Of a DNA stretch of 39,996 nucleotides, positions 1 through 39,996 are shown piece after piece. This DNA is from a virus. The stretch is taken from the IMG/VR virus record IMGVR_UViG_3300034523_000094, positions 1 to 39,996 of that record; one strand, given 5' to 3'. The position numbers and the translations under genes were made by a program. The number at the start of each line of letters is the position of its first letter. Positions within the stretch are counted from its first letter, which is position 1. The notes under the pieces were generated by a model that was given only the letters and a program-made list of their open reading frames with translations, did no database searches and was not told the origin of the DNA.

Positions 1-127
1 TCACGGGTGTGAAACTCGCGGGCTTCGCGCGGGTTTGGATCCGCGAGTCGGGTCCGTTCTTCCTTTCTCGAGGCCCTGCCGGCCTGCTTCGCTCGGCTGA
101 CCCCGCAGCCAGTCACGGCGGGGCCTC
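1..127. repeat. Terminal 127-bp sequence identical to 39870..39996 (contig-end overlap, implying a closed or circularised assembly)
   Basis: Read directly: tcacgggtgtgaaactcgcggg...cacggcggggcctc occurs at both ends of the window. Confidence 0.9.
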
Positions 128-148
128 GACCCTATTCCGCAGAGGATC

Positions 149-184
149 AAAACCGCATCAGTTCAAAAGGACTTATGCGGTTTT
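149..184 (+). promoter_or_regulatory. Inverted repeat AAAACCGCAT / ATGCGGTTTT (10-bp arms, 16-nt loop) just upstream of the small terminase gene. Could be a terminator-like hairpin or part of the packaging site.
   Basis: The arms at 149-158 and 175-184 are perfectly complementary, flanked by an A-run and a T-run. Confidence 0.3.
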
Positions 185-220
185 GCGCTTTTGTTCCTTG
201 GTTCCTTTGGTCCTTTCTCC
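181..220 (-). repeat. 8-bp-periodic array, five units on the minus strand: GGAGAAAG GACCAAAG GAACCAAG GAACAAAA GCGCAAAA
   Basis: Read from the sequence. Same unit family as the arrays at 27632, 33946, 34988 and 37741. Confidence 0.5.
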
Positions 221-222
221 CC

Positions 223-792
223 ATGGGCAAGATCGTCAGCAAGAAGGAACTCGGCGAGCTGATCGGCAAGTCGCCGCGCTGGATCTCGAAACTTATCGAC
301 GACGGCCTGCCGGTTTCCGGTGGCGGTGGTCGTGGCGTCGAGGTGCAGATCGACAGCGAGGCCGCGATCGAGTGGCTGATCTCCCGCGCCGTTCGCCAGG
401 AGCTCGGCGACGACGAAGACGAGGAGGGGCTCGCCTCTGCCTCGACCGAGGATCGCCTGCTCAAGCGCGCGCGCCGCGAAAAGCTGCAGCTCGAGATCGA
501 CCAGACGCGCGGCCGGCTCCTGCCTGCCGACACCGTCTCGCAGATCCTGGTCAGCGTCGCGGCCGTTTATGCAACTCAACTCGACGCGCTGCCTAGCCGC
601 TGCGCTGCCGATCTGGCGGTGATCGATGACCCTGCCACCATCCGAGCTCGAGTATTTGAAGAAACGCGGCGTATCCGCGCAGCTACTGCCGACCGCCTCG
701 AACGTCGCGCACGCGAGCTCGTTGCGGACGTTGACCACCTCGATCAGCTACGCGGCGAAGATGGTGCAGGCGCCGCCGCCGAGGACGGCTGA
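223..792 (+). CDS. Terminase small subunit, lambda Nu1-like
   Basis: The N-terminus KKELGELIGKSPRWISKLIDDGLPVSGGGGRGVEVQIDSEAAIEWL matches the remembered lambda Nu1 HTH and GGGKG.EV.YDS motif. The ATG at 223 is in frame within ORF 175..792. It sits immediately upstream of the large terminase gene. Confidence 0.8.
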   Translation: MGKIVSKKELGELIGKSPRWISKLIDDGLPVSGGGGRGVEVQIDSEAAIEWLISRAVRQELGDDEDEEGLASASTEDRLLKRARREKLQLEIDQTRGRLLPADTVSQILVSVAAVYATQLDALPSRCAADLAVIDDPATIRARVFEETRRIRAATADRLERRARELVADVDHLDQLRGEDGAGAAAEDG

Positions 793-2746
793 CCAGTGGG
801 CGGCCGACAAGCGCATCATGCCGCCGAGCGCGCCGATCCCCGGGCCGTTCAACCCTGACACCAACCCCTATATGCGCCCGGTCGCCTGGGCGTTCGCGCA
901 GCCCTGCTTTTCCCGCGTAACCTTCGTCATGGGCACGCAGATGGGCAAGTCGGTGACGATGGAAAACATCATCGGCCACCGGCTCGACGAGGATCCGACG
1001 CCCTGCCTGTACGTTGCCCCGACCAAGCCGCTGATCGATGGCACGGTCGAGCCCAAATTCATGGCCATGTTCGGCGAGTGCGAGTCGCTCGCGGCGAAGT
1101 ACGAAGGGCGCAGCACGAAAACGGTCAAGTGGCTGGGCGGTACCAAGTTCCGTTTCGCCTGGGCCGGCTCGCCGACCGAGCTCGCCGCCGACTCTGCCGG
1201 CCTGGTGATGGTCGACGAGGTCGATCGCATCGTAAACACGGGCGAAGGTGACACGACCGAAATCATCGAGGCGCGGGGCGATGCCTACGCCGACTCGAAA
1301 ATCGGTTACACCGCCACGCCCACGCACGGCAAGATCGAGCGCCGGCCAGACGAACGCACCGGCCTGTGGCATTGGGTCGTTGCCGAGGCGAAAAAAGTCG
1401 GCTCGAAGGTCTGGCAGCTCTGGCAATCGGGCACCCGCCACGAGTGGGCGGTGCCGTGCCCCGAGTGCGGCGAATACTTCGTGCCCTGGTCGGGCCTGCT
1501 CTGGTGGCCCGGCAAGGGCTCGGCCGAGGAGTGCACGCCCGACGAGGCCTTCAAGCATGCGCGGCTGACCTGTCCCTGCAACGGCTGCATGATCGAGGAC
1601 AAGTGGCGCCCCTGGATGAATGCTCGGGGCGTGCCGGTTGCCCCCGGCGAGTCGATCAGCAAGAAGGGCCAGATCCTCGGCACCGCTGACACGGCCGGGT
1701 TTACTCACTACTCGATATGGGTCTCGGGCCTGTGCAGCTTCGCCGTCAAGAAGTCCTATGGCTTCCTGGCCAAGAAGCTGCTGGCCGCCCTGATCGATGG
1801 CGACCCGGCCAAGTTGCTGGCCGTCTACAACACGGGTTTCGGCGAGTGCTACGCCGAGGCGGGCGACGCCCCAAGCTGGGAGGAGGTTCGCGCGCAATGC
1901 TTTGGCTACGCCGCCGCCGAGCTGCTGCACGAGCCCCTGCGGATCTACTGCACGATCGACGTGCAGAAAAACCGCCTGGTGTACGTCGTGCGCGCCTGGT
2001 TCGCCGGCCTCGGCTCGATGCTCCTCGAGCACGGCGAGCTGTGGGGCGAGACCGATCAGGATGCCGTATGGGACCAGCTGTCCGAGCTGATCGATACCGA
2101 ATACGGTGACGGTCACGGCATCAGCCTGACGGGCATCGATATCGGCTATCGCGACGACCAGGTCTACAAGTTCATCAACGAGCACAAGGGGCGAGCCATC
2201 GCCCTGCGCGGCCGGGAGAAGCTCGACAAACCGTTCCGCAAGGAGCTGGTCGAGCAGGACAAGAAGGGCAAAACCCGCAAGCGCGGCGATGCCCGCTGGG
2301 CGTTCGATTCGCCCCTCGCAAAGCGCTGGGTGCATAGCCGTTTCGGCCGGCCGGATACCCGGCCCGGCTGGTGGCTGCTGCATCAGCAAGTCACCGACGA
2401 CTACTGCAAGCAGCTGGTCGGCGAGGAGTGGCGCGAAAGCGAGGGCCGTTTCCACCAGGTCGGCGAAAACCATTACCTCGACTGTGAGGCGATGCAGTAC
2501 ATCCTCGCCCTGCGCGACAAGCTGCAGCGCCGCAAGGTCGGCGCCCTGACCCGTGCCGAGCTCGTCGCCCTGGTCAAGGGTGGCCAGCCCGTTGCGGATC
2601 CGCAGCCCGCGCCGGTGGATGCCGACCAGGAGGAGGGCGACGACACCCCGCCACCTGCGCCCCGGTCGCCAGCCCCTGCAGAGCCACCGAAACCACGGGC
2701 CAAGGCCCGTCCCCGCGTGAAGATCATCCGCAAATCACCCCGGTGA
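761..2746 (+). CDS. Terminase large subunit, lambda gpA family
   Basis: Roughly 660-aa ORF with gpA-like organisation, a Walker-like GTQMGKS, and a Cys-rich segment CPECGEYF...CPCNGC. The ATG at 761 overlaps the end of the small subunit gene. The start codon choice is uncertain (the ORF is open from 626). Confidence 0.85.
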   Translation: MVQAPPPRTADQWAADKRIMPPSAPIPGPFNPDTNPYMRPVAWAFAQPCFSRVTFVMGTQMGKSVTMENIIGHRLDEDPTPCLYVAPTKPLIDGTVEPKFMAMFGECESLAAKYEGRSTKTVKWLGGTKFRFAWAGSPTELAADSAGLVMVDEVDRIVNTGEGDTTEIIEARGDAYADSKIGYTATPTHGKIERRPDERTGLWHWVVAEAKKVGSKVWQLWQSGTRHEWAVPCPECGEYFVPWSGLLWWPGKGSAEECTPDEAFKHARLTCPCNGCMIEDKWRPWMNARGVPVAPGESISKKGQILGTADTAGFTHYSIWVSGLCSFAVKKSYGFLAKKLLAALIDGDPAKLLAVYNTGFGECYAEAGDAPSWEEVRAQCFGYAAAELLHEPLRIYCTIDVQKNRLVYVVRAWFAGLGSMLLEHGELWGETDQDAVWDQLSELIDTEYGDGHGISLTGIDIGYRDDQVYKFINEHKGRAIALRGREKLDKPFRKELVEQDKKGKTRKRGDARWAFDSPLAKRWVHSRFGRPDTRPGWWLLHQQVTDDYCKQLVGEEWRESEGRFHQVGENHYLDCEAMQYILALRDKLQRRKVGALTRAELVALVKGGQPVADPQPAPVDADQEEGDDTPPPAPRSPAPAEPPKPRAKARPRVKIIRKSPR

Positions 2747-2749
2747 CCC

Positions 2750-3265
2750 ATGGAACCGACCACCCTACACGCCGGCGACTCGGTCGCCTGGTCGCGTGAC
2801 GTGCCCGCCTGCCCGTCTGCTGACGGCTGGGCGCTGGTGTACGTCTTCAGTGGCCCCGAGCGGCACGAGGTCGCGGCGATCGCCGCTGCCCCGTACCGCG
2901 TCGAGCTCTCGGCCGGTACCACGGCAACGTGGGCGCCCGGGCTCTACCGCTGGGTCGCGCTGGCCGCCAAGGGCGACGAGCGCCTGACGGTGGCCAAGGG
3001 CACGCTGCAGGTCGACCCGAACCTCGCCACGGCCGAACCGAGCGACGTGCGCAGCCACGCGCAGCGCATGCTCGCCCTGATCGAAGCCGCGCTCGAGAAG
3101 CGGATCCCCAAGGATCAGCAGAGCTACGAGATCGACGGCCAGCGCCTTGACCGGATCCCGATCGAGCGACTCAACGAGCTGCGCCTGCAGTACCGCCGCG
3201 AGGCGGCGCGCGAGCGCAACCGCCGATGGCCACTCGGCCGCCCGGTGCATTTCATTCTGAGGTAA
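2750..3265 (+). CDS. Head-tail joining protein with a lambda gpW-like C-terminal region and an N-terminal extension
   Basis: It lies between terminase and portal, as gpW does in lambda. The C-terminal YEIDGQRLDRIPIERLNELRLQY...GRPVHFIL resembles the gpW segment DGRRVEFT...GPAGFYV. Confidence 0.4.
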   Translation: MEPTTLHAGDSVAWSRDVPACPSADGWALVYVFSGPERHEVAAIAAAPYRVELSAGTTATWAPGLYRWVALAAKGDERLTVAKGTLQVDPNLATAEPSDVRSHAQRMLALIEAALEKRIPKDQQSYEIDGQRLDRIPIERLNELRLQYRREAARERNRRWPLGRPVHFILR

Positions 3266-3269
3266 GCCT

Positions 3270-4790
3270 ATGAACCCGCTAAGCCGCCTAATGGCGCGCC
3301 TGGGCTGGGGTGGCGAGCGCACGCCTGCCGCCGATGCCAGCACCGCACGGCGGGAGCCGACCGTCGGCCGTCGAGGCTTCAAGATGGCCAGCGCTGGCGG
3401 GCTGACGAAGGCCTGGTCGCGTCGCTCGAGTGGCGCCGATGCCAACCAGCTGATCTACGGCGACCACGAGACGCTGCGACAGCGCGCCCGCGAGCAGTCG
3501 ATCAACGCCTCGCCGCTCAAGCGCTTCTATCGCCTGCTGCGGCAGAACGTCATCGGCCCCTACGGCATCCGCCTGCAGTCAAAGGCCGTGCTGCCCGATG
3601 GCAAGCCCGACCGCATCACCCGCCGGCTGATCGAGAAGGAATGGGCCAAGTTCTGCCGCAAGGGCGTTTTCGACGTCACCGGCCGCTACAGCTTCGTTTC
3701 GTTTTCCTGGCTCTGGATCGAGACCCTGGCCCGCGACGGCGAGGTGCTTGTGCGCCTGCTGCGCAACTGGCCGAACCGTTGGGGCTTCGCGGTGCAGATC
3801 CTCGAGGCCGATCGGCTGGATCTCAACCTTAACCAGGAACTCGACAACGGCAACCGCATCCGCATGGGCGTCGAGCTCGACGCCTGGGAGCGCCCGGTCG
3901 CCTACTGGCTGCTCAAGTACCACCCCGGCGACGTCTATCACGGCCCGGTCGAGGAGAAGTACGAGCGGATCCCGGCCGACGAGCTGATCCATAGCTTCGA
4001 CCCGTGGCGCCCGCACCAGGTGCGTGGCTTCACCTGGACCCATGCCGCCGCGCTGGATCTGCACCACCTCGAGGAGTTTCGCCAGGCGACGCGGATCAAG
4101 GCCGAGCATGCGGCCAAGATCACCGGCTTCTATGAGCCCGACGCCGAATGGCTCGACCCGCCCAACGACGACGAAGACGACGTCGGTGCGATCTACGAGG
4201 AAGTCGAGGCCGGTACCGCCCGGGCGCTGCCCTACGGCTACAAGTACCGCGAGCTCAACCACAACACGCCCGGGAGCGACTTCGCCCCCTTCGTCAAAGA
4301 CACCCTGCGCAGCGCCGCCGGTGGCCTGGGGCCGAGCTACAACCGGCTTTCCAACGACCTCGAGGGCGTGAGCTTCTCGAGCCTGCGCGACGGCACGCTC
4401 GACGAGCGCGACTTCTACAAGTGCGTGCAGGAGCTGGTTATCAGCGAGCTGCTCGAGCGCCTCGGCGAAACCTGGTTCGAGTGCGCCCTGCTCAAGGGCG
4501 CCTTGCAGATCCCGCCCCGGGATCTGGCTCGCAGCAGCGAGCAGGCCTGGCAGCCACGTGGCTGGGATTGGGTCGACCCGCTGAAAGACAGCAAATCGGC
4601 CACCGAGTCGATCGGCAACCGCACCAAGTCGCGCAGTTCGTACATCCGCGCCAATGGCGACGACCCCGACGAGATTTTCGCCGAGCTGGCCGACGAGGCC
4701 GAGCGCCTGCGCGAGCTGGGTCTGCTCGCTGAACCCCAACCAACCGAGGAACCCGACGATGCCAAACCCGACGGCACCGACGACGAATAG
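3270..4790 (+). CDS. Portal protein, lambda (gpB) family
   Basis: 506 aa, in the position after terminase and gpW, with an acidic C-terminus. A GAGG RBS precedes the ATG. Confidence 0.8.
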   Translation: MNPLSRLMARLGWGGERTPAADASTARREPTVGRRGFKMASAGGLTKAWSRRSSGADANQLIYGDHETLRQRAREQSINASPLKRFYRLLRQNVIGPYGIRLQSKAVLPDGKPDRITRRLIEKEWAKFCRKGVFDVTGRYSFVSFSWLWIETLARDGEVLVRLLRNWPNRWGFAVQILEADRLDLNLNQELDNGNRIRMGVELDAWERPVAYWLLKYHPGDVYHGPVEEKYERIPADELIHSFDPWRPHQVRGFTWTHAAALDLHHLEEFRQATRIKAEHAAKITGFYEPDAEWLDPPNDDEDDVGAIYEEVEAGTARALPYGYKYRELNHNTPGSDFAPFVKDTLRSAAGGLGPSYNRLSNDLEGVSFSSLRDGTLDERDFYKCVQELVISELLERLGETWFECALLKGALQIPPRDLARSSEQAWQPRGWDWVDPLKDSKSATESIGNRTKSRSSYIRANGDDPDEIFAELADEAERLRELGLLAEPQPTEEPDDAKPDGTDDE

Positions 4791-6669
4791 CGGCGCCCCG
4801 GCGCCCGTTCTGCGGCAGATCGAGGGCAAGCAGCTGCAGCGCTCGCTCGCCGTCGATCTGTCGACCATCGACAAGGAGGCCCGCACCGTCGAGGTCGCGG
4901 TTTCCAGCGAATACCCGGTGCGCCGGTGGTTCGGCATGGAAGTGCTCGACCACTCCGACGAGGCGGTCGATCTGACCCGCTTGCGCGCCGGCGCGCCCTT
5001 CCTGCTGCAGCACAACAGCTGGAACGGGCAGATCGGCGTCGTCGACGAGGCCTGGCTCGACAGCGATCGCAAGTTGCGCGCGCGGATCCGCTTCTCGCGC
5101 AGCGAACGCGCCGAGGAGATCTGGCAGGACGTGATCGACGGCATCCGCCGGAATATCTCGGTCGGCTACATCCCCGTCGAAATGGTCCTCGAGCGCAGCG
5201 AAAACGGCCTCGATCACTACCGCGTCACCCGCTGGGAGCCCTACGAGGTTTCCAGCGTTTCCATCCCTGCCGACCCGACCGTCGGGGTAGGGCGTTCCGC
5301 CCCTGAAACACCCTCTCACACCATCACCATTCGAGGTATCGAAATGCCCCAGCCGAACGATCCGAACGACGGTCAGCGCACCAATCCGACCGCCACCACC
5401 ACCACCAACGGCACCGACCCGGTAGCCCTCGAGCGTCAGCGCGTGGCCGACCTGATGGCCCTCGGCGATCAGTTCCCGGCGCACCGCGCGCTGGCGTCCG
5501 AAGCCATCACCGCCGGTCACTCGGTTGACCAGTTGCGCGCGCAGCTGCTCGAGCGCCACAAGCCTGTCGCGACCAGCACCCCGCCGGCGCAGCCAGGCGC
5601 CCGCGAGCTGCCGAAATTCACGCAGGACGTATCGGCTCGCGCCATGGGCCTGACCGAGCGGGAAGTCGGCGAATACTCGCTGATGCGCGCCATGAACGCC
5701 TACGCCGAGAACGACTGGAGCAAGGCGGGCCTCGAGCGCGAGGTCAGCATCGCCCTGGGCGACCACCTCAAGAAGGAAGCGCGCGGTTTCTACGTGCCGC
5801 ACGACCTGCTGCTCGAGGGCTACAAACGCGGCATGAACAAGACCGAAGCCGGCAAGGGTGGCGAGCTGGTGGCCACTGACCTGCGCCTCGACCAGTTCGT
5901 CGACATCCTGCGCAACCGCACCGTGATGGCCAAGCTGGGCATGCGCATGCTGGGCGGCCTGGTGGGCGACCTGGACATTCCGAAGAAGCTCAACGGCAGC
6001 AACTTCTACTGGCTGGGCGAGGGTGAGAACGTCACCCCGAGCGACTTCGACCTGACCACCATCCCGCTGTCGCCGAAGACCATCGCCGGCGCGATCCCGG
6101 TCACCCGCAAGCTGCGCAAGCAGGCCAGCCGCTCGATCGAGTCGCTGATCATCGGCGACCTGGTCGACGGCATCGGCGTGGCCATCGACCTGGCGCTGCT
6201 GACCGGCACCGGCGTCGATAACCAGATCCTCGGCCTGCTGAACATGGCCGGCGTTCCGACCCTCAACTTCCCGAGCACCGGGATTGATTGGGATACGGTC
6301 GTCGACATGGAGACCAACGCGGCGACTTTCAACGTCGACAGCGGCTCGCTGGCCTACCTGACCAGCGTCACGCAGCGCGGCAAGGCCAAGAAGAAGGAAG
6401 TCTTCGCCGGTACCGGCGAGCGCCTGTGGGACAAGGGTAACGAGGTCAACGGCTACCACGCCGAGGCCACCAACCAGATGCCGGCCGACAAGTGGGTCTA
6501 TGGCGACTTCTCGCAGATGATCCTCGGCATGTGGGGCGTGCTGGACCTCAAGCCCGACCCGTATGCCCTGGCTGGCAGCGACGGCCTGATGCTGCGCGTA
6601 TTCCAAGACGTCGACGCCGGCATCCGCCGCAAAGAGGCCTTCTGCATCGCCAACAAGGCAGCAGGCTAA
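4759..6669 (+). CDS. Prohead protease (HK97 / U35-S78 type) and HK97-fold major capsid protein in one reading frame
   Basis: The N-terminal part (EARTVEVAVSSEYPV...WEPYEVSSVSIPADP) looks like an HK97-family prohead protease. The C-terminal part (GGELVATDL...FVDILRNRTVMAKLG...IPVTRKL...) looks like an HK97-family capsid protein. There is no stop codon between them. An in-frame internal ATG at 5344 has a GAGG RBS. Confidence 0.75.
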   Translation: MPNPTAPTTNSGAPAPVLRQIEGKQLQRSLAVDLSTIDKEARTVEVAVSSEYPVRRWFGMEVLDHSDEAVDLTRLRAGAPFLLQHNSWNGQIGVVDEAWLDSDRKLRARIRFSRSERAEEIWQDVIDGIRRNISVGYIPVEMVLERSENGLDHYRVTRWEPYEVSSVSIPADPTVGVGRSAPETPSHTITIRGIEMPQPNDPNDGQRTNPTATTTTNGTDPVALERQRVADLMALGDQFPAHRALASEAITAGHSVDQLRAQLLERHKPVATSTPPAQPGARELPKFTQDVSARAMGLTEREVGEYSLMRAMNAYAENDWSKAGLEREVSIALGDHLKKEARGFYVPHDLLLEGYKRGMNKTEAGKGGELVATDLRLDQFVDILRNRTVMAKLGMRMLGGLVGDLDIPKKLNGSNFYWLGEGENVTPSDFDLTTIPLSPKTIAGAIPVTRKLRKQASRSIESLIIGDLVDGIGVAIDLALLTGTGVDNQILGLLNMAGVPTLNFPSTGIDWDTVVDMETNAATFNVDSGSLAYLTSVTQRGKAKKKEVFAGTGERLWDKGNEVNGYHAEATNQMPADKWVYGDFSQMILGMWGVLDLKPDPYALAGSDGLMLRVFQDVDAGIRRKEAFCIANKAAG

Positions 6670-6739
6670 CCGAACCTGAAAGCGGGCAGGTAGGGGGCTC
6701 CGGCCCCCGTTTTTGACCGCATCACAAGGAACCAACCCC

Positions 6740-7177
6740 ATGAGCAAGCAACTGCCCACGAGTTACATCGTGGTGACGCTGCTCGGCCTGAGCGTGCACG
6801 GCGAGTTTGTACCCGCCGAAACCACGCTCAAGGTCGACCGCGCGCTGCGCAACGACTGGATCGGCTCGAAGCTGGCCCGCGACGCCACCGACGAGGAGGT
6901 CGCCGCCTATCGCGCCGAGCAGGGCGACGACGGCCTCGACGGGCTGGACGAGCAGCGCACCACCCTCGAGGCCGAAATCGAGCGCCTGCAGGCGCGCAAG
7001 AACGAGCTGGCCGGTGATCTCAAGGCGCTGGAAAGCGACCTCGAGGAGTTCGGCAAGCAACGCGACGAGCTGACCGAGGAGGTCAAGGAGCTGACCGCCG
7101 AAGTCGCCGCGCTGGAAAAGGCCAAGGCTGCAGCCGCTGAGCCGGCCGCCACCGACGCCAAGGCCGGCAAGAAGTGA
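6740..7177 (+). CDS. Hypothetical head-associated coiled-coil protein
   Basis: An AAGGA RBS precedes the ATG at 6740. The C-terminal half is E/K/L/A-rich (coiled-coil-like). It follows the capsid gene. Confidence 0.5.
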   Translation: MSKQLPTSYIVVTLLGLSVHGEFVPAETTLKVDRALRNDWIGSKLARDATDEEVAAYRAEQGDDGLDGLDEQRTTLEAEIERLQARKNELAGDLKALESDLEEFGKQRDELTEEVKELTAEVAALEKAKAAAAEPAATDAKAGKK

Positions 7178-7551
7178 TCGGCGCCGACGACCTCGACGCG
7201 CTCTACGACCCCGACGAGTTCGGCTGCACCGTGCAGGTGATCGAGCCGGGGCGGGAGGCGCGCACGGTCAACGGCATGCTGGGAGCGCCGGCCCGTTCGG
7301 GTCGGCAGTACCGCTCGGGCGTGGATCCGAACGCGGCGAACCTGCGCGTGAAAGGCGACCAGGTGCTGCTGCAGATGGCCACCCCGGCGGTGCCGCAGGA
7401 CCGGACGGCGAAGATCGTCGTCGACGGGGTCGAGTATTCCGTCGGCAACGTCGAGCCGCTCGGCCGCCTGCGCTCGCTGTTAACCCTCGTGCCGTATGGC
7501 AACCGAGCAGCACCTGCAGGGGAGCGGGGCAGATGGCAGGCTTCGAGCTGA
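7174..7551 (+). CDS. Putative head-tail connector / head completion protein
   Basis: Assigned from its position in the head-tail joining block, translational overlap with its neighbours (GTGA), and size of 125 aa. Confidence 0.35.
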   Translation: MIGADDLDALYDPDEFGCTVQVIEPGREARTVNGMLGAPARSGRQYRSGVDPNAANLRVKGDQVLLQMATPAVPQDRTAKIVVDGVEYSVGNVEPLGRLRSLLTLVPYGNRAAPAGERGRWQASS

Positions 7552-8057
7552 ACTTCGAGGTGGACGGCTGGGCGTCGGTCGACAAGGCCATCGCCGATAT
7601 GCCGCGCCGCCTCGACCTGGCCGCCGCCCGCGCCTTGCGCAAAACGGCGCTGTGGCTGCGCACGCACAGTTCGCGGGAGATCTCCCGCGAGCTGCGCATC
7701 ACGCAGAGCCCCATCCGCCACCGTTACCAGATCCACAGCCGATCCACCGCCAAGGAGGTGAAGCTGTGGGTCGGTCTGCGACCGATCAGCGTGCATTACC
7801 TGGGCACGCCCAAGCAGACCCCGACCGGCGTCGCGGTCGGTCATCGCCAATACGACGCCGCCTTCATATCACCGATGCGATCGACGCAGCGCCTGGTTTT
7901 CCGGCGCAAGGGCCGCGAGCGCCTGCCGATCGAGAAGGTGACCGAGGCTTGGGAAGGCGAAGGCCTCGGCGCCCTCGAGCGCTGGGAGCGCCGCGCCAAC
8001 AATCGATTCATGGAGCTGTTCGAGCAGGAGGCCCGTTATGTCCTCGAGGCCGCTTAA
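7533..8057 (+). CDS. Tail completion protein, lambda gpZ-like
   Basis: ELNFEVDGW...ALRKTALWLRTHSSREISRELRI...RQYDAAFI...LVFRRKGRERLPIEKV resembles the remembered layout of lambda minor tail protein Z. Confidence 0.45.
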   Translation: MAGFELNFEVDGWASVDKAIADMPRRLDLAAARALRKTALWLRTHSSREISRELRITQSPIRHRYQIHSRSTAKEVKLWVGLRPISVHYLGTPKQTPTGVAVGHRQYDAAFISPMRSTQRLVFRRKGRERLPIEKVTEAWEGEGLGALERWERRANNRFMELFEQEARYVLEAA

Positions 8058-8565
8058 TCAGCTGTCAGACCTGTTCTTCGCCATCGGTGATGCCGTCCAC
8101 GCTGCTGGGCTGGGCGTCAGCGTGGCCAATTACGACGAGTTTGACGGCAAGGTCGGCGATGCCACCGTGCTGATCGAGCTCGAGCGCACCACCCCGGCCA
8201 CCCGGCACAACGACGGGCGCTACGTGCACGACGTCACCGTCACCCTGCACGCGGTCGTGGCCCGGTGGCGCAAGTACGCCAACCTCGAGGCGATCAACCT
8301 CGCGACCGCCCTCGAGCGCCTGGCCGACTGCAACCGTTGGGGCTTCCACGGGCGCCAGTGCAACTACCCCGAGGATCTGCACAGCGGCCCCTCGATATTC
8401 CAGCGCGGCGCCGACGGATACGACGCCTGGGGCGTCACCTTCCGGCAGCGCCTGGCGATCGGCGAGGTCGAGCCCGAGCCGACCCTCAACACCGCCCCGC
8501 TCGTGGCCTTCACCTGGCGGGTGGATCCTGACGATCCGGCGAACTACCAACCGCTCGAGGTGTAA
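8038..8565 (+). CDS. Hypothetical virion morphogenesis protein
   Basis: 175-aa ORF overlapping the neighbouring genes in the connector block. No motif recognised. Confidence 0.4.
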   Translation: MSSRPLNQLSDLFFAIGDAVHAAGLGVSVANYDEFDGKVGDATVLIELERTTPATRHNDGRYVHDVTVTLHAVVARWRKYANLEAINLATALERLADCNRWGFHGRQCNYPEDLHSGPSIFQRGADGYDAWGVTFRQRLAIGEVEPEPTLNTAPLVAFTWRVDPDDPANYQPLEV

Positions 8566-8567
8566 CG

Positions 8568-9179
8568 ATGTTCGACGCCATTCTGCGGGTCCACCTGGCG
8601 CCGCTGATCGAGCGTCTGGCCGAACTCGAGACGGAAATCGAAGACCTGCGCCGGCGCGCCGAGAATCACAACCGCATCGGCACCGTGGCCGCCGTGGATC
8701 CGGCGGCCGGGCGCTGCCGGGTGAGCCATGGCGAGCTGCTGTCGCCGTGGATCCGCTACTTCAACCCCAGCGCCGGCGAGGTCAGCGAGACGCGCCACCC
8801 GAGCGCGGGCGAGCAATGCCTGCTGATCAACTTCGGCGCCGGTGACGGCAGCGCGCAGAGCGTGGCCCTGACGGGCATCCCCTCGGGCGCCTTCCCGCCG
8901 GTCTCCGATCGCGGCGAACTGCACCGGCGCACCTATCCCGACGGCGCCGAAAGCACCTATGACCACGCCGCCCACGCGCAGGCCTGGGAAAACGGTCCGA
9001 CCACGATCAAGCACGACCGCGACGGCATCGAGCTGCTGAGCAATGGCTCCGGCATCCGGATCGACGCTAGCGGCGTGCACCTGGTCGGGCCGCTCGTCGA
9101 TCACGACGGCAAGAACATCGGCAAGGATCACCAGCACCTGAACTCGGGCGGCCCGAGCATCGGCGGGGTACCAGCATGA
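8568..9179 (+). CDS. Baseplate assembly protein V (spike), P2 gpV-like
   Basis: An N-terminal coiled segment, then IGTVAAVDPAAGRCRVSHG...LSPWIRY, typical of gpV. It is followed by gpW and gpJ homologues. Confidence 0.75.
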   Translation: MFDAILRVHLAPLIERLAELETEIEDLRRRAENHNRIGTVAAVDPAAGRCRVSHGELLSPWIRYFNPSAGEVSETRHPSAGEQCLLINFGAGDGSAQSVALTGIPSGAFPPVSDRGELHRRTYPDGAESTYDHAAHAQAWENGPTTIKHDRDGIELLSNGSGIRIDASGVHLVGPLVDHDGKNIGKDHQHLNSGGPSIGGVPA

Positions 9180-9508
9180 TCGGCATCGACCGCGACACCG
9201 GCGCCACCGTCGACGACTGGCCCGCCTTCGTGCAGCGCGCGACCCGCGCCCTGACGACCCCGCTCGGCACCCGCCAGAAGCGCCCGCTGTACGGCTGCCG
9301 CCTGCCCACCAGGCTGGGCAAGAACCTCGGCGATCGCCTGCTGATCCTCGCGCAGGCCGACGCGGCCGAGGCCTTTTACAACGAGGCGAACGGCATCGGC
9401 GAGTTCGTGCCGGAGGCGATCGTCGCCACCCGCGAGGGCGCCGGCCTGCGGCTGCGCCTGGCCGGTACATGGCACAACCGAAAAATGACGTTTGAGGTGG
9501 TCACGTGA
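9176..9508 (+). CDS. Baseplate wedge protein, GPW/gp25 family
   Basis: 110 aa, in the P2 gpW position between V and J. Its start overlaps the previous gene (ATGA). Confidence 0.75.
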   Translation: MIGIDRDTGATVDDWPAFVQRATRALTTPLGTRQKRPLYGCRLPTRLGKNLGDRLLILAQADAAEAFYNEANGIGEFVPEAIVATREGAGLRLRLAGTWHNRKMTFEVVT

Positions 9509-10506
9509 GCATGCTTATTCCGGGGCTCAACCAGCTGGCCGAGCCCGAGATCGTCAAGGTCGAAACCTTCGAGACGCTGCTCGCCGAGTTCAAGGCCGAG
9601 GTGCTGGCCTATGTGCAGGCCCGCGACCCCGAGAAGGCCGCACGCCTGGCCGAGGCGCTGGAGAACGACAGCGACCTGCTGGCCATGATCCTGCAGGCCT
9701 TCACGCTGCGCCTGCAGAGCCACGAGCGAAAATACAACGCGCGAATCAAGCAAATGCTGGCCTGGTGGGCAGAGGGCTCGAACCTCGACGCCCGCGCCGC
9801 CGACATGGGCCTCGAGCGCCGCGTCGTCACCCCCGGCGACCCCGACGCCTTCCCGCCGGTACCCGCTGAGGTCGAGCTGGACGAGGATCTGCGCCTGCGC
9901 TACTACCTGGCGCCTCACGCGCCGGCCGCTGGCTCGAGGCTGCACTACCGCCGCGAGGCGCTGACCCTCGGCGACCGCGCCGCCGTATCGATCACTGCCC
10001 CCGAGCCCGGCACCGTGGTGGTTACGTACACCCTGCAGCCCGACGCCCTCGCCGCACAGGTGAAGGACGTCCGCCCCGTGCGCACAGCACCCGGTGTCGT
10101 CACGGTGTGGGTGCTTAGCCGCGCCGCTCGCGGCGAGCCGAGCGAGGCCCTGCTCGACGCCCAGCGCGCCCACTTCGCGCGCGAGGACGTTTCGCCCGAG
10201 ACGGACACGGTCGACATTCGCCCGGCAGTCATCGTCGGGTACCAGATCCGCGCCACCGCCTACATCAACCCCGGCCCTGACGCCGAGATCACACAGCGGT
10301 CGGCTGTCAGCGCCCTGGCTGAATACGCCGCCGCGCAGCATCGCCTGAAAGGGTACGTCGACCCTGATCACATTCGCGCCCGCCTGATCGGCGCCGGCGC
10401 GGTGCGCCTGGATCTGCTCGAGCCCTTGGCGCCCATCGCCTGCAGCGATGGCGAGGCCCCTTTCTGCGACTCGATCGCGATTGATATCAAGGTGCTGAGC
10501 CCATGA
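9505..10506 (+). CDS. Baseplate protein J
   Basis: Collinear similarity to remembered P2 gpJ (LNQLAEPEIV..., VSITAPEPGTVVVTY, EDVSPETDTVDIRPAVIVGYQIRATAYINPGPD, AAQHRLKG). GTG at 9505 or ATG at 9511. Confidence 0.85.
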   Translation: MSMLIPGLNQLAEPEIVKVETFETLLAEFKAEVLAYVQARDPEKAARLAEALENDSDLLAMILQAFTLRLQSHERKYNARIKQMLAWWAEGSNLDARAADMGLERRVVTPGDPDAFPPVPAEVELDEDLRLRYYLAPHAPAAGSRLHYRREALTLGDRAAVSITAPEPGTVVVTYTLQPDALAAQVKDVRPVRTAPGVVTVWVLSRAARGEPSEALLDAQRAHFAREDVSPETDTVDIRPAVIVGYQIRATAYINPGPDAEITQRSAVSALAEYAAAQHRLKGYVDPDHIRARLIGAGAVRLDLLEPLAPIACSDGEAPFCDSIAIDIKVLSP

Positions 10507-11612
10507 CTCTATTGCCGGCCAACAGCTCGCTGCTCGAGCTCGCTCTCGACACGGTCGCGGGCGAGCTGATCGACCGCATCGCCCCGCCGTTCCCGGCGCT
10601 GATGAATGCCGCCGAGACGCCGGCCGAGTTCCTGCCGTATCTCGCCGCCGACCGCGGCATCACTCACTGGCCCGCCACGGCCCCGGAGGCGCAGAAGCGC
10701 GCCGCCGTGGCGGGCGCGTGGGAGGTCAAGCGCCTCGCCGGAACTCGTCACGCGATCAAGCGCGCACTGGCAGCGGCAGGCTATGACGTGCTGTCGATCG
10801 AGGGCGGCACCGCCTACCAGCGCGCCTGGCAGGCGCTTGGCGGACTGACGCTTGACGGCAGCTGGCAACTGGACGGCACGCCGACGCTCACCCCGCCGGA
10901 CGGCAGTGCGACCCTGATGCGCGCGACGCCGCTCGACCACTGGTCGAAGTACGCCATTCACATCAACACCGCCGACGGCGCCTGGTCACGCGAGCAGCAG
11001 AGCAAGATCCGCGCGCTGGCCGAGGAGCATGGGCCGCTGCGTAGCGAGCTGGTGGCAATTGTCGCGGCCATCCGCGCCCACCTCGGCCGCCCCGTCCGCG
11101 CCACCCGCCTTGCTCAACAAGTCCGCATCCGCCTCGCCAAATGCCAGCGCGTGCAACCCCTTCAGCGCCGCACGCTCGACGGCTGCTGGTCGCTGGGCGG
11201 CGAGACCGCGCCGCGGCACCTGGACGGCACGCAGCAGCTCGACGGCAGCACTCGGCTCGACGGCCTGCGCCTGGTCGGCAGCTGGTCGTGGGCAGAGGGG
11301 CACGCCCGCATGGGTCAGCGCCTGCGCCTGCAGCTGCGCGCCACCGTCGGTACCGGCTCGCCGGCTCAGCCGGCGGACCTCGCGCCGCGCTACCTGCCGC
11401 TCGACGGCAGCGCCCGGCTTGACTCGCTCACGCTCGGCGGCTGGCCGCTCGACGAAGGCATCACCCTCGGCGATGCCGCGCTCGACCGCCTCGGCCTGCA
11501 CAAGCTCGACGGCACCTGGCAGCTCGGCGCCCGGCCTTCCGCGCCGCGCGTGCGCGCCCGCATCACCGCTCGCATCCGCCAGCACGGCACAACTCAGCAG
11601 GTAGCCCTATGA
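10503..11612 (+). CDS. Tail protein I (P2 gpI-like) with a C-terminal extension containing LDG repeats
   Basis: The N-terminus LLPANSSLLELALD...EFLPYLAADRGI is the gpI signature. The C-terminal half carries repeated LDGxWxLxG motifs. Confidence 0.75.
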   Translation: MTLLPANSSLLELALDTVAGELIDRIAPPFPALMNAAETPAEFLPYLAADRGITHWPATAPEAQKRAAVAGAWEVKRLAGTRHAIKRALAAAGYDVLSIEGGTAYQRAWQALGGLTLDGSWQLDGTPTLTPPDGSATLMRATPLDHWSKYAIHINTADGAWSREQQSKIRALAEEHGPLRSELVAIVAAIRAHLGRPVRATRLAQQVRIRLAKCQRVQPLQRRTLDGCWSLGGETAPRHLDGTQQLDGSTRLDGLRLVGSWSWAEGHARMGQRLRLQLRATVGTGSPAQPADLAPRYLPLDGSARLDSLTLGGWPLDEGITLGDAALDRLGLHKLDGTWQLGARPSAPRVRARITARIRQHGTTQQVAL

Positions 11613-11968
11613 CGTCACCCATCCTTACCACCACGGCCTACCGCAGCCACATCGCCCTCGCTGCCGCGACCGGCTCGGCGCTGTCGCCCATCGCCTACCT
11701 CGCGTTCGGCGAAGGCACCCGCGCCTATTCGCCCGACGAAGACACCGCCCTCGAGGCCGAGGTGCTGCGCCTTCCGGCCACTGCCACCTCGGCCGGCCCG
11801 GAGGTCACCGCCTCGGCCACGCTGCCGGGCAGCGCGGTCAGCGGCAAGACCATCACCGAGGTCGGCGCCTTCACCGCCTCCGGCGTGCTGGTCGCCCGTA
11901 AAAAAATCGCCCCCATCGAGCTCGAGCCCTACGGCGAGATGGACTTCGACATCGTCTTCGAATACTGA
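11609..11968 (+). CDS. Tail-collar fibre N-terminal domain protein (like the N-terminus of P2 gpH), encoded as a separate ORF
   Basis: ILTTTAYRSHIALAAATGSALSPIAYLAFGEG resembles the P2 gpH N-terminus VITTAGAAKLAAATAPG...MAVGDGGG. Confidence 0.55.
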   Translation: MTSPILTTTAYRSHIALAAATGSALSPIAYLAFGEGTRAYSPDEDTALEAEVLRLPATATSAGPEVTASATLPGSAVSGKTITEVGAFTASGVLVARKKIAPIELEPYGEMDFDIVFEY

Positions 11969-11979
11969 GGAGTAACCCC

Positions 11980-14547
11980 ATGCCCCTGACCCCCAGCGCC
12001 AACCCGCAGCTGAGCGAAAGCATCCCCCAGCTGACCACCAACAGCGTCGCGCACCCGGACACCTGGAACCCGGTGCACCAGGCGCTGCTGGATAACGACG
12101 CCTACCTCGCGCGCGTGCTCGAAGAAACCGGCGCGACGCTTGGCGAGCAGGTCGCCACCCTCGATCAGCGTCTTGACGGCGTAGAGGCCACCAGCTCAGT
12201 GGCCGTGCAGCGCGCCGTCAGCCTCGACTGGCTGTACCGCGGCAACGCGATCAACTTCGAGATGTTCACCCCCGGTTATACGTTGATCGATATCGATCCG
12301 GTGGCCGTGGTGCAGGGCATAAATGGGGATGACTCGCTCGACGTCGCCGACACCAGCGCGCTGCGCGCCGGCGACTACTACGTGCTGACCGATCCCGCCG
12401 CCCTGGACGAAGAGGGCAATCCGGCGCCGGTATCCGCCCTGGTGCAGATCGCCAACATCCTCTCCGGCCAGCGCGTGCGCCTGACCGCCAACCTGGCGCG
12501 TGACTGGAGCGCCACCGCCACGCTGTCGCGCTCCAGCCTCGCAGTACAGGGCGCTGCGCTGGCCCGCGGCGAGGTCGGCGATATCTACCTGACCAAGGCG
12601 ATCAACATCGGCACCGACAGCGACGGTGGCGCCGTGGTGATTCGCCGCTCGCTCAGTGCTGCCGAGGCACGGCTCTACTACCGCGATGCCTACCAGGGCA
12701 CATGGAAGGAGTGCGGCTGGTCCATGCGCCGCAGCGGTGGCAGCATCCCGGCCGGCATGGCGGACTACGAATACATCCTGCCGATGCGCGGCGACGGCTG
12801 GTTGCGGCTGGACATTGAGGGTGAGGCGCTGACCCTCTCGCACATCGTCGCCCTGGGCACGCCCACCGGCCTCGGCGGCTTCCTCAACCCGGAGCTGGCC
12901 CCAAGCACACCGGCCATCGCCTCGCCGGCGGACGCCTCGGTCGGCATCATGGAGCGCCCGACGCTGGCCCTGGACAACTACACCAGCCCCGCCGGCAATG
13001 CCCAGCAGGCCGTGCAGTTCCAGATCTCGACCGACGCCCTGTTCGCCACCGTGCTGCACGACTCCGGTGCCCTGGGCTCCGGCCTGTCGTACCGCGTCCC
13101 GGCTGAGGTGCTGCAGGCCGGCAATACCTACTACCTGCGCGGTCGCGTCCAGGACGTCGCCGGCCTCTGGTCCGACTGGTCCGCCGTGACCAGCTTCGCC
13201 ACCGCTGCCGATTTCATCTACGTGGTCGCGCCGACCGTCACCGGCCCGGTCAGCAATGCGCTGGACGTACCCGAGCAGCCAACGCTGGCCAGCTCCTCGT
13301 TCACCGTCTCCGGCGGCGAAGACACGCACGCCGCCAGCCAGTGGCAAATCCGCACTGCCGGCGGCACCTTCAGCGCCCCGGTCTGGGACAGCGGCACCGA
13401 TGCGGTAAACCTGCTGACAGCGGTGGTCCCGGCGGGCGTGCTGCAAGCGGGCGAAACCGGCTACTACGTGCGCGTGCGCCACCAGGGCGTCACCAAGGGC
13501 TGGTCGGAATGGTCCGGCGAGAGCAAGTTCACCACCAAGGCCGCGTTCGCCACCATCGTGGGCATCGCGCTGCTGTCGACCGGCGGCGGCTCCGGCACCT
13601 GGGCGCGCATCGACGAGAACGGCGCCACCAAGGTGACCGACTCGGCATTCTTCAGCAGCCACCAGACCTACGGCCAGATCCAGGACGTCACCATCGACGG
13701 CCAGGCCATGGTCAAGATCCCCGCGTTTTACGTGAAGGCCGGCACCATCGCTGCCGGCCCCAACGCCGGCAAGCGCGCCTGGTGGATCAGCGACCAGCCC
13801 GCCGCGGGCTTCACCCTGCATCCGGCGTTCATGCGCGCCGGCGCGCCCATCGGCCAGTTCTGGGTCGGCAAGTACCAGGGCACGGCGGACGGCACCAAGT
13901 TGGGCTCCAAGCCGGGCGTCACGCCGCTGGTGTCGATCGACTTCCCGACGATGCAGGGTCGCGCCGCCGCGCGGAACGTCTCTGGCGTGTCGGGCTTCCA
14001 GCTGTGGGACTACTACCAGCTCAGCGCCATTCAGCTGCTGGCCATGATCGAGATGGGTGGTGCCAACAGCCAAGCCCTGATCGGTCGCGGCCATGTCGAC
14101 AACTCGCCGTCTGGCGTACAGGTAGTCGACCACCCCACCGTGGCGCAAGCCACCTGGCGCGGCATCGTCGGCCTGTGGGGCAACGTCTGGCAGATGGTCG
14201 ACGGCCTGCGCACCGATGCGGCGAAACGCTACGAGATCTGGGACAAGCACGGCAACAAGGGCTACATCAACACCGGCGCCACCGCCCCGGCCAACGGCTG
14301 GACCGTGAGCCTGTCGGCCAACGCCGGCGCTGATTTCGACCTCGGCCCGTTGTTCGTGCCAGCCACCACCGACAGCGCCGAAGCCAACGGCACCACCGCC
14401 GACCAGAGCTACGCGAACGCCAACTGCGTGGCGTATCACGGTGGCCACTACGGCGTCGGCTCGTACGCCGGCCTGTTCTATCTGTACGTCTCCACCGCCG
14501 CGTCGTACGCGATCCCGTACATCGGCGGCCGCCTCGCAAAGGTGTGA
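11980..14547 (+). CDS. Tail fibre / receptor-binding protein. It has two tandem FN3-like domains and a C-terminal C-type-lectin (FGE-sulfatase-like) domain. It is the DGR target protein.
   Basis: 855 aa. The C-terminus ...CVAYHGGHYGVGSYAGLFYLYVSTAASYAIPYIGGRLAKV is encoded by the variable repeat. The upstream segment WRGIVGLWGNVWQMVDG is typical of Mtd-like and FGE-type CLec domains. Confidence 0.85.
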   Translation: MPLTPSANPQLSESIPQLTTNSVAHPDTWNPVHQALLDNDAYLARVLEETGATLGEQVATLDQRLDGVEATSSVAVQRAVSLDWLYRGNAINFEMFTPGYTLIDIDPVAVVQGINGDDSLDVADTSALRAGDYYVLTDPAALDEEGNPAPVSALVQIANILSGQRVRLTANLARDWSATATLSRSSLAVQGAALARGEVGDIYLTKAINIGTDSDGGAVVIRRSLSAAEARLYYRDAYQGTWKECGWSMRRSGGSIPAGMADYEYILPMRGDGWLRLDIEGEALTLSHIVALGTPTGLGGFLNPELAPSTPAIASPADASVGIMERPTLALDNYTSPAGNAQQAVQFQISTDALFATVLHDSGALGSGLSYRVPAEVLQAGNTYYLRGRVQDVAGLWSDWSAVTSFATAADFIYVVAPTVTGPVSNALDVPEQPTLASSSFTVSGGEDTHAASQWQIRTAGGTFSAPVWDSGTDAVNLLTAVVPAGVLQAGETGYYVRVRHQGVTKGWSEWSGESKFTTKAAFATIVGIALLSTGGGSGTWARIDENGATKVTDSAFFSSHQTYGQIQDVTIDGQAMVKIPAFYVKAGTIAAGPNAGKRAWWISDQPAAGFTLHPAFMRAGAPIGQFWVGKYQGTADGTKLGSKPGVTPLVSIDFPTMQGRAAARNVSGVSGFQLWDYYQLSAIQLLAMIEMGGANSQALIGRGHVDNSPSGVQVVDHPTVAQATWRGIVGLWGNVWQMVDGLRTDAAKRYEIWDKHGNKGYINTGATAPANGWTVSLSANAGADFDLGPLFVPATTDSAEANGTTADQSYANANCVAYHGGHYGVGSYAGLFYLYVSTAASYAIPYIGGRLAKV
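14438..14540 (+). repeat. DGR variable repeat (VR), encoding the last ~35 codons of the tail-fibre gene
   Basis: Hand alignment to 15866..15968 gives 103 bp with 12 differences. Every difference lies at an adenine of the downstream copy. Confidence 0.9.
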
Positions 14548-14574
14548 TGAATCCTGTCACCTGAGTCATGTAAC

Positions 14575-14601
14575 GGGGCCAGCCCGCCGAGCGGGCGCCC
14601 C
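14575..14601 (+). promoter_or_regulatory. GC-rich hairpin 35 nt downstream of the VR: GGGGC(ca)GCCCGC-cga-GCGGGCGCCCC. Candidate DGR target-recognition hairpin and/or terminator.
   Basis: 11 complementary base pairs with a 2-nt bulge and a 3-nt loop, followed only by TTT. Confidence 0.5.
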
Positions 14602-14618
14602 TTTAGGAGTTTTGCAAA

Positions 14619-15191
14619 ATGATGAAGATCGAAAACGCCGTGCTGATCGTGGGCGCTGTCAGCGTCAACCTGCCGCTGCTGGGCACCGATGCGGTGGTGC
14701 GCGCCTGGCGTGTGCCTTCCGAGTACCGTGATAACGGCCTGTTCGTTGCGATTGATCAGCCGGGCCAGCCCGGCGAGGTCCCCGCCTGCGATCCGCAGCA
14801 GGCCGAATACTTGGGCGCGCTGGACTACCCCGCCGCCGAGACCGAAGCGCTGCGCGACGCCAAGGCCCGCAAGCTCGCTGAGATCAACCAGCACTGCGAG
14901 GCCTCGCTCGCCGCCCTGGCGGCGCCGTACCCCGAGGGCGAGGTCAAGAGCTGGCCGCAGCAAGTCAAGGAAGCCGAAGCCCTGGCGCTCGATGCCGATA
15001 CCCCCGTGCCGCTGCTCGATGCCATCGCCGCCGCCCGTGGGCTGACCGTCATCGACCTGGCTGGCCGCGTCGCGGCCAAGATGCAGGCCTACGCCGAGCA
15101 CAGCGGCGCACTGATCGGCCGCCGCCAGGCCGCAGAAGATCAGATCGAGGCCGCCACCACCCCGGCCGAGCTGGAGGGCATCACATGGTGA
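14619..15191 (+). CDS. Tail fibre assembly / chaperone-like protein
   Basis: It lies directly after the fibre gene with an AGGAG RBS. The C-terminal pattern KLAEINQHCEASLAALAAPYPEGEVKSWPQQVKEA resembles phage tail-fibre assembly chaperone domains. Confidence 0.45.
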   Translation: MMKIENAVLIVGAVSVNLPLLGTDAVVRAWRVPSEYRDNGLFVAIDQPGQPGEVPACDPQQAEYLGALDYPAAETEALRDAKARKLAEINQHCEASLAALAAPYPEGEVKSWPQQVKEAEALALDADTPVPLLDAIAAARGLTVIDLAGRVAAKMQAYAEHSGALIGRRQAAEDQIEAATTPAELEGITW

Positions 15192-15493
15192 AGCGCCTGC
15201 GCATGATCGGCCTGTGGCTGCTCTGCGCCCTGGCCGGGATCGTCGCCAGCGCCTGGATGCTGCTGGCCGTACTGGCCGGCAGCGACCGCGCCTGGAAACT
15301 CGCCATCGCGCACGACCAGCTGGCGAACGCCGCGTTCGGCGGCGACGAGGACGAGACCATCAGCTCGCGCGCCGCCAAGGCCGCGAAAGGCGGCGAGCGG
15401 TGGGGCTGCGTGCTCTGCAAGCTGCTCGACAAGCTCGACCCTGGCCACTGCGAACGCAGCATCGAGCACGACGAGGGGAAGCCGCTGCCGTGA
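15185..15493 (+). CDS. Small hypothetical membrane protein lying between the DGR target gene and avd
   Basis: GGAGGG RBS. N-terminal hydrophobic helix IGLWLLCALAGIVASAWMLLAVLAG. Its start overlaps the upstream gene and its stop overlaps avd (GTGA). Confidence 0.5.
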   Translation: MVKRLRMIGLWLLCALAGIVASAWMLLAVLAGSDRAWKLAIAHDQLANAAFGGDEDETISSRAAKAAKGGERWGCVLCKLLDKLDPGHCERSIEHDEGKPLP

Positions 15494-15843
15494 GTGATGC
15501 GCACCTGGTCCTGCTGACCAAGCTCGAGGAGCTGGACGCCTACACGCACACCGTGCTGCACCAGTTCCCGAAACTGGAGCGGCATCTGCTCTGCGCCGAC
15601 CTGCGCGCCACCATCAACCGTCTGCTGCGGCTGACGGTGGTCGCCTGGAAGCGCAAGCAGAAGACCGCCGCGCTGTTCGACCTGGACGTCGAGCTGGAGG
15701 TCTGTCGCGGGCTGATCCGCAAGGCGCACCGCTTGAGCTACATCAGCACCAAGCGCCTCGATGTTTGGATGCGCCACGTCAACGAGATCGGCCGCATCGT
15801 CGGCGCCTGGATCAAGCACGAGGGCGCCGCAACACGCAAATAG
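15490..15843 (+). CDS. avd: DGR accessory variability determinant (Avd)
   Basis: 117-aa basic helical protein. The C-terminal VNEIGRIVGAWIKHEG matches the remembered Bordetella phage bAvd segment IAEVGRILGSWIARV. It sits immediately upstream of the TR. The GTG start is coupled to the upstream stop codon. Confidence 0.8.
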   Translation: MSDAHLVLLTKLEELDAYTHTVLHQFPKLERHLLCADLRATINRLLRLTVVAWKRKQKTAALFDLDVELEVCRGLIRKAHRLSYISTKRLDVWMRHVNEIGRIVGAWIKHEGAATRK

Positions 15844-15855
15844 CAACATTGGGCA

Positions 15856-16134
15856 ATGGCTTATTACGGTGGCAACTACGGCAACGGCTCGAACGCCGGC
15901 CTGTTCTATCTGAACGTCAACAACGCCGCGTCGAACGCGAACACGAACATCGGCGGCCGCCTCGCAAACGATTACCGCCAGAAGGCGCCAGGCTCACGGG
16001 CCGGCGTCCAGTGCGTTTCCTTTGGGGCCTTTGTCCAGACCGTGTTGTCGAAGATTTACAGGGCGTCGCGGCTAGTAGCCTCGGCCAATGCGGCGGCGCC
16101 TGCCCTATCCCTCGCATGAGGTAAGGTTTCTGCT
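15856..16134 (+). ncRNA. Expected non-coding DGR template RNA (TR plus the spacer leading into the RT gene)
   Basis: Inferred from DGR biology: TR plus ~165 nt of spacer precede the RT start. The ORF 15856..16119 here is simply the TR read in frame. Confidence 0.5.
15866..15968 (+). repeat. DGR template repeat (TR)
   Basis: Contains nine AAC codons in the VR reading frame. 91 of 103 positions are identical to the VR, and all 12 mismatches are TR adenines. The last 20 bp, ATCGGCGGCCGCCTCGCAAA, are invariant. Confidence 0.9.
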
Positions 16135-17241
16135 GTGCCTGTTACAACCGCTGGCCTATGGGGCCAGATCACCAGTTTCGAGAATCTTTACGCCGCCTAC
16201 CTGGAAGCCCGGCGCGGCAAGCGCGAGCGCGGCTCGGTGCTGCGCTTCTCTGCCAACGTTGAGGAGAATCTGGTCAACCTGCAGAATCACCTGCTGTGGA
16301 AGAGCTGGCGACCCGGCAAACAGCGCGAATTCGTTGTAAAGGAGCCTAAGCTGCGGCTGATTCAGGCGCCGCCCTTCGCCGATCGCGTCATTCATCACGC
16401 CCTTGTTCGCGTGGTCGAGCCGCTGTTCGAGCGCAAATTCATCCATGACTCCTACGCCTGTCGCGTCGGCAAAGGCACCCAAGCGGCTGTCGCCAGGGCG
16501 CAGCACTTCCTGCGGGTGGCCAAGCGCAACCACGGCGACGGCTGCTACGTACTCAAGGCCGACATCAGCCGCTTCTTTTCCAGCATCCGCCACGCCTCGC
16601 TGCTGCGCGAGATCGAGCGCACCGTGCGCGACCCCGACGCCCTCTGGCTGTGGCGCCAGATCATCGCAGGCTACGGCCACGAAGCTGGCATCGGCTTGCC
16701 GGTCGGTGCGCTGACCAGCCAGCTCGGCGCCAACGTCCTGCTGAACCACCTCGACCACGTTGCGAAGGATCAGCTGGGCATCAAGTATTACGTGCGCTAC
16801 ATGGACGACTTCATCGCCGTACTGCCGAACAAGGCTGCTGCCGCCGAGGCCATGCGCGCGCTATCCGCCACGGCCAACAGCCTATGCCTGGCGATGAACC
16901 CCAAGACCGCGATCCATCCCTGGCAGCGCGGTCTCGACTTCTGTGGCTACCGCATCTGGCCAACCCACATCCTGCCGCGCAAACGCAACATCAAACGCGC
17001 CAAAGCATCGTTCCGGCAGCTGGCCACCCAATACCGCGCCGGCCTGATCGATCAGGAGCACGTTCGCCAACGCGTGAACAGCTTCCTGGCCTACAGCAAG
17101 CACTGCCAGGCGCAGAGGACGGTGGAGGGGGTGCTGGCGGATCTGATTCTTACGCGATCGTCTGGAGGTCTCGATGCTCCTGTTCCTCATGCTCGCGCTT
17201 CGCCGCCGCTGGCAGCGAGCGCACTACCGGCTCCCGCCTGA
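16135..17241 (+). CDS. DGR-type reverse transcriptase
   Basis: Carries the RT motifs: YVLKADISRFFSSI, LPVGALTSQLGANV (the DGR-typical [ILV]GxxxSQ), YVRYMDDFIAV (YMDD), and LDFCGYRI. It is adjacent to the TR. GTG start. Confidence 0.9.
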   Translation: MPVTTAGLWGQITSFENLYAAYLEARRGKRERGSVLRFSANVEENLVNLQNHLLWKSWRPGKQREFVVKEPKLRLIQAPPFADRVIHHALVRVVEPLFERKFIHDSYACRVGKGTQAAVARAQHFLRVAKRNHGDGCYVLKADISRFFSSIRHASLLREIERTVRDPDALWLWRQIIAGYGHEAGIGLPVGALTSQLGANVLLNHLDHVAKDQLGIKYYVRYMDDFIAVLPNKAAAAEAMRALSATANSLCLAMNPKTAIHPWQRGLDFCGYRIWPTHILPRKRNIKRAKASFRQLATQYRAGLIDQEHVRQRVNSFLAYSKHCQAQRTVEGVLADLILTRSSGGLDAPVPHARASPPLAASALPAPA

Positions 17242-17293
17242 CCGATGGCCACCCGGCCACCAGGGCCTGCTGCACACCTACCGCAACCCACCG

Positions 17294-17312
17294 CCGCGAA
17301 AGCGGTTTTTTT
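17294..17312 (+). terminator. Weak intrinsic terminator after the DGR cassette (CCGC-GAAA-GCGG followed by T7)
   Basis: A 4-bp stem with a GNRA loop followed by a seven-T run. Confidence 0.35.
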
Positions 17313-17330
17313 ACGCCTGGAGCACTCCGC

Positions 17331-17537
17331 ATGCCTGCACTTCGTAAGAGCTACACCGTCCTCGTCGCATTCCCCAAGGGGGGCGGCCATTGGGCGAACA
17401 AGGGCGAAAAGCTCGACCTGATGGACGTCGAGGCGCAGCAGCTGCTGCGCGCCGGCCGCATCAAGCTGACCGCCACCGAAACCGAGGCCGAGGCGCCCGC
17501 CGCCGCTGCCACCAAGAAAACCGCCGCTAAGGAGTAA
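17331..17537 (+). CDS. Small hypothetical protein upstream of the tail sheath gene
   Basis: The ATG at 17331 is in frame with the end of ORF 16650..17537. 68 aa. It ends 3 nt before the sheath gene start. Confidence 0.4.
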   Translation: MPALRKSYTVLVAFPKGGGHWANKGEKLDLMDVEAQQLLRAGRIKLTATETEAEAPAAAATKKTAAKE

Positions 17538-17539
17538 CC

Positions 17540-18706
17540 ATGGCCGAGGTAACCAATTTCGAGCACAACGGCGTTTCGGTCGAGACGACCGAGTCGCCGG
17601 AGGCAATGGGCGGGCTTGGCGATAATGTCGTCGGCCTGGTCGGTACCGCGCCGAACGCGGATATGAGCGTGCCGCGCAATGCGCCGTTTCGCATCAACAG
17701 CTACACCCTGGCTGCGCTGCTGGATCCGACCGGCGCCGAGGCGGGCACGCTCTACCAGGTGGTGCACCAGATCCTCAAGGTGGTGAAGGTGCCGATCTAT
17801 GTCGTGGTCGTCGAGGAGGGCGCCCTCGAGGCCGACACGCTGAGCAACGTGATCGGCGGCATCGACCTCGAGTCGGGCCAGAAAACCGGCCTGCAGGCGC
17901 TGACCACCTGCCAGGAGCTGCCGACCATCATCGGCGCCCCGGGCTTCTCCGACGCGCAGGCGGTGCACAGCGAGCTGGCCAGCCTGGGCAAGCGGATCCG
18001 CGCGCGCTTCGTCTTCGACGGGCTCGACGTGCCGGTCTCCGGCCAGGTGACCAACTCCGAGTCGATCGGCGGTGCCGAGCTGGGTTACGACCGGGGCTAC
18101 ATGGTCCACCAGATGCCGGCGGTCTACTCCAAGGCGGCCAAGGCCAACGTGTTCCTGCCGCCCTCGAGCCTGGCGATCGCCGCGCTGGCAGCGGTCAAGC
18201 AGTGGGAAAGCCCGGGCAACCAGGTGACCTACGCGGCCGACGTCTCGCGCGTGGTCGAGTACAACATCCTCGACAAGTCGACCGAGGGCGACCTGCTCAA
18301 CCGCTACGGCGTGAGCTACTACGCGCGCACCACCCTGGGCGGCTTCTCGCTGATCGGTAACCGCACGATCACCGGCAAGTTCATCAGCTACGTGGGCCTC
18401 GAGGACGCCATCACCCGCAAGCTGGTCAAGGCGGCGCAGAAGGTCATGGCCAAGAACCTGACCAAGTCGTTCATGGAGCAGGAGGTCAAGCGCATTGACG
18501 ACTGGCTGCAGACGCTGGTCGCCGACGAGACCATCCCGGGCGGCAAGGTGTACTTGCACCCCGAGCTGAACAGCGTCGAGAAGTACAAAAACGGCACTTG
18601 GTACCTGTGCATCGATTACGGCCGCTATGCCCCGAACGAGCACATGATTTACCAGCTCAATGCGTCTGACGCGATCATCGAAGAATTCCTGGAGGACGTC
18701 CTCTGA
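17540..18706 (+). CDS. Contractile tail sheath protein
   Basis: 388 aa with an AAGGAG RBS. It is followed by tube, chaperone and tape measure genes in P2/Mu order. The sequence is sheath-like. Confidence 0.8.
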   Translation: MAEVTNFEHNGVSVETTESPEAMGGLGDNVVGLVGTAPNADMSVPRNAPFRINSYTLAALLDPTGAEAGTLYQVVHQILKVVKVPIYVVVVEEGALEADTLSNVIGGIDLESGQKTGLQALTTCQELPTIIGAPGFSDAQAVHSELASLGKRIRARFVFDGLDVPVSGQVTNSESIGGAELGYDRGYMVHQMPAVYSKAAKANVFLPPSSLAIAALAAVKQWESPGNQVTYAADVSRVVEYNILDKSTEGDLLNRYGVSYYARTTLGGFSLIGNRTITGKFISYVGLEDAITRKLVKAAQKVMAKNLTKSFMEQEVKRIDDWLQTLVADETIPGGKVYLHPELNSVEKYKNGTWYLCIDYGRYAPNEHMIYQLNASDAIIEEFLEDVL

Positions 18707-19212
18707 TGTTTACCAACCGAGTGCGGCAGATCATCACGGCGACCCTGCAGGGTCTGCCGCTTAACGCCACTATCGAAGACTACGATCCGCCGGCGATCGA
18801 GTTCGATATGGAGGAGATGCGCGGGGGCCGCTACATCCCCGAGGAGATGGCCACCGGCATGAAAGCCCTGACCGGCAAGCTGACGCTGCAGGGCGTCGGC
18901 CTGCCGATCATGGCGGCCCTGGGCGTGAGCGGCGGCGATGACGTGCTGCTGACCGTGCAGGAGGCCGGCGAGGACCAGGACGGTAACGAGTGGTTCACCT
19001 ACCACGTGCAGGGCGGCAAGCTGAAAAAGCTCGAGGAGAAGACCCTCAAGATGGGCGACAAGCCCGTGACGGTGCTCGAGATCGCCCTGCGCACCTACAC
19101 GCGCCTCGAAATGGGCGTGCCGGTGATCGATATCGACACCCGCACGCAGAAGGTCGTCGTGAACGGCCGCGACCTGCTCAAGGGCGCCCGCCGCCTGGCC
19201 CTGATGGTCTGA
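18706..19212 (+). CDS. Tail tube protein
   Basis: 168 aa, directly after the sheath gene (TGATG overlap). Confidence 0.75.
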   Translation: MFTNRVRQIITATLQGLPLNATIEDYDPPAIEFDMEEMRGGRYIPEEMATGMKALTGKLTLQGVGLPIMAALGVSGGDDVLLTVQEAGEDQDGNEWFTYHVQGGKLKKLEEKTLKMGDKPVTVLEIALRTYTRLEMGVPVIDIDTRTQKVVVNGRDLLKGARRLALMV

Positions 19213-19232
19213 CCCTCCCCACCCTCGAACAG

Positions 19233-19254
19233 AGCCGCCTACGGGCGGCTTTTT
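19233..19254 (+). terminator. Intrinsic terminator after the tube gene (AGCCGCC-tacg-GGCGGCT followed by TTTT)
   Basis: A 7-bp perfect stem, a 4-nt loop and a T-tract. Confidence 0.6.
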
Positions 19255-19276
19255 CGTGCACGCAAGGAAACCCGCT

Positions 19277-19843
19277 ATGACCTGGAAACCCGAACCGCAC
19301 ACGCTGCAGTGGCCGATCGCGGCCGAGAACGGCGAGAAGCTGACCACGATCACGCTGCGCCCCTTCACCATCGCCGAATACCGCGTCGCGATGGCCAACG
19401 CCGGCGACGACGAAGACGACCAGTTCGAGGCCCTGCTGCTGCTGGCCACCGGCCTGCCGCAGGCGGTGCTCGAGGAGATCAAGCGCCCCGACTACGTGAC
19501 CCTGTCGACGCGGATTCACGAGTACGTGAACCTCCCGGCTTCCTACTTCCTGGGCAAAAAGCCCGAGGATCCCGACGACGCTCCGCTGCTGGTCCCGATC
19601 AAGGCCATCGGCCGCGAAGTGGATCGCCTGACCCTGCAGGTGCCGGCGATGAAGGCGACCAAGGTCATGCGCAAGCTGAAAACCCCGGCCGATCGCGCGG
19701 ACTTCATCAGCTCGCATTGCACCGGCCTGTCGCTGGTGGAAATCACCCGGCTGAGCCTGCCCGACTGGACGCAGCTGCAGGGGCGCCTGAACGATTTTTT
19801 GAACAAACCGGCGGACTTCTTTCAGAGCGCGACGTCGACGTGA
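19277..19843 (+). CDS. Tail assembly chaperone, zero-frame product (P2 gpE / lambda gpG analogue)
   Basis: An AAGGA RBS precedes the ATG at 19277. It lies between the tube and tape measure genes and contains the slippery heptamer. Confidence 0.7.
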   Translation: MTWKPEPHTLQWPIAAENGEKLTTITLRPFTIAEYRVAMANAGDDEDDQFEALLLLATGLPQAVLEEIKRPDYVTLSTRIHEYVNLPASYFLGKKPEDPDDAPLLVPIKAIGREVDRLTLQVPAMKATKVMRKLKTPADRADFISSHCTGLSLVEITRLSLPDWTQLQGRLNDFLNKPADFFQSATST

Positions 19844-19965
19844 TCTGCGACGTGGTACCCCTCGTTTACCACGTGAGCGAGGCGGAAATTCTGGAGTGGG
19901 ACGCCGGCAAGGGCTTGCGCCGGTATGAACTGGCGATCGCCCGGCTGGGTGTGAAAAAGGGGTAG
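19277..19965 (+). CDS. Tail assembly chaperone, -1 frameshift fusion product (P2 gpE+E' / lambda gpGT analogue)
   Basis: Slipping at T TTT TTG (19795..19801) moves translation into the frame of ORF 19309..19965 (FFEQTGGLL...GVKKG), which ends 3 nt before the tape measure gene. Confidence 0.65.
19795..19801 (+). other. Programmed -1 ribosomal frameshift heptamer TTTTTTG
   Basis: The zero frame reads GAT TTT TTG, so the heptamer is in X XXY YYZ register. It is the same heptamer as remembered for P2 E/E'. Confidence 0.65.
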
Positions 19966-19968
19966 CGC

Positions 19969-22530
19969 ATGGCTGAGTCGAAGTATTCCCTGCGGCTCGC
20001 CGCTGTCGATGCTTACTCGAAAACCTTCGGCGACTTCGGCAAGAAGGCCGACGAGCTGCAGGAGCAGGTCAAGGCGCAGCGGGCCGAGCTGGACAAGCTC
20101 AACCGCACCGCCCGCGACGCGGACGGCTACGCCAAGCTGACCGAGAAGGTCGAGAAGACCACCACCGCGCTGCAGACCGCCCGGGCTGAGCAGAGCCGGA
20201 TCGGCCGCGAGCATCAGCAGGCGACGGCGCAGGTCGATCGACTGTCGCAGGAGTATGGCCAGGCCTCGGCCACCCTCAAGGCGCTGGAAGCCTCGACCGA
20301 GGCCACCACGGCGCAGGTCAAGACGGCCCGCGCCGAGCATGCACGCCTCGGTCGCGAGCTCAACGCGGCCACCGCTTCGGTCAAGAAGCTGGACGGCGCG
20401 CAGGATCGCAACACCGCCAGCGTTCGCACGCTCGAGGCGGCGCAGCGATCGGAGCGCAACGAGCTCAAGCGCCTGCAAACCGAGCTGACCGGCGCCGGGG
20501 TCGACACCAGCAAGCTGGCCAGCGAGCAGAAGCGCCTCGAGGCGGCGACCGAGCAGGCCAACGCGGCGCTGCAGGCGCAGCGTGCGCGGCTCGATGCGGT
20601 GCGCACGGCGCAGGGCCGGGTCGAGGCGAATCGCGGCGCCCGCGCGGATCTGCGCGGGCAGATGGTCGAGACGGCGGCGATCGGCTACCTGGCCAGTCGC
20701 CCGGTCAACCAGGCGATGGATCTGGAAACGGCGATGGCCGACGTCGCCAAGGTGGTGACGTTCGAGGAGGGTCAGCGCGAGGCGATGGCCTCGGCCAACC
20801 TCAAGATGGCGAGCGATCGCCTGATCTCCTCGGCCGGCATCACAGCGGTGGATCTGGCAAAGATCCAGTACGCCGCCGGGCAGTCGGGCATCGGCAACGA
20901 CGCCAAGGACAGCGCCGGCAAGCAGGCCGCCATCGTCGAGTTCACCCGCGACGCCGCGATCATGGGCGCCGCCTTCGACCTGGACGCGCAGACCGCCGGC
21001 GAGACCATGGCCGGGTGGCGTGCCTCGATGAACCTGGACCGGCAGGGCACGCTCGACCTGGCCGACGCGACGAACTACCTCGGCAACAGCTTCAACGCTA
21101 CGCCGGCGGATATCGCGGCGGTGGTCAAGCGCTACGGCGCAGTCGGTACGGCGTCGGGCCTGTCGCCCGAGCAGACCGCCGCGCTGTCGGCGGCCTTTCT
21201 CAACCCGGGCACCGAGAAGGAAATCGCCGGTACCGGCTTTAAGAACTTCACCGCCGCGCTGACCAAGGGCAAGGCGGCGACGAAGGGGCAGCGCGAGACC
21301 TGGGAGGCCCTCGGCTTCGATCCCGAGGATCTGGCCAGGGGCATGCAGCAGGATGCGCCGAAGGTCATCATGGACGTGCTGCAGGCGCTGAAACAGGCGC
21401 CAGAGGAGGAGCAGAGCGCGCTTGCCACGCAGCTGTTCGGCTCCGAGTCGATCGGCGCCATCATGCCGCTGCTGCAGAACCTCGGCGAGGTCGAGCGCGC
21501 CTTCGGCATGGTGGCCAACAAGGCCGACGCGGCCGGCTCGATGATGAAGGAAGCGGCCGGGGTGGCTGACACCTCGCGCAGCGGCTGGAACGCCTTCGTG
21601 GCCAAGCTGACCCGGCTCTCGACGCTGGTCGGCAACGCCATGCTGCCGGCCCTGAACGCCGTCCTGGTCCCGCTGGGGGCTGTGGTCGACGGGCTGAGCT
21701 GGGCGGCCGAGACCTTCCCCAACGTCACGGCGGCGATCGCTGTCGCTGGCGGCGGCCTGGCTGCGCTCAAGGTGGGCGCGCTGGGCCTCAAGTTCGCCGG
21801 CCTGATGGTCGGCCAGGCCTTCAACAAGGCCGGGCTCGCCCGCGCCAAGTTGGACGCCAACACCGCCCGCACCGCCCTGACCGCCGACCGCGCCGTGCTG
21901 CGCCTGAATGCGGCCATGGCTCGCCTGGGCGCTGGCGGGGCTGCTGGCGGCCTCGGCGGCGGCAGGGCTGGCAAGGGTGGCGCCCGTGGCGCTGGCGGCA
22001 AGCTGGCCAGCGCGGGGCGCCTTGCCGGGCGTGTCGCGGCGCCGCTGATGCTGGCGGCCGGCGCGGCGGACGTGGTCAGCCTGGTGAGCGAAGGCGCCGA
22101 CGCGAAGGCGATCGGCGGATCCGTGGGCGGCACCGCTGGCGGGCTGGGCGGCATGTGGGGCGGCGCGGCGGCCGGCGCGGCGATCGGCTCGGTCGTGCCC
22201 GTTATCGGCACCGCCGCCGGCGGCATCGTCGGCGGTGCGATCGGCGGACTGGCGGGCAGCGAGGCCGGGAGCTGGATCGGCGAGAAACTCGGCGCCCTGG
22301 TCGACCGGCTGAGCAGCCCCGAGGCGGTGGCGAAAGAGGTCGTGAACAACACCGACAGCCGGCAAATCAGCTTTGCCCCGGTGATTCACATCGCCGGCGC
22401 TGACCAGGCGACTAGCTCCGCGCTGGCCGATCAGGTCATCGCCAAGATGCGCGGCGAGTTCACGCCGCTGATGATGGCCAACCCGCTTGCCGTGCGACGC
22501 GGCGCGGCCCTGACTGACGGGAGCGACTAA
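19969..22530 (+). CDS. Tail tape measure protein
   Basis: 853 aa. It has a long N-terminal coiled-coil (A/Q/R/E-rich), a Gly/Ala-rich hydrophobic C-terminal third, and the canonical position. Confidence 0.85.
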   Translation: MAESKYSLRLAAVDAYSKTFGDFGKKADELQEQVKAQRAELDKLNRTARDADGYAKLTEKVEKTTTALQTARAEQSRIGREHQQATAQVDRLSQEYGQASATLKALEASTEATTAQVKTARAEHARLGRELNAATASVKKLDGAQDRNTASVRTLEAAQRSERNELKRLQTELTGAGVDTSKLASEQKRLEAATEQANAALQAQRARLDAVRTAQGRVEANRGARADLRGQMVETAAIGYLASRPVNQAMDLETAMADVAKVVTFEEGQREAMASANLKMASDRLISSAGITAVDLAKIQYAAGQSGIGNDAKDSAGKQAAIVEFTRDAAIMGAAFDLDAQTAGETMAGWRASMNLDRQGTLDLADATNYLGNSFNATPADIAAVVKRYGAVGTASGLSPEQTAALSAAFLNPGTEKEIAGTGFKNFTAALTKGKAATKGQRETWEALGFDPEDLARGMQQDAPKVIMDVLQALKQAPEEEQSALATQLFGSESIGAIMPLLQNLGEVERAFGMVANKADAAGSMMKEAAGVADTSRSGWNAFVAKLTRLSTLVGNAMLPALNAVLVPLGAVVDGLSWAAETFPNVTAAIAVAGGGLAALKVGALGLKFAGLMVGQAFNKAGLARAKLDANTARTALTADRAVLRLNAAMARLGAGGAAGGLGGGRAGKGGARGAGGKLASAGRLAGRVAAPLMLAAGAADVVSLVSEGADAKAIGGSVGGTAGGLGGMWGGAAAGAAIGSVVPVIGTAAGGIVGGAIGGLAGSEAGSWIGEKLGALVDRLSSPEAVAKEVVNNTDSRQISFAPVIHIAGADQATSSALADQVIAKMRGEFTPLMMANPLAVRRGAALTDGSD

Positions 22531-22919
22531 TGCGACAGCAGATGGCCCTCGGCGAGTTCGTGTTCGGGCTCGCCACCGGGTTTCCCTACGAGCGCCTCGA
22601 GCGCAAGACAACGGGCGGCTGGGTCGACCTCGATATCATCAGCAGCAAGCCGCTCTCGCACCAGACCGGCCAGGGCCTCGAGGAGCTGCGCCTAAGCGGC
22701 AAGGCGCAGCTCGAGGCCGGCATGCTGGCCGTCGACGAGCTGCGCGCCATGGCCAACGCCCGCAAGCCCTACACCCTGGTCGATGGTATCGGCCGGGTGT
22801 GGGGCCGCTGGCGAATCGACAACGTGAGCGAGCAGCAGCAGCGGGTGCTCGATGACGGCACCGCCACGCTGCTGGAGTGGACGCTCGAGCTGCGGGAGTT
22901 CGTGAATGCGACGGGTTAG
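22530..22919 (+). CDS. Tail protein U (P2 gpU-like)
   Basis: MALGEFVFGL...GRWRIDNVSE... is typical of gpU. It follows the tape measure gene. Confidence 0.75.
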   Translation: MRQQMALGEFVFGLATGFPYERLERKTTGGWVDLDIISSKPLSHQTGQGLEELRLSGKAQLEAGMLAVDELRAMANARKPYTLVDGIGRVWGRWRIDNVSEQQQRVLDDGTATLLEWTLELREFVNATG

Positions 22920-23118
22920 AACCATTGCCGGCGACTCGGCCAACCTCCTGATCTACCGGGAGCTCGGCCGCGCCGACGACGAGGCCGAGGAGGCCTTCTG
23001 GCTGGTCAACGAGGGGCTGGCCGAGCATGGCCCGGCCCTGCCTGCCGGGCTGTGGGTGAACCTGCCGGAGCTGCCCCAGCGGCCCGCGCAGAGCGCCCCG
23101 GTTTCGGCCTGGGATTAA
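22906..23118 (+). CDS. Tail protein X (P2 gpX-like)
   Basis: 70 aa. The pattern VRTIAGDSANLLIYRELGR...NEGLAEHGPALPAGLWVNLPE is gpX-like. Confidence 0.7.
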   Translation: MRRVRTIAGDSANLLIYRELGRADDEAEEAFWLVNEGLAEHGPALPAGLWVNLPELPQRPAQSAPVSAWD

Positions 23119-23127
23119 GGGGGCGGC

Positions 23128-24147
23128 ATGGCCATCGGATACACGCCAGCGGTCGAGATCTACGGCGCGAACGCGGCCTTGATCAACGGCCGGCTGATCG
23201 ATTGGGAGCACGTCGACGCGGCGGGCGTCGAGTCGGATCAGCTGAAATTGACCGTCAACATCGAGGGGCTGGAAGGCCTGCCGAGCGTCGACGGCAAGAT
23301 CGGCCTGCGGGTGGGCTACGAGGAGACCGGCCTCGTCGACAAGGGCGAGTTTGTGGTCACGCGCACCATGCCGCAGCTGTTCCCCGCGCAGCTTCTGATC
23401 GTCGCCACGGCCGCCCCGTTCAAGGTGGCCGACGAGACCGGCTTCAAGGCGCGCCGGTCGGCCAGCTACGGGCCAACCACCCTCGGCGCGATATTCCGCG
23501 AGCTGGCCACCCGGCACGGCTTCTCGCCGCGCGTGGCGCCCGAGCTCGACGCGATCGTGATCGACCACGTCGACCAGTCCAACGAAACCGATATGGGCTT
23601 CCTGACCCGCCTCGCGCGCCGCTATGACGCGGTGACGAAGCCGGTCAATGATCTGTACGTGCTCGCGCGGCGCGGCCAGGTCAAGTCGCTGAGTGGCAAG
23701 CCGCTGCCGCCGGTGACGCTGTCGGTCACGAAGGACAACCGCCCCGGCGCGCGGTCCTTCATCGCCGCCCGCATCGACAACGACAGCCGGATCCGCTTCA
23801 AGGGTGCGCGCACGGTCTGGTGGGATGGATCCGCCGGCAAGGAGGTGCGCGTCGAGGCCGGTACCGAGCCGTTCAAGCAGGTGCGCCAGCGCTACCAGAA
23901 CGAAAGCGAGGCCCGCGCAGCAGCCAAGGGCGAGCACAGCAAGGTGCAGCGCGAGGCGGCAAAACTGCGGATCGATTGCCCCGGCAATCCGGCGTTCGGC
24001 GCCGAGGGGCTGGTCGTGCTCGATGACAGCTGGCCGAGCCATATGCGCGGCACCTGGTCGATCGACAAGGTGACCTCGAGCGGATCCCGCGCGCAGAGCT
24101 ACCGCAGCACGCTCGAGGCGAGTTACCCCGACGGCAAGCAATCGTGA
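23128..24147 (+). CDS. Late control protein D (P2 gpD-like tail/baseplate hub protein)
   Basis: 339 aa, last gene of the tail operon, with gpD-like sequence (DETDMGFLTRLARRYDA). Confidence 0.8.
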   Translation: MAIGYTPAVEIYGANAALINGRLIDWEHVDAAGVESDQLKLTVNIEGLEGLPSVDGKIGLRVGYEETGLVDKGEFVVTRTMPQLFPAQLLIVATAAPFKVADETGFKARRSASYGPTTLGAIFRELATRHGFSPRVAPELDAIVIDHVDQSNETDMGFLTRLARRYDAVTKPVNDLYVLARRGQVKSLSGKPLPPVTLSVTKDNRPGARSFIAARIDNDSRIRFKGARTVWWDGSAGKEVRVEAGTEPFKQVRQRYQNESEARAAAKGEHSKVQREAAKLRIDCPGNPAFGAEGLVVLDDSWPSHMRGTWSIDKVTSSGSRAQSYRSTLEASYPDGKQS

Positions 24148-24151
24148 CACC

Positions 24152-24186
24152 CGCCCCATGGCTTCGGCTGTGGGGCGTTTTTTTTT
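24152..24186 (+). terminator. Strong intrinsic terminator after gpD (long stem with TTCG loop, then T9)
   Basis: CGCCCCATGGC-ttcg-GCTGTGGGGCG followed by nine T residues. Confidence 0.8.
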
Positions 24187-24195
24187 GTGCCCAAG

Positions 24196-24232
24196 AAAAA
24201 GCCCCCACTGCCTCGCGGCGGTGGGGGCTTTT
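24196..24232. terminator. Bidirectional hairpin terminator AAAAA-GCCCCCAC...GTGGGGGC-TTTT
   Basis: An 8-bp GC stem flanked by an A-run and a T-run. It lies 12 nt from the 3' end of the minus-strand gene 24244..24600. Confidence 0.7.
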
Positions 24233-24243
24233 GTCGTTTCTGG

Positions 24244-24600
24244 CTACCGGAGCCGCTCGAGCACGGCGGGCGGCATCGCGGGCATGCCCTTGGCCACGTA
24301 TAGCAGCGGGAGATCCTGGTAAGGCCCTGGCCCCTTCTCCTCGAGGCGCTGCACCACCTGCTGCGCGCGTCCGTTCGCGGTGGCCCAATCGTCGCCGGCT
24401 TTCAGCCAGGCGCTCGGCGTGCCGGTGTACGTGCACACGGCCCACGTTTGGCCGCCCGTCTTCACCGTCTCGCAGCTCGGCTCGAAGCCGGCCGCGCGGT
24501 GGGCATTGGCCAGCCCGACGGTTTCCTTGCCGCGCAGATCCATTATCAGCGCCACCAATATGCCCAGCGCCACGGCGCCGCCGATCACTACCTTTTTCAT
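24244..24600 (-). CDS. Small membrane-anchored or secreted hypothetical protein (moron-like position)
   Basis: A strong GGGAGGGG RBS, an N-terminal hydrophobic segment VVIGGAVALGILVALI, and two Cys. The gene is bracketed by terminators. Confidence 0.6.
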   Translation of the reverse strand: MKKVVIGGAVALGILVALIMDLRGKETVGLANAHRAAGFEPSCETVKTGGQTWAVCTYTGTPSAWLKAGDDWATANGRAQQVVQRLEEKGPGPYQDLPLLYVAKGMPAMPPAVLERLR

Positions 24601-24638
24601 CCTGCAGCCCCTCCCTAGTTGGCTGGCCGCAGGGTAAC

Positions 24639-24662
24639 AAAAAGCCCGCCAGGTGGCGGGCT
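24639..24662 (-). terminator. Intrinsic terminator for the minus-strand accessory operon (AGCCCGCC-acct-GGCGGGCT followed by TTTTT)
   Basis: A perfect 8-bp stem. The T-run is on the minus strand. It lies 29 nt beyond the exonuclease stop codon. Confidence 0.7.
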
Positions 24663-24690
24663 GTGTGGGGCGGGTTACAGAGCGGGCTTG

Positions 24691-25308
24691 TCAGCCCTGC
24701 ACCAGGCGTATGGCGTCTGGTGGCATAGTCGGATCGATGACGACCTGCAGCCCGAACAGCGTCGGCCCGGCCTCGGCATTCCGCTGCGCGTGCAGGCGCA
24801 GCGCGTCGATCAGCATGCGGGCCTCGTGGCGGGCGTCGTGCAGCGCGTGGTGCTTCACGCCCTCGAACTCGCGCGCCTTGGCTTCGGGGTACAGGCCGAG
24901 GATCGTGCGCAGATCCCGGTCGTGCCAGAAGTGCCAGGGCGCCTCGATTGCGCAGTCATCGAATGCCCGGCGCAGGATGACGTTGTCGAAGGTCGCGCCG
25001 TTGCCCCATACCAGGCGCTCGCCGTCCTGCTCGAGCATGAACTCGGCGAGCTGCTCGAGGGCGCGGGGCAGGTCGAGGCCCGGCGTGCTGCCGTCGATCT
25101 CGCGGCGGGCTTCGTCGCCCTGCTGCAGCCACCAGGTGATTGTGCTCGCGTCGGGCACGCCGCCGTGCGCCATGGCCGAGGCGAGGTCGATCTGCCAGTA
25201 GCGCTCGCCGGTGATGGTCAGGCCGTCGATCCGCACGCAACCGATCGCGACGATCGGCGCGGGCGCTTTCTTGCCCAAGGTTTCGAGGTCGATTACGTAG
25301 TGCGTCAT
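24691..25308 (-). CDS. DEDD-family 3'-5' exonuclease (DnaQ-like)
   Basis: THYVIDLETLG (ExoI DxE), WGNGATFDNVIL (ExoII) and HHALHDARHEA (ExoIII, H-x4-D). The ATG at 25308 overlaps the upstream stop codon (ATGA). Confidence 0.75.
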   Translation of the reverse strand: MTHYVIDLETLGKKAPAPIVAIGCVRIDGLTITGERYWQIDLASAMAHGGVPDASTITWWLQQGDEARREIDGSTPGLDLPRALEQLAEFMLEQDGERLVWGNGATFDNVILRRAFDDCAIEAPWHFWHDRDLRTILGLYPEAKAREFEGVKHHALHDARHEARMLIDALRLHAQRNAEAGPTLFGLQVVIDPTMPPDAIRLVQG

Positions 25309-25484
25309 GGGATCTGGATCTCGGCGTCGGGGTGAATGGTGAAGTCGCGGCCGCAATGGCGGCACTCGATGCGCTGGCCCCGGATCCGCTCGTCGAGATC
25401 GAGCGGCACCAGGTTACGGCAGAAAGGGCACCGGCACTGCAGGCCGGTGGCCAGGAGGAGGGTTACGGCCGGTGCTGGGGTCAT
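25305..25484 (-). CDS. 59-aa zinc-ribbon protein (CRCPFC...CRHC)
   Basis: Hand translation gives MTPAPAVTLLLATGLQCRCPFCRNLVPLDLDERIRGQRIECRHCGRDFTIHPDAEIQIP. GGAGG RBS. Its stop overlaps the exonuclease start. It is below the ORF-track length cutoff. Confidence 0.5.
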   Translation of the reverse strand: MTPAPAVTLLLATGLQCRCPFCRNLVPLDLDERIRGQRIECRHCGRDFTIHPDAEIQIP

Positions 25485-25486
25485 GG

Positions 25487-25852
25487 TTATTTGCCTCCGT
25501 TGGCAGTCACTGGCGCCAGTTCATAGTTGCAGATCGTGTCGAACTCGCCCCAATAGGTGCCTTCCCCGTCGCAGTCTTCATCGTCAAGGTCCTCGTCGTC
25601 TGGTCGATGCCGGGCGTCTGTTTGCTCGCAGGTGTGGCTGATCTCCCCGGCAATGATCTGCTCGACTTCCTCGTCCCAGCCATCGTCGAGGTAATGCGCG
25701 ATGATGTTCTGCGAATCGGCATCGCGCTCGTCGGCCGACCTGTAGTAGATGAACTCGGCGCCATTAGGGTCGAAGGTGAAGTAGCGGAATTCGGCGGATG
25801 GGCGCCGGCTTCGCTCTATGACGCCTTTCTCTTTGGTGTCGACTGGTTTCAT
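25487..25852 (-). CDS. Highly acidic hypothetical protein (121 aa, 32 Asp+Glu against 12 Lys+Arg)
   Basis: The ORF fits tightly within the operon. The composition was counted by hand. Confidence 0.55.
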   Translation of the reverse strand: MKPVDTKEKGVIERSRRPSAEFRYFTFDPNGAEFIYYRSADERDADSQNIIAHYLDDGWDEEVEQIIAGEISHTCEQTDARHRPDDEDLDDEDCDGEGTYWGEFDTICNYELAPVTANGGK

Positions 25853-25995
25853 GGCTGGTCGCTCCCTTGTGTTGGCTGATCTTCGTATTCAGGTTTTGCG
25901 GTGTACACGCGCCAGATGAAAGCGCCGAGCGTCACCAGGGCGGTGCCGATCAGCCCGAGCAGTTGCTCGAGCGGGCTTACGCTGTGGCGGCTCAT
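25849..25995 (-). CDS. 48-aa hypothetical protein with one hydrophobic helix
   Basis: Hand translation gives MSRHSVSPLEQLLGLIGTALVTLGAFIWRVYTAKPEYEDQPTQGSDQP. It has ATGA overlaps at both ends. Confidence 0.4.
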   Translation of the reverse strand: MSRHSVSPLEQLLGLIGTALVTLGAFIWRVYTAKPEYEDQPTQGSDQP

Positions 25996-26402
25996 GGCTG
26001 CACCGCCCCGGCCGGGCCGGCGTAGGGTGGAACGGGCGCGCGATCGACCTCGGCCTGCAGCCAGGCGCGCACCTCGAAACCGGCGTGCTCCTGGTCGAGG
26101 TGCGAGGGCAGGCGCCGGGGCAGGCCCTGCAGGTGCTCGACCAGGGCGCGGGTTTCGGTGTGGCAGACGCGCAGGCGGTGGCGCAGCAGGTCGCCCTCGG
26201 CCTCGAGGTCGGTTATGCGATCGAACAGCGGGCGCACGATGGCATCCGCCTCGGCCACCAGGGCGCCGATCGCCGGATCCTTGCGGCCCTTGCGGCGCAG
26301 GTAGTGGTCGACCATGCGGATCTTCGAGTAGTCGCGCCCGGCGTGCTTGGCGAGCCGCTGCGCGGCCTCCTCGAGGGCTTTCGTCTGGTTGAGGGTAGGC
26401 AT
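25992..26402 (-). CDS. Hypothetical protein (136 aa)
   Basis: A GGGAGGG RBS precedes the ATG at 26402. This corresponds to the C-terminal part of the over-long ORF 25992..27032. Confidence 0.55.
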   Translation of the reverse strand: MPTLNQTKALEEAAQRLAKHAGRDYSKIRMVDHYLRRKGRKDPAIGALVAEADAIVRPLFDRITDLEAEGDLLRHRLRVCHTETRALVEHLQGLPRRLPSHLDQEHAGFEVRAWLQAEVDRAPVPPYAGPAGAVQP

Positions 26403-26554
26403 TACGCGGCCCTCCCGAGACGAGCCATCAGCGCCGCGCCGGTGCGGCCGGTGGTGTAACGTGCGACGAACTGCATCGCCAGGCGCCGGCAGGCCGGATC
26501 GGTGATGCGATGAAGTGGCAGCTGAGCCGCCGTGATATAGTCTTTTGCGGACAT
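26402..26554 (-). CDS. 50-aa hypothetical protein, first gene of the minus-strand accessory operon
   Basis: Hand translation gives MSAKDYITAAQLPLHRITDPACRRLAMQFVARYTTGRTGAALMARLGRAA. Its stop overlaps the next start (TAATG). Confidence 0.3.
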   Translation of the reverse strand: MSAKDYITAAQLPLHRITDPACRRLAMQFVARYTTGRTGAALMARLGRAA

Positions 26555-26626
26555 GGTTGCTCTCTCTCAAAGGTTTGATCGTGTCCATGCCCGGCAGCGG
26601 TTGCCGCCACTGTCGGGCACCTTTCC

Positions 26627-26938
26627 TCACTTCTGCGCCTGCAGCCGCCGGCGCAACTCGTCGAGATCCTCGACCTCGAATTTCCCCTCGCCCCGCTTGT
26701 ACTTCTCGAACAGGTCGTCGATCGCCTCGAGGAGCAGGTACTTGACCGGCGTCGAGTCGCTGGTCATGTTTTTCAAGTCCTGCAGCCCCTTGTGGTAGCG
26801 CACCGGCGCCAGCAGCGGAATCTTCTTTTCTTCGCCATCGCCCGACACTGCAGCGCGCGCCTTTTCGACGTGCGGGCGCTCGATGGTGGGCGCGCCTGCG
26901 CGGCTGGGGCGGGCGGTGCTCAGCTTCCCGTCGGTCAT
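26627..26938 (-). CDS. Small partition partner of ParA, probably a ribbon-helix-helix centromere-binding protein (ParG-like)
   Basis: 103 aa with an ATGA overlap with the parA stop. A disordered N-terminus is followed by a segment IPLLAPVRYHKGLQDL...VKYLLLEAIDDLFEKY, compatible with a strand-helix-helix fold. Confidence 0.5.
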   Translation of the reverse strand: MTDGKLSTARPSRAGAPTIERPHVEKARAAVSGDGEEKKIPLLAPVRYHKGLQDLKNMTSDSTPVKYLLLEAIDDLFEKYKRGEGKFEVEDLDELRRRLQAQK

Positions 26939-27585
26939 TGCAGCAGCTCCAGCAGTTCGGCGGTGACGGCTTCGATCTCGAGGCGCGCCTTGTTGTCGGC
27001 CGGCAGGTCCATGACGCTCTGCCCGCTGCCAATGTCGCGCACGTAGGACTGCCGCTGGCAGGTCTGGCTCGACAGGATGGGCAGCTCGAAGGCCTCGAGC
27101 GCTTCGCGTGCGGTGCGCTCGATCACCGTGCCCGGTACCGCGCGGGCGACCATCATCACGGCGTGAGGGTGGCCGTCTGCGATCTCCTGCCGGTCCTTTA
27201 CCAGTTGCACCAGGTCGCTGCAGGCCCATATGTCGTACTGGCTCGGCTGCACCGGGATCAGCACCAGGTCGGCCGCCTTGATCGCTGCGGCGGCCAGCTC
27301 GCTGATCTGCGGCACGCCGTCGACGACGACGAAGTCATAGCCGCCCGCCACGCGGGGCAGGTCGCGCGCCAGTTGCTTGCCCATGGCCACGCACGGGATC
27401 ACGCCCGGGTCGCCCTCGGCGCCCTCCCGGCTGGCCGCCCAATCGGTTGCCGAGCCTTGCGGGTCGAGGTCGACCAGCAGCACGCGCTTGCCGTGGGTGA
27501 CGGCCAAGCAGCTGGCCACGTTGACCGCGCTCGTCGTCTTTGTGGTGCCACCCTTCTGGTTGAGCACCGAAATTACCTTCGCCAT
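26935..27585 (-). CDS. parA: ParA/Soj-type partition ATPase (small, type Ib-like)
   Basis: Deviant Walker A MAKVISVLNQKGGTTKTT, plus VLLVDLDPQGS and DFVVVDG. An AGGAGGG RBS precedes the ATG at 27585. Confidence 0.85.
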   Translation of the reverse strand: MAKVISVLNQKGGTTKTTSAVNVASCLAVTHGKRVLLVDLDPQGSATDWAASREGAEGDPGVIPCVAMGKQLARDLPRVAGGYDFVVVDGVPQISELAAAAIKAADLVLIPVQPSQYDIWACSDLVQLVKDRQEIADGHPHAVMMVARAVPGTVIERTAREALEAFELPILSSQTCQRQSYVRDIGSGQSVMDLPADNKARLEIEAVTAELLELLQ

Positions 27586-27631
27586 CGCTGGCCCTCCTGG
27601 TGGGTTATCAGATCCAACGGGCACAGATTAG

Positions 27632-27679
27632 CCGCAAAGGAACAAAAGAGCAACAGAACAAAAGAACAAAAGAACAAAC
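27632..27679 (+). repeat. 8-bp-periodic array upstream of parA: CCGCAAAG GAACAAAA GAGCAACA GAACAAAA GAACAAAA GAACAAAC. Candidate centromere/operator.
   Basis: Read from the sequence. It lies 47 to 94 bp upstream of the parA start codon. Confidence 0.55.
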
Positions 27680-27998
27680 AAGCGGACGCGCCAGCGTCCA
27701 ACCTTGTCCGCCTGAATAGCCCCGTCCTTTCTCCCGTGGCCGCAGCCCAGCAGCGGCGCGGGTTTCCCGCGCCATAAACAAGCAGCGCGAAGCGCTGGTC
27801 CTTTTGGTGCATGCCCTCTGCCGCGTCCTTTCTGACCATCTAGCCCGCTGCCGCATCCTTTCCTTGCTGGTGGTTGAGCAGTCGCCGCCCCTTCGCGCTC
27901 GCCTACTTTGCCGCATGGCAAAGGGTGTATGCCTGCGCAGCATCCATACACCCTATACCCTAACAAGTGCATACACCCTCACCCCTAGCACAAGATAG

Positions 27999-28070
27999 GG
28001 CCGCAGGTGTATGCACCCCTGCCCCATTCTATACGTATAGAATGGGGCAGGGGTGCATACACCTGCGGCC
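27999..28070. repeat. Perfect 72-bp palindrome (36-bp arms, centre TATAC|GTATA). Candidate telomere resolution site (telRL).
   Basis: The arms were checked base by base. The core CCATTCTATACGTATAGAATGG resembles the remembered N15 telO CCATTATACGCGCGTATAATGG. It lies 135 bp upstream of the protelomerase gene. Confidence 0.8.
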
Positions 28071-28204
28071 ATATCTACCACTGCGCGAGTTCGTGCCCTA
28101 TGGCTTGGGGTGTATGCGATGAGCGAGTAGGGCTTGTGGTGCATAGTTGTAATGTGTAGAATCTGCGCTAGGGTTTACGGTGTATGCCTAAAGGAGGGCG
28201 AGCC

Positions 28205-29770
28205 ATGGGTGGGGAATCAAGACAGAAGGTCGAGCTGGGCGAACTGATCGAGCAGCTGCTAAAGGACGTGCGGGCGATCGACGGCAATGCGGAGCTGAGC
28301 AGGGGCGACAAGACCAAGCGTCTGACCCGGCTCGCGGCCAGGCTGAAAAACACGCTGTTCGAGGACCGCCGGCGCAAGGAGGAGGACAAGCTCGCGGCGT
28401 CGAGTTATCGCCGGTACCTGACCACCATCCGCAAGGCGGTCACCGCGCAGAACTGGCGGCACCACTCGCTCGAGGAGGCGATCGGCCGGATGGCCAAGCG
28501 GCACCCGCGCTGGGCCGAGCAGCTCGAGGCGATGGGCGCGCATGCGCAGATCAGCGAGGTGCGCCTCGCCCACCGCGACCTGCTGGCCGAGGTGCGCCGC
28601 GCTGGCGACTCTGACGCCTACGACGATATCCGCGCGATGAAGCTCGACCACGAGATCATGCGCCACCTGACGCTGCCAGCCGCGACCAAGGCCGACCTGG
28701 CCGACGAGCAGCTCGAGCGCATCGAGGAGCGGTCGACGAATACGGTCGAGATCAATTACCACTGGCTTATGGCGACGATCGACGGCCTGCTGAGCCAGCA
28801 GCAATTGCGCGCCGATGGGTCGGCCGCGCCCTACTTCTCGCACCTGGCGCTGGGGCTGGCGCTGGCCACCGGGCGGCGCGAGATCGAGGTGCTCAAGCTG
28901 GGCCGCTTCAAGAAGGTGGGCGAGTTCGAGCTCGAGTTTTCCGGCCAGGCCAAGCGGCGCGAGGGCGTCGACTACAGCGAGACCTTCCGCATCTATAGCC
29001 TGGTCAGGGCCGACGAGGTGCTCGAGGCCTTCGCCAAGCTGCGCGCGCTGCCCGAGGTGCTCGAGCTGCAGCACCTGTCGAACGTCGAGGTGAACCGCCG
29101 CGTGGCCAAGACGCTGAACACGCTGACCAAGCGCGTTTTCGGCAGCGAGGAGCGGGTTTTCAAGGACAGCCGGTCAATATGGGCGCGGATCGTTTTCGAG
29201 CGCTACTTCGGCCAGGATGCGCGCTGGAAGAAGGTCAACGAGGACGTCTTCTGGCAGGAAATGCTCGGGCACGAGGGGATGAAGTCGCAGATCCACTACA
29301 AGGCCTTCAAGATCGACTATGTCGAGCCGGTGGCCACCGCCGGGGCGGTACCGGGCAAGTGGGCGAACCGCCTCGAGGCGCTGCAGGCGCTCGACGAGCA
29401 CGAGCGGATCCGCGCGAGCTCCTCGCTGTACCGCATTCACCAGTGGGTGAAAGAGACCGTGAAGGCCGCGCCCGAGGCGCGGATCTCGCAGAAGGCGATC
29501 GCCACCAACGTGGGCAGCTACCGGCCGAACATCAAGGAATATCTCGAGATCGCCGCCGAGGCGCTCGCCACGCCGAACCATTCGCTAGAGGCGGTCGCGC
29601 TCGAGGTGCCCGACCAGGTCGCCAAGGCGAAGCCGCGAATGGTGGCGCATCTGCAGGAAAGTGGGCTCTATCGGGCAACCGCAACGATCAACGGGGTGGT
29701 GGTCGCAACGGCCGAACACGCCGACCGCATGACCGCCTTGGCCGAGGCCTTCAAGAAGGCAGGCGGTTAG
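28205..29770 (+). CDS. tel: Protelomerase (TelN/TelK family)
   Basis: Collinear with remembered N15 TelN: KVELGELIEQLLKDVRAIDG...GDKTKRL..ARLKNTLF, FSGQAKRRE, VFKDSRSIWARIVFERYF...RWKKVNEDVFWQEMLGHEG...QIHYKAFKI (Tyr nucleophile context). An AAGGAGGG RBS precedes the ATG at 28205. Confidence 0.9.
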   Translation: MGGESRQKVELGELIEQLLKDVRAIDGNAELSRGDKTKRLTRLAARLKNTLFEDRRRKEEDKLAASSYRRYLTTIRKAVTAQNWRHHSLEEAIGRMAKRHPRWAEQLEAMGAHAQISEVRLAHRDLLAEVRRAGDSDAYDDIRAMKLDHEIMRHLTLPAATKADLADEQLERIEERSTNTVEINYHWLMATIDGLLSQQQLRADGSAAPYFSHLALGLALATGRREIEVLKLGRFKKVGEFELEFSGQAKRREGVDYSETFRIYSLVRADEVLEAFAKLRALPEVLELQHLSNVEVNRRVAKTLNTLTKRVFGSEERVFKDSRSIWARIVFERYFGQDARWKKVNEDVFWQEMLGHEGMKSQIHYKAFKIDYVEPVATAGAVPGKWANRLEALQALDEHERIRASSSLYRIHQWVKETVKAAPEARISQKAIATNVGSYRPNIKEYLEIAAEALATPNHSLEAVALEVPDQVAKAKPRMVAHLQESGLYRATATINGVVVATAEHADRMTALAEAFKKAGG

Positions 29771-30014
29771 GGAACAGGCACGCTACGGTTCCTTTTGCGG
29801 TGCAATCTACAGCCGGGGCTTGCCCCGGCTTTTGCCGTAAGGCGTAAGCCTCCTCGAGCGCCTCGGCGGCCTGCTCCTGCAGTTCCTGAACCGAGGCGAC
29901 CGCCTCGAGGATCTGCTCGAGGCTGACCTGCTGCGCGCTGGCCTGGACCATCACGAGCAGGGCCTGCGCCCTGCGGATCTTGTTTGCGGCGGTGTCCATC
30001 CTTTCGAGACTCAT
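29751..30014 (-). CDS. Small hypothetical helical protein downstream of repA
   Basis: A GAGGAGGG RBS precedes the ATG at 30014. The 3' end of the ORF runs through the tel terminator hairpin, so its true extent is uncertain. Confidence 0.3.
   Translation of the reverse strand: MSLERMDTAANKIRRAQALLVMVQASAQQVSLEQILEAVASVQELQEQAAEALEEAYALRQKPGQAPAVDCTAKGTVACLFPNRLPS
29811..29834 (+). terminator. Intrinsic terminator after the protelomerase gene (AGCCGGGG-cttg-CCCCGGCT followed by TTTTG)
   Basis: A perfect 8-bp stem with a T-tract. Confidence 0.65.
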
Positions 30015-30076
30015 CAACCGACTACCCTCCTCTGGCGATGATGCCAATTTGCCTTGCTGTTCATTCGTACAGTATC

Positions 30077-33000
30077 TCACCGGGCGGACGCCTGGAGAAG
30101 TTTCTCGGCAAAGCCAAGTGTCCGATTTATTGACGCATCACTGAGCCGGCCACTCACGAAGTCCCGAACCACCTCCGGCGCCAGCGCCCCCACCAGGCGC
30201 GACAGCGGTATGCCGGAAGGGCGGTAACAGCGAGAAGCCAAAGCGAGTAGATGCTCGGTCACTGCCAAGGGATACTTTTCATCTGTGTCTGTACCCTCAC
30301 AATGCAAAGTGTCACTTTCGCTGCAAGCCACGGGCGCCGGGGCCTGTGGCTCGACGGGCAGGGCTTCGGGGGCTTCCTTGGGCTGGTAGTCACTGGCCGC
30401 TTCGTGCGTCGTCAACGAGTGGGCGCCGAGCGCCTGGCGACGCAAGACATAGGCCATCACGAACGACCATCGGTCGGCATTGATCGAGAACAGGTTCCGC
30501 CCATTGCTCGACCGCTTCTCGACCGTGAGGCCGAACCGCTCGAGCATCGACTTGACCAGCGTCGTGGCGCAGACCCTGGCGCTGGTGCTGTGCAGGTGGC
30601 GGCCGACGCGCAGCGCGTTGTAGGCATCAAGGGCCTGCTGGCTGGCGGTGACCTTGGCGAGCACTTGCTTGCATTGCTCGGCTGAGAACTCGCCGGCGCC
30701 GGTGTAGCGATCGAGGCCGAGGGTCTCGAACAGCTCGACCAGGAAGGCGCGGGTGGCCGTCTTGTAGCGGTGCTGGGTCAGAACCACGCGCGCTTTGCGC
30801 TGGGCTTCGTCGTAGGCCTTGGCCTGGGCTTCCTCGGCCTGCAGCAGCTCGAGGGCGACGACCTTGGCGATGCCGCGATCGTCGTAGAAGGCGACGTCGT
30901 CTTCGGTGGGCTCGAGCACGCCGAGCTGGTGGGCCAGGTGGTAGCGGTCGACCTGGGCACTCTCGGTCTCGCTGCGGACTTCCTGACGGTTGAGGCGGCC
31001 GAAGGTCTCCTCGTCGGGCACCTCGACGCTGGTCAGCAGATCCATGCGCTTGGCGAAGACGAGCGCGCCGGCGTGCTTGCGGTTGCTGCGGCTCTCTTTC
31101 GTGCGCTCGGGGTCGTCGAGATCCGCCCGGCCGACCTGGTAGCCGTCGGCGATCAGCATCAGCAGCAGGTTGTTGGCGAAGTCGTTGCGGGCCTTGTTTT
31201 CGGTGGTGACGCTGGTCAGGTACAAATGATCAAAAGCGGTTTTCTTCCTGACGAAGCGCGCCTCGCCGGCATCCTCCTCGAAGGCGAAGGTGATCCCGTC
31301 GAGCTCCATCAGGCCGCGATAGATGGCCTCGGGATCCGTGGCGCGCTGGGCTGAGCTGTGACCGATCCCGACCAGGTACTCGCGCGCGGTACGGTCACGG
31401 CGCAGCATCTGGATGGCGTCGGAGGGGCTGACGGTGTTGCCGCTGAACAGGCCGACATGGCGCTCGAAGTGCGGCGTGGTCATGGAAACGCCCGAGCTGA
31501 TCGCCGGCGAGTAGATCAGGACGTCGTACTTCACCGCCTCGGCGTTGGGGCTGCGCAGGAAGGCCTCGACATTCGGGTCGGCCTTGCTGTCGGCGTGCAC
31601 CAGGAGCATGCGCAGCGGCTTGCATTCGCCGTGCTCGATGCGCTCCTCGATCAGGGCGGCCATTTTCTTGGCCGACTCGGCCGAGTCGTTGGCGACCAGA
31701 ACGCGCTTGCCGGCGCAGATCCAATCGAGCGCGACCTGCCAGGCGGTCTCGTCGTCGGTGTGGTTGACGCGGATATGATCGGTCGGGCCTACGACCTCGA
31801 GGATGGTGATCGGCTGGCCGGGGCGGGCGAGCTCGCAGAACTCGACCACCGTGTCGTTGGCGTCGGCGTCGCAGAGCAGCACGCGGCGCGCCGAGGCGAC
31901 CGCGTCGAGCAGGGCATCGAACACGCGCACGCGGCCGTCGACCGGGCCGGTGGCGGTGTGGCTGATCACCTGGCTGGCTTCATCGATGCAGAGGGTATCG
32001 ACGGTGGTGAACCACGAGCGCTCGTCGGTGTTGTAGAACTTCGGATGGGTCAGCGAGTTGACGCAGCAGGCCAGGTGCGAGACGTCTCGCATCCACGCGG
32101 CCGAAACCTGCTGGTAGTGCTGGATGTTGAGGCGCGAGGCGGCGTCGTCGAGCAGCGAGACGCGGTGGGCGATATAGGCGGCTTTCGGCGCGGCCTGCAT
32201 CAGCGGGGCGATCAGTTTCTCGGTTTTGCCGGAGCCCATCGGCGCGCGGCTGATGATCATGCCCTCGAGGGAATCGACCAGGTCGGCGAAGTGCGGGGGC
32301 AGCTCGATGCCGCCGTGCGCAGCGCGCACGCCTTCGACGCGCAGGTGCTGCACGTGCGGCTTGGCCAGGGTGGCAGCGGAGAAGCCGCGCAGCTCGCGGG
32401 CCTGCTGCAGCTTCTGGTCGGCCAGCCACTTAACGAAGCGGCGGATCTTGAAGCGGTCGACCTCGACGCCGGCCGGGATCTTCTTCTCGACCATGCGCAG
32501 CACTTCGCGGCCGGTGTAGCGGATCGGCACCAGGAGCATGCCGGCGGCGACGGCCGACTTGGCGGCCTTCTCGGCGGTCAGGCCGGAATAACCGAGGCGC
32601 TGCAGGCAGTAATCAAACCAGTCTTTCTCGGCGCGCAGCACGCTGTCGCGGGCGCGCAGGGCCTTGGCGGTGGCGGCCAGGCCAAAGGCGACGTGGTAGT
32701 CGTTCCAGTCGGTCGGCCCCTTGCGGGCGGCCTTGAACGCGGCCAGTTCTTCACCGCTGAACCCGACGACAGGCGCCCGGTTTTGCGCGCGCAGCTCGGC
32801 AATCTGCTGGGCGCTGCAGCCGAACAGCTCGAGGCTGGCGGCGAAGTTGGGGACGATGGCCGGGTGCTGCAGCTCGCGGTGGATCTCGAGGCCTGCTAGC
32901 ACGCCGGCGTTGCCGGCCTGTGGCTTCCACTGGTCGTTGTCGGCGGCGTTATGGAAGCGCCAGGCCGGGTAGTGCTTGGCGTACTGGCGCAGCACCTTGC

Positions 33001-33934
33001 CGAGGTTGTCGACGTTGAAGGTCACCACGACGGCCACTTCGTTGCCGGCCTCGAGCTCGGCCAGGTAGACGCTGGCGCCGGTGGCGAAGCCTTCGACGCT
33101 GTAGCGGCGGTCGGCGGTCTCGAGGTCGCCAAGGATGCAGTGGGCGCCGTCCATCTTGACGCCGGTGCCCTGCAGCTTCTTGTCGGCATAGAGGCGCTGC
33201 AGGCCAAGGAACACGCCGGAGATATTGAACAGCGGAACGGCGGTAAACTCGCCGTGACTGTCACGCATACGTTGCATTTTGAAGCGTGACGCGATCGCCG
33301 CGATCTGCTTCGCCTGCAGGTAAGGGGCGCTGCCGTCCTCCTCGCCAATGACCTCGACGAAGCCCTTGCGGATCTTGCCGCCGGCTTCGTACTCGAACTC
33401 GTGGCGCCCGCCGCAGTGCCAGGCGGCCTCATAGGCCAGCCGCTCGCGGTGGATCCGCGCCTCGGCTTCGGCCCGGCGCTGCTCGGCTTCTTTCTGCGCG
33501 GCTTCGCGCTTGGCGCGCTGTTCTTCCTGACGGGCCAGCCATTGCTGGTGCTTCTCGCTGGTGACGTTGCCGCCTTCGCGCTTGTAGAGCTCGGCCAGCG
33601 CTGCGAGGCCCGACCAGGTCGCGTGACCATAGGCCGGGTTGTTGTTGTTGAAGGTGAAGAAGGGATAGTCGAAGTCGTCGGCGCGCTTCGTGTCGCCCCA
33701 CGCCATGACTTTGCCCCGGTGGATCTTGTCGGTTACGCCGTCTTTGCCCTTGGGGCGGGCCTTGTCGCCGCGCAGGCCGATCTCGTTGCGAATCGCTGAC
33801 CAGCGGATGCCGACCGATGCCGCCACGTCGGCGATATCGGCGTCGAAAAAGTCGATCAGTGACCAGGGGTCGGAACGGAACCGCTCGGCGTAGAACCGGG
33901 CCAGTGCGCTCGCGTCGTCCTTCGTGTTCTGCAT
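30077..33934 (-). CDS. repA: Large multidomain replication protein (primase/helicase, N15 RepA-like)
   Basis: 1285 aa, with a Walker A PMGSGKTEKL in the central region. Its size and its position next to tel and par match the N15 RepA arrangement. An AAGGAA RBS precedes the ATG at 33934. Confidence 0.7.
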   Translation of the reverse strand: MQNTKDDASALARFYAERFRSDPWSLIDFFDADIADVAASVGIRWSAIRNEIGLRGDKARPKGKDGVTDKIHRGKVMAWGDTKRADDFDYPFFTFNNNNPAYGHATWSGLAALAELYKREGGNVTSEKHQQWLARQEEQRAKREAAQKEAEQRRAEAEARIHRERLAYEAAWHCGGRHEFEYEAGGKIRKGFVEVIGEEDGSAPYLQAKQIAAIASRFKMQRMRDSHGEFTAVPLFNISGVFLGLQRLYADKKLQGTGVKMDGAHCILGDLETADRRYSVEGFATGASVYLAELEAGNEVAVVVTFNVDNLGKVLRQYAKHYPAWRFHNAADNDQWKPQAGNAGVLAGLEIHRELQHPAIVPNFAASLELFGCSAQQIAELRAQNRAPVVGFSGEELAAFKAARKGPTDWNDYHVAFGLAATAKALRARDSVLRAEKDWFDYCLQRLGYSGLTAEKAAKSAVAAGMLLVPIRYTGREVLRMVEKKIPAGVEVDRFKIRRFVKWLADQKLQQARELRGFSAATLAKPHVQHLRVEGVRAAHGGIELPPHFADLVDSLEGMIISRAPMGSGKTEKLIAPLMQAAPKAAYIAHRVSLLDDAASRLNIQHYQQVSAAWMRDVSHLACCVNSLTHPKFYNTDERSWFTTVDTLCIDEASQVISHTATGPVDGRVRVFDALLDAVASARRVLLCDADANDTVVEFCELARPGQPITILEVVGPTDHIRVNHTDDETAWQVALDWICAGKRVLVANDSAESAKKMAALIEERIEHGECKPLRMLLVHADSKADPNVEAFLRSPNAEAVKYDVLIYSPAISSGVSMTTPHFERHVGLFSGNTVSPSDAIQMLRRDRTAREYLVGIGHSSAQRATDPEAIYRGLMELDGITFAFEEDAGEARFVRKKTAFDHLYLTSVTTENKARNDFANNLLLMLIADGYQVGRADLDDPERTKESRSNRKHAGALVFAKRMDLLTSVEVPDEETFGRLNRQEVRSETESAQVDRYHLAHQLGVLEPTEDDVAFYDDRGIAKVVALELLQAEEAQAKAYDEAQRKARVVLTQHRYKTATRAFLVELFETLGLDRYTGAGEFSAEQCKQVLAKVTASQQALDAYNALRVGRHLHSTSARVCATTLVKSMLERFGLTVEKRSSNGRNLFSINADRWSFVMAYVLRRQALGAHSLTTHEAASDYQPKEAPEALPVEPQAPAPVACSESDTLHCEGTDTDEKYPLAVTEHLLALASRCYRPSGIPLSRLVGALAPEVVRDFVSGRLSDASINRTLGFAEKLLQASAR

Positions 33935-33945
33935 GATGTTCCTTT

Positions 33946-33977
33946 GCACAAAAACGCAAAAGCACAAAAGAACAATC
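33946..33977 (+). repeat. 8-bp-periodic array immediately upstream of repA: GCACAAAA ACGCAAAA GCACAAAA GAACAATC
   Basis: Read from the sequence. It begins 12 bp from the repA start codon. Confidence 0.45.
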
Positions 33978-33979
33978 CG

Positions 33980-34007
33980 TTGACGCTGCAATGATGGGGT
34001 TTAGACT
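33980..34007 (+). promoter_or_regulatory. Candidate sigma70-like promoter pointing rightward (TTGACG, 16-nt spacer, TAGACT)
   Basis: Hexamers identified by eye. No plus-strand gene lies downstream. Confidence 0.2.
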
Positions 34008-34013
34008 GGCTGT

Positions 34014-34159
34014 GCTGAAGCGCTATGCCCCGATTTCCTCCTGCCCGCAAAACAGGGAAAATCTTCAACAGGGTCAAGCACTTGTGTTTTGTCCAGTTCG
34101 CCCACCAGCGACGTTTTCAGATCAGCCCCGAGGTTACCAGCCCCGGGGCTTTTTCTTTT
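34014..34159 (+). ncRNA. Speculative ~145-nt plus-strand small RNA between repA and cI, ending at a plus-strand-only terminator
   Basis: A promoter-like element lies at 33980..34007. A hairpin AGCCCCG...CGGGGCT followed by TTTTTCTTTT lies at 34124..34159. Confidence 0.2.
34124..34159 (+). terminator. Intrinsic terminator-like hairpin with a T-tract on the plus strand only
   Basis: A 7-bp stem (34124-30 with 34144-50) followed by TTTTTCTTTT. Confidence 0.45.
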
Positions 34160-34245
34160 CCGCCTTGCTGAAAAGGTGATGCTGCGGGATTAAGCCCGCA
34201 GTCTACGCCATATTTTCAGTTCACAGAACCACCCTAAAATTCAGT

Positions 34246-34914
34246 TCATCGAATCAGGCCTTTGGCGATGCTCATGCGCATGCCGGTGACCAGCCCGATC
34301 ACCTTGAAGTTGCCGTCGACAGAGATCGGCGGGAACTGTGGATTTAACGGTCGAAGGTACCGCTGCGAACCGTCTTGGATCAACTTCTTGAAGGTCGGCT
34401 CGGCCGGCGTGACGGTGTAGCCGACCACCAGGTCGTTGGCCTCGGCTTCCTGTCGAGGATCCACGAAGATGACCGCCCCCACCGGGAAGGCCGGCCCGCT
34501 GGGGGCGTGCATGGTGTCGTCGCGCACCACCAGGCCGAACACCGCCCCGGGCGGATTGTCCGGTGCCAGCACCCAAGGCGTTCCGGTCGGAAGTCGTTCT
34601 ATGGCGGGGCTTTTAGCCCATTCAGCGGCCATTTCCCAAGGGATGACCGGCACCCGTTTTACCGTCTCGGCAGGCGCTGCAGGCGCCTGGGTTTCGCCGA
34701 GTGACTCCTCGATAAGCGCGTCGATAGTGGTGCCGAATGCCTTCGCCAATGCGTAGGCCGTCAGCACGGTGGGGACGCTCTTTTCCTTCTCGATGGCAGA
34801 TAGCGCGCTTGGGTAGACGACATTGTCTGCAGCGTCGCACAGGCGTTGGAGCGACCAGTGCTGCGCTTGTCGGCGCCGGAGTATCGCCGGCCCGATAGAA
34901 AACTTTTGGTTCAT
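34246..34914 (-). CDS. cI: CI-type repressor (HTH plus S24/LexA-like C-terminal domain), lambda CI-like
   Basis: The C-terminus PTFKKLIQDGSQRYLRPLNPQFPPIS aligns with the lambda CI segment [26 protein letters not shown]. The N-terminus is XRE-type HTH-like. The gene is divergent from the early operon. Confidence 0.85.
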   Translation of the reverse strand: MNQKFSIGPAILRRRQAQHWSLQRLCDAADNVVYPSALSAIEKEKSVPTVLTAYALAKAFGTTIDALIEESLGETQAPAAPAETVKRVPVIPWEMAAEWAKSPAIERLPTGTPWVLAPDNPPGAVFGLVVRDDTMHAPSGPAFPVGAVIFVDPRQEAEANDLVVGYTVTPAEPTFKKLIQDGSQRYLRPLNPQFPPISVDGNFKVIGLVTGMRMSIAKGLIR

Positions 34915-35061
34915 GGTGGCCCCTCTCAGTCCCTTTCTATTGTCCGTCCTGAATAGGCAACGTTTCCATTCAGAGTAGGCAAATCATGTTGCCTCTTTTG
35001 TTCTGTTCACAGAAAATGTCGCCATAACTACATTCAGACCCACAACGAGGGGAAAGGTGCT
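34915..35061. promoter_or_regulatory. Divergent immunity control region (candidate operators and promoters)
   Basis: AT-rich, and contains AGGCAA-n6-TTGCCT (34977..34994), CTGAAT-n13-ATTCAG (34949..34973) and TTCTGT-tc-ACAGAA (35001..35014). Confidence 0.55.
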
Positions 35062-35670
35062 ATGGCGGCACGTACAGAGCGGGAAATCGTGCTCGAGGCC
35101 ACTAATCTGTGGTTTCGGCATTCGGAGTGGTCGGTCGAAAAATTCGCCCACGAGCGCCTCGCGCCCGCTCTGGCTGCGGCCGATCTGGTCGAGCCCCTGG
35201 CAGAGCCCGCCGACGGCGAGGAGTACCTGCGCAGCCGCAAGGCCTGGGGCCAGCGGCTAAACCGGATCTTCAACGGTACCGCCCCCTTCCCGCTCGAGTG
35301 GAAACAAGTCTGGCTCGACTGCCTGACGCCTGACGACGCCAAGCGCGCGCAGCAGGCGTGCCTCGCGCTGATCGGCGTGCCCAACCTGCGCCTGCCTACC
35401 CTTTCGCCCGCCCCGGCTGCTGCCGTGCCTGCGCGTATCGGCGAGGTGATGGAGGAGGTCGGCCAGTTCATCGCCGCCGCCAAGCCCTCGCACAACGGCC
35501 GCTACGACCGCAACGACGATCCCGCCGAAGTCGACCGCATGCTCAAGGAGGGCGTCGACGCCGTGTTCGCTCTGATCAACGAGCTGACGTCGGTCGCCGC
35601 CGGTACCGGCCGCCCCCTTCCCGCGCTGCAGCTGCTGCTCGATCAGGGCAAGGCGGTGGCCAATGACTGA
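35062..35670 (+). CDS. First early-rightward gene, possibly a CII (CP76)-family phage regulatory protein
   Basis: Assigned from its position opposite cI and a loose resemblance to remembered CP76-family proteins. No clear Cro-like HTH was seen. Confidence 0.3.
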   Translation: MAARTEREIVLEATNLWFRHSEWSVEKFAHERLAPALAAADLVEPLAEPADGEEYLRSRKAWGQRLNRIFNGTAPFPLEWKQVWLDCLTPDDAKRAQQACLALIGVPNLRLPTLSPAPAAAVPARIGEVMEEVGQFIAAAKPSHNGRYDRNDDPAEVDRMLKEGVDAVFALINELTSVAAGTGRPLPALQLLLDQGKAVAND

Positions 35671-36034
35671 CGCCCCGCTCGACCAGGTCGAGGAGCCCGT
35701 CGACCTCGAGGAGCTGGCACTCGACCTCGAGGAGCCGGCCCCGGTCAACGAGACGCCCGAGGAGCGCAAGCGCCGGCATGCGCGGATCCGCCAGCGCCGC
35801 AAGCGTCGCCGCGATGAAGCGGCCAAGCAGCGCGCCGCAGCGGTGCCGATCACTTTCGAGGCCTACAAGGGCACGCAGGCGGATCTCGCGCTGATCTGCG
35901 AGCTCGGTGGCTTCGAGGAGCAGGCCGAGGCCATCACGCTGATTCTACGCAACGTCGCGGATCTCGCGCTGCGTGACCGTCACGCTTTCGAGCAGTTCGT
36001 CAGCATCCCGTCACGCAAGGAGGCGCAGCAGTGA
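35663..36034 (+). CDS. Hypothetical early protein (acidic N-terminus, Arg/Lys-rich centre)
   Basis: ORF with a start/stop overlap with its neighbours. Confidence 0.45.
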   Translation: MTDAPLDQVEEPVDLEELALDLEEPAPVNETPEERKRRHARIRQRRKRRRDEAAKQRAAAVPITFEAYKGTQADLALICELGGFEEQAEAITLILRNVADLALRDRHAFEQFVSIPSRKEAQQ

Positions 36035-36342
36035 GCGATTGGATCAAGGTTTTCAGGGTGGCGCCGCATGCGGTGCTGATGGCCGTCAACGAGGCCGCGC
36101 GCGGCGTCGATTGTTGTGCGGTGCGCCTCGAGGGGCGGGTTTTCGGTGCGAAGGGTGAGACGGTGAAGCACTTCGCCACGCGCCAGGCGGCCGATGCGTT
36201 CTTCGACGCCTACGACCAGGAGGCCGCCGAGGCCTGGTGGTGCGCGCTGAACGCGCGCGTGGTCGAGGAGTTCGAGGGGTATGCCGATCGCCTGCTGCAC
36301 GGCGCTGGCGGCCCTGCTCCGGCGGGGTTGTTCCATGCCTGA
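36031..36342 (+). CDS. Hypothetical early protein
   Basis: GTG start with an AAGGAGG RBS. It overlaps the upstream stop codon (GTGA). Confidence 0.45.
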   Translation: MSDWIKVFRVAPHAVLMAVNEAARGVDCCAVRLEGRVFGAKGETVKHFATRQAADAFFDAYDQEAAEAWWCALNARVVEEFEGYADRLLHGAGGPAPAGLFHA

Positions 36343-36595
36343 TGCCTGCGATCGGGTCGTCGACCTGCAGCTCGACATTGGCGCGGCCTTCATGGATGCC
36401 CGCGCCCGCCGCTGTGATGCCGTGGCCCTCGGCGATCGCTGGATCCGCTCGGGCTATAGCGAGTTGTCGGGGCTGTGCTCTGGCTGTGGTGGCCAGATCC
36501 ACCCCGGCCGCCTGCAGGCCGTGCCGACAGCGCACCGCTGCACCAAGTGCCAGGACGCACACGATCGCCAGGAGGCCGCCCGATGCAAACGCTAA
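36335..36595 (+). CDS. TraR/DksA-family C4 zinc-finger protein
   Basis: CSGCGGQIHPGRLQAVPTAHRCTKCQ matches the CxxC-x17-CxxC TraR/DksA finger common in phages. Confidence 0.6.
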   Translation: MPDACDRVVDLQLDIGAAFMDARARRCDAVALGDRWIRSGYSELSGLCSGCGGQIHPGRLQAVPTAHRCTKCQDAHDRQEAARCKR

Positions 36596-37428
36596 GCCTC
36601 TCGCGCTATCCGCGCCCCGCAAAACCCCGCCCTGCCCCGGTCACTTACTACGTGATCGACGAGCCGGTCGACCCGGTGCCGGTCGCTGCCGCCCCTCGCC
36701 GGGTGCCGGCGGTGACGACGCACGACCGCGCCGTCATGCGCGACCTGGTGCTCGGCGCCTTCCTGGGGCCGCAGCACTTCCGCGAAGATGACGGCAAGCG
36801 CGTGGCGGCCTACACCATCGAAAACACCCGTGACGTCGTTCCGGCGCGGATCCTCGAGGAGCGGGCCGAGTGCCCGGTCGAGGGTGCGGAGCCGGGGCGC
36901 CTGCCCACCGCTTACGTCGCCGCCCTGGCGAAAGGAACCACGCGCGTGATCGCCAGCGAGACCCGTCCGAAGAAGAAAAGCAGCATCCCGCTCGGGCCGC
37001 TGGCCTTTCAGGATGCCCGTATCGTCCGCGCGGTCGGCCAGCTCGCGCCGGAGCATCAGCACTGGATCCGCTACGCCTACGCCGACTCGCGTGCCTGGGA
37101 TGACGAGGCCGGCGCCGTGGTGGCGCTGTGGGCGCGCTACGAGCCGCAGCTCGGCAAGGTGCAGGCGAAGACCAGGCAGAAGGCCAAGGGCCTGGCGCAC
37201 CTCGCGGTGCAGGATGCGAAGCGCTTCGTGAATGCCGGCAAGGAGCTGCACGCCGCCTGCCGCCTGCGCGAGCTGCTGGGCGTATCGACGCCGAATTGGG
37301 ACCAGCACTGGTGCCCACGCTGGCAGGCGATGCGCAACGAGGTTTTTGCGATGGATCGGGACGCGCTGACTGCGCTCTGCAAGGAGCTGGCAGGCTTCCG
37401 GTTTGTGCTGATGGATCGGGGGTTGTGA
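36583..37428 (+). CDS. Putative late-gene regulator (antiterminator Q-like by position)
   Basis: It is the last large gene of the early operon and is followed by an AT-rich promoter-like region and two terminators ahead of the lysis genes. The similarity to Q proteins is not verified. Confidence 0.3.
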   Translation: MQTLSLSRYPRPAKPRPAPVTYYVIDEPVDPVPVAAAPRRVPAVTTHDRAVMRDLVLGAFLGPQHFREDDGKRVAAYTIENTRDVVPARILEERAECPVEGAEPGRLPTAYVAALAKGTTRVIASETRPKKKSSIPLGPLAFQDARIVRAVGQLAPEHQHWIRYAYADSRAWDDEAGAVVALWARYEPQLGKVQAKTRQKAKGLAHLAVQDAKRFVNAGKELHAACRLRELLGVSTPNWDQHWCPRWQAMRNEVFAMDRDALTALCKELAGFRFVLMDRGL

Positions 37429-37739
37429 TGACGCCTTGCTCGCAATGCGGGAGCCAGCCCGAGCGCCGTCTCGATCCGCAGACGGGGCGCAGGGTGTACG
37501 CCTGCCCGGGTTGCCGCCATCGCGGCGAGGTGACGACCTGCGAGGTCGCGGCGGCGGCCTCCTGGGAACTGATCAATGATCCCGATATGGATCGGCACAC
37601 GTGCAAGGCGGCCATGCTGCCGCGCTACTTCGAGACGGGCGGCAAGTGGGGTGCTCGTTGCCGTGGGTGTGGCCACGAGGTCGAGGGCTTCGGGAGCCTG
37701 CAGGGCGCCCGGGCTGGGTGGGCGAGGTCTATGCGGTAA
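37428..37739 (+). CDS. Cys-rich zinc-finger protein (four CxxC pairs)
   Basis: CSQCG...CPGCRH...CRGCGH. Its start overlaps the upstream stop codon (TGATG). Confidence 0.5.
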   Translation: MTPCSQCGSQPERRLDPQTGRRVYACPGCRHRGEVTTCEVAAAASWELINDPDMDRHTCKAAMLPRYFETGGKWGARCRGCGHEVEGFGSLQGARAGWARSMR

Positions 37740-37740
37740 G

Positions 37741-37812
37741 GCGCAAAAGAACAAAGGAGCAAAGGCGCAAATGCGGACAAGCGAAAAAGGCGAAAAAGCC
37801 TATTGCGCAAAA
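37741..37812 (+). repeat. 8-bp-periodic array of nine registers: GCGCAAAA GAACAAAG GAGCAAAG GCGCAAAT GCGGACAA GCGAAAAA GGCGAAAA AGCCTATT GCGCAAAA
   Basis: Read from the sequence. GCGCAAAA recurs exactly 64 bp apart, in register. Confidence 0.5.
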
Positions 37813-37831
37813 GTAAGGGATAATGTCTAAT
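37803..37831 (+). promoter_or_regulatory. Candidate late promoter (TTGCGC, 17-nt spacer, TCTAAT) in the most AT-rich segment of the genome
   Basis: Hexamers and spacing identified by eye. Confidence 0.3.
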
Positions 37832-37860
37832 AAGTGCTCTAATGCGATACATGCAAACCA

Positions 37861-37894
37861 AAGCCCCGCCACCGTGCGGGGCTTTGTCGTTTCT
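37861..37894 (+). terminator. Intrinsic terminator 1 between the early operon and the lysis genes (GCCCCGC-caccgt-GCGGGGC followed by TTTGTCGTTTC)
   Basis: A 7-bp GC stem (extendable with AAA/TTT) and a T-rich tail. Confidence 0.6.
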
Positions 37895-37960
37895 GCAGGT
37901 CGCCGCGCCCACCGGGCGCATCCAATCTCCTCGGAATACTGACGCCATCAGTGTTCCTTT

Positions 37961-37987
37961 GCCCGCCACTGAGCGGGCTTTTTTATT
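37961..37987 (+). terminator. Intrinsic terminator 2 (GCCCGC-cactga-GCGGGC followed by TTTTTTATT)
   Basis: A 6-bp GC stem and a T6 run, 16 nt before the holin start. Confidence 0.7.
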
Positions 37988-38002
37988 CCTGGAGCGCCGC
38001 CG

Positions 38003-38242
38003 ATGGATGCCCACAAGCTGCAGCCGATGGCGGATGCCGTCGCCGTCGAGGGCGCCAAGCTCGTGCCGCCGGCGATCCCGCTCGCTTTCTATGGTTTGAC
38101 CCTCGAGAAGTGGCTGCTGGTCCTGCCGGCGCTGTATTACGCCGCGCTGCTGGCCGACCTGGTCGCCCGGCGCTGGGTCGTGCCGCTGTTCCGCCTCTGG
38201 ATGGATCGACGCAAGGAGGCACGCCGCCATGACGCTGATTAA
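38003..38242 (+). CDS. Holin (two hydrophobic segments, probably pinholin-type)
   Basis: 79 aa with hydrophobic stretches, a charged C-terminus RRKEARRHDAD, and Met1/Met9 as a possible dual start. It lies directly upstream of the endolysin gene. Confidence 0.65.
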   Translation: MDAHKLQPMADAVAVEGAKLVPPAIPLAFYGLTLEKWLLVLPALYYAALLADLVARRWVVPLFRLWMDRRKEARRHDAD

Positions 38243-38777
38243 GCGCATTGTCGCGGCGGTGACGCTGTCGCTTGCCGCTGCAGGCTTCACCGTCAACGAG
38301 ACGGGCCTGCCGGCGCCGGTCGAGCGCGCCGCGATCATCGCCGGCCTGATGATCCTCACGCCGGAAATGGAAGGCACCGAGTTCGAGGCCTACCCCGACA
38401 GCGGCGGCGTCTGGACGATCTGCACCGGGCACACGAAGGGCGTCCGCGCTGGTGACCGGGCTACGCCCGAGCAGTGCGCGGCGTACCTGCAGGGCGATCT
38501 CGGCGGTGCTGTCGACTTCGTGATGCGCGCCGCGCCGAGGGCAACGATCTGGCAGAAGATCGCCATGGCCGACTTCGTCTACAACGTCGGCCCCGGGGCA
38601 TTCGCCCGGTCGACGCTTTACCGCCTGACCGCTGCCGGCGATTACGTCGCCGCCGCCGATCAGTTCCTGCGCTGGATGTTCGTCGCGGGCCGCGATTGCC
38701 GGCTCGCTGCAAGCAACTGCGGCGGCATCGTCGTGCGGCGGCAACTGCAGCGCACTCTCTACCTGGTGGGCTTATGA
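38229..38777 (+). CDS. SAR endolysin (GH24 / T4-lysozyme family)
   Basis: Catalytic pattern EMEGTEFEAYPDSGGVWTICTGHT (E-x8-D-x5-T). The weakly hydrophobic Ala/Gly/Ser-rich N-terminus IVAAVTLSLAAAGF is typical of a signal-anchor-release domain. Confidence 0.85.
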   Translation: MTLIKRIVAAVTLSLAAAGFTVNETGLPAPVERAAIIAGLMILTPEMEGTEFEAYPDSGGVWTICTGHTKGVRAGDRATPEQCAAYLQGDLGGAVDFVMRAAPRATIWQKIAMADFVYNVGPGAFARSTLYRLTAAGDYVAAADQFLRWMFVAGRDCRLAASNCGGIVVRRQLQRTLYLVGL

Positions 38778-39280
38778 CTTCACGACTTTATGGCCTGGTC
38801 GCGCTCGGCGTGATCGGGGCGTTGCTGTTCGCCCTCGGCTGGATCAACGGCGCGAACAGCGAGCAGGACAAGGCCAAGGGGCTGGCGGCTGAGCAGCTGC
38901 GGCAGGCCTTCGAGCAGGGCCAAGCGCTCGGCACCGTGCGCGACCGGGTGGTGACGGAGTACGTCGACCGCGTGCAAGTGATCGAGAAGCGCGGCCAGAC
39001 CATCATTAAAGAGGTGCCTGTCTATGTCTCAGAAGCTGCTGATCGCGCTTGCCCTGTCCCTGTTGGCTTTGTCCGGTTGCACGACGCAGTCGCGGCAGGC
39101 CTGCCAGCCCCTGGATCTGCCGGCGCTGCTGATGAAGCCCCCTCGGGCGTTGCACTCTCTGCCGTCACAGGCACCGTCGCCGGCAACTACACCGCCTGCC
39201 ACGCAAACGCCGAGCAGCTAAAGCAGCTGCAGGCGTACCTGCTCGAGCACCAGGCGATCACCAACCAGTCACCGCAATAG
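38774..39280 (+). CDS. Rz: i-spanin (Rz-like)
   Basis: An N-terminal TM segment LYGLVALGVIGALLFALGW followed by a helical periplasmic domain. It contains an embedded lipoprotein ORF. Confidence 0.75.
   Translation: MTSRLYGLVALGVIGALLFALGWINGANSEQDKAKGLAAEQLRQAFEQGQALGTVRDRVVTEYVDRVQVIEKRGQTIIKEVPVYVSEAADRACPVPVGFVRLHDAVAAGLPAPGSAGAADEAPSGVALSAVTGTVAGNYTACHANAEQLKQLQAYLLEHQAITNQSPQ
39024..39221 (+). CDS. Rz1: o-spanin (Rz1-like lipoprotein) embedded in the +1 frame of Rz
   Basis: Signal peptide with lipobox LALSGC and a Pro-rich mature part. It lies entirely within Rz. Confidence 0.75.
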   Translation: MSQKLLIALALSLLALSGCTTQSRQACQPLDLPALLMKPPRALHSLPSQAPSPATTPPATQTPSS

Positions 39281-39288
39281 GCCCGCCC

Positions 39289-39813
39289 ATGACACCAAGC
39301 GAACAAGACAAGGCCCTCGAGGCACAGATCCTGGCCAAAGGCCTGACGGCCCCGCGCGTGCTGCCCGAGCAGATCGACGACCTGGTCAGCCAGCTGAGCT
39401 TCCACACCTATGTGATACCCGGCACCACCGTGACCGTGGCGGCCGCCATCGCCCCGGGCAACTTCGTGGTGGCGATTGGCAAGGCCGGCGCTGCAAGTGC
39501 TGAGAACTTCGACGAGATGGTCGGTCGCAATCGCGCGATCTCCCGGGCGAAGGATGTGGCCCGCGCGCAGTTGTGGGAGCTCGAAGGCTATCGCTTGAAG
39601 CGTAACCTGCTGGATCTGCAGGAGATCGGCGGCCTCGAGCAGATCCTCACTGTGGCGGCAGCCCTGCCGGCTGAGATGTCAGAGCATTGGCCGGCTGTCG
39701 CTGTTCCGTCCGTGGCGCTGCAGCGCGTGCGCTGCGAAAAGCCGGGGGCGTGCTCGTGCGCCATTGGCGTTCGCTGCAATGAAGCGATCAATACAGAAGG
39801 CGTCGTCTATTGA
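39289..39813 (+). CDS. Gp49-like (N4 gp49 / Sf6 gp66 family) protein with a Cys-rich C-terminal extension
   Basis: KGLTAPRV...YVIPGTTVTVAAAIAPGNFVVAIGKAGAASAENFDEMVGRNRAISRAKD..LWELEGYRL fits the remembered family pattern. Confidence 0.5.
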   Translation: MTPSEQDKALEAQILAKGLTAPRVLPEQIDDLVSQLSFHTYVIPGTTVTVAAAIAPGNFVVAIGKAGAASAENFDEMVGRNRAISRAKDVARAQLWELEGYRLKRNLLDLQEIGGLEQILTVAAALPAEMSEHWPAVAVPSVALQRVRCEKPGACSCAIGVRCNEAINTEGVVY

Positions 39814-39869
39814 TCTCGCCCCAGGTTGGTGCGCCACGGGTTTTAGGTACTCCCCCGGCCCCTCCCCCT

Positions 39870-39996
39870 TCACGGGTGTGAAACTCGCGGGCTTCGCGCG
39901 GGTTTGGATCCGCGAGTCGGGTCCGTTCTTCCTTTCTCGAGGCCCTGCCGGCCTGCTTCGCTCGGCTGACCCCGCAGCCAGTCACGGCGGGGCCTC
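39870..39996. repeat. Copy of bases 1..127 (contig-end overlap)
   Basis: Identical on direct reading. Confidence 0.9.

Follow-up and report, generated by a model that had tools for sequence, protein, structure and literature searches.

In Bordetella phage BPP-1, an integrating podovirus that carries an attachment site, the diversity-generating retroelement (DGR) has the order mtd-avd-TR-brt. Mtd, the 381-residue target protein, is a fibre tip with a C-type-lectin fold, and the variable repeat (VR) is located at the 3' end of its gene. The system also comprises Avd, a template repeat (TR) containing AAC codons, and a reverse transcriptase (RT) with [ILV]GxxxSQ and YMDD motifs; VR and TR have a GC-rich 3' segment in common. 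DGRs are also known from telomere phages. VHML is among the phage DGRs in PMC3240598, and VP58.5 features annotated Avd and RT proteins plus a protelomerase homologue. These Vhmlvirus phages are telomere-type myophages, in which the DGR occupies the same slot as in the locus analysed here (fibre, target, Avd, RT, sheath).

The locus is contained in a stretch of 39,996 nt, referred to as the window. It resembles BPP-1 in all of the components mentioned above, but is carried by a myovirus-type linear plasmid-prophage, and the two RTs are 38.6% identical. VHML and VP58.5 are likewise distant (RT 40%, Avd 37%, sheath 30% and protelomerase 24-25% identical). Their target has 410 residues, and they lack p190 and p102, two proteins encoded between VR and avd in the window. 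The preliminary description had supposed that the combination of features might be uncharacterised. This does not hold, since telomere phages with DGRs are known (VHML, VP58.5), and the Avd cluster to which the protein belongs is publicly named "diversity-generating retroelement protein Avd" by NCBI in Stutzerimonas genomes. The DGR clearly exemplifies a well-known system and does not represent a new kind. We estimate a probability of roughly 90% that the locus is a complete, recently active DGR that hypermutates 13 codons for the ligand-binding face at the C-terminus of a tail-fibre/receptor-binding protein. The features of the locus are as follows.

10815-17145, + strand: 6.3-kb fibre and DGR module (comparison of related contigs)
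11980-14547, + strand: DGR target, an 855-residue putative tail-fibre/receptor-binding protein (ORF)
residues 333-409 of the target, + strand: Ig/FN3-like domains in the N-terminal part (Pfam Ig_Rha78A_N)
residues 521-855 (approximately) of the target, + strand: predicted C-type-lectin (FGE-type) domain at the C-terminus (AF2 model and fold search)
14438-14540, + strand: VR, coding for residues 820-854 of the 855 in the target (alignment to TR)
14524-14565, + strand: IMH-like 3' end of the VR (sequence comparison)
14575-14601, + strand: GC-rich hairpin 3' of the VR (DNA fold)
14619-15191, + strand: p190, an acidic 190-residue protein, HI1402_helical/PHROG 2618 (PHROG; PF27318 from precomputed annotation)
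15185-15493, + strand: p102, a 102-residue protein with a hydrophobic N-terminus (match to PHROG 34710)
15490-15843, + strand: avd, accessory variability determinant, 117 residues (Pfam, NCBIfam, PHROG)
15866-15968, + strand: TR (alignment to VR)
15960-16103, + strand: predicted structured spacer (Sp) of the DGR RNA (RNAalifold, 51 loci)
16135-17241, + strand: DGR RT, 368 residues (RVT_1; VGALTSQ at residue 190, YMDD at residue 222)

The repeat pair and the target protein

The preliminary description had placed the VR at 14438-14540 and the TR at 15866-15968, and both repeats are found there. They align in register at an offset of 1428 and differ at 12 of 103 nt. All 12 mismatches correspond to TR adenines and fall on codon positions 1 or 2 of the target frame; the probability that all of them would land by chance on the 26 adenines of the TR is about 6e-9. 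Variable VR positions span 14446-14521, i.e., 13 codons. In the target frame these are nine AAC codons plus TAC, TAT, ACG and ATC, which by computation may yield about 1e13 different proteins and zero stop codons, a diversity similar to that of BPP-1 (about 1e13). The repeats extend weakly upstream, to 14429 in the VR and to 15857 in the TR, with 2 non-A mismatches in the extension. No second TR-like copy is present within the window. An 87-residue ORF at 15856-16119, called over the TR, only reflects the coding sequence copied there.

The 3' end of the VR includes a GC-rich 14-mer, GGCGGCCGCCTCGC, at 14524-14537, which also occurs in the TR at 15952-15965. The 14-mer is followed by AAA and then by the VR-specific GGTGTGATG..., as opposed to the TR flank CGATTACC..., the two flanks diverging from 14541/15969. 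The VR-specific flank is kept in 10 relatives. By analogy with the IMH/IMH* pair of BPP-1 (PMC3240598), the VR 3' end may function as an IMH.

In phage DGRs, the VR is followed at a distance of 4-34 bp by a GC-rich hairpin or cruciform, the loop of which has 4 nt and the consensus GRNA (PMC3240598). The hairpin at 14575-14601 (GGGGC-CA-GCCCGC-CGA-GCGGGC-GCCCC) is located 34 nt past the VR end, but its 3-nt loop, CGA, is mismatched to the 4-nt consensus and thus departs from the loop rule of phage DGRs such as BPP-1. Ten relatives all have the same inner stem and loop and differ in the flanks, a pattern that offers no covariation to judge by. The hairpin may be a DGR target-recognition element, the terminator of the fibre gene, or both.

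As previously described, the target ORF at 11980-14547 encodes an 855-residue putative tail fibre. The gene occupies the P2 fibre slot, with gpI on one side and the sheath gene on the other, and residues 572-853 match PHROG 5302 ("tail protein"). Position, PHROG match and fold together suggest that the protein is a receptor-binding fibre. Compared with Mtd, it is a fusion containing Ig-like domains. A C-type-lectin/FGE-like C-terminus had been proposed, and structure prediction and fold search bear this out, even though the Pfam search returned no FGE-sulfatase match in the region. The AF2 model of residues 521-855 has a pLDDT of 97, and its top folds are TaqVP (PDB 5vf4, E 1.7e-15), Mtd (1yu0) and TvpA (2y3c), confirming at the level of the model the C-type-lectin fold of DGR variable proteins. 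TaqVP, a DGR variable protein of Thermus aquaticus, is both the best fold match (TM 0.54-0.58) and the best sequence match (E 5.8e-6) to the domain. In both, the C-type-lectin fold is of the FGE type and the VR is C-terminal, yet they are only about 20% identical, and TaqVP is a cellular protein, unlike the phage fibre.

Gene order, protein components and spacer RNA

The preliminary description had reported every DGR part in the canonical BPP-1 order. All parts are indeed present, but they are not contiguous. Between VR and avd there are two additional ORFs (14619-15191 and 15185-15493), giving the order target-p190-p102-Avd-TR-RT in place of that of BPP-1; as a consequence, the gap between VR and TR is 1325 nt, compared with 422 nt in BPP-1. 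A reading in which p190 and p102 belong to this DGR subtype as novel accessory components, and are not fibre or backbone genes, draws on the conservation of the order in all loci with an RT identity of at least about 63%, and on the overlap of the p102 stop codon with the GTG start codon of avd. We consider it improbable. Homologues of p190 are found upstream of avd in one clade, but downstream of the RT gene in the sister clade, and p190 is probably a fibre-associated or assembly protein, not part of the DGR machinery. Homologues of p102 (63% identical) are present in the DGR-less relatives L157 and L167, and the gene shows 72% DNA similarity to Acidithiobacillus phage AcaML1; by these matches, p102 is not DGR-specific. 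Neither protein resembles known nucleic-acid enzymes in Pfam, NCBIfam or PHROG.

The basic, Avd-like protein noted earlier at 15490-15843 passes curated cut-offs in HMM searches, scoring 88.8 bits with Pfam bAvd (cut-off 40) and 93.7 bits with the NCBIfam DivGenRetAVD equivalog (cut-off 80). It has a pI of 9.9 and matches PHROG 3206 ("Avd protein of DGR"). The top PDB match is 4dwl, the Bbp7 protein of BPP-1, which is aligned over the full length, though weakly.

The RT reported at 16135-17241 is likewise present, with an RVT_1 match and both the YMDD and VGALTSQ motifs. PHROG 1423 is matched with 420 bits. The top PDB match is 8ub7 (E 2.4e-50, 175 bits), a 328-residue chain deposited as "Reverse transcriptase", which we take to be the BPP-1 bRT. 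The [ILV]GxxxSQ motif and the closeness to 8ub7 support assignment of the protein, from its sequence, to the DGR clade. The RT might instead belong to a different retroelement class (retron, group II intron maturase or Abi/DRT defence RT), in which case the repeats would be an ordinary duplication under diversifying selection. Public annotations do label relatives "retron-type", and the highest NCBIfam score is obtained with a group II intron RT/maturase model. Yet that score, 129.9 bits, is far under the model cut-off of 300, and every retron and DRT model falls short of its own cut-off by a wider margin. Moreover, the bit score of 8ub7 is double that of any group II intron RT (87 bits), the Avd equivalog is encoded directly upstream, and adenine-specific mismatches recur in 13 lineages, a pattern predicted by no selection-only model. 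We therefore regard a non-DGR origin of the RT as extremely improbable.

The spacer between TR and RT is predicted to encode a structured RNA. It includes a 9-bp stem with a CACG tetraloop (15984-16008) and a nested three-helix element (16062-16100). In the RNAalifold analysis of 51 loci, compensatory changes occur in 21/23 to 23/24 of the pairs, and paired cells amount to 90%, against a range of 35-44% for slid controls. The observed covariation score of 0.726 (controls, at most 0.163) was reached by none of 500 shuffles. A covariance model of the spacer matches the DGRs of VP58.5 (E 6e-10) and Ideonella, but misses the BPP-1 spacer, and the alignment of spacer loci did not resolve a priming duplex; priming details are therefore extrapolated. 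The 9-bp tetraloop stem fits the description of an Avd-binding stem-loop in bioRxiv 10.1101/2023.10.23.563531.

RNA structure, Avd and RT are all present and conserved. A complex of RT and Avd would bind a transcript that runs from the 3' end of avd through the TR into the structured spacer, and the RT would, by homology, copy the TR into cDNA, misincorporating opposite adenines; an adenine-only footprint is what is observed. The cDNA would then replace the VR, guided by the common GC-rich 3' segment and the VR-specific flank, and possibly also directed by the downstream GC hairpin. The expected outcome would be a switch in receptor specificity.

Variation among related elements

As a population check on VR variation, 13 related elements were compared, each of which has a distinct VR. 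Differences between VR and TR fall on TR adenines in 125 of 129 cases, the remaining 4 being at non-A positions. Only two related copies, L003 (2 changes) and L241 (1 change), deviate from an otherwise identical TR. In nine relatives, 22 of 26 A-columns of the VR are variable (pairwise difference 0.507), while variation among the 77 non-A columns is confined to 2 (0.006). The pairwise difference is 0.098 in the 997 nt just upstream of the VR, and the much lower value of the non-A columns indicates repeated overwriting from an invariant TR. Together, repeats, Avd, RT, predicted fold and population data agree with the earlier proposal of a complete DGR diversifying the receptor-binding tip of the fibre of a telomere phage-plasmid.

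It seems unlikely that repeats and genes are relics of a DGR in which diversification has ceased, although the surroundings of one copy (L241), with Mu-like and ICE genes next to it, are scrambled, and its TR carries a point change. All ORFs are intact, including the catalytic motifs of the RT. Three of the related elements encode the identical RT protein and have different VRs, and VR differences are observed between elements with 100% identical RT proteins and about 95% identical DNA. The divergence of non-A VR columns, about 16-fold below that of the adjacent gene sequence, requires recent homing in each lineage. In addition, of the seven contigs that contain the exact RT, five are interrupted within or beside the TR, which would be expected from a mixture of VR copies within samples. 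These data favour a recently active DGR.

An exchangeable module in a telomere phage

The DGR is part of a 6.3-kb module, which includes the C-terminal part of gpI, p119, the target, p190, p102, avd, the TR, Sp and residues 1-337 of the RT. The p190 protein accompanies this fibre type. The module is 88-91% identical in three contigs (L035, L037 and L040), the sheath proteins of which are only 25-27% identical, and recurs in Stutzerimonas sp. FeSN7, where it is part of an integrated P2-like prophage. Near-identical DGR-less backbones align with the window up to about 10657-10753, and alignment resumes from about 17263-17293. These comparisons show that, in Stutzerimonas, the module is swapped between two kinds of element, a linear plasmid-prophage with a phiHAP-1-like backbone and a P2-like prophage that integrates. 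It was with this module that the DGR arrived.

The preliminary description had recognized a backbone combining P2-like tail genes, lambda-like packaging and N15-like maintenance, and the corresponding genes (protelomerase, ParA at 26935-27624, a RepA-like replication protein, lambda-type terminase and portal, P2-type tail genes) were all found. It had also suggested a GC-rich relative of VHML, which the gene identities contradict. The protelomerase is 58% identical to that of phiHAP-1 and 51% to that of VP882, as opposed to 24-25% for VHML and VP58.5; the sheath is 62% identical to that of phiHAP-1, as opposed to 30% for VP58.5. Membership in Vhmlvirus was rejected because of these low core-gene identities. 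The backbone is phiHAP-1/VP882-like, not VHML-like.

The closest backbones are those of the Hapunavirus-type telomere phages phiHAP-1 (Halomonas) and VP882 (Vibrio) and of Pseudomonas aeruginosa phage-plasmids such as pF010_1. At the DNA level, the P. aeruginosa plasmids are about 80% identical to the window across about 70% of its positions 1-25000. Both phiHAP-1 and pF010_1 feature other fibre modules, with no Avd, RT or TR between gpI and sheath. The window is predicted to represent a phage of Stutzerimonas/Pseudomonas of the linear-plasmid ("telomere") type. The protelomerase has three protelomerase Pfam domains, and an 84-bp palindrome (27993-28076, 98% complementary), a putative telomere-resolution site, lies 108 nt upstream of tel. 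A 1304-residue protein matches PHROG 4913 ("replication", E 1.5e-290). Indirect evidence for a linear replicon with covalently closed hairpin ends comes from the many contigs of 36-39 kb that terminate about 150 nt before tel; the window itself was assembled as a circle, its ends overlapping by 127 nt.

Template and variable repeats

The 103-nt 3' end of the 855-aa tail-fibre ORF recurs in register 1428 nt downstream. These copies, the variable repeat (VR) and the template repeat (TR) of a diversity-generating retroelement (DGR), differ by 12 mismatches, all 12 of which correspond to TR adenines and fall at codon position 1 or 2 of the target frame. Given 26 adenines in 103 nt, the probability that all mismatches hit adenines by chance is 6e-9. 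The locus is organized as follows.

Features of the DGR locus
11980-14547: 855-aa tail-fibre ORF, the target gene
14438-14540: VR
14575-14601: GC-rich hairpin, invariant in ten relatives
14619-15191: p190, a 190-aa ORF
15185-15493: p102, a 102-aa ORF
15490-15843: avd
15866-15968: TR
15984-16008: first spacer element, 16 nt past the TR, an interrupted 9-bp stem capped by a CACG tetraloop, often UACG in relatives
16135-17241: reverse transcriptase (RT) gene

Weak homology between the repeats continues 9 nt further upstream, where two non-A differences occur, and the sequences diverge completely past a common ...GGCGGCCGCCTCGCAAA. No second TR-like copy was found elsewhere in the window. The TR contains nine AAC codons plus TAC, TAT, ACG and ATC, which by computation can encode about 1e13 proteins without a single stop codon. 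A GC-rich 14-mer is common to the VR (14524-14537) and the TR (15952-15965), beyond which the flanks differ, as would be expected of IMH and IMH*, the 3' segments of the two repeats that set the direction of transfer. The GC-rich hairpin has a loop of 3 nt, in contrast to the 4-nt GRNA loop typical of hairpins in other phage DGRs (PMC3240598), and may be merely the terminator of the fibre gene. A small AGGTG/CACCT stem spanning the end of the VR and the stop codon of the target gene was dropped, as it is broken in the related locus L011. Apart from the hairpin rule, all defining DGR features amenable to in silico testing were found.

The exact RT protein is present on seven public contigs, and further relatives were gathered by pattern scans and protein look-ups. 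Related elements feature 13 distinct VRs, in which 125 of 129 differences from the TR occur at TR adenines; three different VRs are found in three elements encoding an identical RT protein. In a set of nine genomes, variation is seen in 22 of the 26 A-columns of the VR (mean pairwise difference 0.507), while the divergence of the 77 non-A columns is 0.006, compared with 0.098 in the 997 nt directly upstream in the same gene. Near-constant non-A columns combined with variable A-columns thus indicate that the VR scaffold is re-copied from an invariant template and that adenine positions are randomised, a pattern that is the signature of a DGR and speaks for past activity of this element. The first adenine (14438) and the last three (14538-14540) were never observed to vary, and mark the edges of the diversified stretch. 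Five of the seven contigs carrying the exact RT (L005-L008 and L014) begin inside or just before the TR; such assembly breaks at the repeat are consistent with VR copies that differ within a sample.

Copies of the TR are all identical but for those of two loci. In L003 (9732-9834; GCA_003456655.1 DMQC01000017.1, a MAG), TCC replaces AAC at TR positions 9-11, two changes that match its own VR, probably because the assembly is a chimera of both repeats; otherwise, this would be a rare VR-to-TR conversion. The TR of L241 has a single A-to-G change. DGRs acting on phage fibres are a textbook case, and the present one leaves the understanding of DGRs in general unchanged. The 13 naturally diversified VRs, set against an invariant TR, are a clean natural case of DGR-driven tail-fibre diversification in Stutzerimonas/Pseudomonas.

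DGR proteins, target fold and spacer RNA

The protein assignments of the preliminary description (an Avd, a DGR-type RT and a C-type-lectin/FGE-like target C-terminus) were all borne out. The Avd is a basic protein (pI 9.9) scoring 88.8 against Pfam bAvd (cut-off 40) and 93.7 against the NCBIfam equivalog DivGenRetAVD (cut-off 80), and its cluster has already been named DGR Avd by NCBI. Its best solved relative is Bbp7 of BPP-1, the pairwise match being weak. The RT features an RVT_1 domain, with VGALTSQ at residue 190 and YMDD at residue 222. Among solved structures it is by far closest to 8ub7, whose 328-aa chain carries the deposited name 'Reverse transcriptase' (E 2.4e-50, 175 bits) and which we take to be the BPP-1 bRT; group II intron RTs reach 87 bits, and scores against NCBIfam retron, DRT, Abi and group II models were all far under the cut-offs. 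The RT is identical to NCBI HAN51647.1, labelled 'alpha/beta hydrolase [Pseudomonas sp.]', which is a misannotation.

Pfam and NCBIfam scans of the target C-terminus returned no lectin or FGE-sulfatase match. The region matches the DGR variable protein TaqVP (5vf4) in sequence (E 5.8e-6), and an AlphaFold model of residues 521-855, obtained with 67 homologues as input, has a pLDDT of 97. In structure, this model comes closest to TaqVP (E 1.7e-15), BPP-1 Mtd and TvpA, with FGE-like enzymes next, which confirms the C-type-lectin/FGE assignment. Relatives of the target's lectin domain (46-51% identical to it) ending with the same ...GGRLAKV motif are encoded by L027, L028 (Bordetella hinzii), L029 (Pararhodospirillum photometricum) and L030 (a JGI contig). 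No Avd, RT or TR-like repeat was found within 6 kb of these genes, and the C-type-lectin-domain family alone is therefore not a DGR marker. The L027-L030 proteins may be relatives that are not diversified, or else orphan or former targets of a DGR.

The 166-nt spacer separating the TR from the RT gene was aligned over 51 loci, the RTs of which are 43-100% identical to that of the window. RNAalifold predicted 23 pairs, with compensatory changes in 21. In the trimmed alignment, 90% of cells pair, as against 35-44% after sliding of the partners; covariation scores 0.726, the controls at most 0.163, and none of 500 shuffles reached the observed values. In 207 DGRs, an Avd-binding stem-loop of about 9 bp has been reported directly after the TR, UNCG loops being frequent in Pseudomonadota (bioRxiv 10.1101/2023.10.23.563531); the first spacer element fits this description. 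From this alignment a covariance model was built, which also detects the VP58.5 DGR and that of an Ideonella prophage. The model does not match the BPP-1 spacer, even with filters off. An Rfam scan of 14300-17600 gave no match, either in the spacer or elsewhere, and column-pair statistics did not locate a priming duplex between TR and spacer. The covarying spacer RNA, present in more than 50 phage DGRs, could become a detection model.

A 22-nt direct repeat (77% identical, common GGCGCCTG) occurs at 15788-15809, inside avd upstream of the TR, and at 16081-16102, in the 3' strand of spacer helix 3. With this repeat, the alternative upstream and downstream pairing reported as the 'stop' duplex of BPP-1 could form. 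In the Ideonella dechloratans plasmid NZ_CP088082.1 (L032, 4326-7725), the prophage carries a tandem Avd-RT-Avd-RT array. The spacer model matches both spacers, and the second Avd-RT pair shows about 72% DNA identity to the Avd-TR-RT segment of the window.

Gene order and exchange of the fibre-DGR module

The gene order is not strictly that of BPP-1, as had been proposed, because p190 and p102 are located between the VR and avd. Relatives whose RTs are at least about 63% identical all keep this placement; those further removed feature a compact order, with the p190 homologue after the RT gene. Since p190 shifts position and p102 is found also without any DGR, both are read as fibre-module genes rather than DGR machinery. 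An exact look-up of the 190-aa protein returned no match. The phiHAP-1 proteins gp18 and gp19, considered as homologues of p190 and p102, show no similarity to them, and the simple picture of a cassette inserted behind an ancestral chaperone was therefore dropped.

Only one of 66 IMG/VR loci of the same backbone family (loci holding both gpI and sheath) carries the DGR. A different fibre block is found in contigs whose sheath and protelomerase are 98-100% identical; similarity of these DGR-less contigs to the window ends at about 10.66-10.75 kb and returns at about 17.26-17.29 kb. Conversely, in contigs where the sheath is unrelated (25-27% identical), similarity is confined to 10815-17145, which is 88-91% identical, and the same block is found within a P2-like prophage integrated into the chromosome of Stutzerimonas sp. 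FeSN7. Because the same backbones occur without the block and the same block occurs on other backbones, fibre and DGR travel together as a 6.3-kb module. The cassette has been exchanged between an integrating P2-like prophage and a linear plasmid-prophage of the same host genus. Being present on two phage backbones and missing from near-identical telomere phages, the module offers a convenient comparative system for asking what DGRs contribute to host range and how DGR cassettes spread with receptor-binding modules.

It is possible, if rather doubtful, that the DGR of this self-contained cassette diversifies while carried on the multicopy linear plasmid-prophage, which would give a single lysogen lineage a mixture of receptor specificities ahead of induction; such diversification during plasmid carriage is speculative.

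The left boundary of the module (about 10.75-10.82 kb) falls inside the gpI gene. The gpI homologue (10503-11612) is 369 aa long, far more than the 139 positions of the matching Tail_P2_I profile, and its C-terminal extension is rich in LDG-type repeats.

A further copy, VR-p190-p102-Avd-TR-RT, maps in L241 (6304-9056; Logan SRR36155352_173) between Mu-like early genes (Mor, GemA) and ICE transfer genes (TraU, TraG, TraI). No full-length target gene was called for this copy; it could be a remnant, or the contig may be chimeric. Its RT is present also in Stutzerimonas sp. NM35.

Telomere phage backbone and host

The backbone is that of a telomere phage. It encodes a protelomerase with all three Pfam domains, ParA, a 1304-aa replication protein, a CI-like repressor, Q, a gpA-type terminase, a lambda-type portal and P2-type tail genes, in line with the linear-plasmid backbone previously described. 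A near-perfect 84-bp palindrome (27993-28076), located 108 nt upstream of the protelomerase gene and flanked by shorter GTGTATGCA-type inverted repeats, is likely the telomere-resolution site. In IMG/VR, about 20 contigs measuring 36-39 kb stop about 150 nt short of the tel gene. Positions 1-127 recur exactly, as a terminal direct repeat, at 39870-39996. The assembly is therefore circularly closed and its true length is 39,869 bp, in agreement with public contigs of 39,847 and 39,870 bp.

The preliminary description had suggested a GC-rich relative of VHML; the nearest backbones are instead phiHAP-1 and VP882. DGRs on telomere phages already have precedents in VHML and VP58.5. A literature search returned no relevant paper treating a diversity-generating retroelement together with a protelomerase. 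The host is likely Stutzerimonas; scanning genome contigs for the protelomerase identified Stutzerimonas kunmingensis (99% identity). Two P. aeruginosa 'plasmids' of 75-77 kb (NZ_CP115281.1 and NZ_CP096940.1) each contain two matches to the window backbone and are about twice the size of the related 38-kb CP075795.1. Both could be assemblies of a hairpin-ended telomere phage in dimeric form.

Follow-up and report, generated by a model that had tools for sequence, protein, structure and literature searches.

A probable diversity-generating retroelement in the tail module of a temperate Stutzerimonas phage

The window analysed here is a 39,996-nt stretch of viral DNA (IMG/VR record IMGVR_UViG_3300034523_000094). 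With a probability of roughly 93%, we conclude that it carries a complete diversity-generating retroelement (DGR), which lies within the P2-type tail module of its carrier, a temperate Stutzerimonas phage, and rewrites a tail-fibre-like gene. This conclusion is carried by the list of parts (Table 1), the adenine specificity of the changes, their reading frame, the fold of the target, the covariation of the RNA and the repeated turnover of the variable repeat (VR) in relatives. The DGR is real and, judging from these relatives, apparently active in nature. The first-pass annotation had recognized the signature of adenine-specific mutagenic retrohoming in the repeat pair. This reading is supported, and avd and a DGR-type reverse transcriptase (RT) adjoin the template repeat (TR).

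The element, whose host is Stutzerimonas (Pseudomonas stutzeri group), carries a P2-type contractile tail and a protelomerase, accompanied in the window by a palindromic target site. A megablast search of GenBank phages gave no match to 11980-17241. In protein mode, the best RT match among these phages is 46% identical. The target is matched over its C-terminal third only, with zero matches to its N-terminal 555 residues. With no nucleotide match and distant protein matches, no named phage can be assigned.

Table 1. Positions of the DGR components and associated elements in the window
Feature	Position	Strand	Basis
DGR target gene, 855 aa, tail-fibre-like receptor-binding protein	11980..14547	+	ORF, Pfam, PHROGs, AF2, Foldseek
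Variable repeat (VR)	14438..14540	+	Ungapped alignment, A-position analysis, independent repeat finder
IMH-like element	14527..14571	+	Alignment of 11 VR 3' flanks; VR/TR divergence point
G/C-rich hairpin GGGGC..GCCCGC CGA GCGGGC GCCCC	14575..14601	+	Centroid fold
orf190, 190 aa, between target and avd	14619..15191	+	phrog_2618 E=4e-26; weak DUF4376
orf102, 102 aa, N-terminal hydrophobic segment	15185..15493	+	ORF sequence
avd (accessory variability determinant), 117 aa	15490..15843	+	PF22296 bAvd E=2e-24; phrog_3206 E=4e-31
5' strand of long-range RNA duplex, GGGCAATG, just upstream of TR	15851..15858	+	Pairs with 16029-16036
Template repeat (TR)	15866..15968	+	Same as for VR; weak homology runs upstream to 15857
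Spacer from TR to RT, encoding structured RNA	15969..16134	+	Comparative folding, covariance model
DGR reverse transcriptase, 368 aa, GTG start	16135..17241	+	PF00078; phrog_1423 E=4e-125

Template-adenine changes in the repeat pair

VR and TR align over 103 nt without gaps, at an offset of 1428. The computed alignment contains 12 mismatches, and the TR has an adenine at all 12 (TR to VR: A>T 7, A>C 4, A>G 1). As the first-pass annotation had claimed, all differences thus lie at template adenines, with zero mismatches at a C, G or T of the TR. The codon changes that it listed are recovered exactly: AAC to CAC, GTC, TAC, TAC, TCC, ACC, TAC, ATC and TAC, and ACG to CCG. Its nine AAC codons are indeed in the frame of the target ORF, with changes at residues 823-847, and every in-frame AAC codon of the TR is altered in the VR (9/9). 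The count of 22 adenines proposed for the variable part holds for 15874-15949, the span from the first to the last adenine-containing variable codon of the TR; the whole 103-nt TR has 26. If 12 mismatches were placed at random on the 103 nt, they would all hit A positions (26 in number) with a hypergeometric probability of 6.3e-9. Nearly all of these adenines (25/26) occupy codon position 1 or 2, and no adenine substitution in the TR can produce a stop codon. The earlier estimate of a repertoire above 10^11 was arithmetically correct (15^9 x 4 = 1.5e11). Once TAC, TAT and ATC codons are also counted, the potential repertoire rises to ~1e13.

The VR corresponds to codons 820-854 of the 855-codon target, and its truly variable tract is 14446-14521 (codons 823-848). 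The two non-adenine mismatches previously noted upstream of the repeat are both real (14433, G vs T; 14437, C vs T). An independent repeat finder returned the pair 14429-14540/15857-15968, which is 112 nt long and 88% identical. VR and TR part from 14541/15969 on, the VR reading ...GCAAAG GTGTGA and the TR ...GCAAAC GATTAC. A scan of both strands with the A-masked TR found no second VR in the window. An 87-codon ORF (15856-16119) overlies the TR.

The IMH-like element comprises the G/C-rich end of the VR, GGCCGCCTCGCAAA, and ~30 nt conserved across and past the stop codon. The alignment of 11 VR 3' flanks draws on different genera; its columns 1-19 do not vary, and conservation extends to about column 46. 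By analogy with the IMH and IMH* of BPP-1, the VR 3' end may have an IMH function. It is followed by a hairpin that lies ~34 nt past the VR/TR divergence point. This hairpin is kept in the 11 loci, with a compensatory change from GCCCGC/GCGGGC to GCGCGC/GCGCGC. The fold of the VR-downstream DNA is weak on its own (z=-1.0). The hairpin is a candidate DNA hairpin or cruciform that may aid recognition of the target site, as in BPP-1. It is not a typical terminator, since no T-run follows it in the relatives.

Target protein and tail-module context

The target gene sits between Tail_P2_I (10503-11612) and the sheath gene (17540-18706). It holds the position of P2 gpH in the order gpI, small ORF, target, putative assembly ORF, sheath. 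The small ORF ahead of it shows weak similarity to the N-terminal part of tail-collar-fibre proteins. The target protein contains an N-terminal part devoid of detectable homologues, Ig-like domains at residues ~333-520 (Pfam Ig_Rha78A_N) and a C-terminal domain with a C-type-lectin fold at residues ~556-855. A Pfam search with the C-terminal 355 aa was empty even at E=10, and the fold was picked up only by PHROGs, PDB phmmer and structure prediction. The phrog_5302 family, annotated as 'tail protein', matches residues 572-853. The AF2 model of the last 300 residues has a pLDDT of 96.8, and their C-type-lectin fold is confidently modelled.

The top PDB match of this domain in Foldseek is TaqVP of Thermus aquaticus (5vf4; E=9e-16, TMq 0.65-0.68), followed by TvpA, PvdO, Mtd and FGE. 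TaqVP is the best solved relative in both structure and sequence (phmmer E=3e-6). The fold of both is C-type-lectin/FGE-like, and the VR aligns with the GG.W/YG.G..AGL motif region at the C-terminus of TaqVP; in the HMMER alignment, the VR sits on the C-terminal variable region of TaqVP. However, sequence identity to the variable domain is ~20%, and the architectures differ: TaqVP is a bacterial protein that stands alone, and the domain of the window is joined to a long phage fibre shaft that carries Ig-like domains. On the predicted structure, the variable domain belongs to the CLec/FGE-like DGR variable proteins (Mtd/TvpA/TaqVP class). Within this class it is far closer to TaqVP than to Mtd in Foldseek. 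The target of BPP-1 differs in this respect: the domain described here bears only a distant likeness to Mtd (Foldseek E=4.5e-4, TMq 0.35), and PDB phmmer gave no sequence-level match between Mtd and the target. The target domain works like Mtd but is not a member of the Mtd family in the strict sense.

The role of the target as a tail fibre, proposed in the first-pass annotation, follows from synteny and fold. Gene order and structural matches to tail-collar-fibre proteins agree with it, and the proposal is not accompanied by a sequence match to a characterized fibre. This last point would fit a real DGR acting on another virion protein, or on a secreted carbohydrate-binding protein, rather than on a host-range fibre. 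So would the lack of phage matches to the N-terminal 555 aa, and the name 'glycoside hydrolase family 78 protein' that some databases give to cluster members because of the Ig_Rha78A_N domain. We consider such a target unlikely in view of the gpH position in the tail module, the 'tail protein' annotation of phrog_5302 and the best structural matches in BFVD, which are phage tail-collar-fibre proteins (TM ~0.8).

Reverse transcriptase, Avd and flanking RNA

An (I/L/V)GxxxSQ motif is diagnostic of RTs of the DGR clade. It reads VGALTSQ here and IGSLTSQ in the bRT of BPP-1. The best PDB relative of the RT is 8ub7, the bRT of the Bordetella phage (E=2e-50, aligned over 286 residues). In the alignment with 8ub7, the RT keeps K29, F66, R74, I76, the catalytic Asp, VGALTSQ and YMDD. 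The entry matches the bRT residue numbering of Handa et al. (10.1101/2023.10.23.563531), who described the roles of the catalytic and adenine-mutagenesis residues. The PHROG matched by avd (phrog_3206) is annotated as 'Avd protein of DGR'; other classes of DGR have HRDC as their accessory protein. From the sequence and the gene call in a close relative (L081), the start of avd is probably the GTG at 15490, which overlaps the stop codon of the preceding ORF.

Two further ORFs are found between the target and avd. The first, orf190, is probably a tail-fibre-associated or assembly protein outside the core DGR. It is syntenic in most relatives and missing from L020. The second, orf102, gave no match in a Pfam search. 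It is carried by L001, L003, L004, L006, L007 and L011 and missing from L002, L015, L016, L017 and L020; judged from this distribution, it is dispensable in relatives. The sole terminator-like site of note is at 17290-17306, directly past the RT gene.

The TR is flanked by a structured RNA whose support comes from comparative data only, since single-sequence folds are weak: the fold of TR plus spacer is no better than that of shuffles (z=+0.46). RNAalifold on the TR/spacer region found compensatory changes in 14 of 46 pairs. A long-range duplex joins the segment just upstream of the TR to the spacer; compensatory changes affect 4 of its 8 pairs, and 98.3% of cells are paired (MAFFT, 15 loci). 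In the window copy, one pair is a T-T mismatch; the corresponding pair of L080, a close relative, is T-A. This duplex is a candidate counterpart of the 'cPRT Stop' duplex that sets the limit of cDNA synthesis at the TR 5' end in BPP-1 (Handa et al., bioRxiv 10.1101/2023.10.23.563531). It displaces a less well supported local hairpin at 16033-16056 (helix 7 of covariance model R1, 75% of cells paired). The TR 3' end (15959-15971) pairs with 16018-16028 and forms a candidate template:primer duplex; a conserved A is not present at the position after its spacer strand. The stem-loop at 15984-16008, which has 9 bp, bulged bases and a loop of 4-5 nt, is a candidate for binding Avd, and a 3' stem-loop is found in the spacer at 16061-16101. 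These elements correspond to those reported for Avd-containing DGRs (10.1101/2023.10.23.563531).

The covariance model R1 found 37 sites, nearly all directly upstream of the RT gene in distant DGRs that range from Pseudomonadota to Spirochaetes, Synergistota and Bacillota. The alignment fitted to R1 shows covariation at 40 of its 43 pairs, and its share of paired cells is 88.5%, as compared with 62% for shuffles and ~45% for slid controls. The un-fitted alignment has 97.1% of cells paired, and 18 of its 48 pairs covary. Run with filters off on the TR/spacer of BPP-1, R1 gave nothing significant, so the RNA equivalence to BPP-1 is one of architecture only. No Rfam family was found in the whole window at the gathering threshold or in 14400-16300 at an E-value threshold; the sole match, sRNA P36, is at chance level. 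The TR-flanking RNA may be a distinct, uncurated RNA family, and orf190 and orf102, instead of being tail genes, could encode accessory factors specific to the clade. We regard this proposal as tentative, with the balance somewhat against it. If it is true, searches for DGRs and their subclassification could draw on the RNA model as a new marker.

Relatives, proposed mechanism and known systems

Two sister prophages, L080 and L081, show ~95.5% nucleotide identity to the window and encode an identical RT protein. The TR of L081 is identical to that of the window, and the TR of L080 differs at two adjacent adenines. The VRs of the window, L080 and L081 all differ, at TR-adenine positions. L081 has 14 differences between its VR and TR, of which 13 fall on adenines; the other is synonymous. 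L001 also has a nearly identical TR and a different VR. The target was further compared in 14 full-length proteins of the same cluster, at least 90% identical; S. stutzeri, S. balearica and strain FeSN7 are among the Stutzerimonas that have members of this cluster. Their 11 highest-entropy columns, out of 855, all correspond to TR-adenine codons, and pairwise identity drops from 95.3% outside the VR to 65.3% within it. VR turnover among near-identical prophages, together with these entropy peaks at adenine codons, indicates that homing has occurred repeatedly in the lineage. The "at least one homing event" of the first-pass annotation was therefore an understatement, since the sister prophages share TR and RT but differ in their VRs. 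By this natural comparison, transfer from TR to VR appears unidirectional, the TR being constant and the VR variable.

These relatives also bear on whether the window copy could be a fossil, its VR having been diversified in the past and mobilization having since been lost through regulatory decay or a weakened stop duplex. Such a loss would agree with a promoter scan of 14400-17600, in which no sigma-70-like promoter was found, and with the T-T mismatch of the long-range duplex that is a T-A pair in L080. On the other hand, every ORF is intact, the catalytic residues are conserved, and the VR is different in relatives that are ~95% identical and encode the same RT protein. In addition, three contigs with the same RT (L082-L084) break inside the TR, starting at window-equivalent positions 15876, 15901 and 15942. 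Such breaks are to be expected if assembly is confounded by VR/TR repeats or by mixed VR populations. A fossil DGR is therefore improbable. The idea that the TR is an ordinary duplicated fragment, a partial copy of the fibre 3' end decaying by point mutation, has a negligible probability: the ORF overlying the TR gives it a superficial look of this kind, but the mismatches lie exclusively at adenines of one copy (P=6e-9), relatives show the same asymmetry (167 of 170 mismatches at TR adenines in 19 VR/TR pairs), the supposed decaying copy is conserved while the coding copy varies, and Avd, RT and covarying RNA adjoin.

An active DGR in the window would work as follows. The invariant TR would be transcribed with its flanks (~15850-16104), and the RNA would fold into the long-range 'stop' duplex, the duplex between TR 3' end and spacer, and the two stem-loops. 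RT and Avd would bind the folded RNA. The RT would then copy the TR into cDNA, with misincorporation specifically opposite template adenines; cDNA synthesis is predicted to start near 15958, directly 5' of the TR/spacer duplex, and to end near 15860-15866, beside the stop duplex. This cDNA would replace the VR in the 3'-terminal part of the tail-fibre-like gene, guided by the G/C-rich IMH-like end of the VR and probably also by the downstream hairpin; the TR would be spared because its 3' flank is different. About 13 residues of the ligand-binding domain with the C-type-lectin fold would be randomized, given the codon positions of the adenines, mostly in AAC codons, and the exclusion of stop codons. 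This would give 1e11 to 1e13 variants and presumably change the host receptor that can be used. Cis-priming, the roles of the RNA elements, the function of the IMH and hairpin, and the switching of tropism are inferred from the BPP-1 paradigm.

The BPP-1 DGR (mtd-avd-TR-brt) has its parts in this order too: avd, TR, a structured spacer and RT follow a target whose 3' end carries the VR. The two systems also share adenine-specific TR-to-VR changes concentrated in AAC codons and a G/C-rich VR 3' end followed by a hairpin. As in the bRT-Avd-RNA complex of BPP-1, the TR 3' end forms a duplex with the spacer, and the segment upstream of the TR forms one with a downstream segment. In contrast, the presence of orf190 and orf102 between target and avd brings the VR-TR distance to 1428 bp here, as compared with ~560 bp in BPP-1. 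The TR is 103 nt long, against 134 nt in BPP-1, and the spacer RNA is not recognizably homologous. BPP-1 is a Rauchvirus with annotated short tail fibres, whereas the phage of the window has a P2-type contractile tail and a protelomerase.

Closer counterparts are found in DGR prophages of beta- and gammaproteobacteria (L001-L017; Pseudomonas antarctica, Gulbenkiania, Castellaniella, Pigmentiphaga, Burkholderia and others). Their cassettes are syntenic (orf119, target, orf190, (orf102), avd, TR, RT), with an RT identity of 65-79%, nearly the same TR and spacer, and a conserved VR 3' end and hairpin. They differ in their host genera and in the N-terminal parts of the target, which diverge (41-67% identity). 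Some of them lack orf102, have two VRs (L016) or carry two tandem cassettes (L009 and relatives). Protelomerase ('telomere') phages that have contractile tails, such as Vibrio VP882/VP585 and VHML, share the protelomerase and the palindromic target site with the window; VHML and VP882-like phages are among the carriers of DGRs. Vibrio phage VP585 has a DGR-type RT in its genome that is 39.8% identical to that of the window. The relationship of VP882/VP585 and VHML to the window is distant, with no nucleotide match.

The DGR described here is an ordinary new example of a well-known system and leaves the understanding of DGRs unchanged. It adds a well-documented DGR to a phage group without cultured representative, characterized by a Stutzerimonas host, a P2-type tail and a protelomerase. 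The alignments lend covariation support to RNA elements recently proposed from the cryo-EM structure of the BPP-1 complex. The sister prophages form a natural time series in which the RT protein is constant, the TR is constant or nearly so, and the VRs are different. They provide a convenient system for DGR-driven host-range change in an environmentally important genus.

Adenine-directed variation and VR turnover

Ungapped alignment of the variable repeat (VR, 14438-14540) with the template repeat (TR, 15866-15968) of the diversity-generating retroelement (DGR) shows an offset of 1428 bp and 12 mismatches. The downstream copy, the TR, carries an A at all 12 (A>T 7, A>C 4, A>G 1; P = 6.3e-9 for 12 random mismatches all falling on TR adenines). 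The first-pass annotation had described adenine-only substitution inside the 103 bp, and the computed alignment reproduces it together with the listed codon changes, from nine TR AAC codons to CAC, GTC, TAC, TAC, TCC, ACC, TAC, ATC and TAC, and from ACG to CCG. Its count of 22 adenines holds for the span 15874-15949, the full 103-nt TR containing 26, and the two non-adenine mismatches just upstream of the repeat are found at 14433 and 14437. The VR is in frame, at the end of the ORF of the target, a tail-fibre-like protein. Codon positions 1 or 2 host 25 of the 26 TR adenines, and none of the possible TR-adenine mutations creates a stop codon. An independent repeat finder returned the same pair (112 nt, 88% identity). 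No second VR was detected in the window when both strands were scanned with TR adenines masked. The call of the first-pass annotation was correct and well argued.

The exact reverse transcriptase (RT) protein is present on seven public contigs. Two of them, from the sister prophages L080 and L081, extend over the target, with about 95.5% nucleotide identity to the window. In L081, the TR is identical to that of the window. The L081 VR differs from this TR at 14 positions, 13 of which are adenines, the single non-adenine difference being synonymous, and it also differs from the window VR. The L080 VR is different again. An exact-sequence lookup gave a target cluster (at least 90% identity) of 28 members from Stutzerimonas stutzeri, S. 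balearica, S. xanthomarina, Stutzerimonas spp. and Pseudomonas spp. Of the 855 columns aligned for 14 full-length members, the 11 with the highest entropy all correspond to TR-adenine codons, and the scaffold residues between variable columns are invariant almost throughout. Pairwise identity in these members is 95.3% at residues 1-819 versus 65.3% at residues 820-848. Codon 820 (TAC in the TR, CAC in the VR) shows zero variation among cluster members; therefore, the effectively mutagenised tract is 15874-15949. Homing has occurred repeatedly in the lineage of the window.

The L080 TR (5732-5834; VR 4304-4406) differs from the window TR at two adjacent adenines, with AAC changed to TCC at TR positions 9-10, and the same TC is found in the L080 VR. 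A rare template change, homing into the TR or a VR/TR assembly chimera are possible origins. Three independent metagenome contigs with an identical RT (L082, L083 and L084) start inside the TR, at positions equivalent to 15876, 15901 and 15942 of the window. Such starts are expected where the VR/TR repeat, or a mixture of VRs, interrupts assembly; they suggest breakage at the repeat, possibly owing to a mixed VR population in the samples concerned.

Variable domain and reverse transcriptase

The C-terminal 300 residues of the target are not recognised by Pfam. Their AlphaFold2 model, obtained from a 66-sequence alignment, has a mean pLDDT of 96.8. Foldseek ranked first, among PDB entries, the Thermus aquaticus DGR variable protein TaqVP (E=9e-16), followed by Treponema TvpA, PvdO, Mtd and formylglycine-generating-enzyme folds. 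TaqVP was also retrieved by sequence search (E=3e-6); in the alignment the VR falls on the C-terminal variable segment of TaqVP. These structural and sequence matches identify the domain, as modelled, as a C-type-lectin-fold variable domain of the TaqVP type. By analogy, it would be functionally similar to Mtd, the variable protein of Bordetella phage BPP-1, but it lies outside the Mtd family. Among the structures of a viral library, phage tail-collar-fibre proteins match best (TM about 0.8).

The best solved relative of the RT is Bordetella phage bRT (8ub7, E=2e-50). Lys29, Phe66, Arg74, Ile76, the catalytic aspartates and YMDD are all kept in the alignment, and the VGALTSQ motif matches IGSLTSQ of bRT. 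Roles for Lys29, Phe66, Arg74, Ile76 and the SQ-motif and YMDD residues are given with the bRT-Avd-RNA structure (Handa et al., 10.1101/2023.10.23.563531). Public names are misleading: the identical RT protein is an 'alpha/beta hydrolase' in GenBank (HAN51647.1) and a 'retron-type reverse transcriptase' in IMG, and UniRef labels members of the target cluster 'glycoside hydrolase family 78 protein'.

RNA and DNA elements flanking the repeats

The spacer between TR and RT gene (15969-16134) is 74% conserved over 17 loci, with visible compensatory changes. A covariance model, R1, was built from the TR 3' end plus 150 nt. It matches 37 sites, nearly all directly upstream of an RT gene, and reaches DGRs with RT identity down to about 40%, among them those of Desulfovibrio, Geobacter, Treponema, Synergistaceae and Bacillota. 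In the alignment fitted to R1, double changes occur in 40 of 43 pairs, and 88.5% of cells are paired versus 62% in shuffles and about 45% with slid partners. When the complete TR region was aligned with MAFFT, without fitting to the model, a long-range duplex could be added in which GGGCAATG, a short distance 5' of the TR, pairs with CTTTGTCC of the spacer; it is 98.3% paired, and 4 of 8 pairs covary. The structured RNA at 15835-16104 of the window and the 37 sites in related loci L010-L053 is conserved between distant phyla and covaries strongly. R1 did not detect the BPP-1 spacer, and no Rfam family matches the TR-flanking RNA.

BPP-1 has a 'cPRT Stop' duplex, a template:primer duplex and an Avd-binding stem-loop, and these elements are predicted in 207 of 278 Avd-containing DGRs (Handa et al., 10.1101/2023.10.23.563531). 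The RNA elements of the window would be their counterparts. Their placement fits the limits of variation at both TR ends: three adenines of the TR 3' end, which lie inside the TR/spacer duplex, are never variable in the population, and on the other side VR variation stops short of the upstream duplex by a few bases.

At the DNA level, every VR ends with GGCCGCCTCGCAAAG GTGT(A/G)A, then a conserved non-coding stretch of about 25 nt, and every TR with GGCCGCCTCGCAAAC GA. By comparison with BPP-1, this difference fits a distinction of the IMH/IMH* type, between the element at the VR 3' end and its TR counterpart. Conservation extends to a G/C-rich hairpin at 14575-14601, whose stem carries a compensatory change. 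Relatives have no T-tract on the 3' side of it, which makes this candidate look more like a DGR target-recognition hairpin than a terminator.

Gene context and the wider DGR family

The genes upstream of the DGR form a tail module. The 190-aa and 102-aa ORFs are syntenic in many relatives of different genera and missing in some; the former occupies the position of the P2 tail-fibre assembly gene. An 87-codon ORF (15856-16119) across TR and spacer, annotated as a gene in public records, is almost certainly spurious because the TR copies coding sequence. Between the RT and sheath genes, a 68-aa ORF (17331-17537) without family match is conserved in sister contigs, and a terminator-like hairpin is located at 17290-17306.

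Features of the DGR region, its RNA elements and the replication region
Feature	Position	Strand	Remarks
P2 gpI-type baseplate gene	10503-11612		tail module upstream of target
119-aa ORF			after gpI-type gene, before target; weak similarity to tail-collar fibre N-terminus
Target, 855 aa	11980-14547	+	next after 119-aa ORF
190-aa ORF	within 14619-15493		downstream of target; phrog_2618; weak DUF4376
102-aa ORF	within 14619-15493		between 190-aa ORF and avd; hydrophobic N-terminus, membrane-like
Avd (accessory protein), 117 aa	15490-15843	+	true start GTG 15490; PF22296 and phrog_3206 matches
RNA element 1, long-range duplex	15851-15858 / 16029-16036
TR, then 166-nt spacer	15866-15968, 15969-16134		between avd and RT gene
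RNA element 2, invariant pairing, TR 3' end	15959-15971 with 16018-16028
RNA element 3, 9-bp bulged stem-loop	15984-16008
RNA element 4, 3' stem-loop	16061-16101
RT, 368 aa	16135-17241	+	downstream of spacer
Tail sheath and tube genes			downstream of RT
Palindrome, 84 bp	27993-28076		immediately upstream of protelomerase; two 42-nt arms, no spacer, 98% complementary
Protelomerase	28184-29770	+	TelK/ResT catalytic, N-terminal and stirrup domains
1304-aa ORF	30077-33991	-	adjoins protelomerase region

The palindrome very probably serves as telomere-resolution site (telRL). Together with the protelomerase that it adjoins, it makes the element a likely linear-plasmid 'telomere' prophage of the N15/VP882 type. 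Lambda-type terminase and portal are combined with a P2-type tail. The 1304-aa ORF has no Pfam match and, from its position, could encode a plasmid-prophage replication protein (RepA-like).

A representative-genome scan with the RT found 472 relatives, the closest (65-79% identity) in Pseudomonas, Burkholderiaceae, Gulbenkiania, Azonexus, Castellaniella, Xylophilus, Pigmentiphaga and Comamonas. Most close relatives share the gene order, and the TR is nearly the same. TR adenines account for 167 of the 170 mismatches in 19 VR/TR pairs of these loci. Tandem cassettes, two per locus, occur in Pigmentiphaga and related loci (L009 3816-9020, also L005, L013 and L014). In L009, cassette 1 has a different target with VR 4838-4940, a TR of its own at 6010-6112 and, at 6237-7352, a second RT (PF00078); cassette 2 has avd, a window-family TR (7740-7840) and the RT, and the cognate VR of this TR is absent within the locus sequence analysed. 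One further locus, L016, has one TR and two VRs.

Canonical mutagenic retrohoming is the best-supported mechanism. Its parts, adenine specificity, frame, fold, covariation and natural VR turnover are observed here; cis-priming, termination, IMH and hairpin function, and tropism switching would operate as in BPP-1. DGRs have been known since 2002 and are catalogued in large genomic and metagenomic surveys. Our literature search found no paper on a Stutzerimonas DGR, and searches of GenBank phages gave no close relative. The present DGR adds to an established system and should cause specialists little surprise. Its TR-flanking RNA is a candidate for curation as an RNA family that could help to detect DGRs.

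Follow-up and report, generated by a model that had tools for sequence, protein, structure and literature searches.

The genome described here, that of a Pseudomonas-type telomere phage, carries arrays of 8-bp units at four places, beside parA, beside repA, in the late region and before terS. Comparison with relatives indicates that the arrays have co-evolved with each other and with the small protein encoded next to ParA, and this ParA partner is therefore most likely a centromere binder and a regulator of several promoters.

The window, by which we mean the whole stretch of 39,996 nt that was analysed, has a GC content of 67%. Its first 127 nt (1-127) are identical to its last 127 nt (39870-39996), and it is therefore a circular closed assembly of a 39,869-bp genome. 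Gene content and order (terS...parA, telRL, telN, repA, cI, Q, lysis) agree with those of VP882 and phiHAP-1, and on these sequence grounds the window is a complete VP882/phiHAP-1-like (Hapunavirus-like) telomere phage. At the DNA level the window is closest to Pseudomonas plasmids whose assemblies are head-to-head dimers of linear prophages, and the isolates that carry members of the partner family are Pseudomonas and Stutzerimonas; megablast against phage records gave no match. The relatives compared were four whole Pseudomonas plasmids, VP882 and phiHAP-1, together with IMG/VR loci for the partner (50) and for RepA (about 80). The main genes are as follows.

224: ATG of terS
26627..26938, minus strand: ParA partner, 103 aa, candidate array-binding protein
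26935..27594, minus strand: parA, 219 aa, small Walker-type (Pfam AAA_31 4e-27, CbiA 2e-13)
28184-29770: protelomerase (telN)
30077-33934, minus strand: RepA, large
34246-34914, minus strand: cI-type repressor
36475-37428: Q antiterminator (Pfam Phage_antiter_Q)

The telomere-resolution site lies between parA and telN and is an 84-bp near-perfect palindrome (27993-28076, centre 28034/28035, core TATACGTATA), flanked by GGTGTATGC/GCATACACC repeats that span 27917-28187. Metagenome contigs from three runs stop exactly at 28033 or begin at 28036, which is the expectation for hairpin-ended linear prophages. The depth of metagenomic 'RNA-Seq' contigs is flat, and they are therefore uninformative on expression.

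Arrays in an 8-bp register had been proposed from the sequence alone at five loci. Four of these are real; the fifth, at 34988-35011, contains one consensus unit and is discussed below.

27632..27679, plus strand: parA-proximal array, six 8-bp units
33946..33977, plus strand: repA-proximal array, four units
37741..37812, plus strand: late-region array, nine registers (four strong units, the rest degenerate)
145..220, minus strand: terS-proximal array, five minus-oriented units at 181-220

At all four the unit has the same architecture, a variable GC-containing core at positions 1-4 followed by an A-rich stretch at positions 5-8. CAAA sequences at exact 8-bp spacing form six chains of at least two units and three of at least three, against means of 0.31 and 0.0, respectively, in 300 dinucleotide shuffles. 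Block shuffles of 40 or 80 bp, which keep local AT-richness, gave 0.002 and 0 chains of at least three, and when periods from 4 to 15 were tested no chain of at least three CAAA was found at any period except 8. Self-similarity is maximal at lags of 8 and 16 in all four array regions, period-7 enrichment was sought and not found, and the units are not unspaced WATCACW heptads of the omega type. A log-odds scanner for four consecutive 8-bp units reported only 137-228, 27624-27687, 33938-33985 and 37725-37812 in the window, plus a weak match at 34047-34078. The motif is thus enriched far beyond chance in scans with shuffled controls, including those that preserve local composition. The arrays are A/T-rich intergenic tracts, and the statement that they are the only A-rich tracts of the genome is nearly correct: windows with at least 13 A or T in 24 comprise the four arrays, the tract at the early promoter, and two unrelated T tracts, one at 24163 (a terminator) and one at 25826 (coding).

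The six units of the parA-proximal array are, in order, CCGCAAAG GAACAAAA GAGCAACA GAACAAAA GAACAAAA GAACAAAC. The array covers the -35 hexamer and spacer of a putative parA promoter and continues upstream, about 355 bp from the telomere-resolution centre.

27625..27653, minus strand: putative parA promoter, -35 TTGCTC at 27648-27653, 17-nt spacer, -10 TAATCT at 27625-27630

This promoter is a weak match to consensus and was not called by a promoter scanner; its -35 TTGCTC is the reverse complement of a unit. Relatives have TTGTAC-17-TATATT at the homologous position and the geometry with the array is conserved. The position of the array is itself kept in at least 45 relatives, with a clade-specific core. 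Directly adjoining its distal end, at 27683-27700, is a GC-rich hairpin that resembles a terminator when read on the minus strand; all relatives examined have it at the same place.

ParA has the motif KGGTTKT at residues 12-18, its Pfam matches start at residue 5, and it has no N-terminal DNA-binding extension. The start of the partner gene overlaps the parA stop (ATGA, 26935-26938), so that the two are translationally coupled, an arrangement kept in all relatives. The locus therefore has the composition of a type Ib system, namely a small ParA, a small partner immediately downstream, and a repeat array over the operon promoter. The partner consists of a predicted-disordered, variable tail with an invariant R10-P11, followed by a conserved segment; in the AF2 model there is an extended segment (37-45), two helices (46-58 and 65-81), and a C-terminal helix. 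Sub-threshold matches to Pfam Antitox_RHH (PF20605), aligned on the second helix, occur in 32 of 34 partner-family members, with a best E value of 1.5e-5, and the match of the window partner is likewise under the gathering score. Pfam detected no ParB or HTH domain in the partner, and the monomer model had no Foldseek match in PDB or BFVD. When all chain sequences in PDB were searched with a profile HMM at E<=10, no RHH protein came up, and so no homology was detected to ParG, which we presume to be included in that sequence set. The class B and VP882 segments (QLKVLA-APKYHKGM and RLPVDI-PASYHRRL) are suggestive of the junction between strand and helix A in RHH proteins, for example RK2 ParD. 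Ahead of helix 1 the partner has a segment with the sequence pattern of an RHH strand, and it may adopt an RHH fold.

The repA-proximal array consists of GCACAAAA ACGCAAAA GCACAAAA GAACAATC and fits closely between two signals, starting one base past the repA Shine-Dalgarno sequence (repA ATG at 33934, minus strand) and stopping 2 bp before a divergent -35. The succession of array and TTGAC is conserved in three core classes.

33980..34157, plus strand: candidate small RNA unit, between repA and cI

The promoter of this unit is strong (TTGACG-16-TAGACT, 33980-34007) and is followed by an invariant block, CTGCCCGCWAAAC, at 34041-34053 and by a terminator hairpin with a T-run at about 34122-34157. 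Conservation of the promoter, the CTGCCCGCWAAAC block and the terminator over three core classes suggests a small RNA of about 140 nt. A search of the whole window against Rfam gave nothing at gathering score, so the small RNA matches no family, and a target search in the window with the CTGCCCGCWAAAC block returned only the block itself and no complementary target. The interval between cI and repA yielded no promoter for repA, which may therefore be read from upstream. In plasmids of the GTAC class the repA site is a divergent double array (L013 5900-5975, L014 33235-33310, L015 31181-31256), in which the minus-oriented units enter the first repA codons (ATG ACA AAC GTA CAA AAG).

In the late-region array, two copies of GCGCAAAA (37741 and 37805) are exactly 64 bp apart, as had been noted from the sequence. 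The second of these is the last unit (37805-37812) and overlaps a putative late -35, TTGCGC (37803-37808), for which the -10 is TCTAAT (37826-37831). The match to consensus is weak and the promoter scanner made no call; the late-promoter assignment is supported by positional homology with the VP882 late region, where TTGACA-18-TAGCAT is followed by TGCGATA and then a terminator.

37859..37886, plus strand: terminator hairpin 3' of the late promoter, presumed Q antitermination target

Three arrays, then, overlap or abut -35 hexamers, those of PparA, the small-RNA promoter by repA, and the late promoter. As for omega, the arrays are located at several promoters including those of replication control and the par operon, on which they would presumably exert a regulatory effect.

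The minus-strand units before terS are GGAGAAAG GACCAAAG GAACCAAG GAACAAAA GCGCAAAA, and two plus-oriented units of the same array (145-152 and 161-168) flank a small hairpin. The last base of the array is 3 bp from the start codon, the array occupies the cos-to-terS interval, and it is syntenic in relatives; no promoter was found beside it. This is the expected place of a cosB-type terminase site, and a conserved cos-like region is present just 5' of terS.

The parA, repA and terS arrays are in or next to leaders, in which the gene-sense strand reads UUUUGNNC, and the arrays could conceivably work in RNA as U- or A-rich leader elements, for example S1/Hfq sites or translational enhancers. We consider this highly improbable, since the late and small-RNA arrays are upstream of promoters and oppositely oriented, units of either orientation are found before terS and within the repA sites of relatives, the clade-specific cores point to a phage-specific reader, and there is no Rfam family match.

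The fifth proposed locus, in the cI/early region, is of a different kind. As a candidate array, 34988-35011 fails the array scanners and its core is constant across clades; it corresponds to the early promoter with an operator palindrome.

34989-34994: early promoter -35, TTGCCT
35001-35014: palindrome TTCTGT-TC-ACAGAA
35012-35017: early promoter -10, GAAAAT

An alignment of the cI-cro intergenic region from 12 genomes identifies the locus as the early promoter with the palindrome within its spacer, and the T-rich piece is clade-invariant. Neither this alignment nor a scan of relatives revealed an array in the cI-cro region, although palindromes are present. Without an array at this locus, the proposal that occupancy by partition complexes is linked to the immunity promoter has no basis.

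Two other short motifs were observed. A shared motif of about 16 nt, TTGTCCGYCCTGAATAG, is present upstream of the parA array (27704-27722) and in the cI-cro region (34937-34955); the copy near the par operon may be a repressor-related site. Exact copies of the motif GTCCTTTCT stand immediately ahead of the terS start (210-218) and in the parA-to-telRL spacer (27724-27732 and 27825-27833), and the motif is also found at about 34920. With up to one mismatch allowed there are 11 copies, where 4.2 are expected, and several copies are located in the corresponding regions of VP882 and phiHAP-1, irrespective of array core class.

Conservation in related telomere phages had been suggested as a check, and each of the relatives analysed, whether an element of Pseudomonas, Vibrio or Halomonas or a metagenomic genome, has arrays at the four syntenic positions. 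A relaxed scanner, constrained only at unit positions 4-7 with the first three positions free, found arrays at all four loci in the Pseudomonas plasmids, in VP882 and phiHAP-1, and in some 20 genomes from IMG/VR, and a log-odds scan of complete genomes reported the parA, repA, Q-to-lysis and terS arrays and at most one or two more. VP882 (L016) has extra arrays of the same type at 22685-22724 and 35722-35777, and phiHAP-1 (L017) at 23789-23828 and 37273-37312; these are in accessory-gene regions of the two marine phages, with no counterpart in the window.

Within each genome the unit core is common to all four loci, and it differs between clades. It is GAAC/GCGC/GCAC in the clade of the window, GTAC/GGCC in plasmids of P. 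aeruginosa, P. monteilii and P. corrugata and in several metagenomic genomes, ACGC/GCGT/ACGT in three genomes, GCAC in one genome, and GTAC/GCAC in the phiHAP-1 type. When units outside the parA array were compared with parA-array core sets, the match was 0.40 to the set of the same genome and 0.17 to those of other genomes, a difference reached in 0 of 10,000 permutations; this test ignores relatedness, and the block structure by core class is plain. GCGC occurs often among the units of the window's late and terS arrays and never in its parA array. Judged by these comparisons, the four-locus arrays are a conserved, co-evolving feature of the whole phage-plasmid group.

These data bear on whether only the parA array is a partner site, the others being UP-like or A-tract elements, or sites for a host nucleoid protein, that are alike through composition. 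In favour of this, all of the arrays are A/T-rich and intergenic in a 67% GC genome and three of them are over or just upstream of -35 hexamers. However, the GC-containing 4-bp core shifts together at all loci between clades that share a host species, the strict 8-bp register is not that of helical phasing, and local-composition shuffles fail to reproduce it, and we regard the proposal as improbable. GAAC and GTAC classes are both found in P. aeruginosa elements, so that a host factor is unlikely to be the reader.

The arrays are very probably sites for a single phage-encoded protein, and several observations favour the ParA partner. A segment of the partner, putatively the one that reads DNA, varies with the core: EKKIPLLAP (and a KKIPGF variant) pairs with GAAC-type cores, EKQLKV[LI]A and EKQLKAIVP with GTAC/GGCC, TERVYFNG with ACGC, and KR[LV]P.D with GTAC/GCAC, although the map is not one-to-one, as the R-P-D and Q-K-L types are both found with GTAC. 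In L021, L024, L027 and L028 the partners are 70-80% identical overall, the EKKIPLLAP segment is kept, and the arrays are identical. Other proteins of the genome follow the core classes less well. The window ParA is 81% identical to one GTAC-class ParA and only about 62-67% identical to other GAAC-class ParAs, and identities of ParA, RepA, CII-like protein and TerS overlap clearly between core classes, with a marginal overlap for Q. The RepA of L012 is only 63% identical to that of the window, and the two repA arrays are near-identical.

An alternative, which we consider unlikely, is that another phage protein binds the arrays, whether cI, the CII-like protein, Q, RepA (at iterons) or TerS (at cosB). 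The position of the repA array adjoining repA would suit RepA, and that of the terS array, between cos and terS, is the place of the small-terminase site in lambda-like phages; against these and the CII-like protein stands the clear overlap of identities between classes, as does the marginal one against Q. For cI, whole-protein identity does separate the GAAC and GTAC classes, but its recognition-helix region takes three forms among GAAC-class members whose arrays are constant, and the cI-cro region, a necessary cI target, has palindromes and no array. Moreover, arrays of 8-bp direct repeats are atypical for HTH repressor dimers, and every one of these candidates leaves the array over the parA promoter unexplained.

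The probable reader of the arrays is thus the ParA partner, in the double role of centromere binder and operator protein. The earlier suggestion that it binds all five loci is strongly supported, on comparative evidence, by synteny, concerted cores and the tracking of partner segments at four of them, and does not extend to the cI/early locus. We infer that the partner binds each array and that each array would have centromere activity; a regulatory influence on repA, terS and the late region is plausible, its direction presumably being downward.

The resemblance to TP228 ParG, with its 8-bp spacing, and to omega that was proposed for these arrays is apt (PMC3130281, PMC3074150). ParG sites consist of degenerate 4-bp boxes, some direct and some inverted, with AT-rich spacers of 4 bp between them, each box being bound by one RHH dimer; the array upstream of the operon is also an operator, and the ParG tails contact the ATPase (PMC3130281). 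The same architecture of 4-bp boxes with regular 4-bp AT-rich spacers is seen here, with the 8-bp register in all four arrays, and in the TP228 ParF-ParG-parH system, too, a small ParA precedes a small protein whose tail is flexible. The core is ACTC in TP228 and GAAC/GCGC in the window, the sites form one block of about 160 bp there and arrays at four phage loci here, and the phage partner, unlike ParG, has an extra C-terminal helix and no detectable sequence similarity.

The RHH protein omega of pSM19035 has an unstructured tail, and the heptad arrays to which it binds at PcopS, Pdelta and Pomega work as operators as well as parS sites, so linking copy control and partition with other functions (PMC3074150). 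Contiguous short-repeat arrays at several promoters are common to omega and the phage system. The differences are that omega uses unspaced 7-bp heptads (WATCACW) in place of 8-bp units, belongs to a Gram-positive plasmid and not a phage, with no homology detected, and has copy-control and toxin-antitoxin genes as its targets, where the phage has late and packaging genes. A ParG-like site architecture deployed at several loci in the manner of omega seems a fairly likely description of the system and is the best reading of it.

The parallel drawn with N15 applies to layout only. N15 is a telomere phage-plasmid whose centromere sites, IR1-4, are scattered over the genome according to the passage in PMC7205306 that cites Ravin and Lane 1999, and in both cases the sites are not clustered beside the par operon. 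N15, however, has a type Ia, palindromic IR system, with a large SopA and an HTH SopB in place of a small ParA and a 103-aa partner, and single palindromic IRs in place of arrays of 8-bp units, and it belongs to an unrelated lineage (siphovirus, lambdoid). Far closer are VP882 and phiHAP-1, which have the same genome plan and arrays at the same places, and whose gp52 and ORF32, respectively, are homologues of the ParA partner at 38% identity; hosts and GC content differ, and the unit core there is mostly GTAC/GCAC. Within the library searched, no paper dealt with these arrays or with what VP882 gp52 does.

In the mechanism that we propose, the 103-aa partner would be a type Ib centromere-binding protein, probably an RHH dimer, whose flexible N-terminal tail contacts ParA. 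Each dimer would read one 4-bp core (G-A/C-A/G-C in the phage of the window), and neighbouring dimers, placed 8 bp apart across the A-rich spacers, would coat each array cooperatively. The parA array would serve as operator and centromere. The repA array, which abuts the small-RNA promoter, the late array, which overlaps the late promoter, and the terS array, immediately before the start codon, would be further partition-complex sites for the linear prophage, at which the partner would probably damp the small RNA and repA, the late genes and the packaging genes during plasmid maintenance.

Type Ib regulators acting at multiple promoters are already known from omega of a Gram-positive plasmid, as are dispersed centromeres from N15. 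Here the two ideas may meet, in widespread phage-plasmids of Pseudomonas, Stutzerimonas, Vibrio and Halomonas whose sites include lytic and packaging loci, and the natural cores (GAAC, GTAC, ACGC) paired with variant protein segments would constitute a ready-made specificity code. VP882, a much-used model of phage decision-making, has the same layout, and the prediction is therefore directly testable there. It is possible, although somewhat doubtful, that the partition protein of these Hapunavirus-like telomere phages is a genome-wide silencer that holds the late promoter, terS and the replication-linked small RNA off in partition complexes. If so, titration or loss of the protein, for example through copy-number change or induction, would lead to coordinate release of replication control, lysis and packaging. 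Lysis-lysogeny control would then have a further layer, not described before, in the group to which VP882, the quorum-sensing model phage, belongs.

Follow-up and report, generated by a model that had tools for sequence, protein, structure and literature searches.

The palindrome at positions 27999-28070 is very probably the telomere resolution site (telRL) of a temperate, contractile-tailed Stutzerimonas/Pseudomonas telomere phage related to phiHAP-1 and VP882. This reading is based on the palindrome itself, the family and catalytic residues of the enzyme encoded next to it, the conservation of the site among related phages, and public assemblies that fold back at the site or are of double length. 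The window, i.e. the whole stretch of 39,996 nt that was analysed, has identical ends (positions 1-127 and 39870-39996). It therefore represents a whole contig, circularised in the assembly, with a unit genome of 39,869 bp.

The first-pass annotation had described positions 27999-28034 as the exact reverse complement of 28035-28070, and this was reproduced when the symmetry was recomputed. The axis of the 72-bp palindrome (no strand) lies between 28034 and 28035, which is the predicted point of hairpin formation. The perfect palindrome is the centre of telRL and is contained in a full inverted repeat of 84 bp (27993-28076, no strand), the 42-nt arms of which pair throughout except at offset 37 from the axis; in most sister variants this pair, too, is complementary. 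Chance could be excluded as a source of the palindrome, because the next longest perfect palindrome in the whole 39,996-nt window has arms of only 10 nt; by our own arithmetic, the chance expectation of a perfect 36-nt arm is ~40,000 x 4^-36, or ~1e-17. Folded as single-stranded DNA, the 84-mer gave one hairpin of -51.1 kcal/mol, compared with -12.9 +/- 2.4 kcal/mol for shuffled sequences (z = -16). Over 25 independent contigs, as well as phiHAP-1 and VP882, have an equivalent site in the parA-tel interval.

The gene to the right of the palindrome (28205-29770, plus strand) encodes a protelomerase (telomere resolvase) of 521 aa, as shown by Pfam, the TelK structure and alignment. Its start codon lies 170 nt to the right of the palindrome axis. 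All three TelK domains were matched in Pfam (TelK_N, 8e-12; ResT-TelK_cat, 2e-27; TelK_stirrup, 1e-7) and TelK structure 2v6e was matched at 2.5e-59 over almost the whole length of the protein. The identity to the enzymes of phiHAP-1 and VP882 was 58% and 51%, respectively, and that to the enzymes of N15, phiKO2 and PY54 was 28-31%. Residues R225, K250, R323, H356 and Y365 align with R275, K300, R383, H416 and Y425 of TelK/TelN, and these five catalytic residues are invariant in the six protelomerases compared (those of the window, phiHAP-1, VP882, N15, phiKO2 and PY54). The domains, the 2v6e match and the catalytic alignment confirm the earlier description of this ORF as TelN-like with an HYK tyrosine context; the alignment with TelN and TelK, which had been proposed as a check, showed that the full Arg/Lys/Arg/His/Tyr set is kept. 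From this alignment Y365, in the motif IHYKAF, is the predicted catalytic tyrosine; the Y425F mutant of TelN is catalytically dead (PMC12624138). The N-terminal insertion (~55 aa) and the acidic C-terminal insertion of the N15/phiKO2 type are both missing in the enzymes of the window, phiHAP-1 and VP882.

The conserved core of the site, CCCCATTCTATAC/GTATAGAATGGGG (28022-28047, no strand; the slash between the two halves marks the axis, here and below), is the equivalent of N15 telO. A 24-nt search pattern, CCCAT(A/T)CTATACGTATAG(T/A)ATGGG, which is the 26-nt core stretch without its outermost base pair, was found in phiHAP-1, VP882, Halomonas and Pseudomonas relatives and 31 IMG/VR stretches. 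Comparison with the known telRL sites, another of the checks named beforehand, thus revealed the same core in phiHAP-1 and VP882. The first-pass annotation had seen a resemblance to the N15 telO core, and this held only in part: counted from the axis, the half-core (CCCATT.TA.AC) agrees at 9 of 12 positions between the window and N15, which has CCCATTATACGC/GCGTATAATGG, but the repeat region of phiHAP-1 is much closer.

The core is surrounded by copies of a short arm box. An exact-copy search found seven copies of GGTGTATG in the window, all inside 27924-28187. Three copies, as GGTGTATG(C), are in the left flank (27924-27977), at 27924 on the plus strand and at 27945 and 27970 on the minus strand, and two are in the right flank (28109-28187), at 28109 and 28179, both on the plus strand and between the palindrome and the tel start codon. 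The flanks of phiHAP-1 are arranged alike with a box of their own, 11 of the 12 ATGTATG copies being located within 150 nt of its axis. By analogy, the flanking GGTGTATG boxes are candidate extra protelomerase-binding repeats, to which the enzyme may bind; for N15 telRL, a 56-bp core with additional flanking repeats is described in PMC12624138 (citing Deneke 2002). A different set of repeats is located upstream of parA (27635-27863, no strand), consisting of a periodic 8-nt unit, CAAAAGAA, that is present five times (27635-27685), and of three 14-mers with GTCCTTTC in them (at 27719, 27820 and 27850). Motifs with GTCCTTTC are present in the corresponding intergenic region of VP882 too, and the CAAAAGAA/GTCCTTTC repeats are a candidate centromere or par operator. 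A consensus promoter scan detected no sigma-70-type promoter between parA and tel.

The closest well-described counterpart of the site is found in phiHAP-1 (Hapunavirus HAP1), in which telRL corresponds to the annotated repeat region 26850-26948 and the protelomerase to HAPgp34. Window and phiHAP-1 share the order parA, palindrome, tel, small ORF, repA and repressor (cI), and their genomes are collinear, including the P2-like structural genes for a contractile tail. The core of phiHAP-1 is CCCATACTATAC/GTATAGTATGGG, so that both cores have the form CCCAT(A/T)CTATAC/GTATAG(T/A)ATGGG. In both phages the axis is 170 nt from the start of tel and is flanked by arm-box copies; across these two, two Halomonas phages and the plasmid pNY5520-NR described below, this distance ranges from 170 to 172 nt. 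However, only 38% of the genome could be aligned to phiHAP-1 at the DNA level, with ~68% identity (blastn). The two phages also differ in the arm box (GGTGTATGC in the window, TATGTATGC in phiHAP-1), in the length of the palindrome arms (36-42 nt and 46-58 nt, respectively), in the diversity-generating retroelement of the window, and in their hosts: Stutzerimonas/Pseudomonas for the window, which has a G + C content of 67%, and Halomonas for phiHAP-1.

VP882, also a Hapunavirus, has the same layout of parA, palindrome, tel and repA and an identical 12-nt half-core. Its palindrome is imperfect, with perfect arms of 12 nt and arms that differ by indels, in contrast to the perfect palindrome of the window. 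In addition, VP882 carries a gene for a LuxR-family transcriptional regulator between tel and repA, where the window has no such gene. This regulator is described as the quorum-sensing receptor VqmA-phi (PMC12802170). In a third Hapunavirus, HMP1, a 120-bp inverted repeat is located between parA and telN, and restriction analysis showed that the prophage is a linear plasmid (PMC9170930). The core and the architecture shared with phiHAP-1 and VP882 make the site of the window homologous to the telRL of phages for which a linear plasmid prophage is established. For phiHAP-1 this form of the prophage was reportedly described by Mobberley in 2008.

The relationship to N15 (TelN) and phiKO2 (TelK) is more distant. 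They have in common with the window the enzyme family, the catalytic residues and a palindrome upstream of tel beside a ParA-type gene. However, the central 6 bp are TAC/GTA in the window and CGC/GCG in N15 and phiKO2, tel starts 190-192 nt from the axis in these phages instead of 170 nt, and their structural genes are those of a siphovirus, whereas the window has myovirus structural genes.

The first-pass annotation had predicted a linear plasmid with hairpin ends and had named fold-back at 28034/28035 as a check. The public assemblies do turn at the equivalent of this position, in the same phage and in relatives, and they show no integration. ParA was found in 59 blocks of the collection index, and 23 contigs were read. 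Only long fold-backs were considered, because these can arise only from reads in which a flank continues into its own reverse complement and are therefore discriminating; short contig ends were left out, leaving three independent cases. The first is ENA contig k141_91391 (72,689 bp), a metagenome contig of the same phage, which encodes a ParA identical to that of the window and has 97% DNA identity. It is mirror-symmetric about the equivalent of 28034/28035, with 0 mismatches over all 9,552 nt available per side. A look-up with the 87-aa ORF between tel and repA, toward the outer ends of this 72.7-kb contig, returned short contigs only.

The second case is the Pseudomonas aeruginosa plasmid pNY5520-NR (NZ_CP096940.1), which is recorded as circular. 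Its 77,056 bp consist of two exact mirror halves of 38,528 bp, and the two axes precede tel by 171 nt and parA by 441 nt, respectively. Each axis is located on a core identical to that of the window, and the halves agreed without mismatch in the 6,041 and 3,000 nt that were compared. Long-read assembly of a hairpin-ended linear molecule yields just such a circle of twice the unit length. Apart from the 26-bp core and the 171-nt spacing, pNY5520-NR resembles the window in its layout (parA, tel, repA and S24 repressor) and in tel (79% DNA identity), but it belongs to another species-level lineage and its record is a double-length 'circular' one instead of a unit genome. The third case is one IMG isolate genome, in which contigs fold back at either end of the element, over 441 nt on the tel side and at least 1,877 nt on the parA side. 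Another plasmid, pF010_1 (NZ_CP115281.1, 75,659 bp), is probably also of double length, judging from its length and four matching places.

In isolate genomes the element is found as a separate contig of about 36-39.5 kb. Isolates with such a stand-alone contig were Stutzerimonas kunmingensis 28M-8 (99% Tel identity), Pseudomonas cuatrocienegasensis, P. frederiksbergensis and two Halomonas strains. None of the contigs examined had chromosomal flanks. A linear plasmid form with hairpin ends is thus supported by the public assemblies. The fold-back contigs could alternatively be derived from head-to-head replication intermediates, which belong to the same life cycle.

It is conceivable that the palindrome is only an operator of the divergent parA and tel genes, or a centromere, in an element that is circular or integrated and in which the protelomerase is a relic. 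The palindrome does lie in a divergent, repeat-rich intergenic region, and it is intact in the window, a circular assembly, and in some isolate assemblies, among them the contig of the S. kunmingensis isolate, a lysogen. These intact copies indicate that the linear form is accompanied by uncut DNA, either virion or replicative, and such a mixture of cut and uncut DNA in cultures is expected from spontaneous induction. This is at odds, however, with the retention of every catalytic residue, with the fold-back and double-length assemblies that turn exactly at the axis, and with the lack of chromosomal flanks on the contigs. We therefore consider a purely regulatory or partition function very unlikely. 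An additional regulatory role of the palindrome next to its function as telRL, e.g. in tel autoregulation, is possible.

The ParA-type partition ATPase (216 aa; 26935-27585, minus strand; AAA_31, CbiA and VirC1, with the Pfam matches obtained on the containing 229-aa ORF 26935-27624) is transcribed away from the palindrome and is 51% identical to ParA of phiHAP-1. Downstream of parA is a small gene of 103 aa (26627-26938, minus strand; phrog_15913, 3e-20), a homologue of phiHAP-1 ORF32, the product of which is, by its position, a candidate partition partner. Between tel and repA a small conserved ORF of 87 aa (29751-30014, minus strand) was identified through a gene call in sister contigs; it had no family match. 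The RepA-like replication protein, a primase-helicase of 1285 aa (30077-33934, minus strand; phrog_4913 'replication', 1e-290; primase and helicase families), is 52% identical to RepA of phiHAP-1. With the partition ATPase and this RepA-type protein, both plasmid maintenance genes are present. Beyond repA is a gene for a CI-like prophage repressor (34246-34914, minus strand; Pfam HTH_3 and Peptidase_S24).

The remaining genes are those for terminase, portal, head protein, P2-like contractile tail, Q-like antiterminator and lysis. The small and large terminase subunits (175-2746, plus strand; small ~175-792, large within 626-2746) were located by tblastn with TerS and TerL of phiHAP-1, and the large subunit matched phrog_15 (1e-148). 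An overlapping ORF, 9-596, had no family match; it was ORF 175-792 that was hit by TerS of phiHAP-1. On the 39.9-kb circle the terminase genes are roughly 12 kb or 28 kb away from telRL. A cos/packaging site, cutting at which would make the virion DNA circularly permuted relative to the prophage, is expected just upstream of terS, in the 360-nt stretch after the last gene (around 39,814-39,996 and 1-174). Looking up the large terminase for contigs ending at cos gave no match; the start codon of the query was probably wrong.

The window also contains a diversity-generating retroelement, with a reverse transcriptase ORF at 16135-17241 (phrog_1423, 4e-125), a template repeat at 15857-15968 and a variable repeat at 14429-14540. 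The variable repeat lies at the 3' end of an 855-aa ORF (11980-14547), probably for a tail fibre, and 12 of the 14 differences between the two repeats are on template adenines. Some sister contigs carry a DUF7338 gene where the window has the retroelement.

A telomere-type site and enzyme might also be found in a defective or cryptic copy that no longer cycles between virion and linear plasmid. Decay does occur in the lineage, as shown by a MAG relative (GCA_043955505.1, contig JBINOI010001041.1) that lacks the centre of the palindrome and has a split repA. In this contig 86 bp are missing between 11-nt direct repeats GTGCATACACC (equivalent to 27967-28063), and repA consists of two ORFs. Either the palindrome was really excised, which would make this a defective or circular derivative, or the assembly collapsed at the site. 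For the window itself, this possibility is contradicted by the genes for packaging, head, tail, lysis, repressor, RepA and Par, which form a complete, collinear set and have long open frames, by the presence of the exact protelomerase sequence on at least 17 public contigs from many samples, and by the circular assembly with an intact telRL, which implies that virion or replicative DNA was present. That the window represents such a copy is very unlikely. Least probable of all, and practically to be dismissed, is that the assembler created the perfect palindrome by a chimeric join of inverted pieces: assemblers do mishandle palindromes, as the one collapsed site (JBINOI010001041.1) and several double-length records illustrate, but the left and right flanks are unlike each other and have their counterparts in the parA-side and tel-side flanks of the more than 25 independent assemblies, phiHAP-1 and VP882, and the 127-nt assembly overlap exceeds the 84-bp repeat, from which, equating overlap with k-mer, we infer that reads spanned the whole repeat.

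Many contigs end close to the palindrome (131-344 nt upstream of tel). Such stops were rejected as physical ends, as they mostly reflect assembler behaviour. Many contigs stop 6-42 nt past the axis, and these were not counted as evidence since de Bruijn assemblers break at any palindrome. The Logan contigs that start at the equivalent of 28047 do so where a k=31 graph would branch on reaching the border of the 84-bp repeat. Stops at 15, 36 or 38 nt past the axis are likewise those expected for k=31 or k=77; overshoots of 15 and 38 nt equal the limit of a self-loop at these two k-mer sizes. Scaffold7 of Pseudomonas sp. HS-2 (ML178810.1, 95.8 kb) was considered as a case of integration and rejected, being an N-rich patchwork with repeated pieces of tel and repA; two of its phage pieces start 12-19 nt left of the axis. 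A telomere phage with a core of the Halomonas/phiHAP-1 type (CTATAC/GTATAGTATGGG) was encountered in the cyanobacterial genome assembly of 'Spirulina subsalsa' FACHB-351 (NODE_168, NZ_JAIHOM010000047.1; 36.3 kb). This contig begins 6 nt left of the axis and probably originates from a heterotroph in a non-axenic culture.

For the telRL of the window a mechanism can be proposed which, as a whole, is taken by homology from N15 TelN and phiKO2 TelK; the positions of the cuts, the binding of enzyme to the flank boxes and the cos ends of the virion DNA are predictions. After infection, the genome would circularise. A half-site consists of CCCCATTCTATAC as core, a spacer of variable sequence and the GGTGTATGCAC box, and the two half-sites would be bound by a dimer of the protelomerase, encoded 170 nt away. 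The Y365 residues of the two subunits would then cut the two strands, staggered around 28034/28035, after which each cut strand would be rejoined to its own complement. This would leave the prophage as a linear plasmid of ~39.9 kb whose ends are covalently closed hairpins, with parA ~450 nt from one tip and tel, ahead of repA, 170 nt from the other. Replication would produce L-L and R-R junctions, which are perfect palindromes by construction, and these would be resolved by the same reaction. By bringing in additional enzyme, the extra GGTGTATG flank boxes would probably act like the repeats that flank N15 telRL.

To compare the arms across phages, 28 distinct junctions from public contigs were used. 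Their half-sites follow a common plan: a fixed core at offsets 1-12 from the axis, a variable spacer at offsets 13-17, a box approximating GTG(C/T)ATACAC and a conserved GCCC at offsets 34-37. The invariance of offsets 1-12 is partly a matter of ascertainment, because this stretch served as the search pattern. In the window the spacer corresponds to 28018-28022 and 28047-28051. Spacers vary among the phages (GCAGG, CGAAC, TGGCA, CAAAG, GGATC), yet the left and right arms have the same spacer in most of them. Over the 28 junctions, left and right arms matched at 21.6 of 30 positions within a phage and at 10.9 of 30 between phages; matches were counted in register from the axis, because MAFFT put indels into the alignment of the junctions. 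Close variants of the window phage are polymorphic, often asymmetrically, at offsets 13-16 and 30-32.

The prophage carries the two arms at its opposite ends, and in the standard model one arm never serves as the template for the other. The likeness of the arms at freely variable spacers therefore raises the possibility that both telomeres are homogenised over long time scales. We regard it as rather improbable that the arms are actively kept alike beyond what shared recognition by the enzyme would bring about. If they are, this would imply telomere exchange or gene conversion between the ends, for example through mismatch correction in an extruded telRL cruciform or through protelomerase-mediated fusion and re-resolution. 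The arm-box arrays might then be an enzyme-loading platform for end protection.

Telomere phages of Stutzerimonas and Pseudomonas related to VP882 and phiHAP-1 were reported in 2025 (Sci Adv, PMC12042878), and a data-mining study listed 213 TelN-positive Pseudomonas sequences (PMC12802170). The hairpin-telomere system itself is already known, and the phage described here is a further example of it from a distinct lineage. Megablast gave no close DNA match in the phage collection. By ICTV convention, members of a genus share about 70% nucleotide similarity over the genome. With a coverage of 38% at 68% identity to phiHAP-1, the similarity to Hapunavirus (phiHAP-1, VP882 and HMP1) falls well short of this level. 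This alignment and the result of the megablast search therefore point to a separate lineage, and on genome comparison the phage is related to and collinear with Hapunavirus but probably falls outside the genus.

The understanding of how telomere phages work is unchanged by these results. They do provide the correct annotation for a common phage-plasmid of Stutzerimonas/Pseudomonas. Protelomerase/telRL pairs serve to make closed-ended linear DNA, and for this phage the telomere site, its core and the likely catalytic tyrosine are now defined, which could be useful. They also mean that some 'circular' database plasmids of ~76-77 kb are double-length read-arounds of hairpin-ended linear replicons of ~38 kb.
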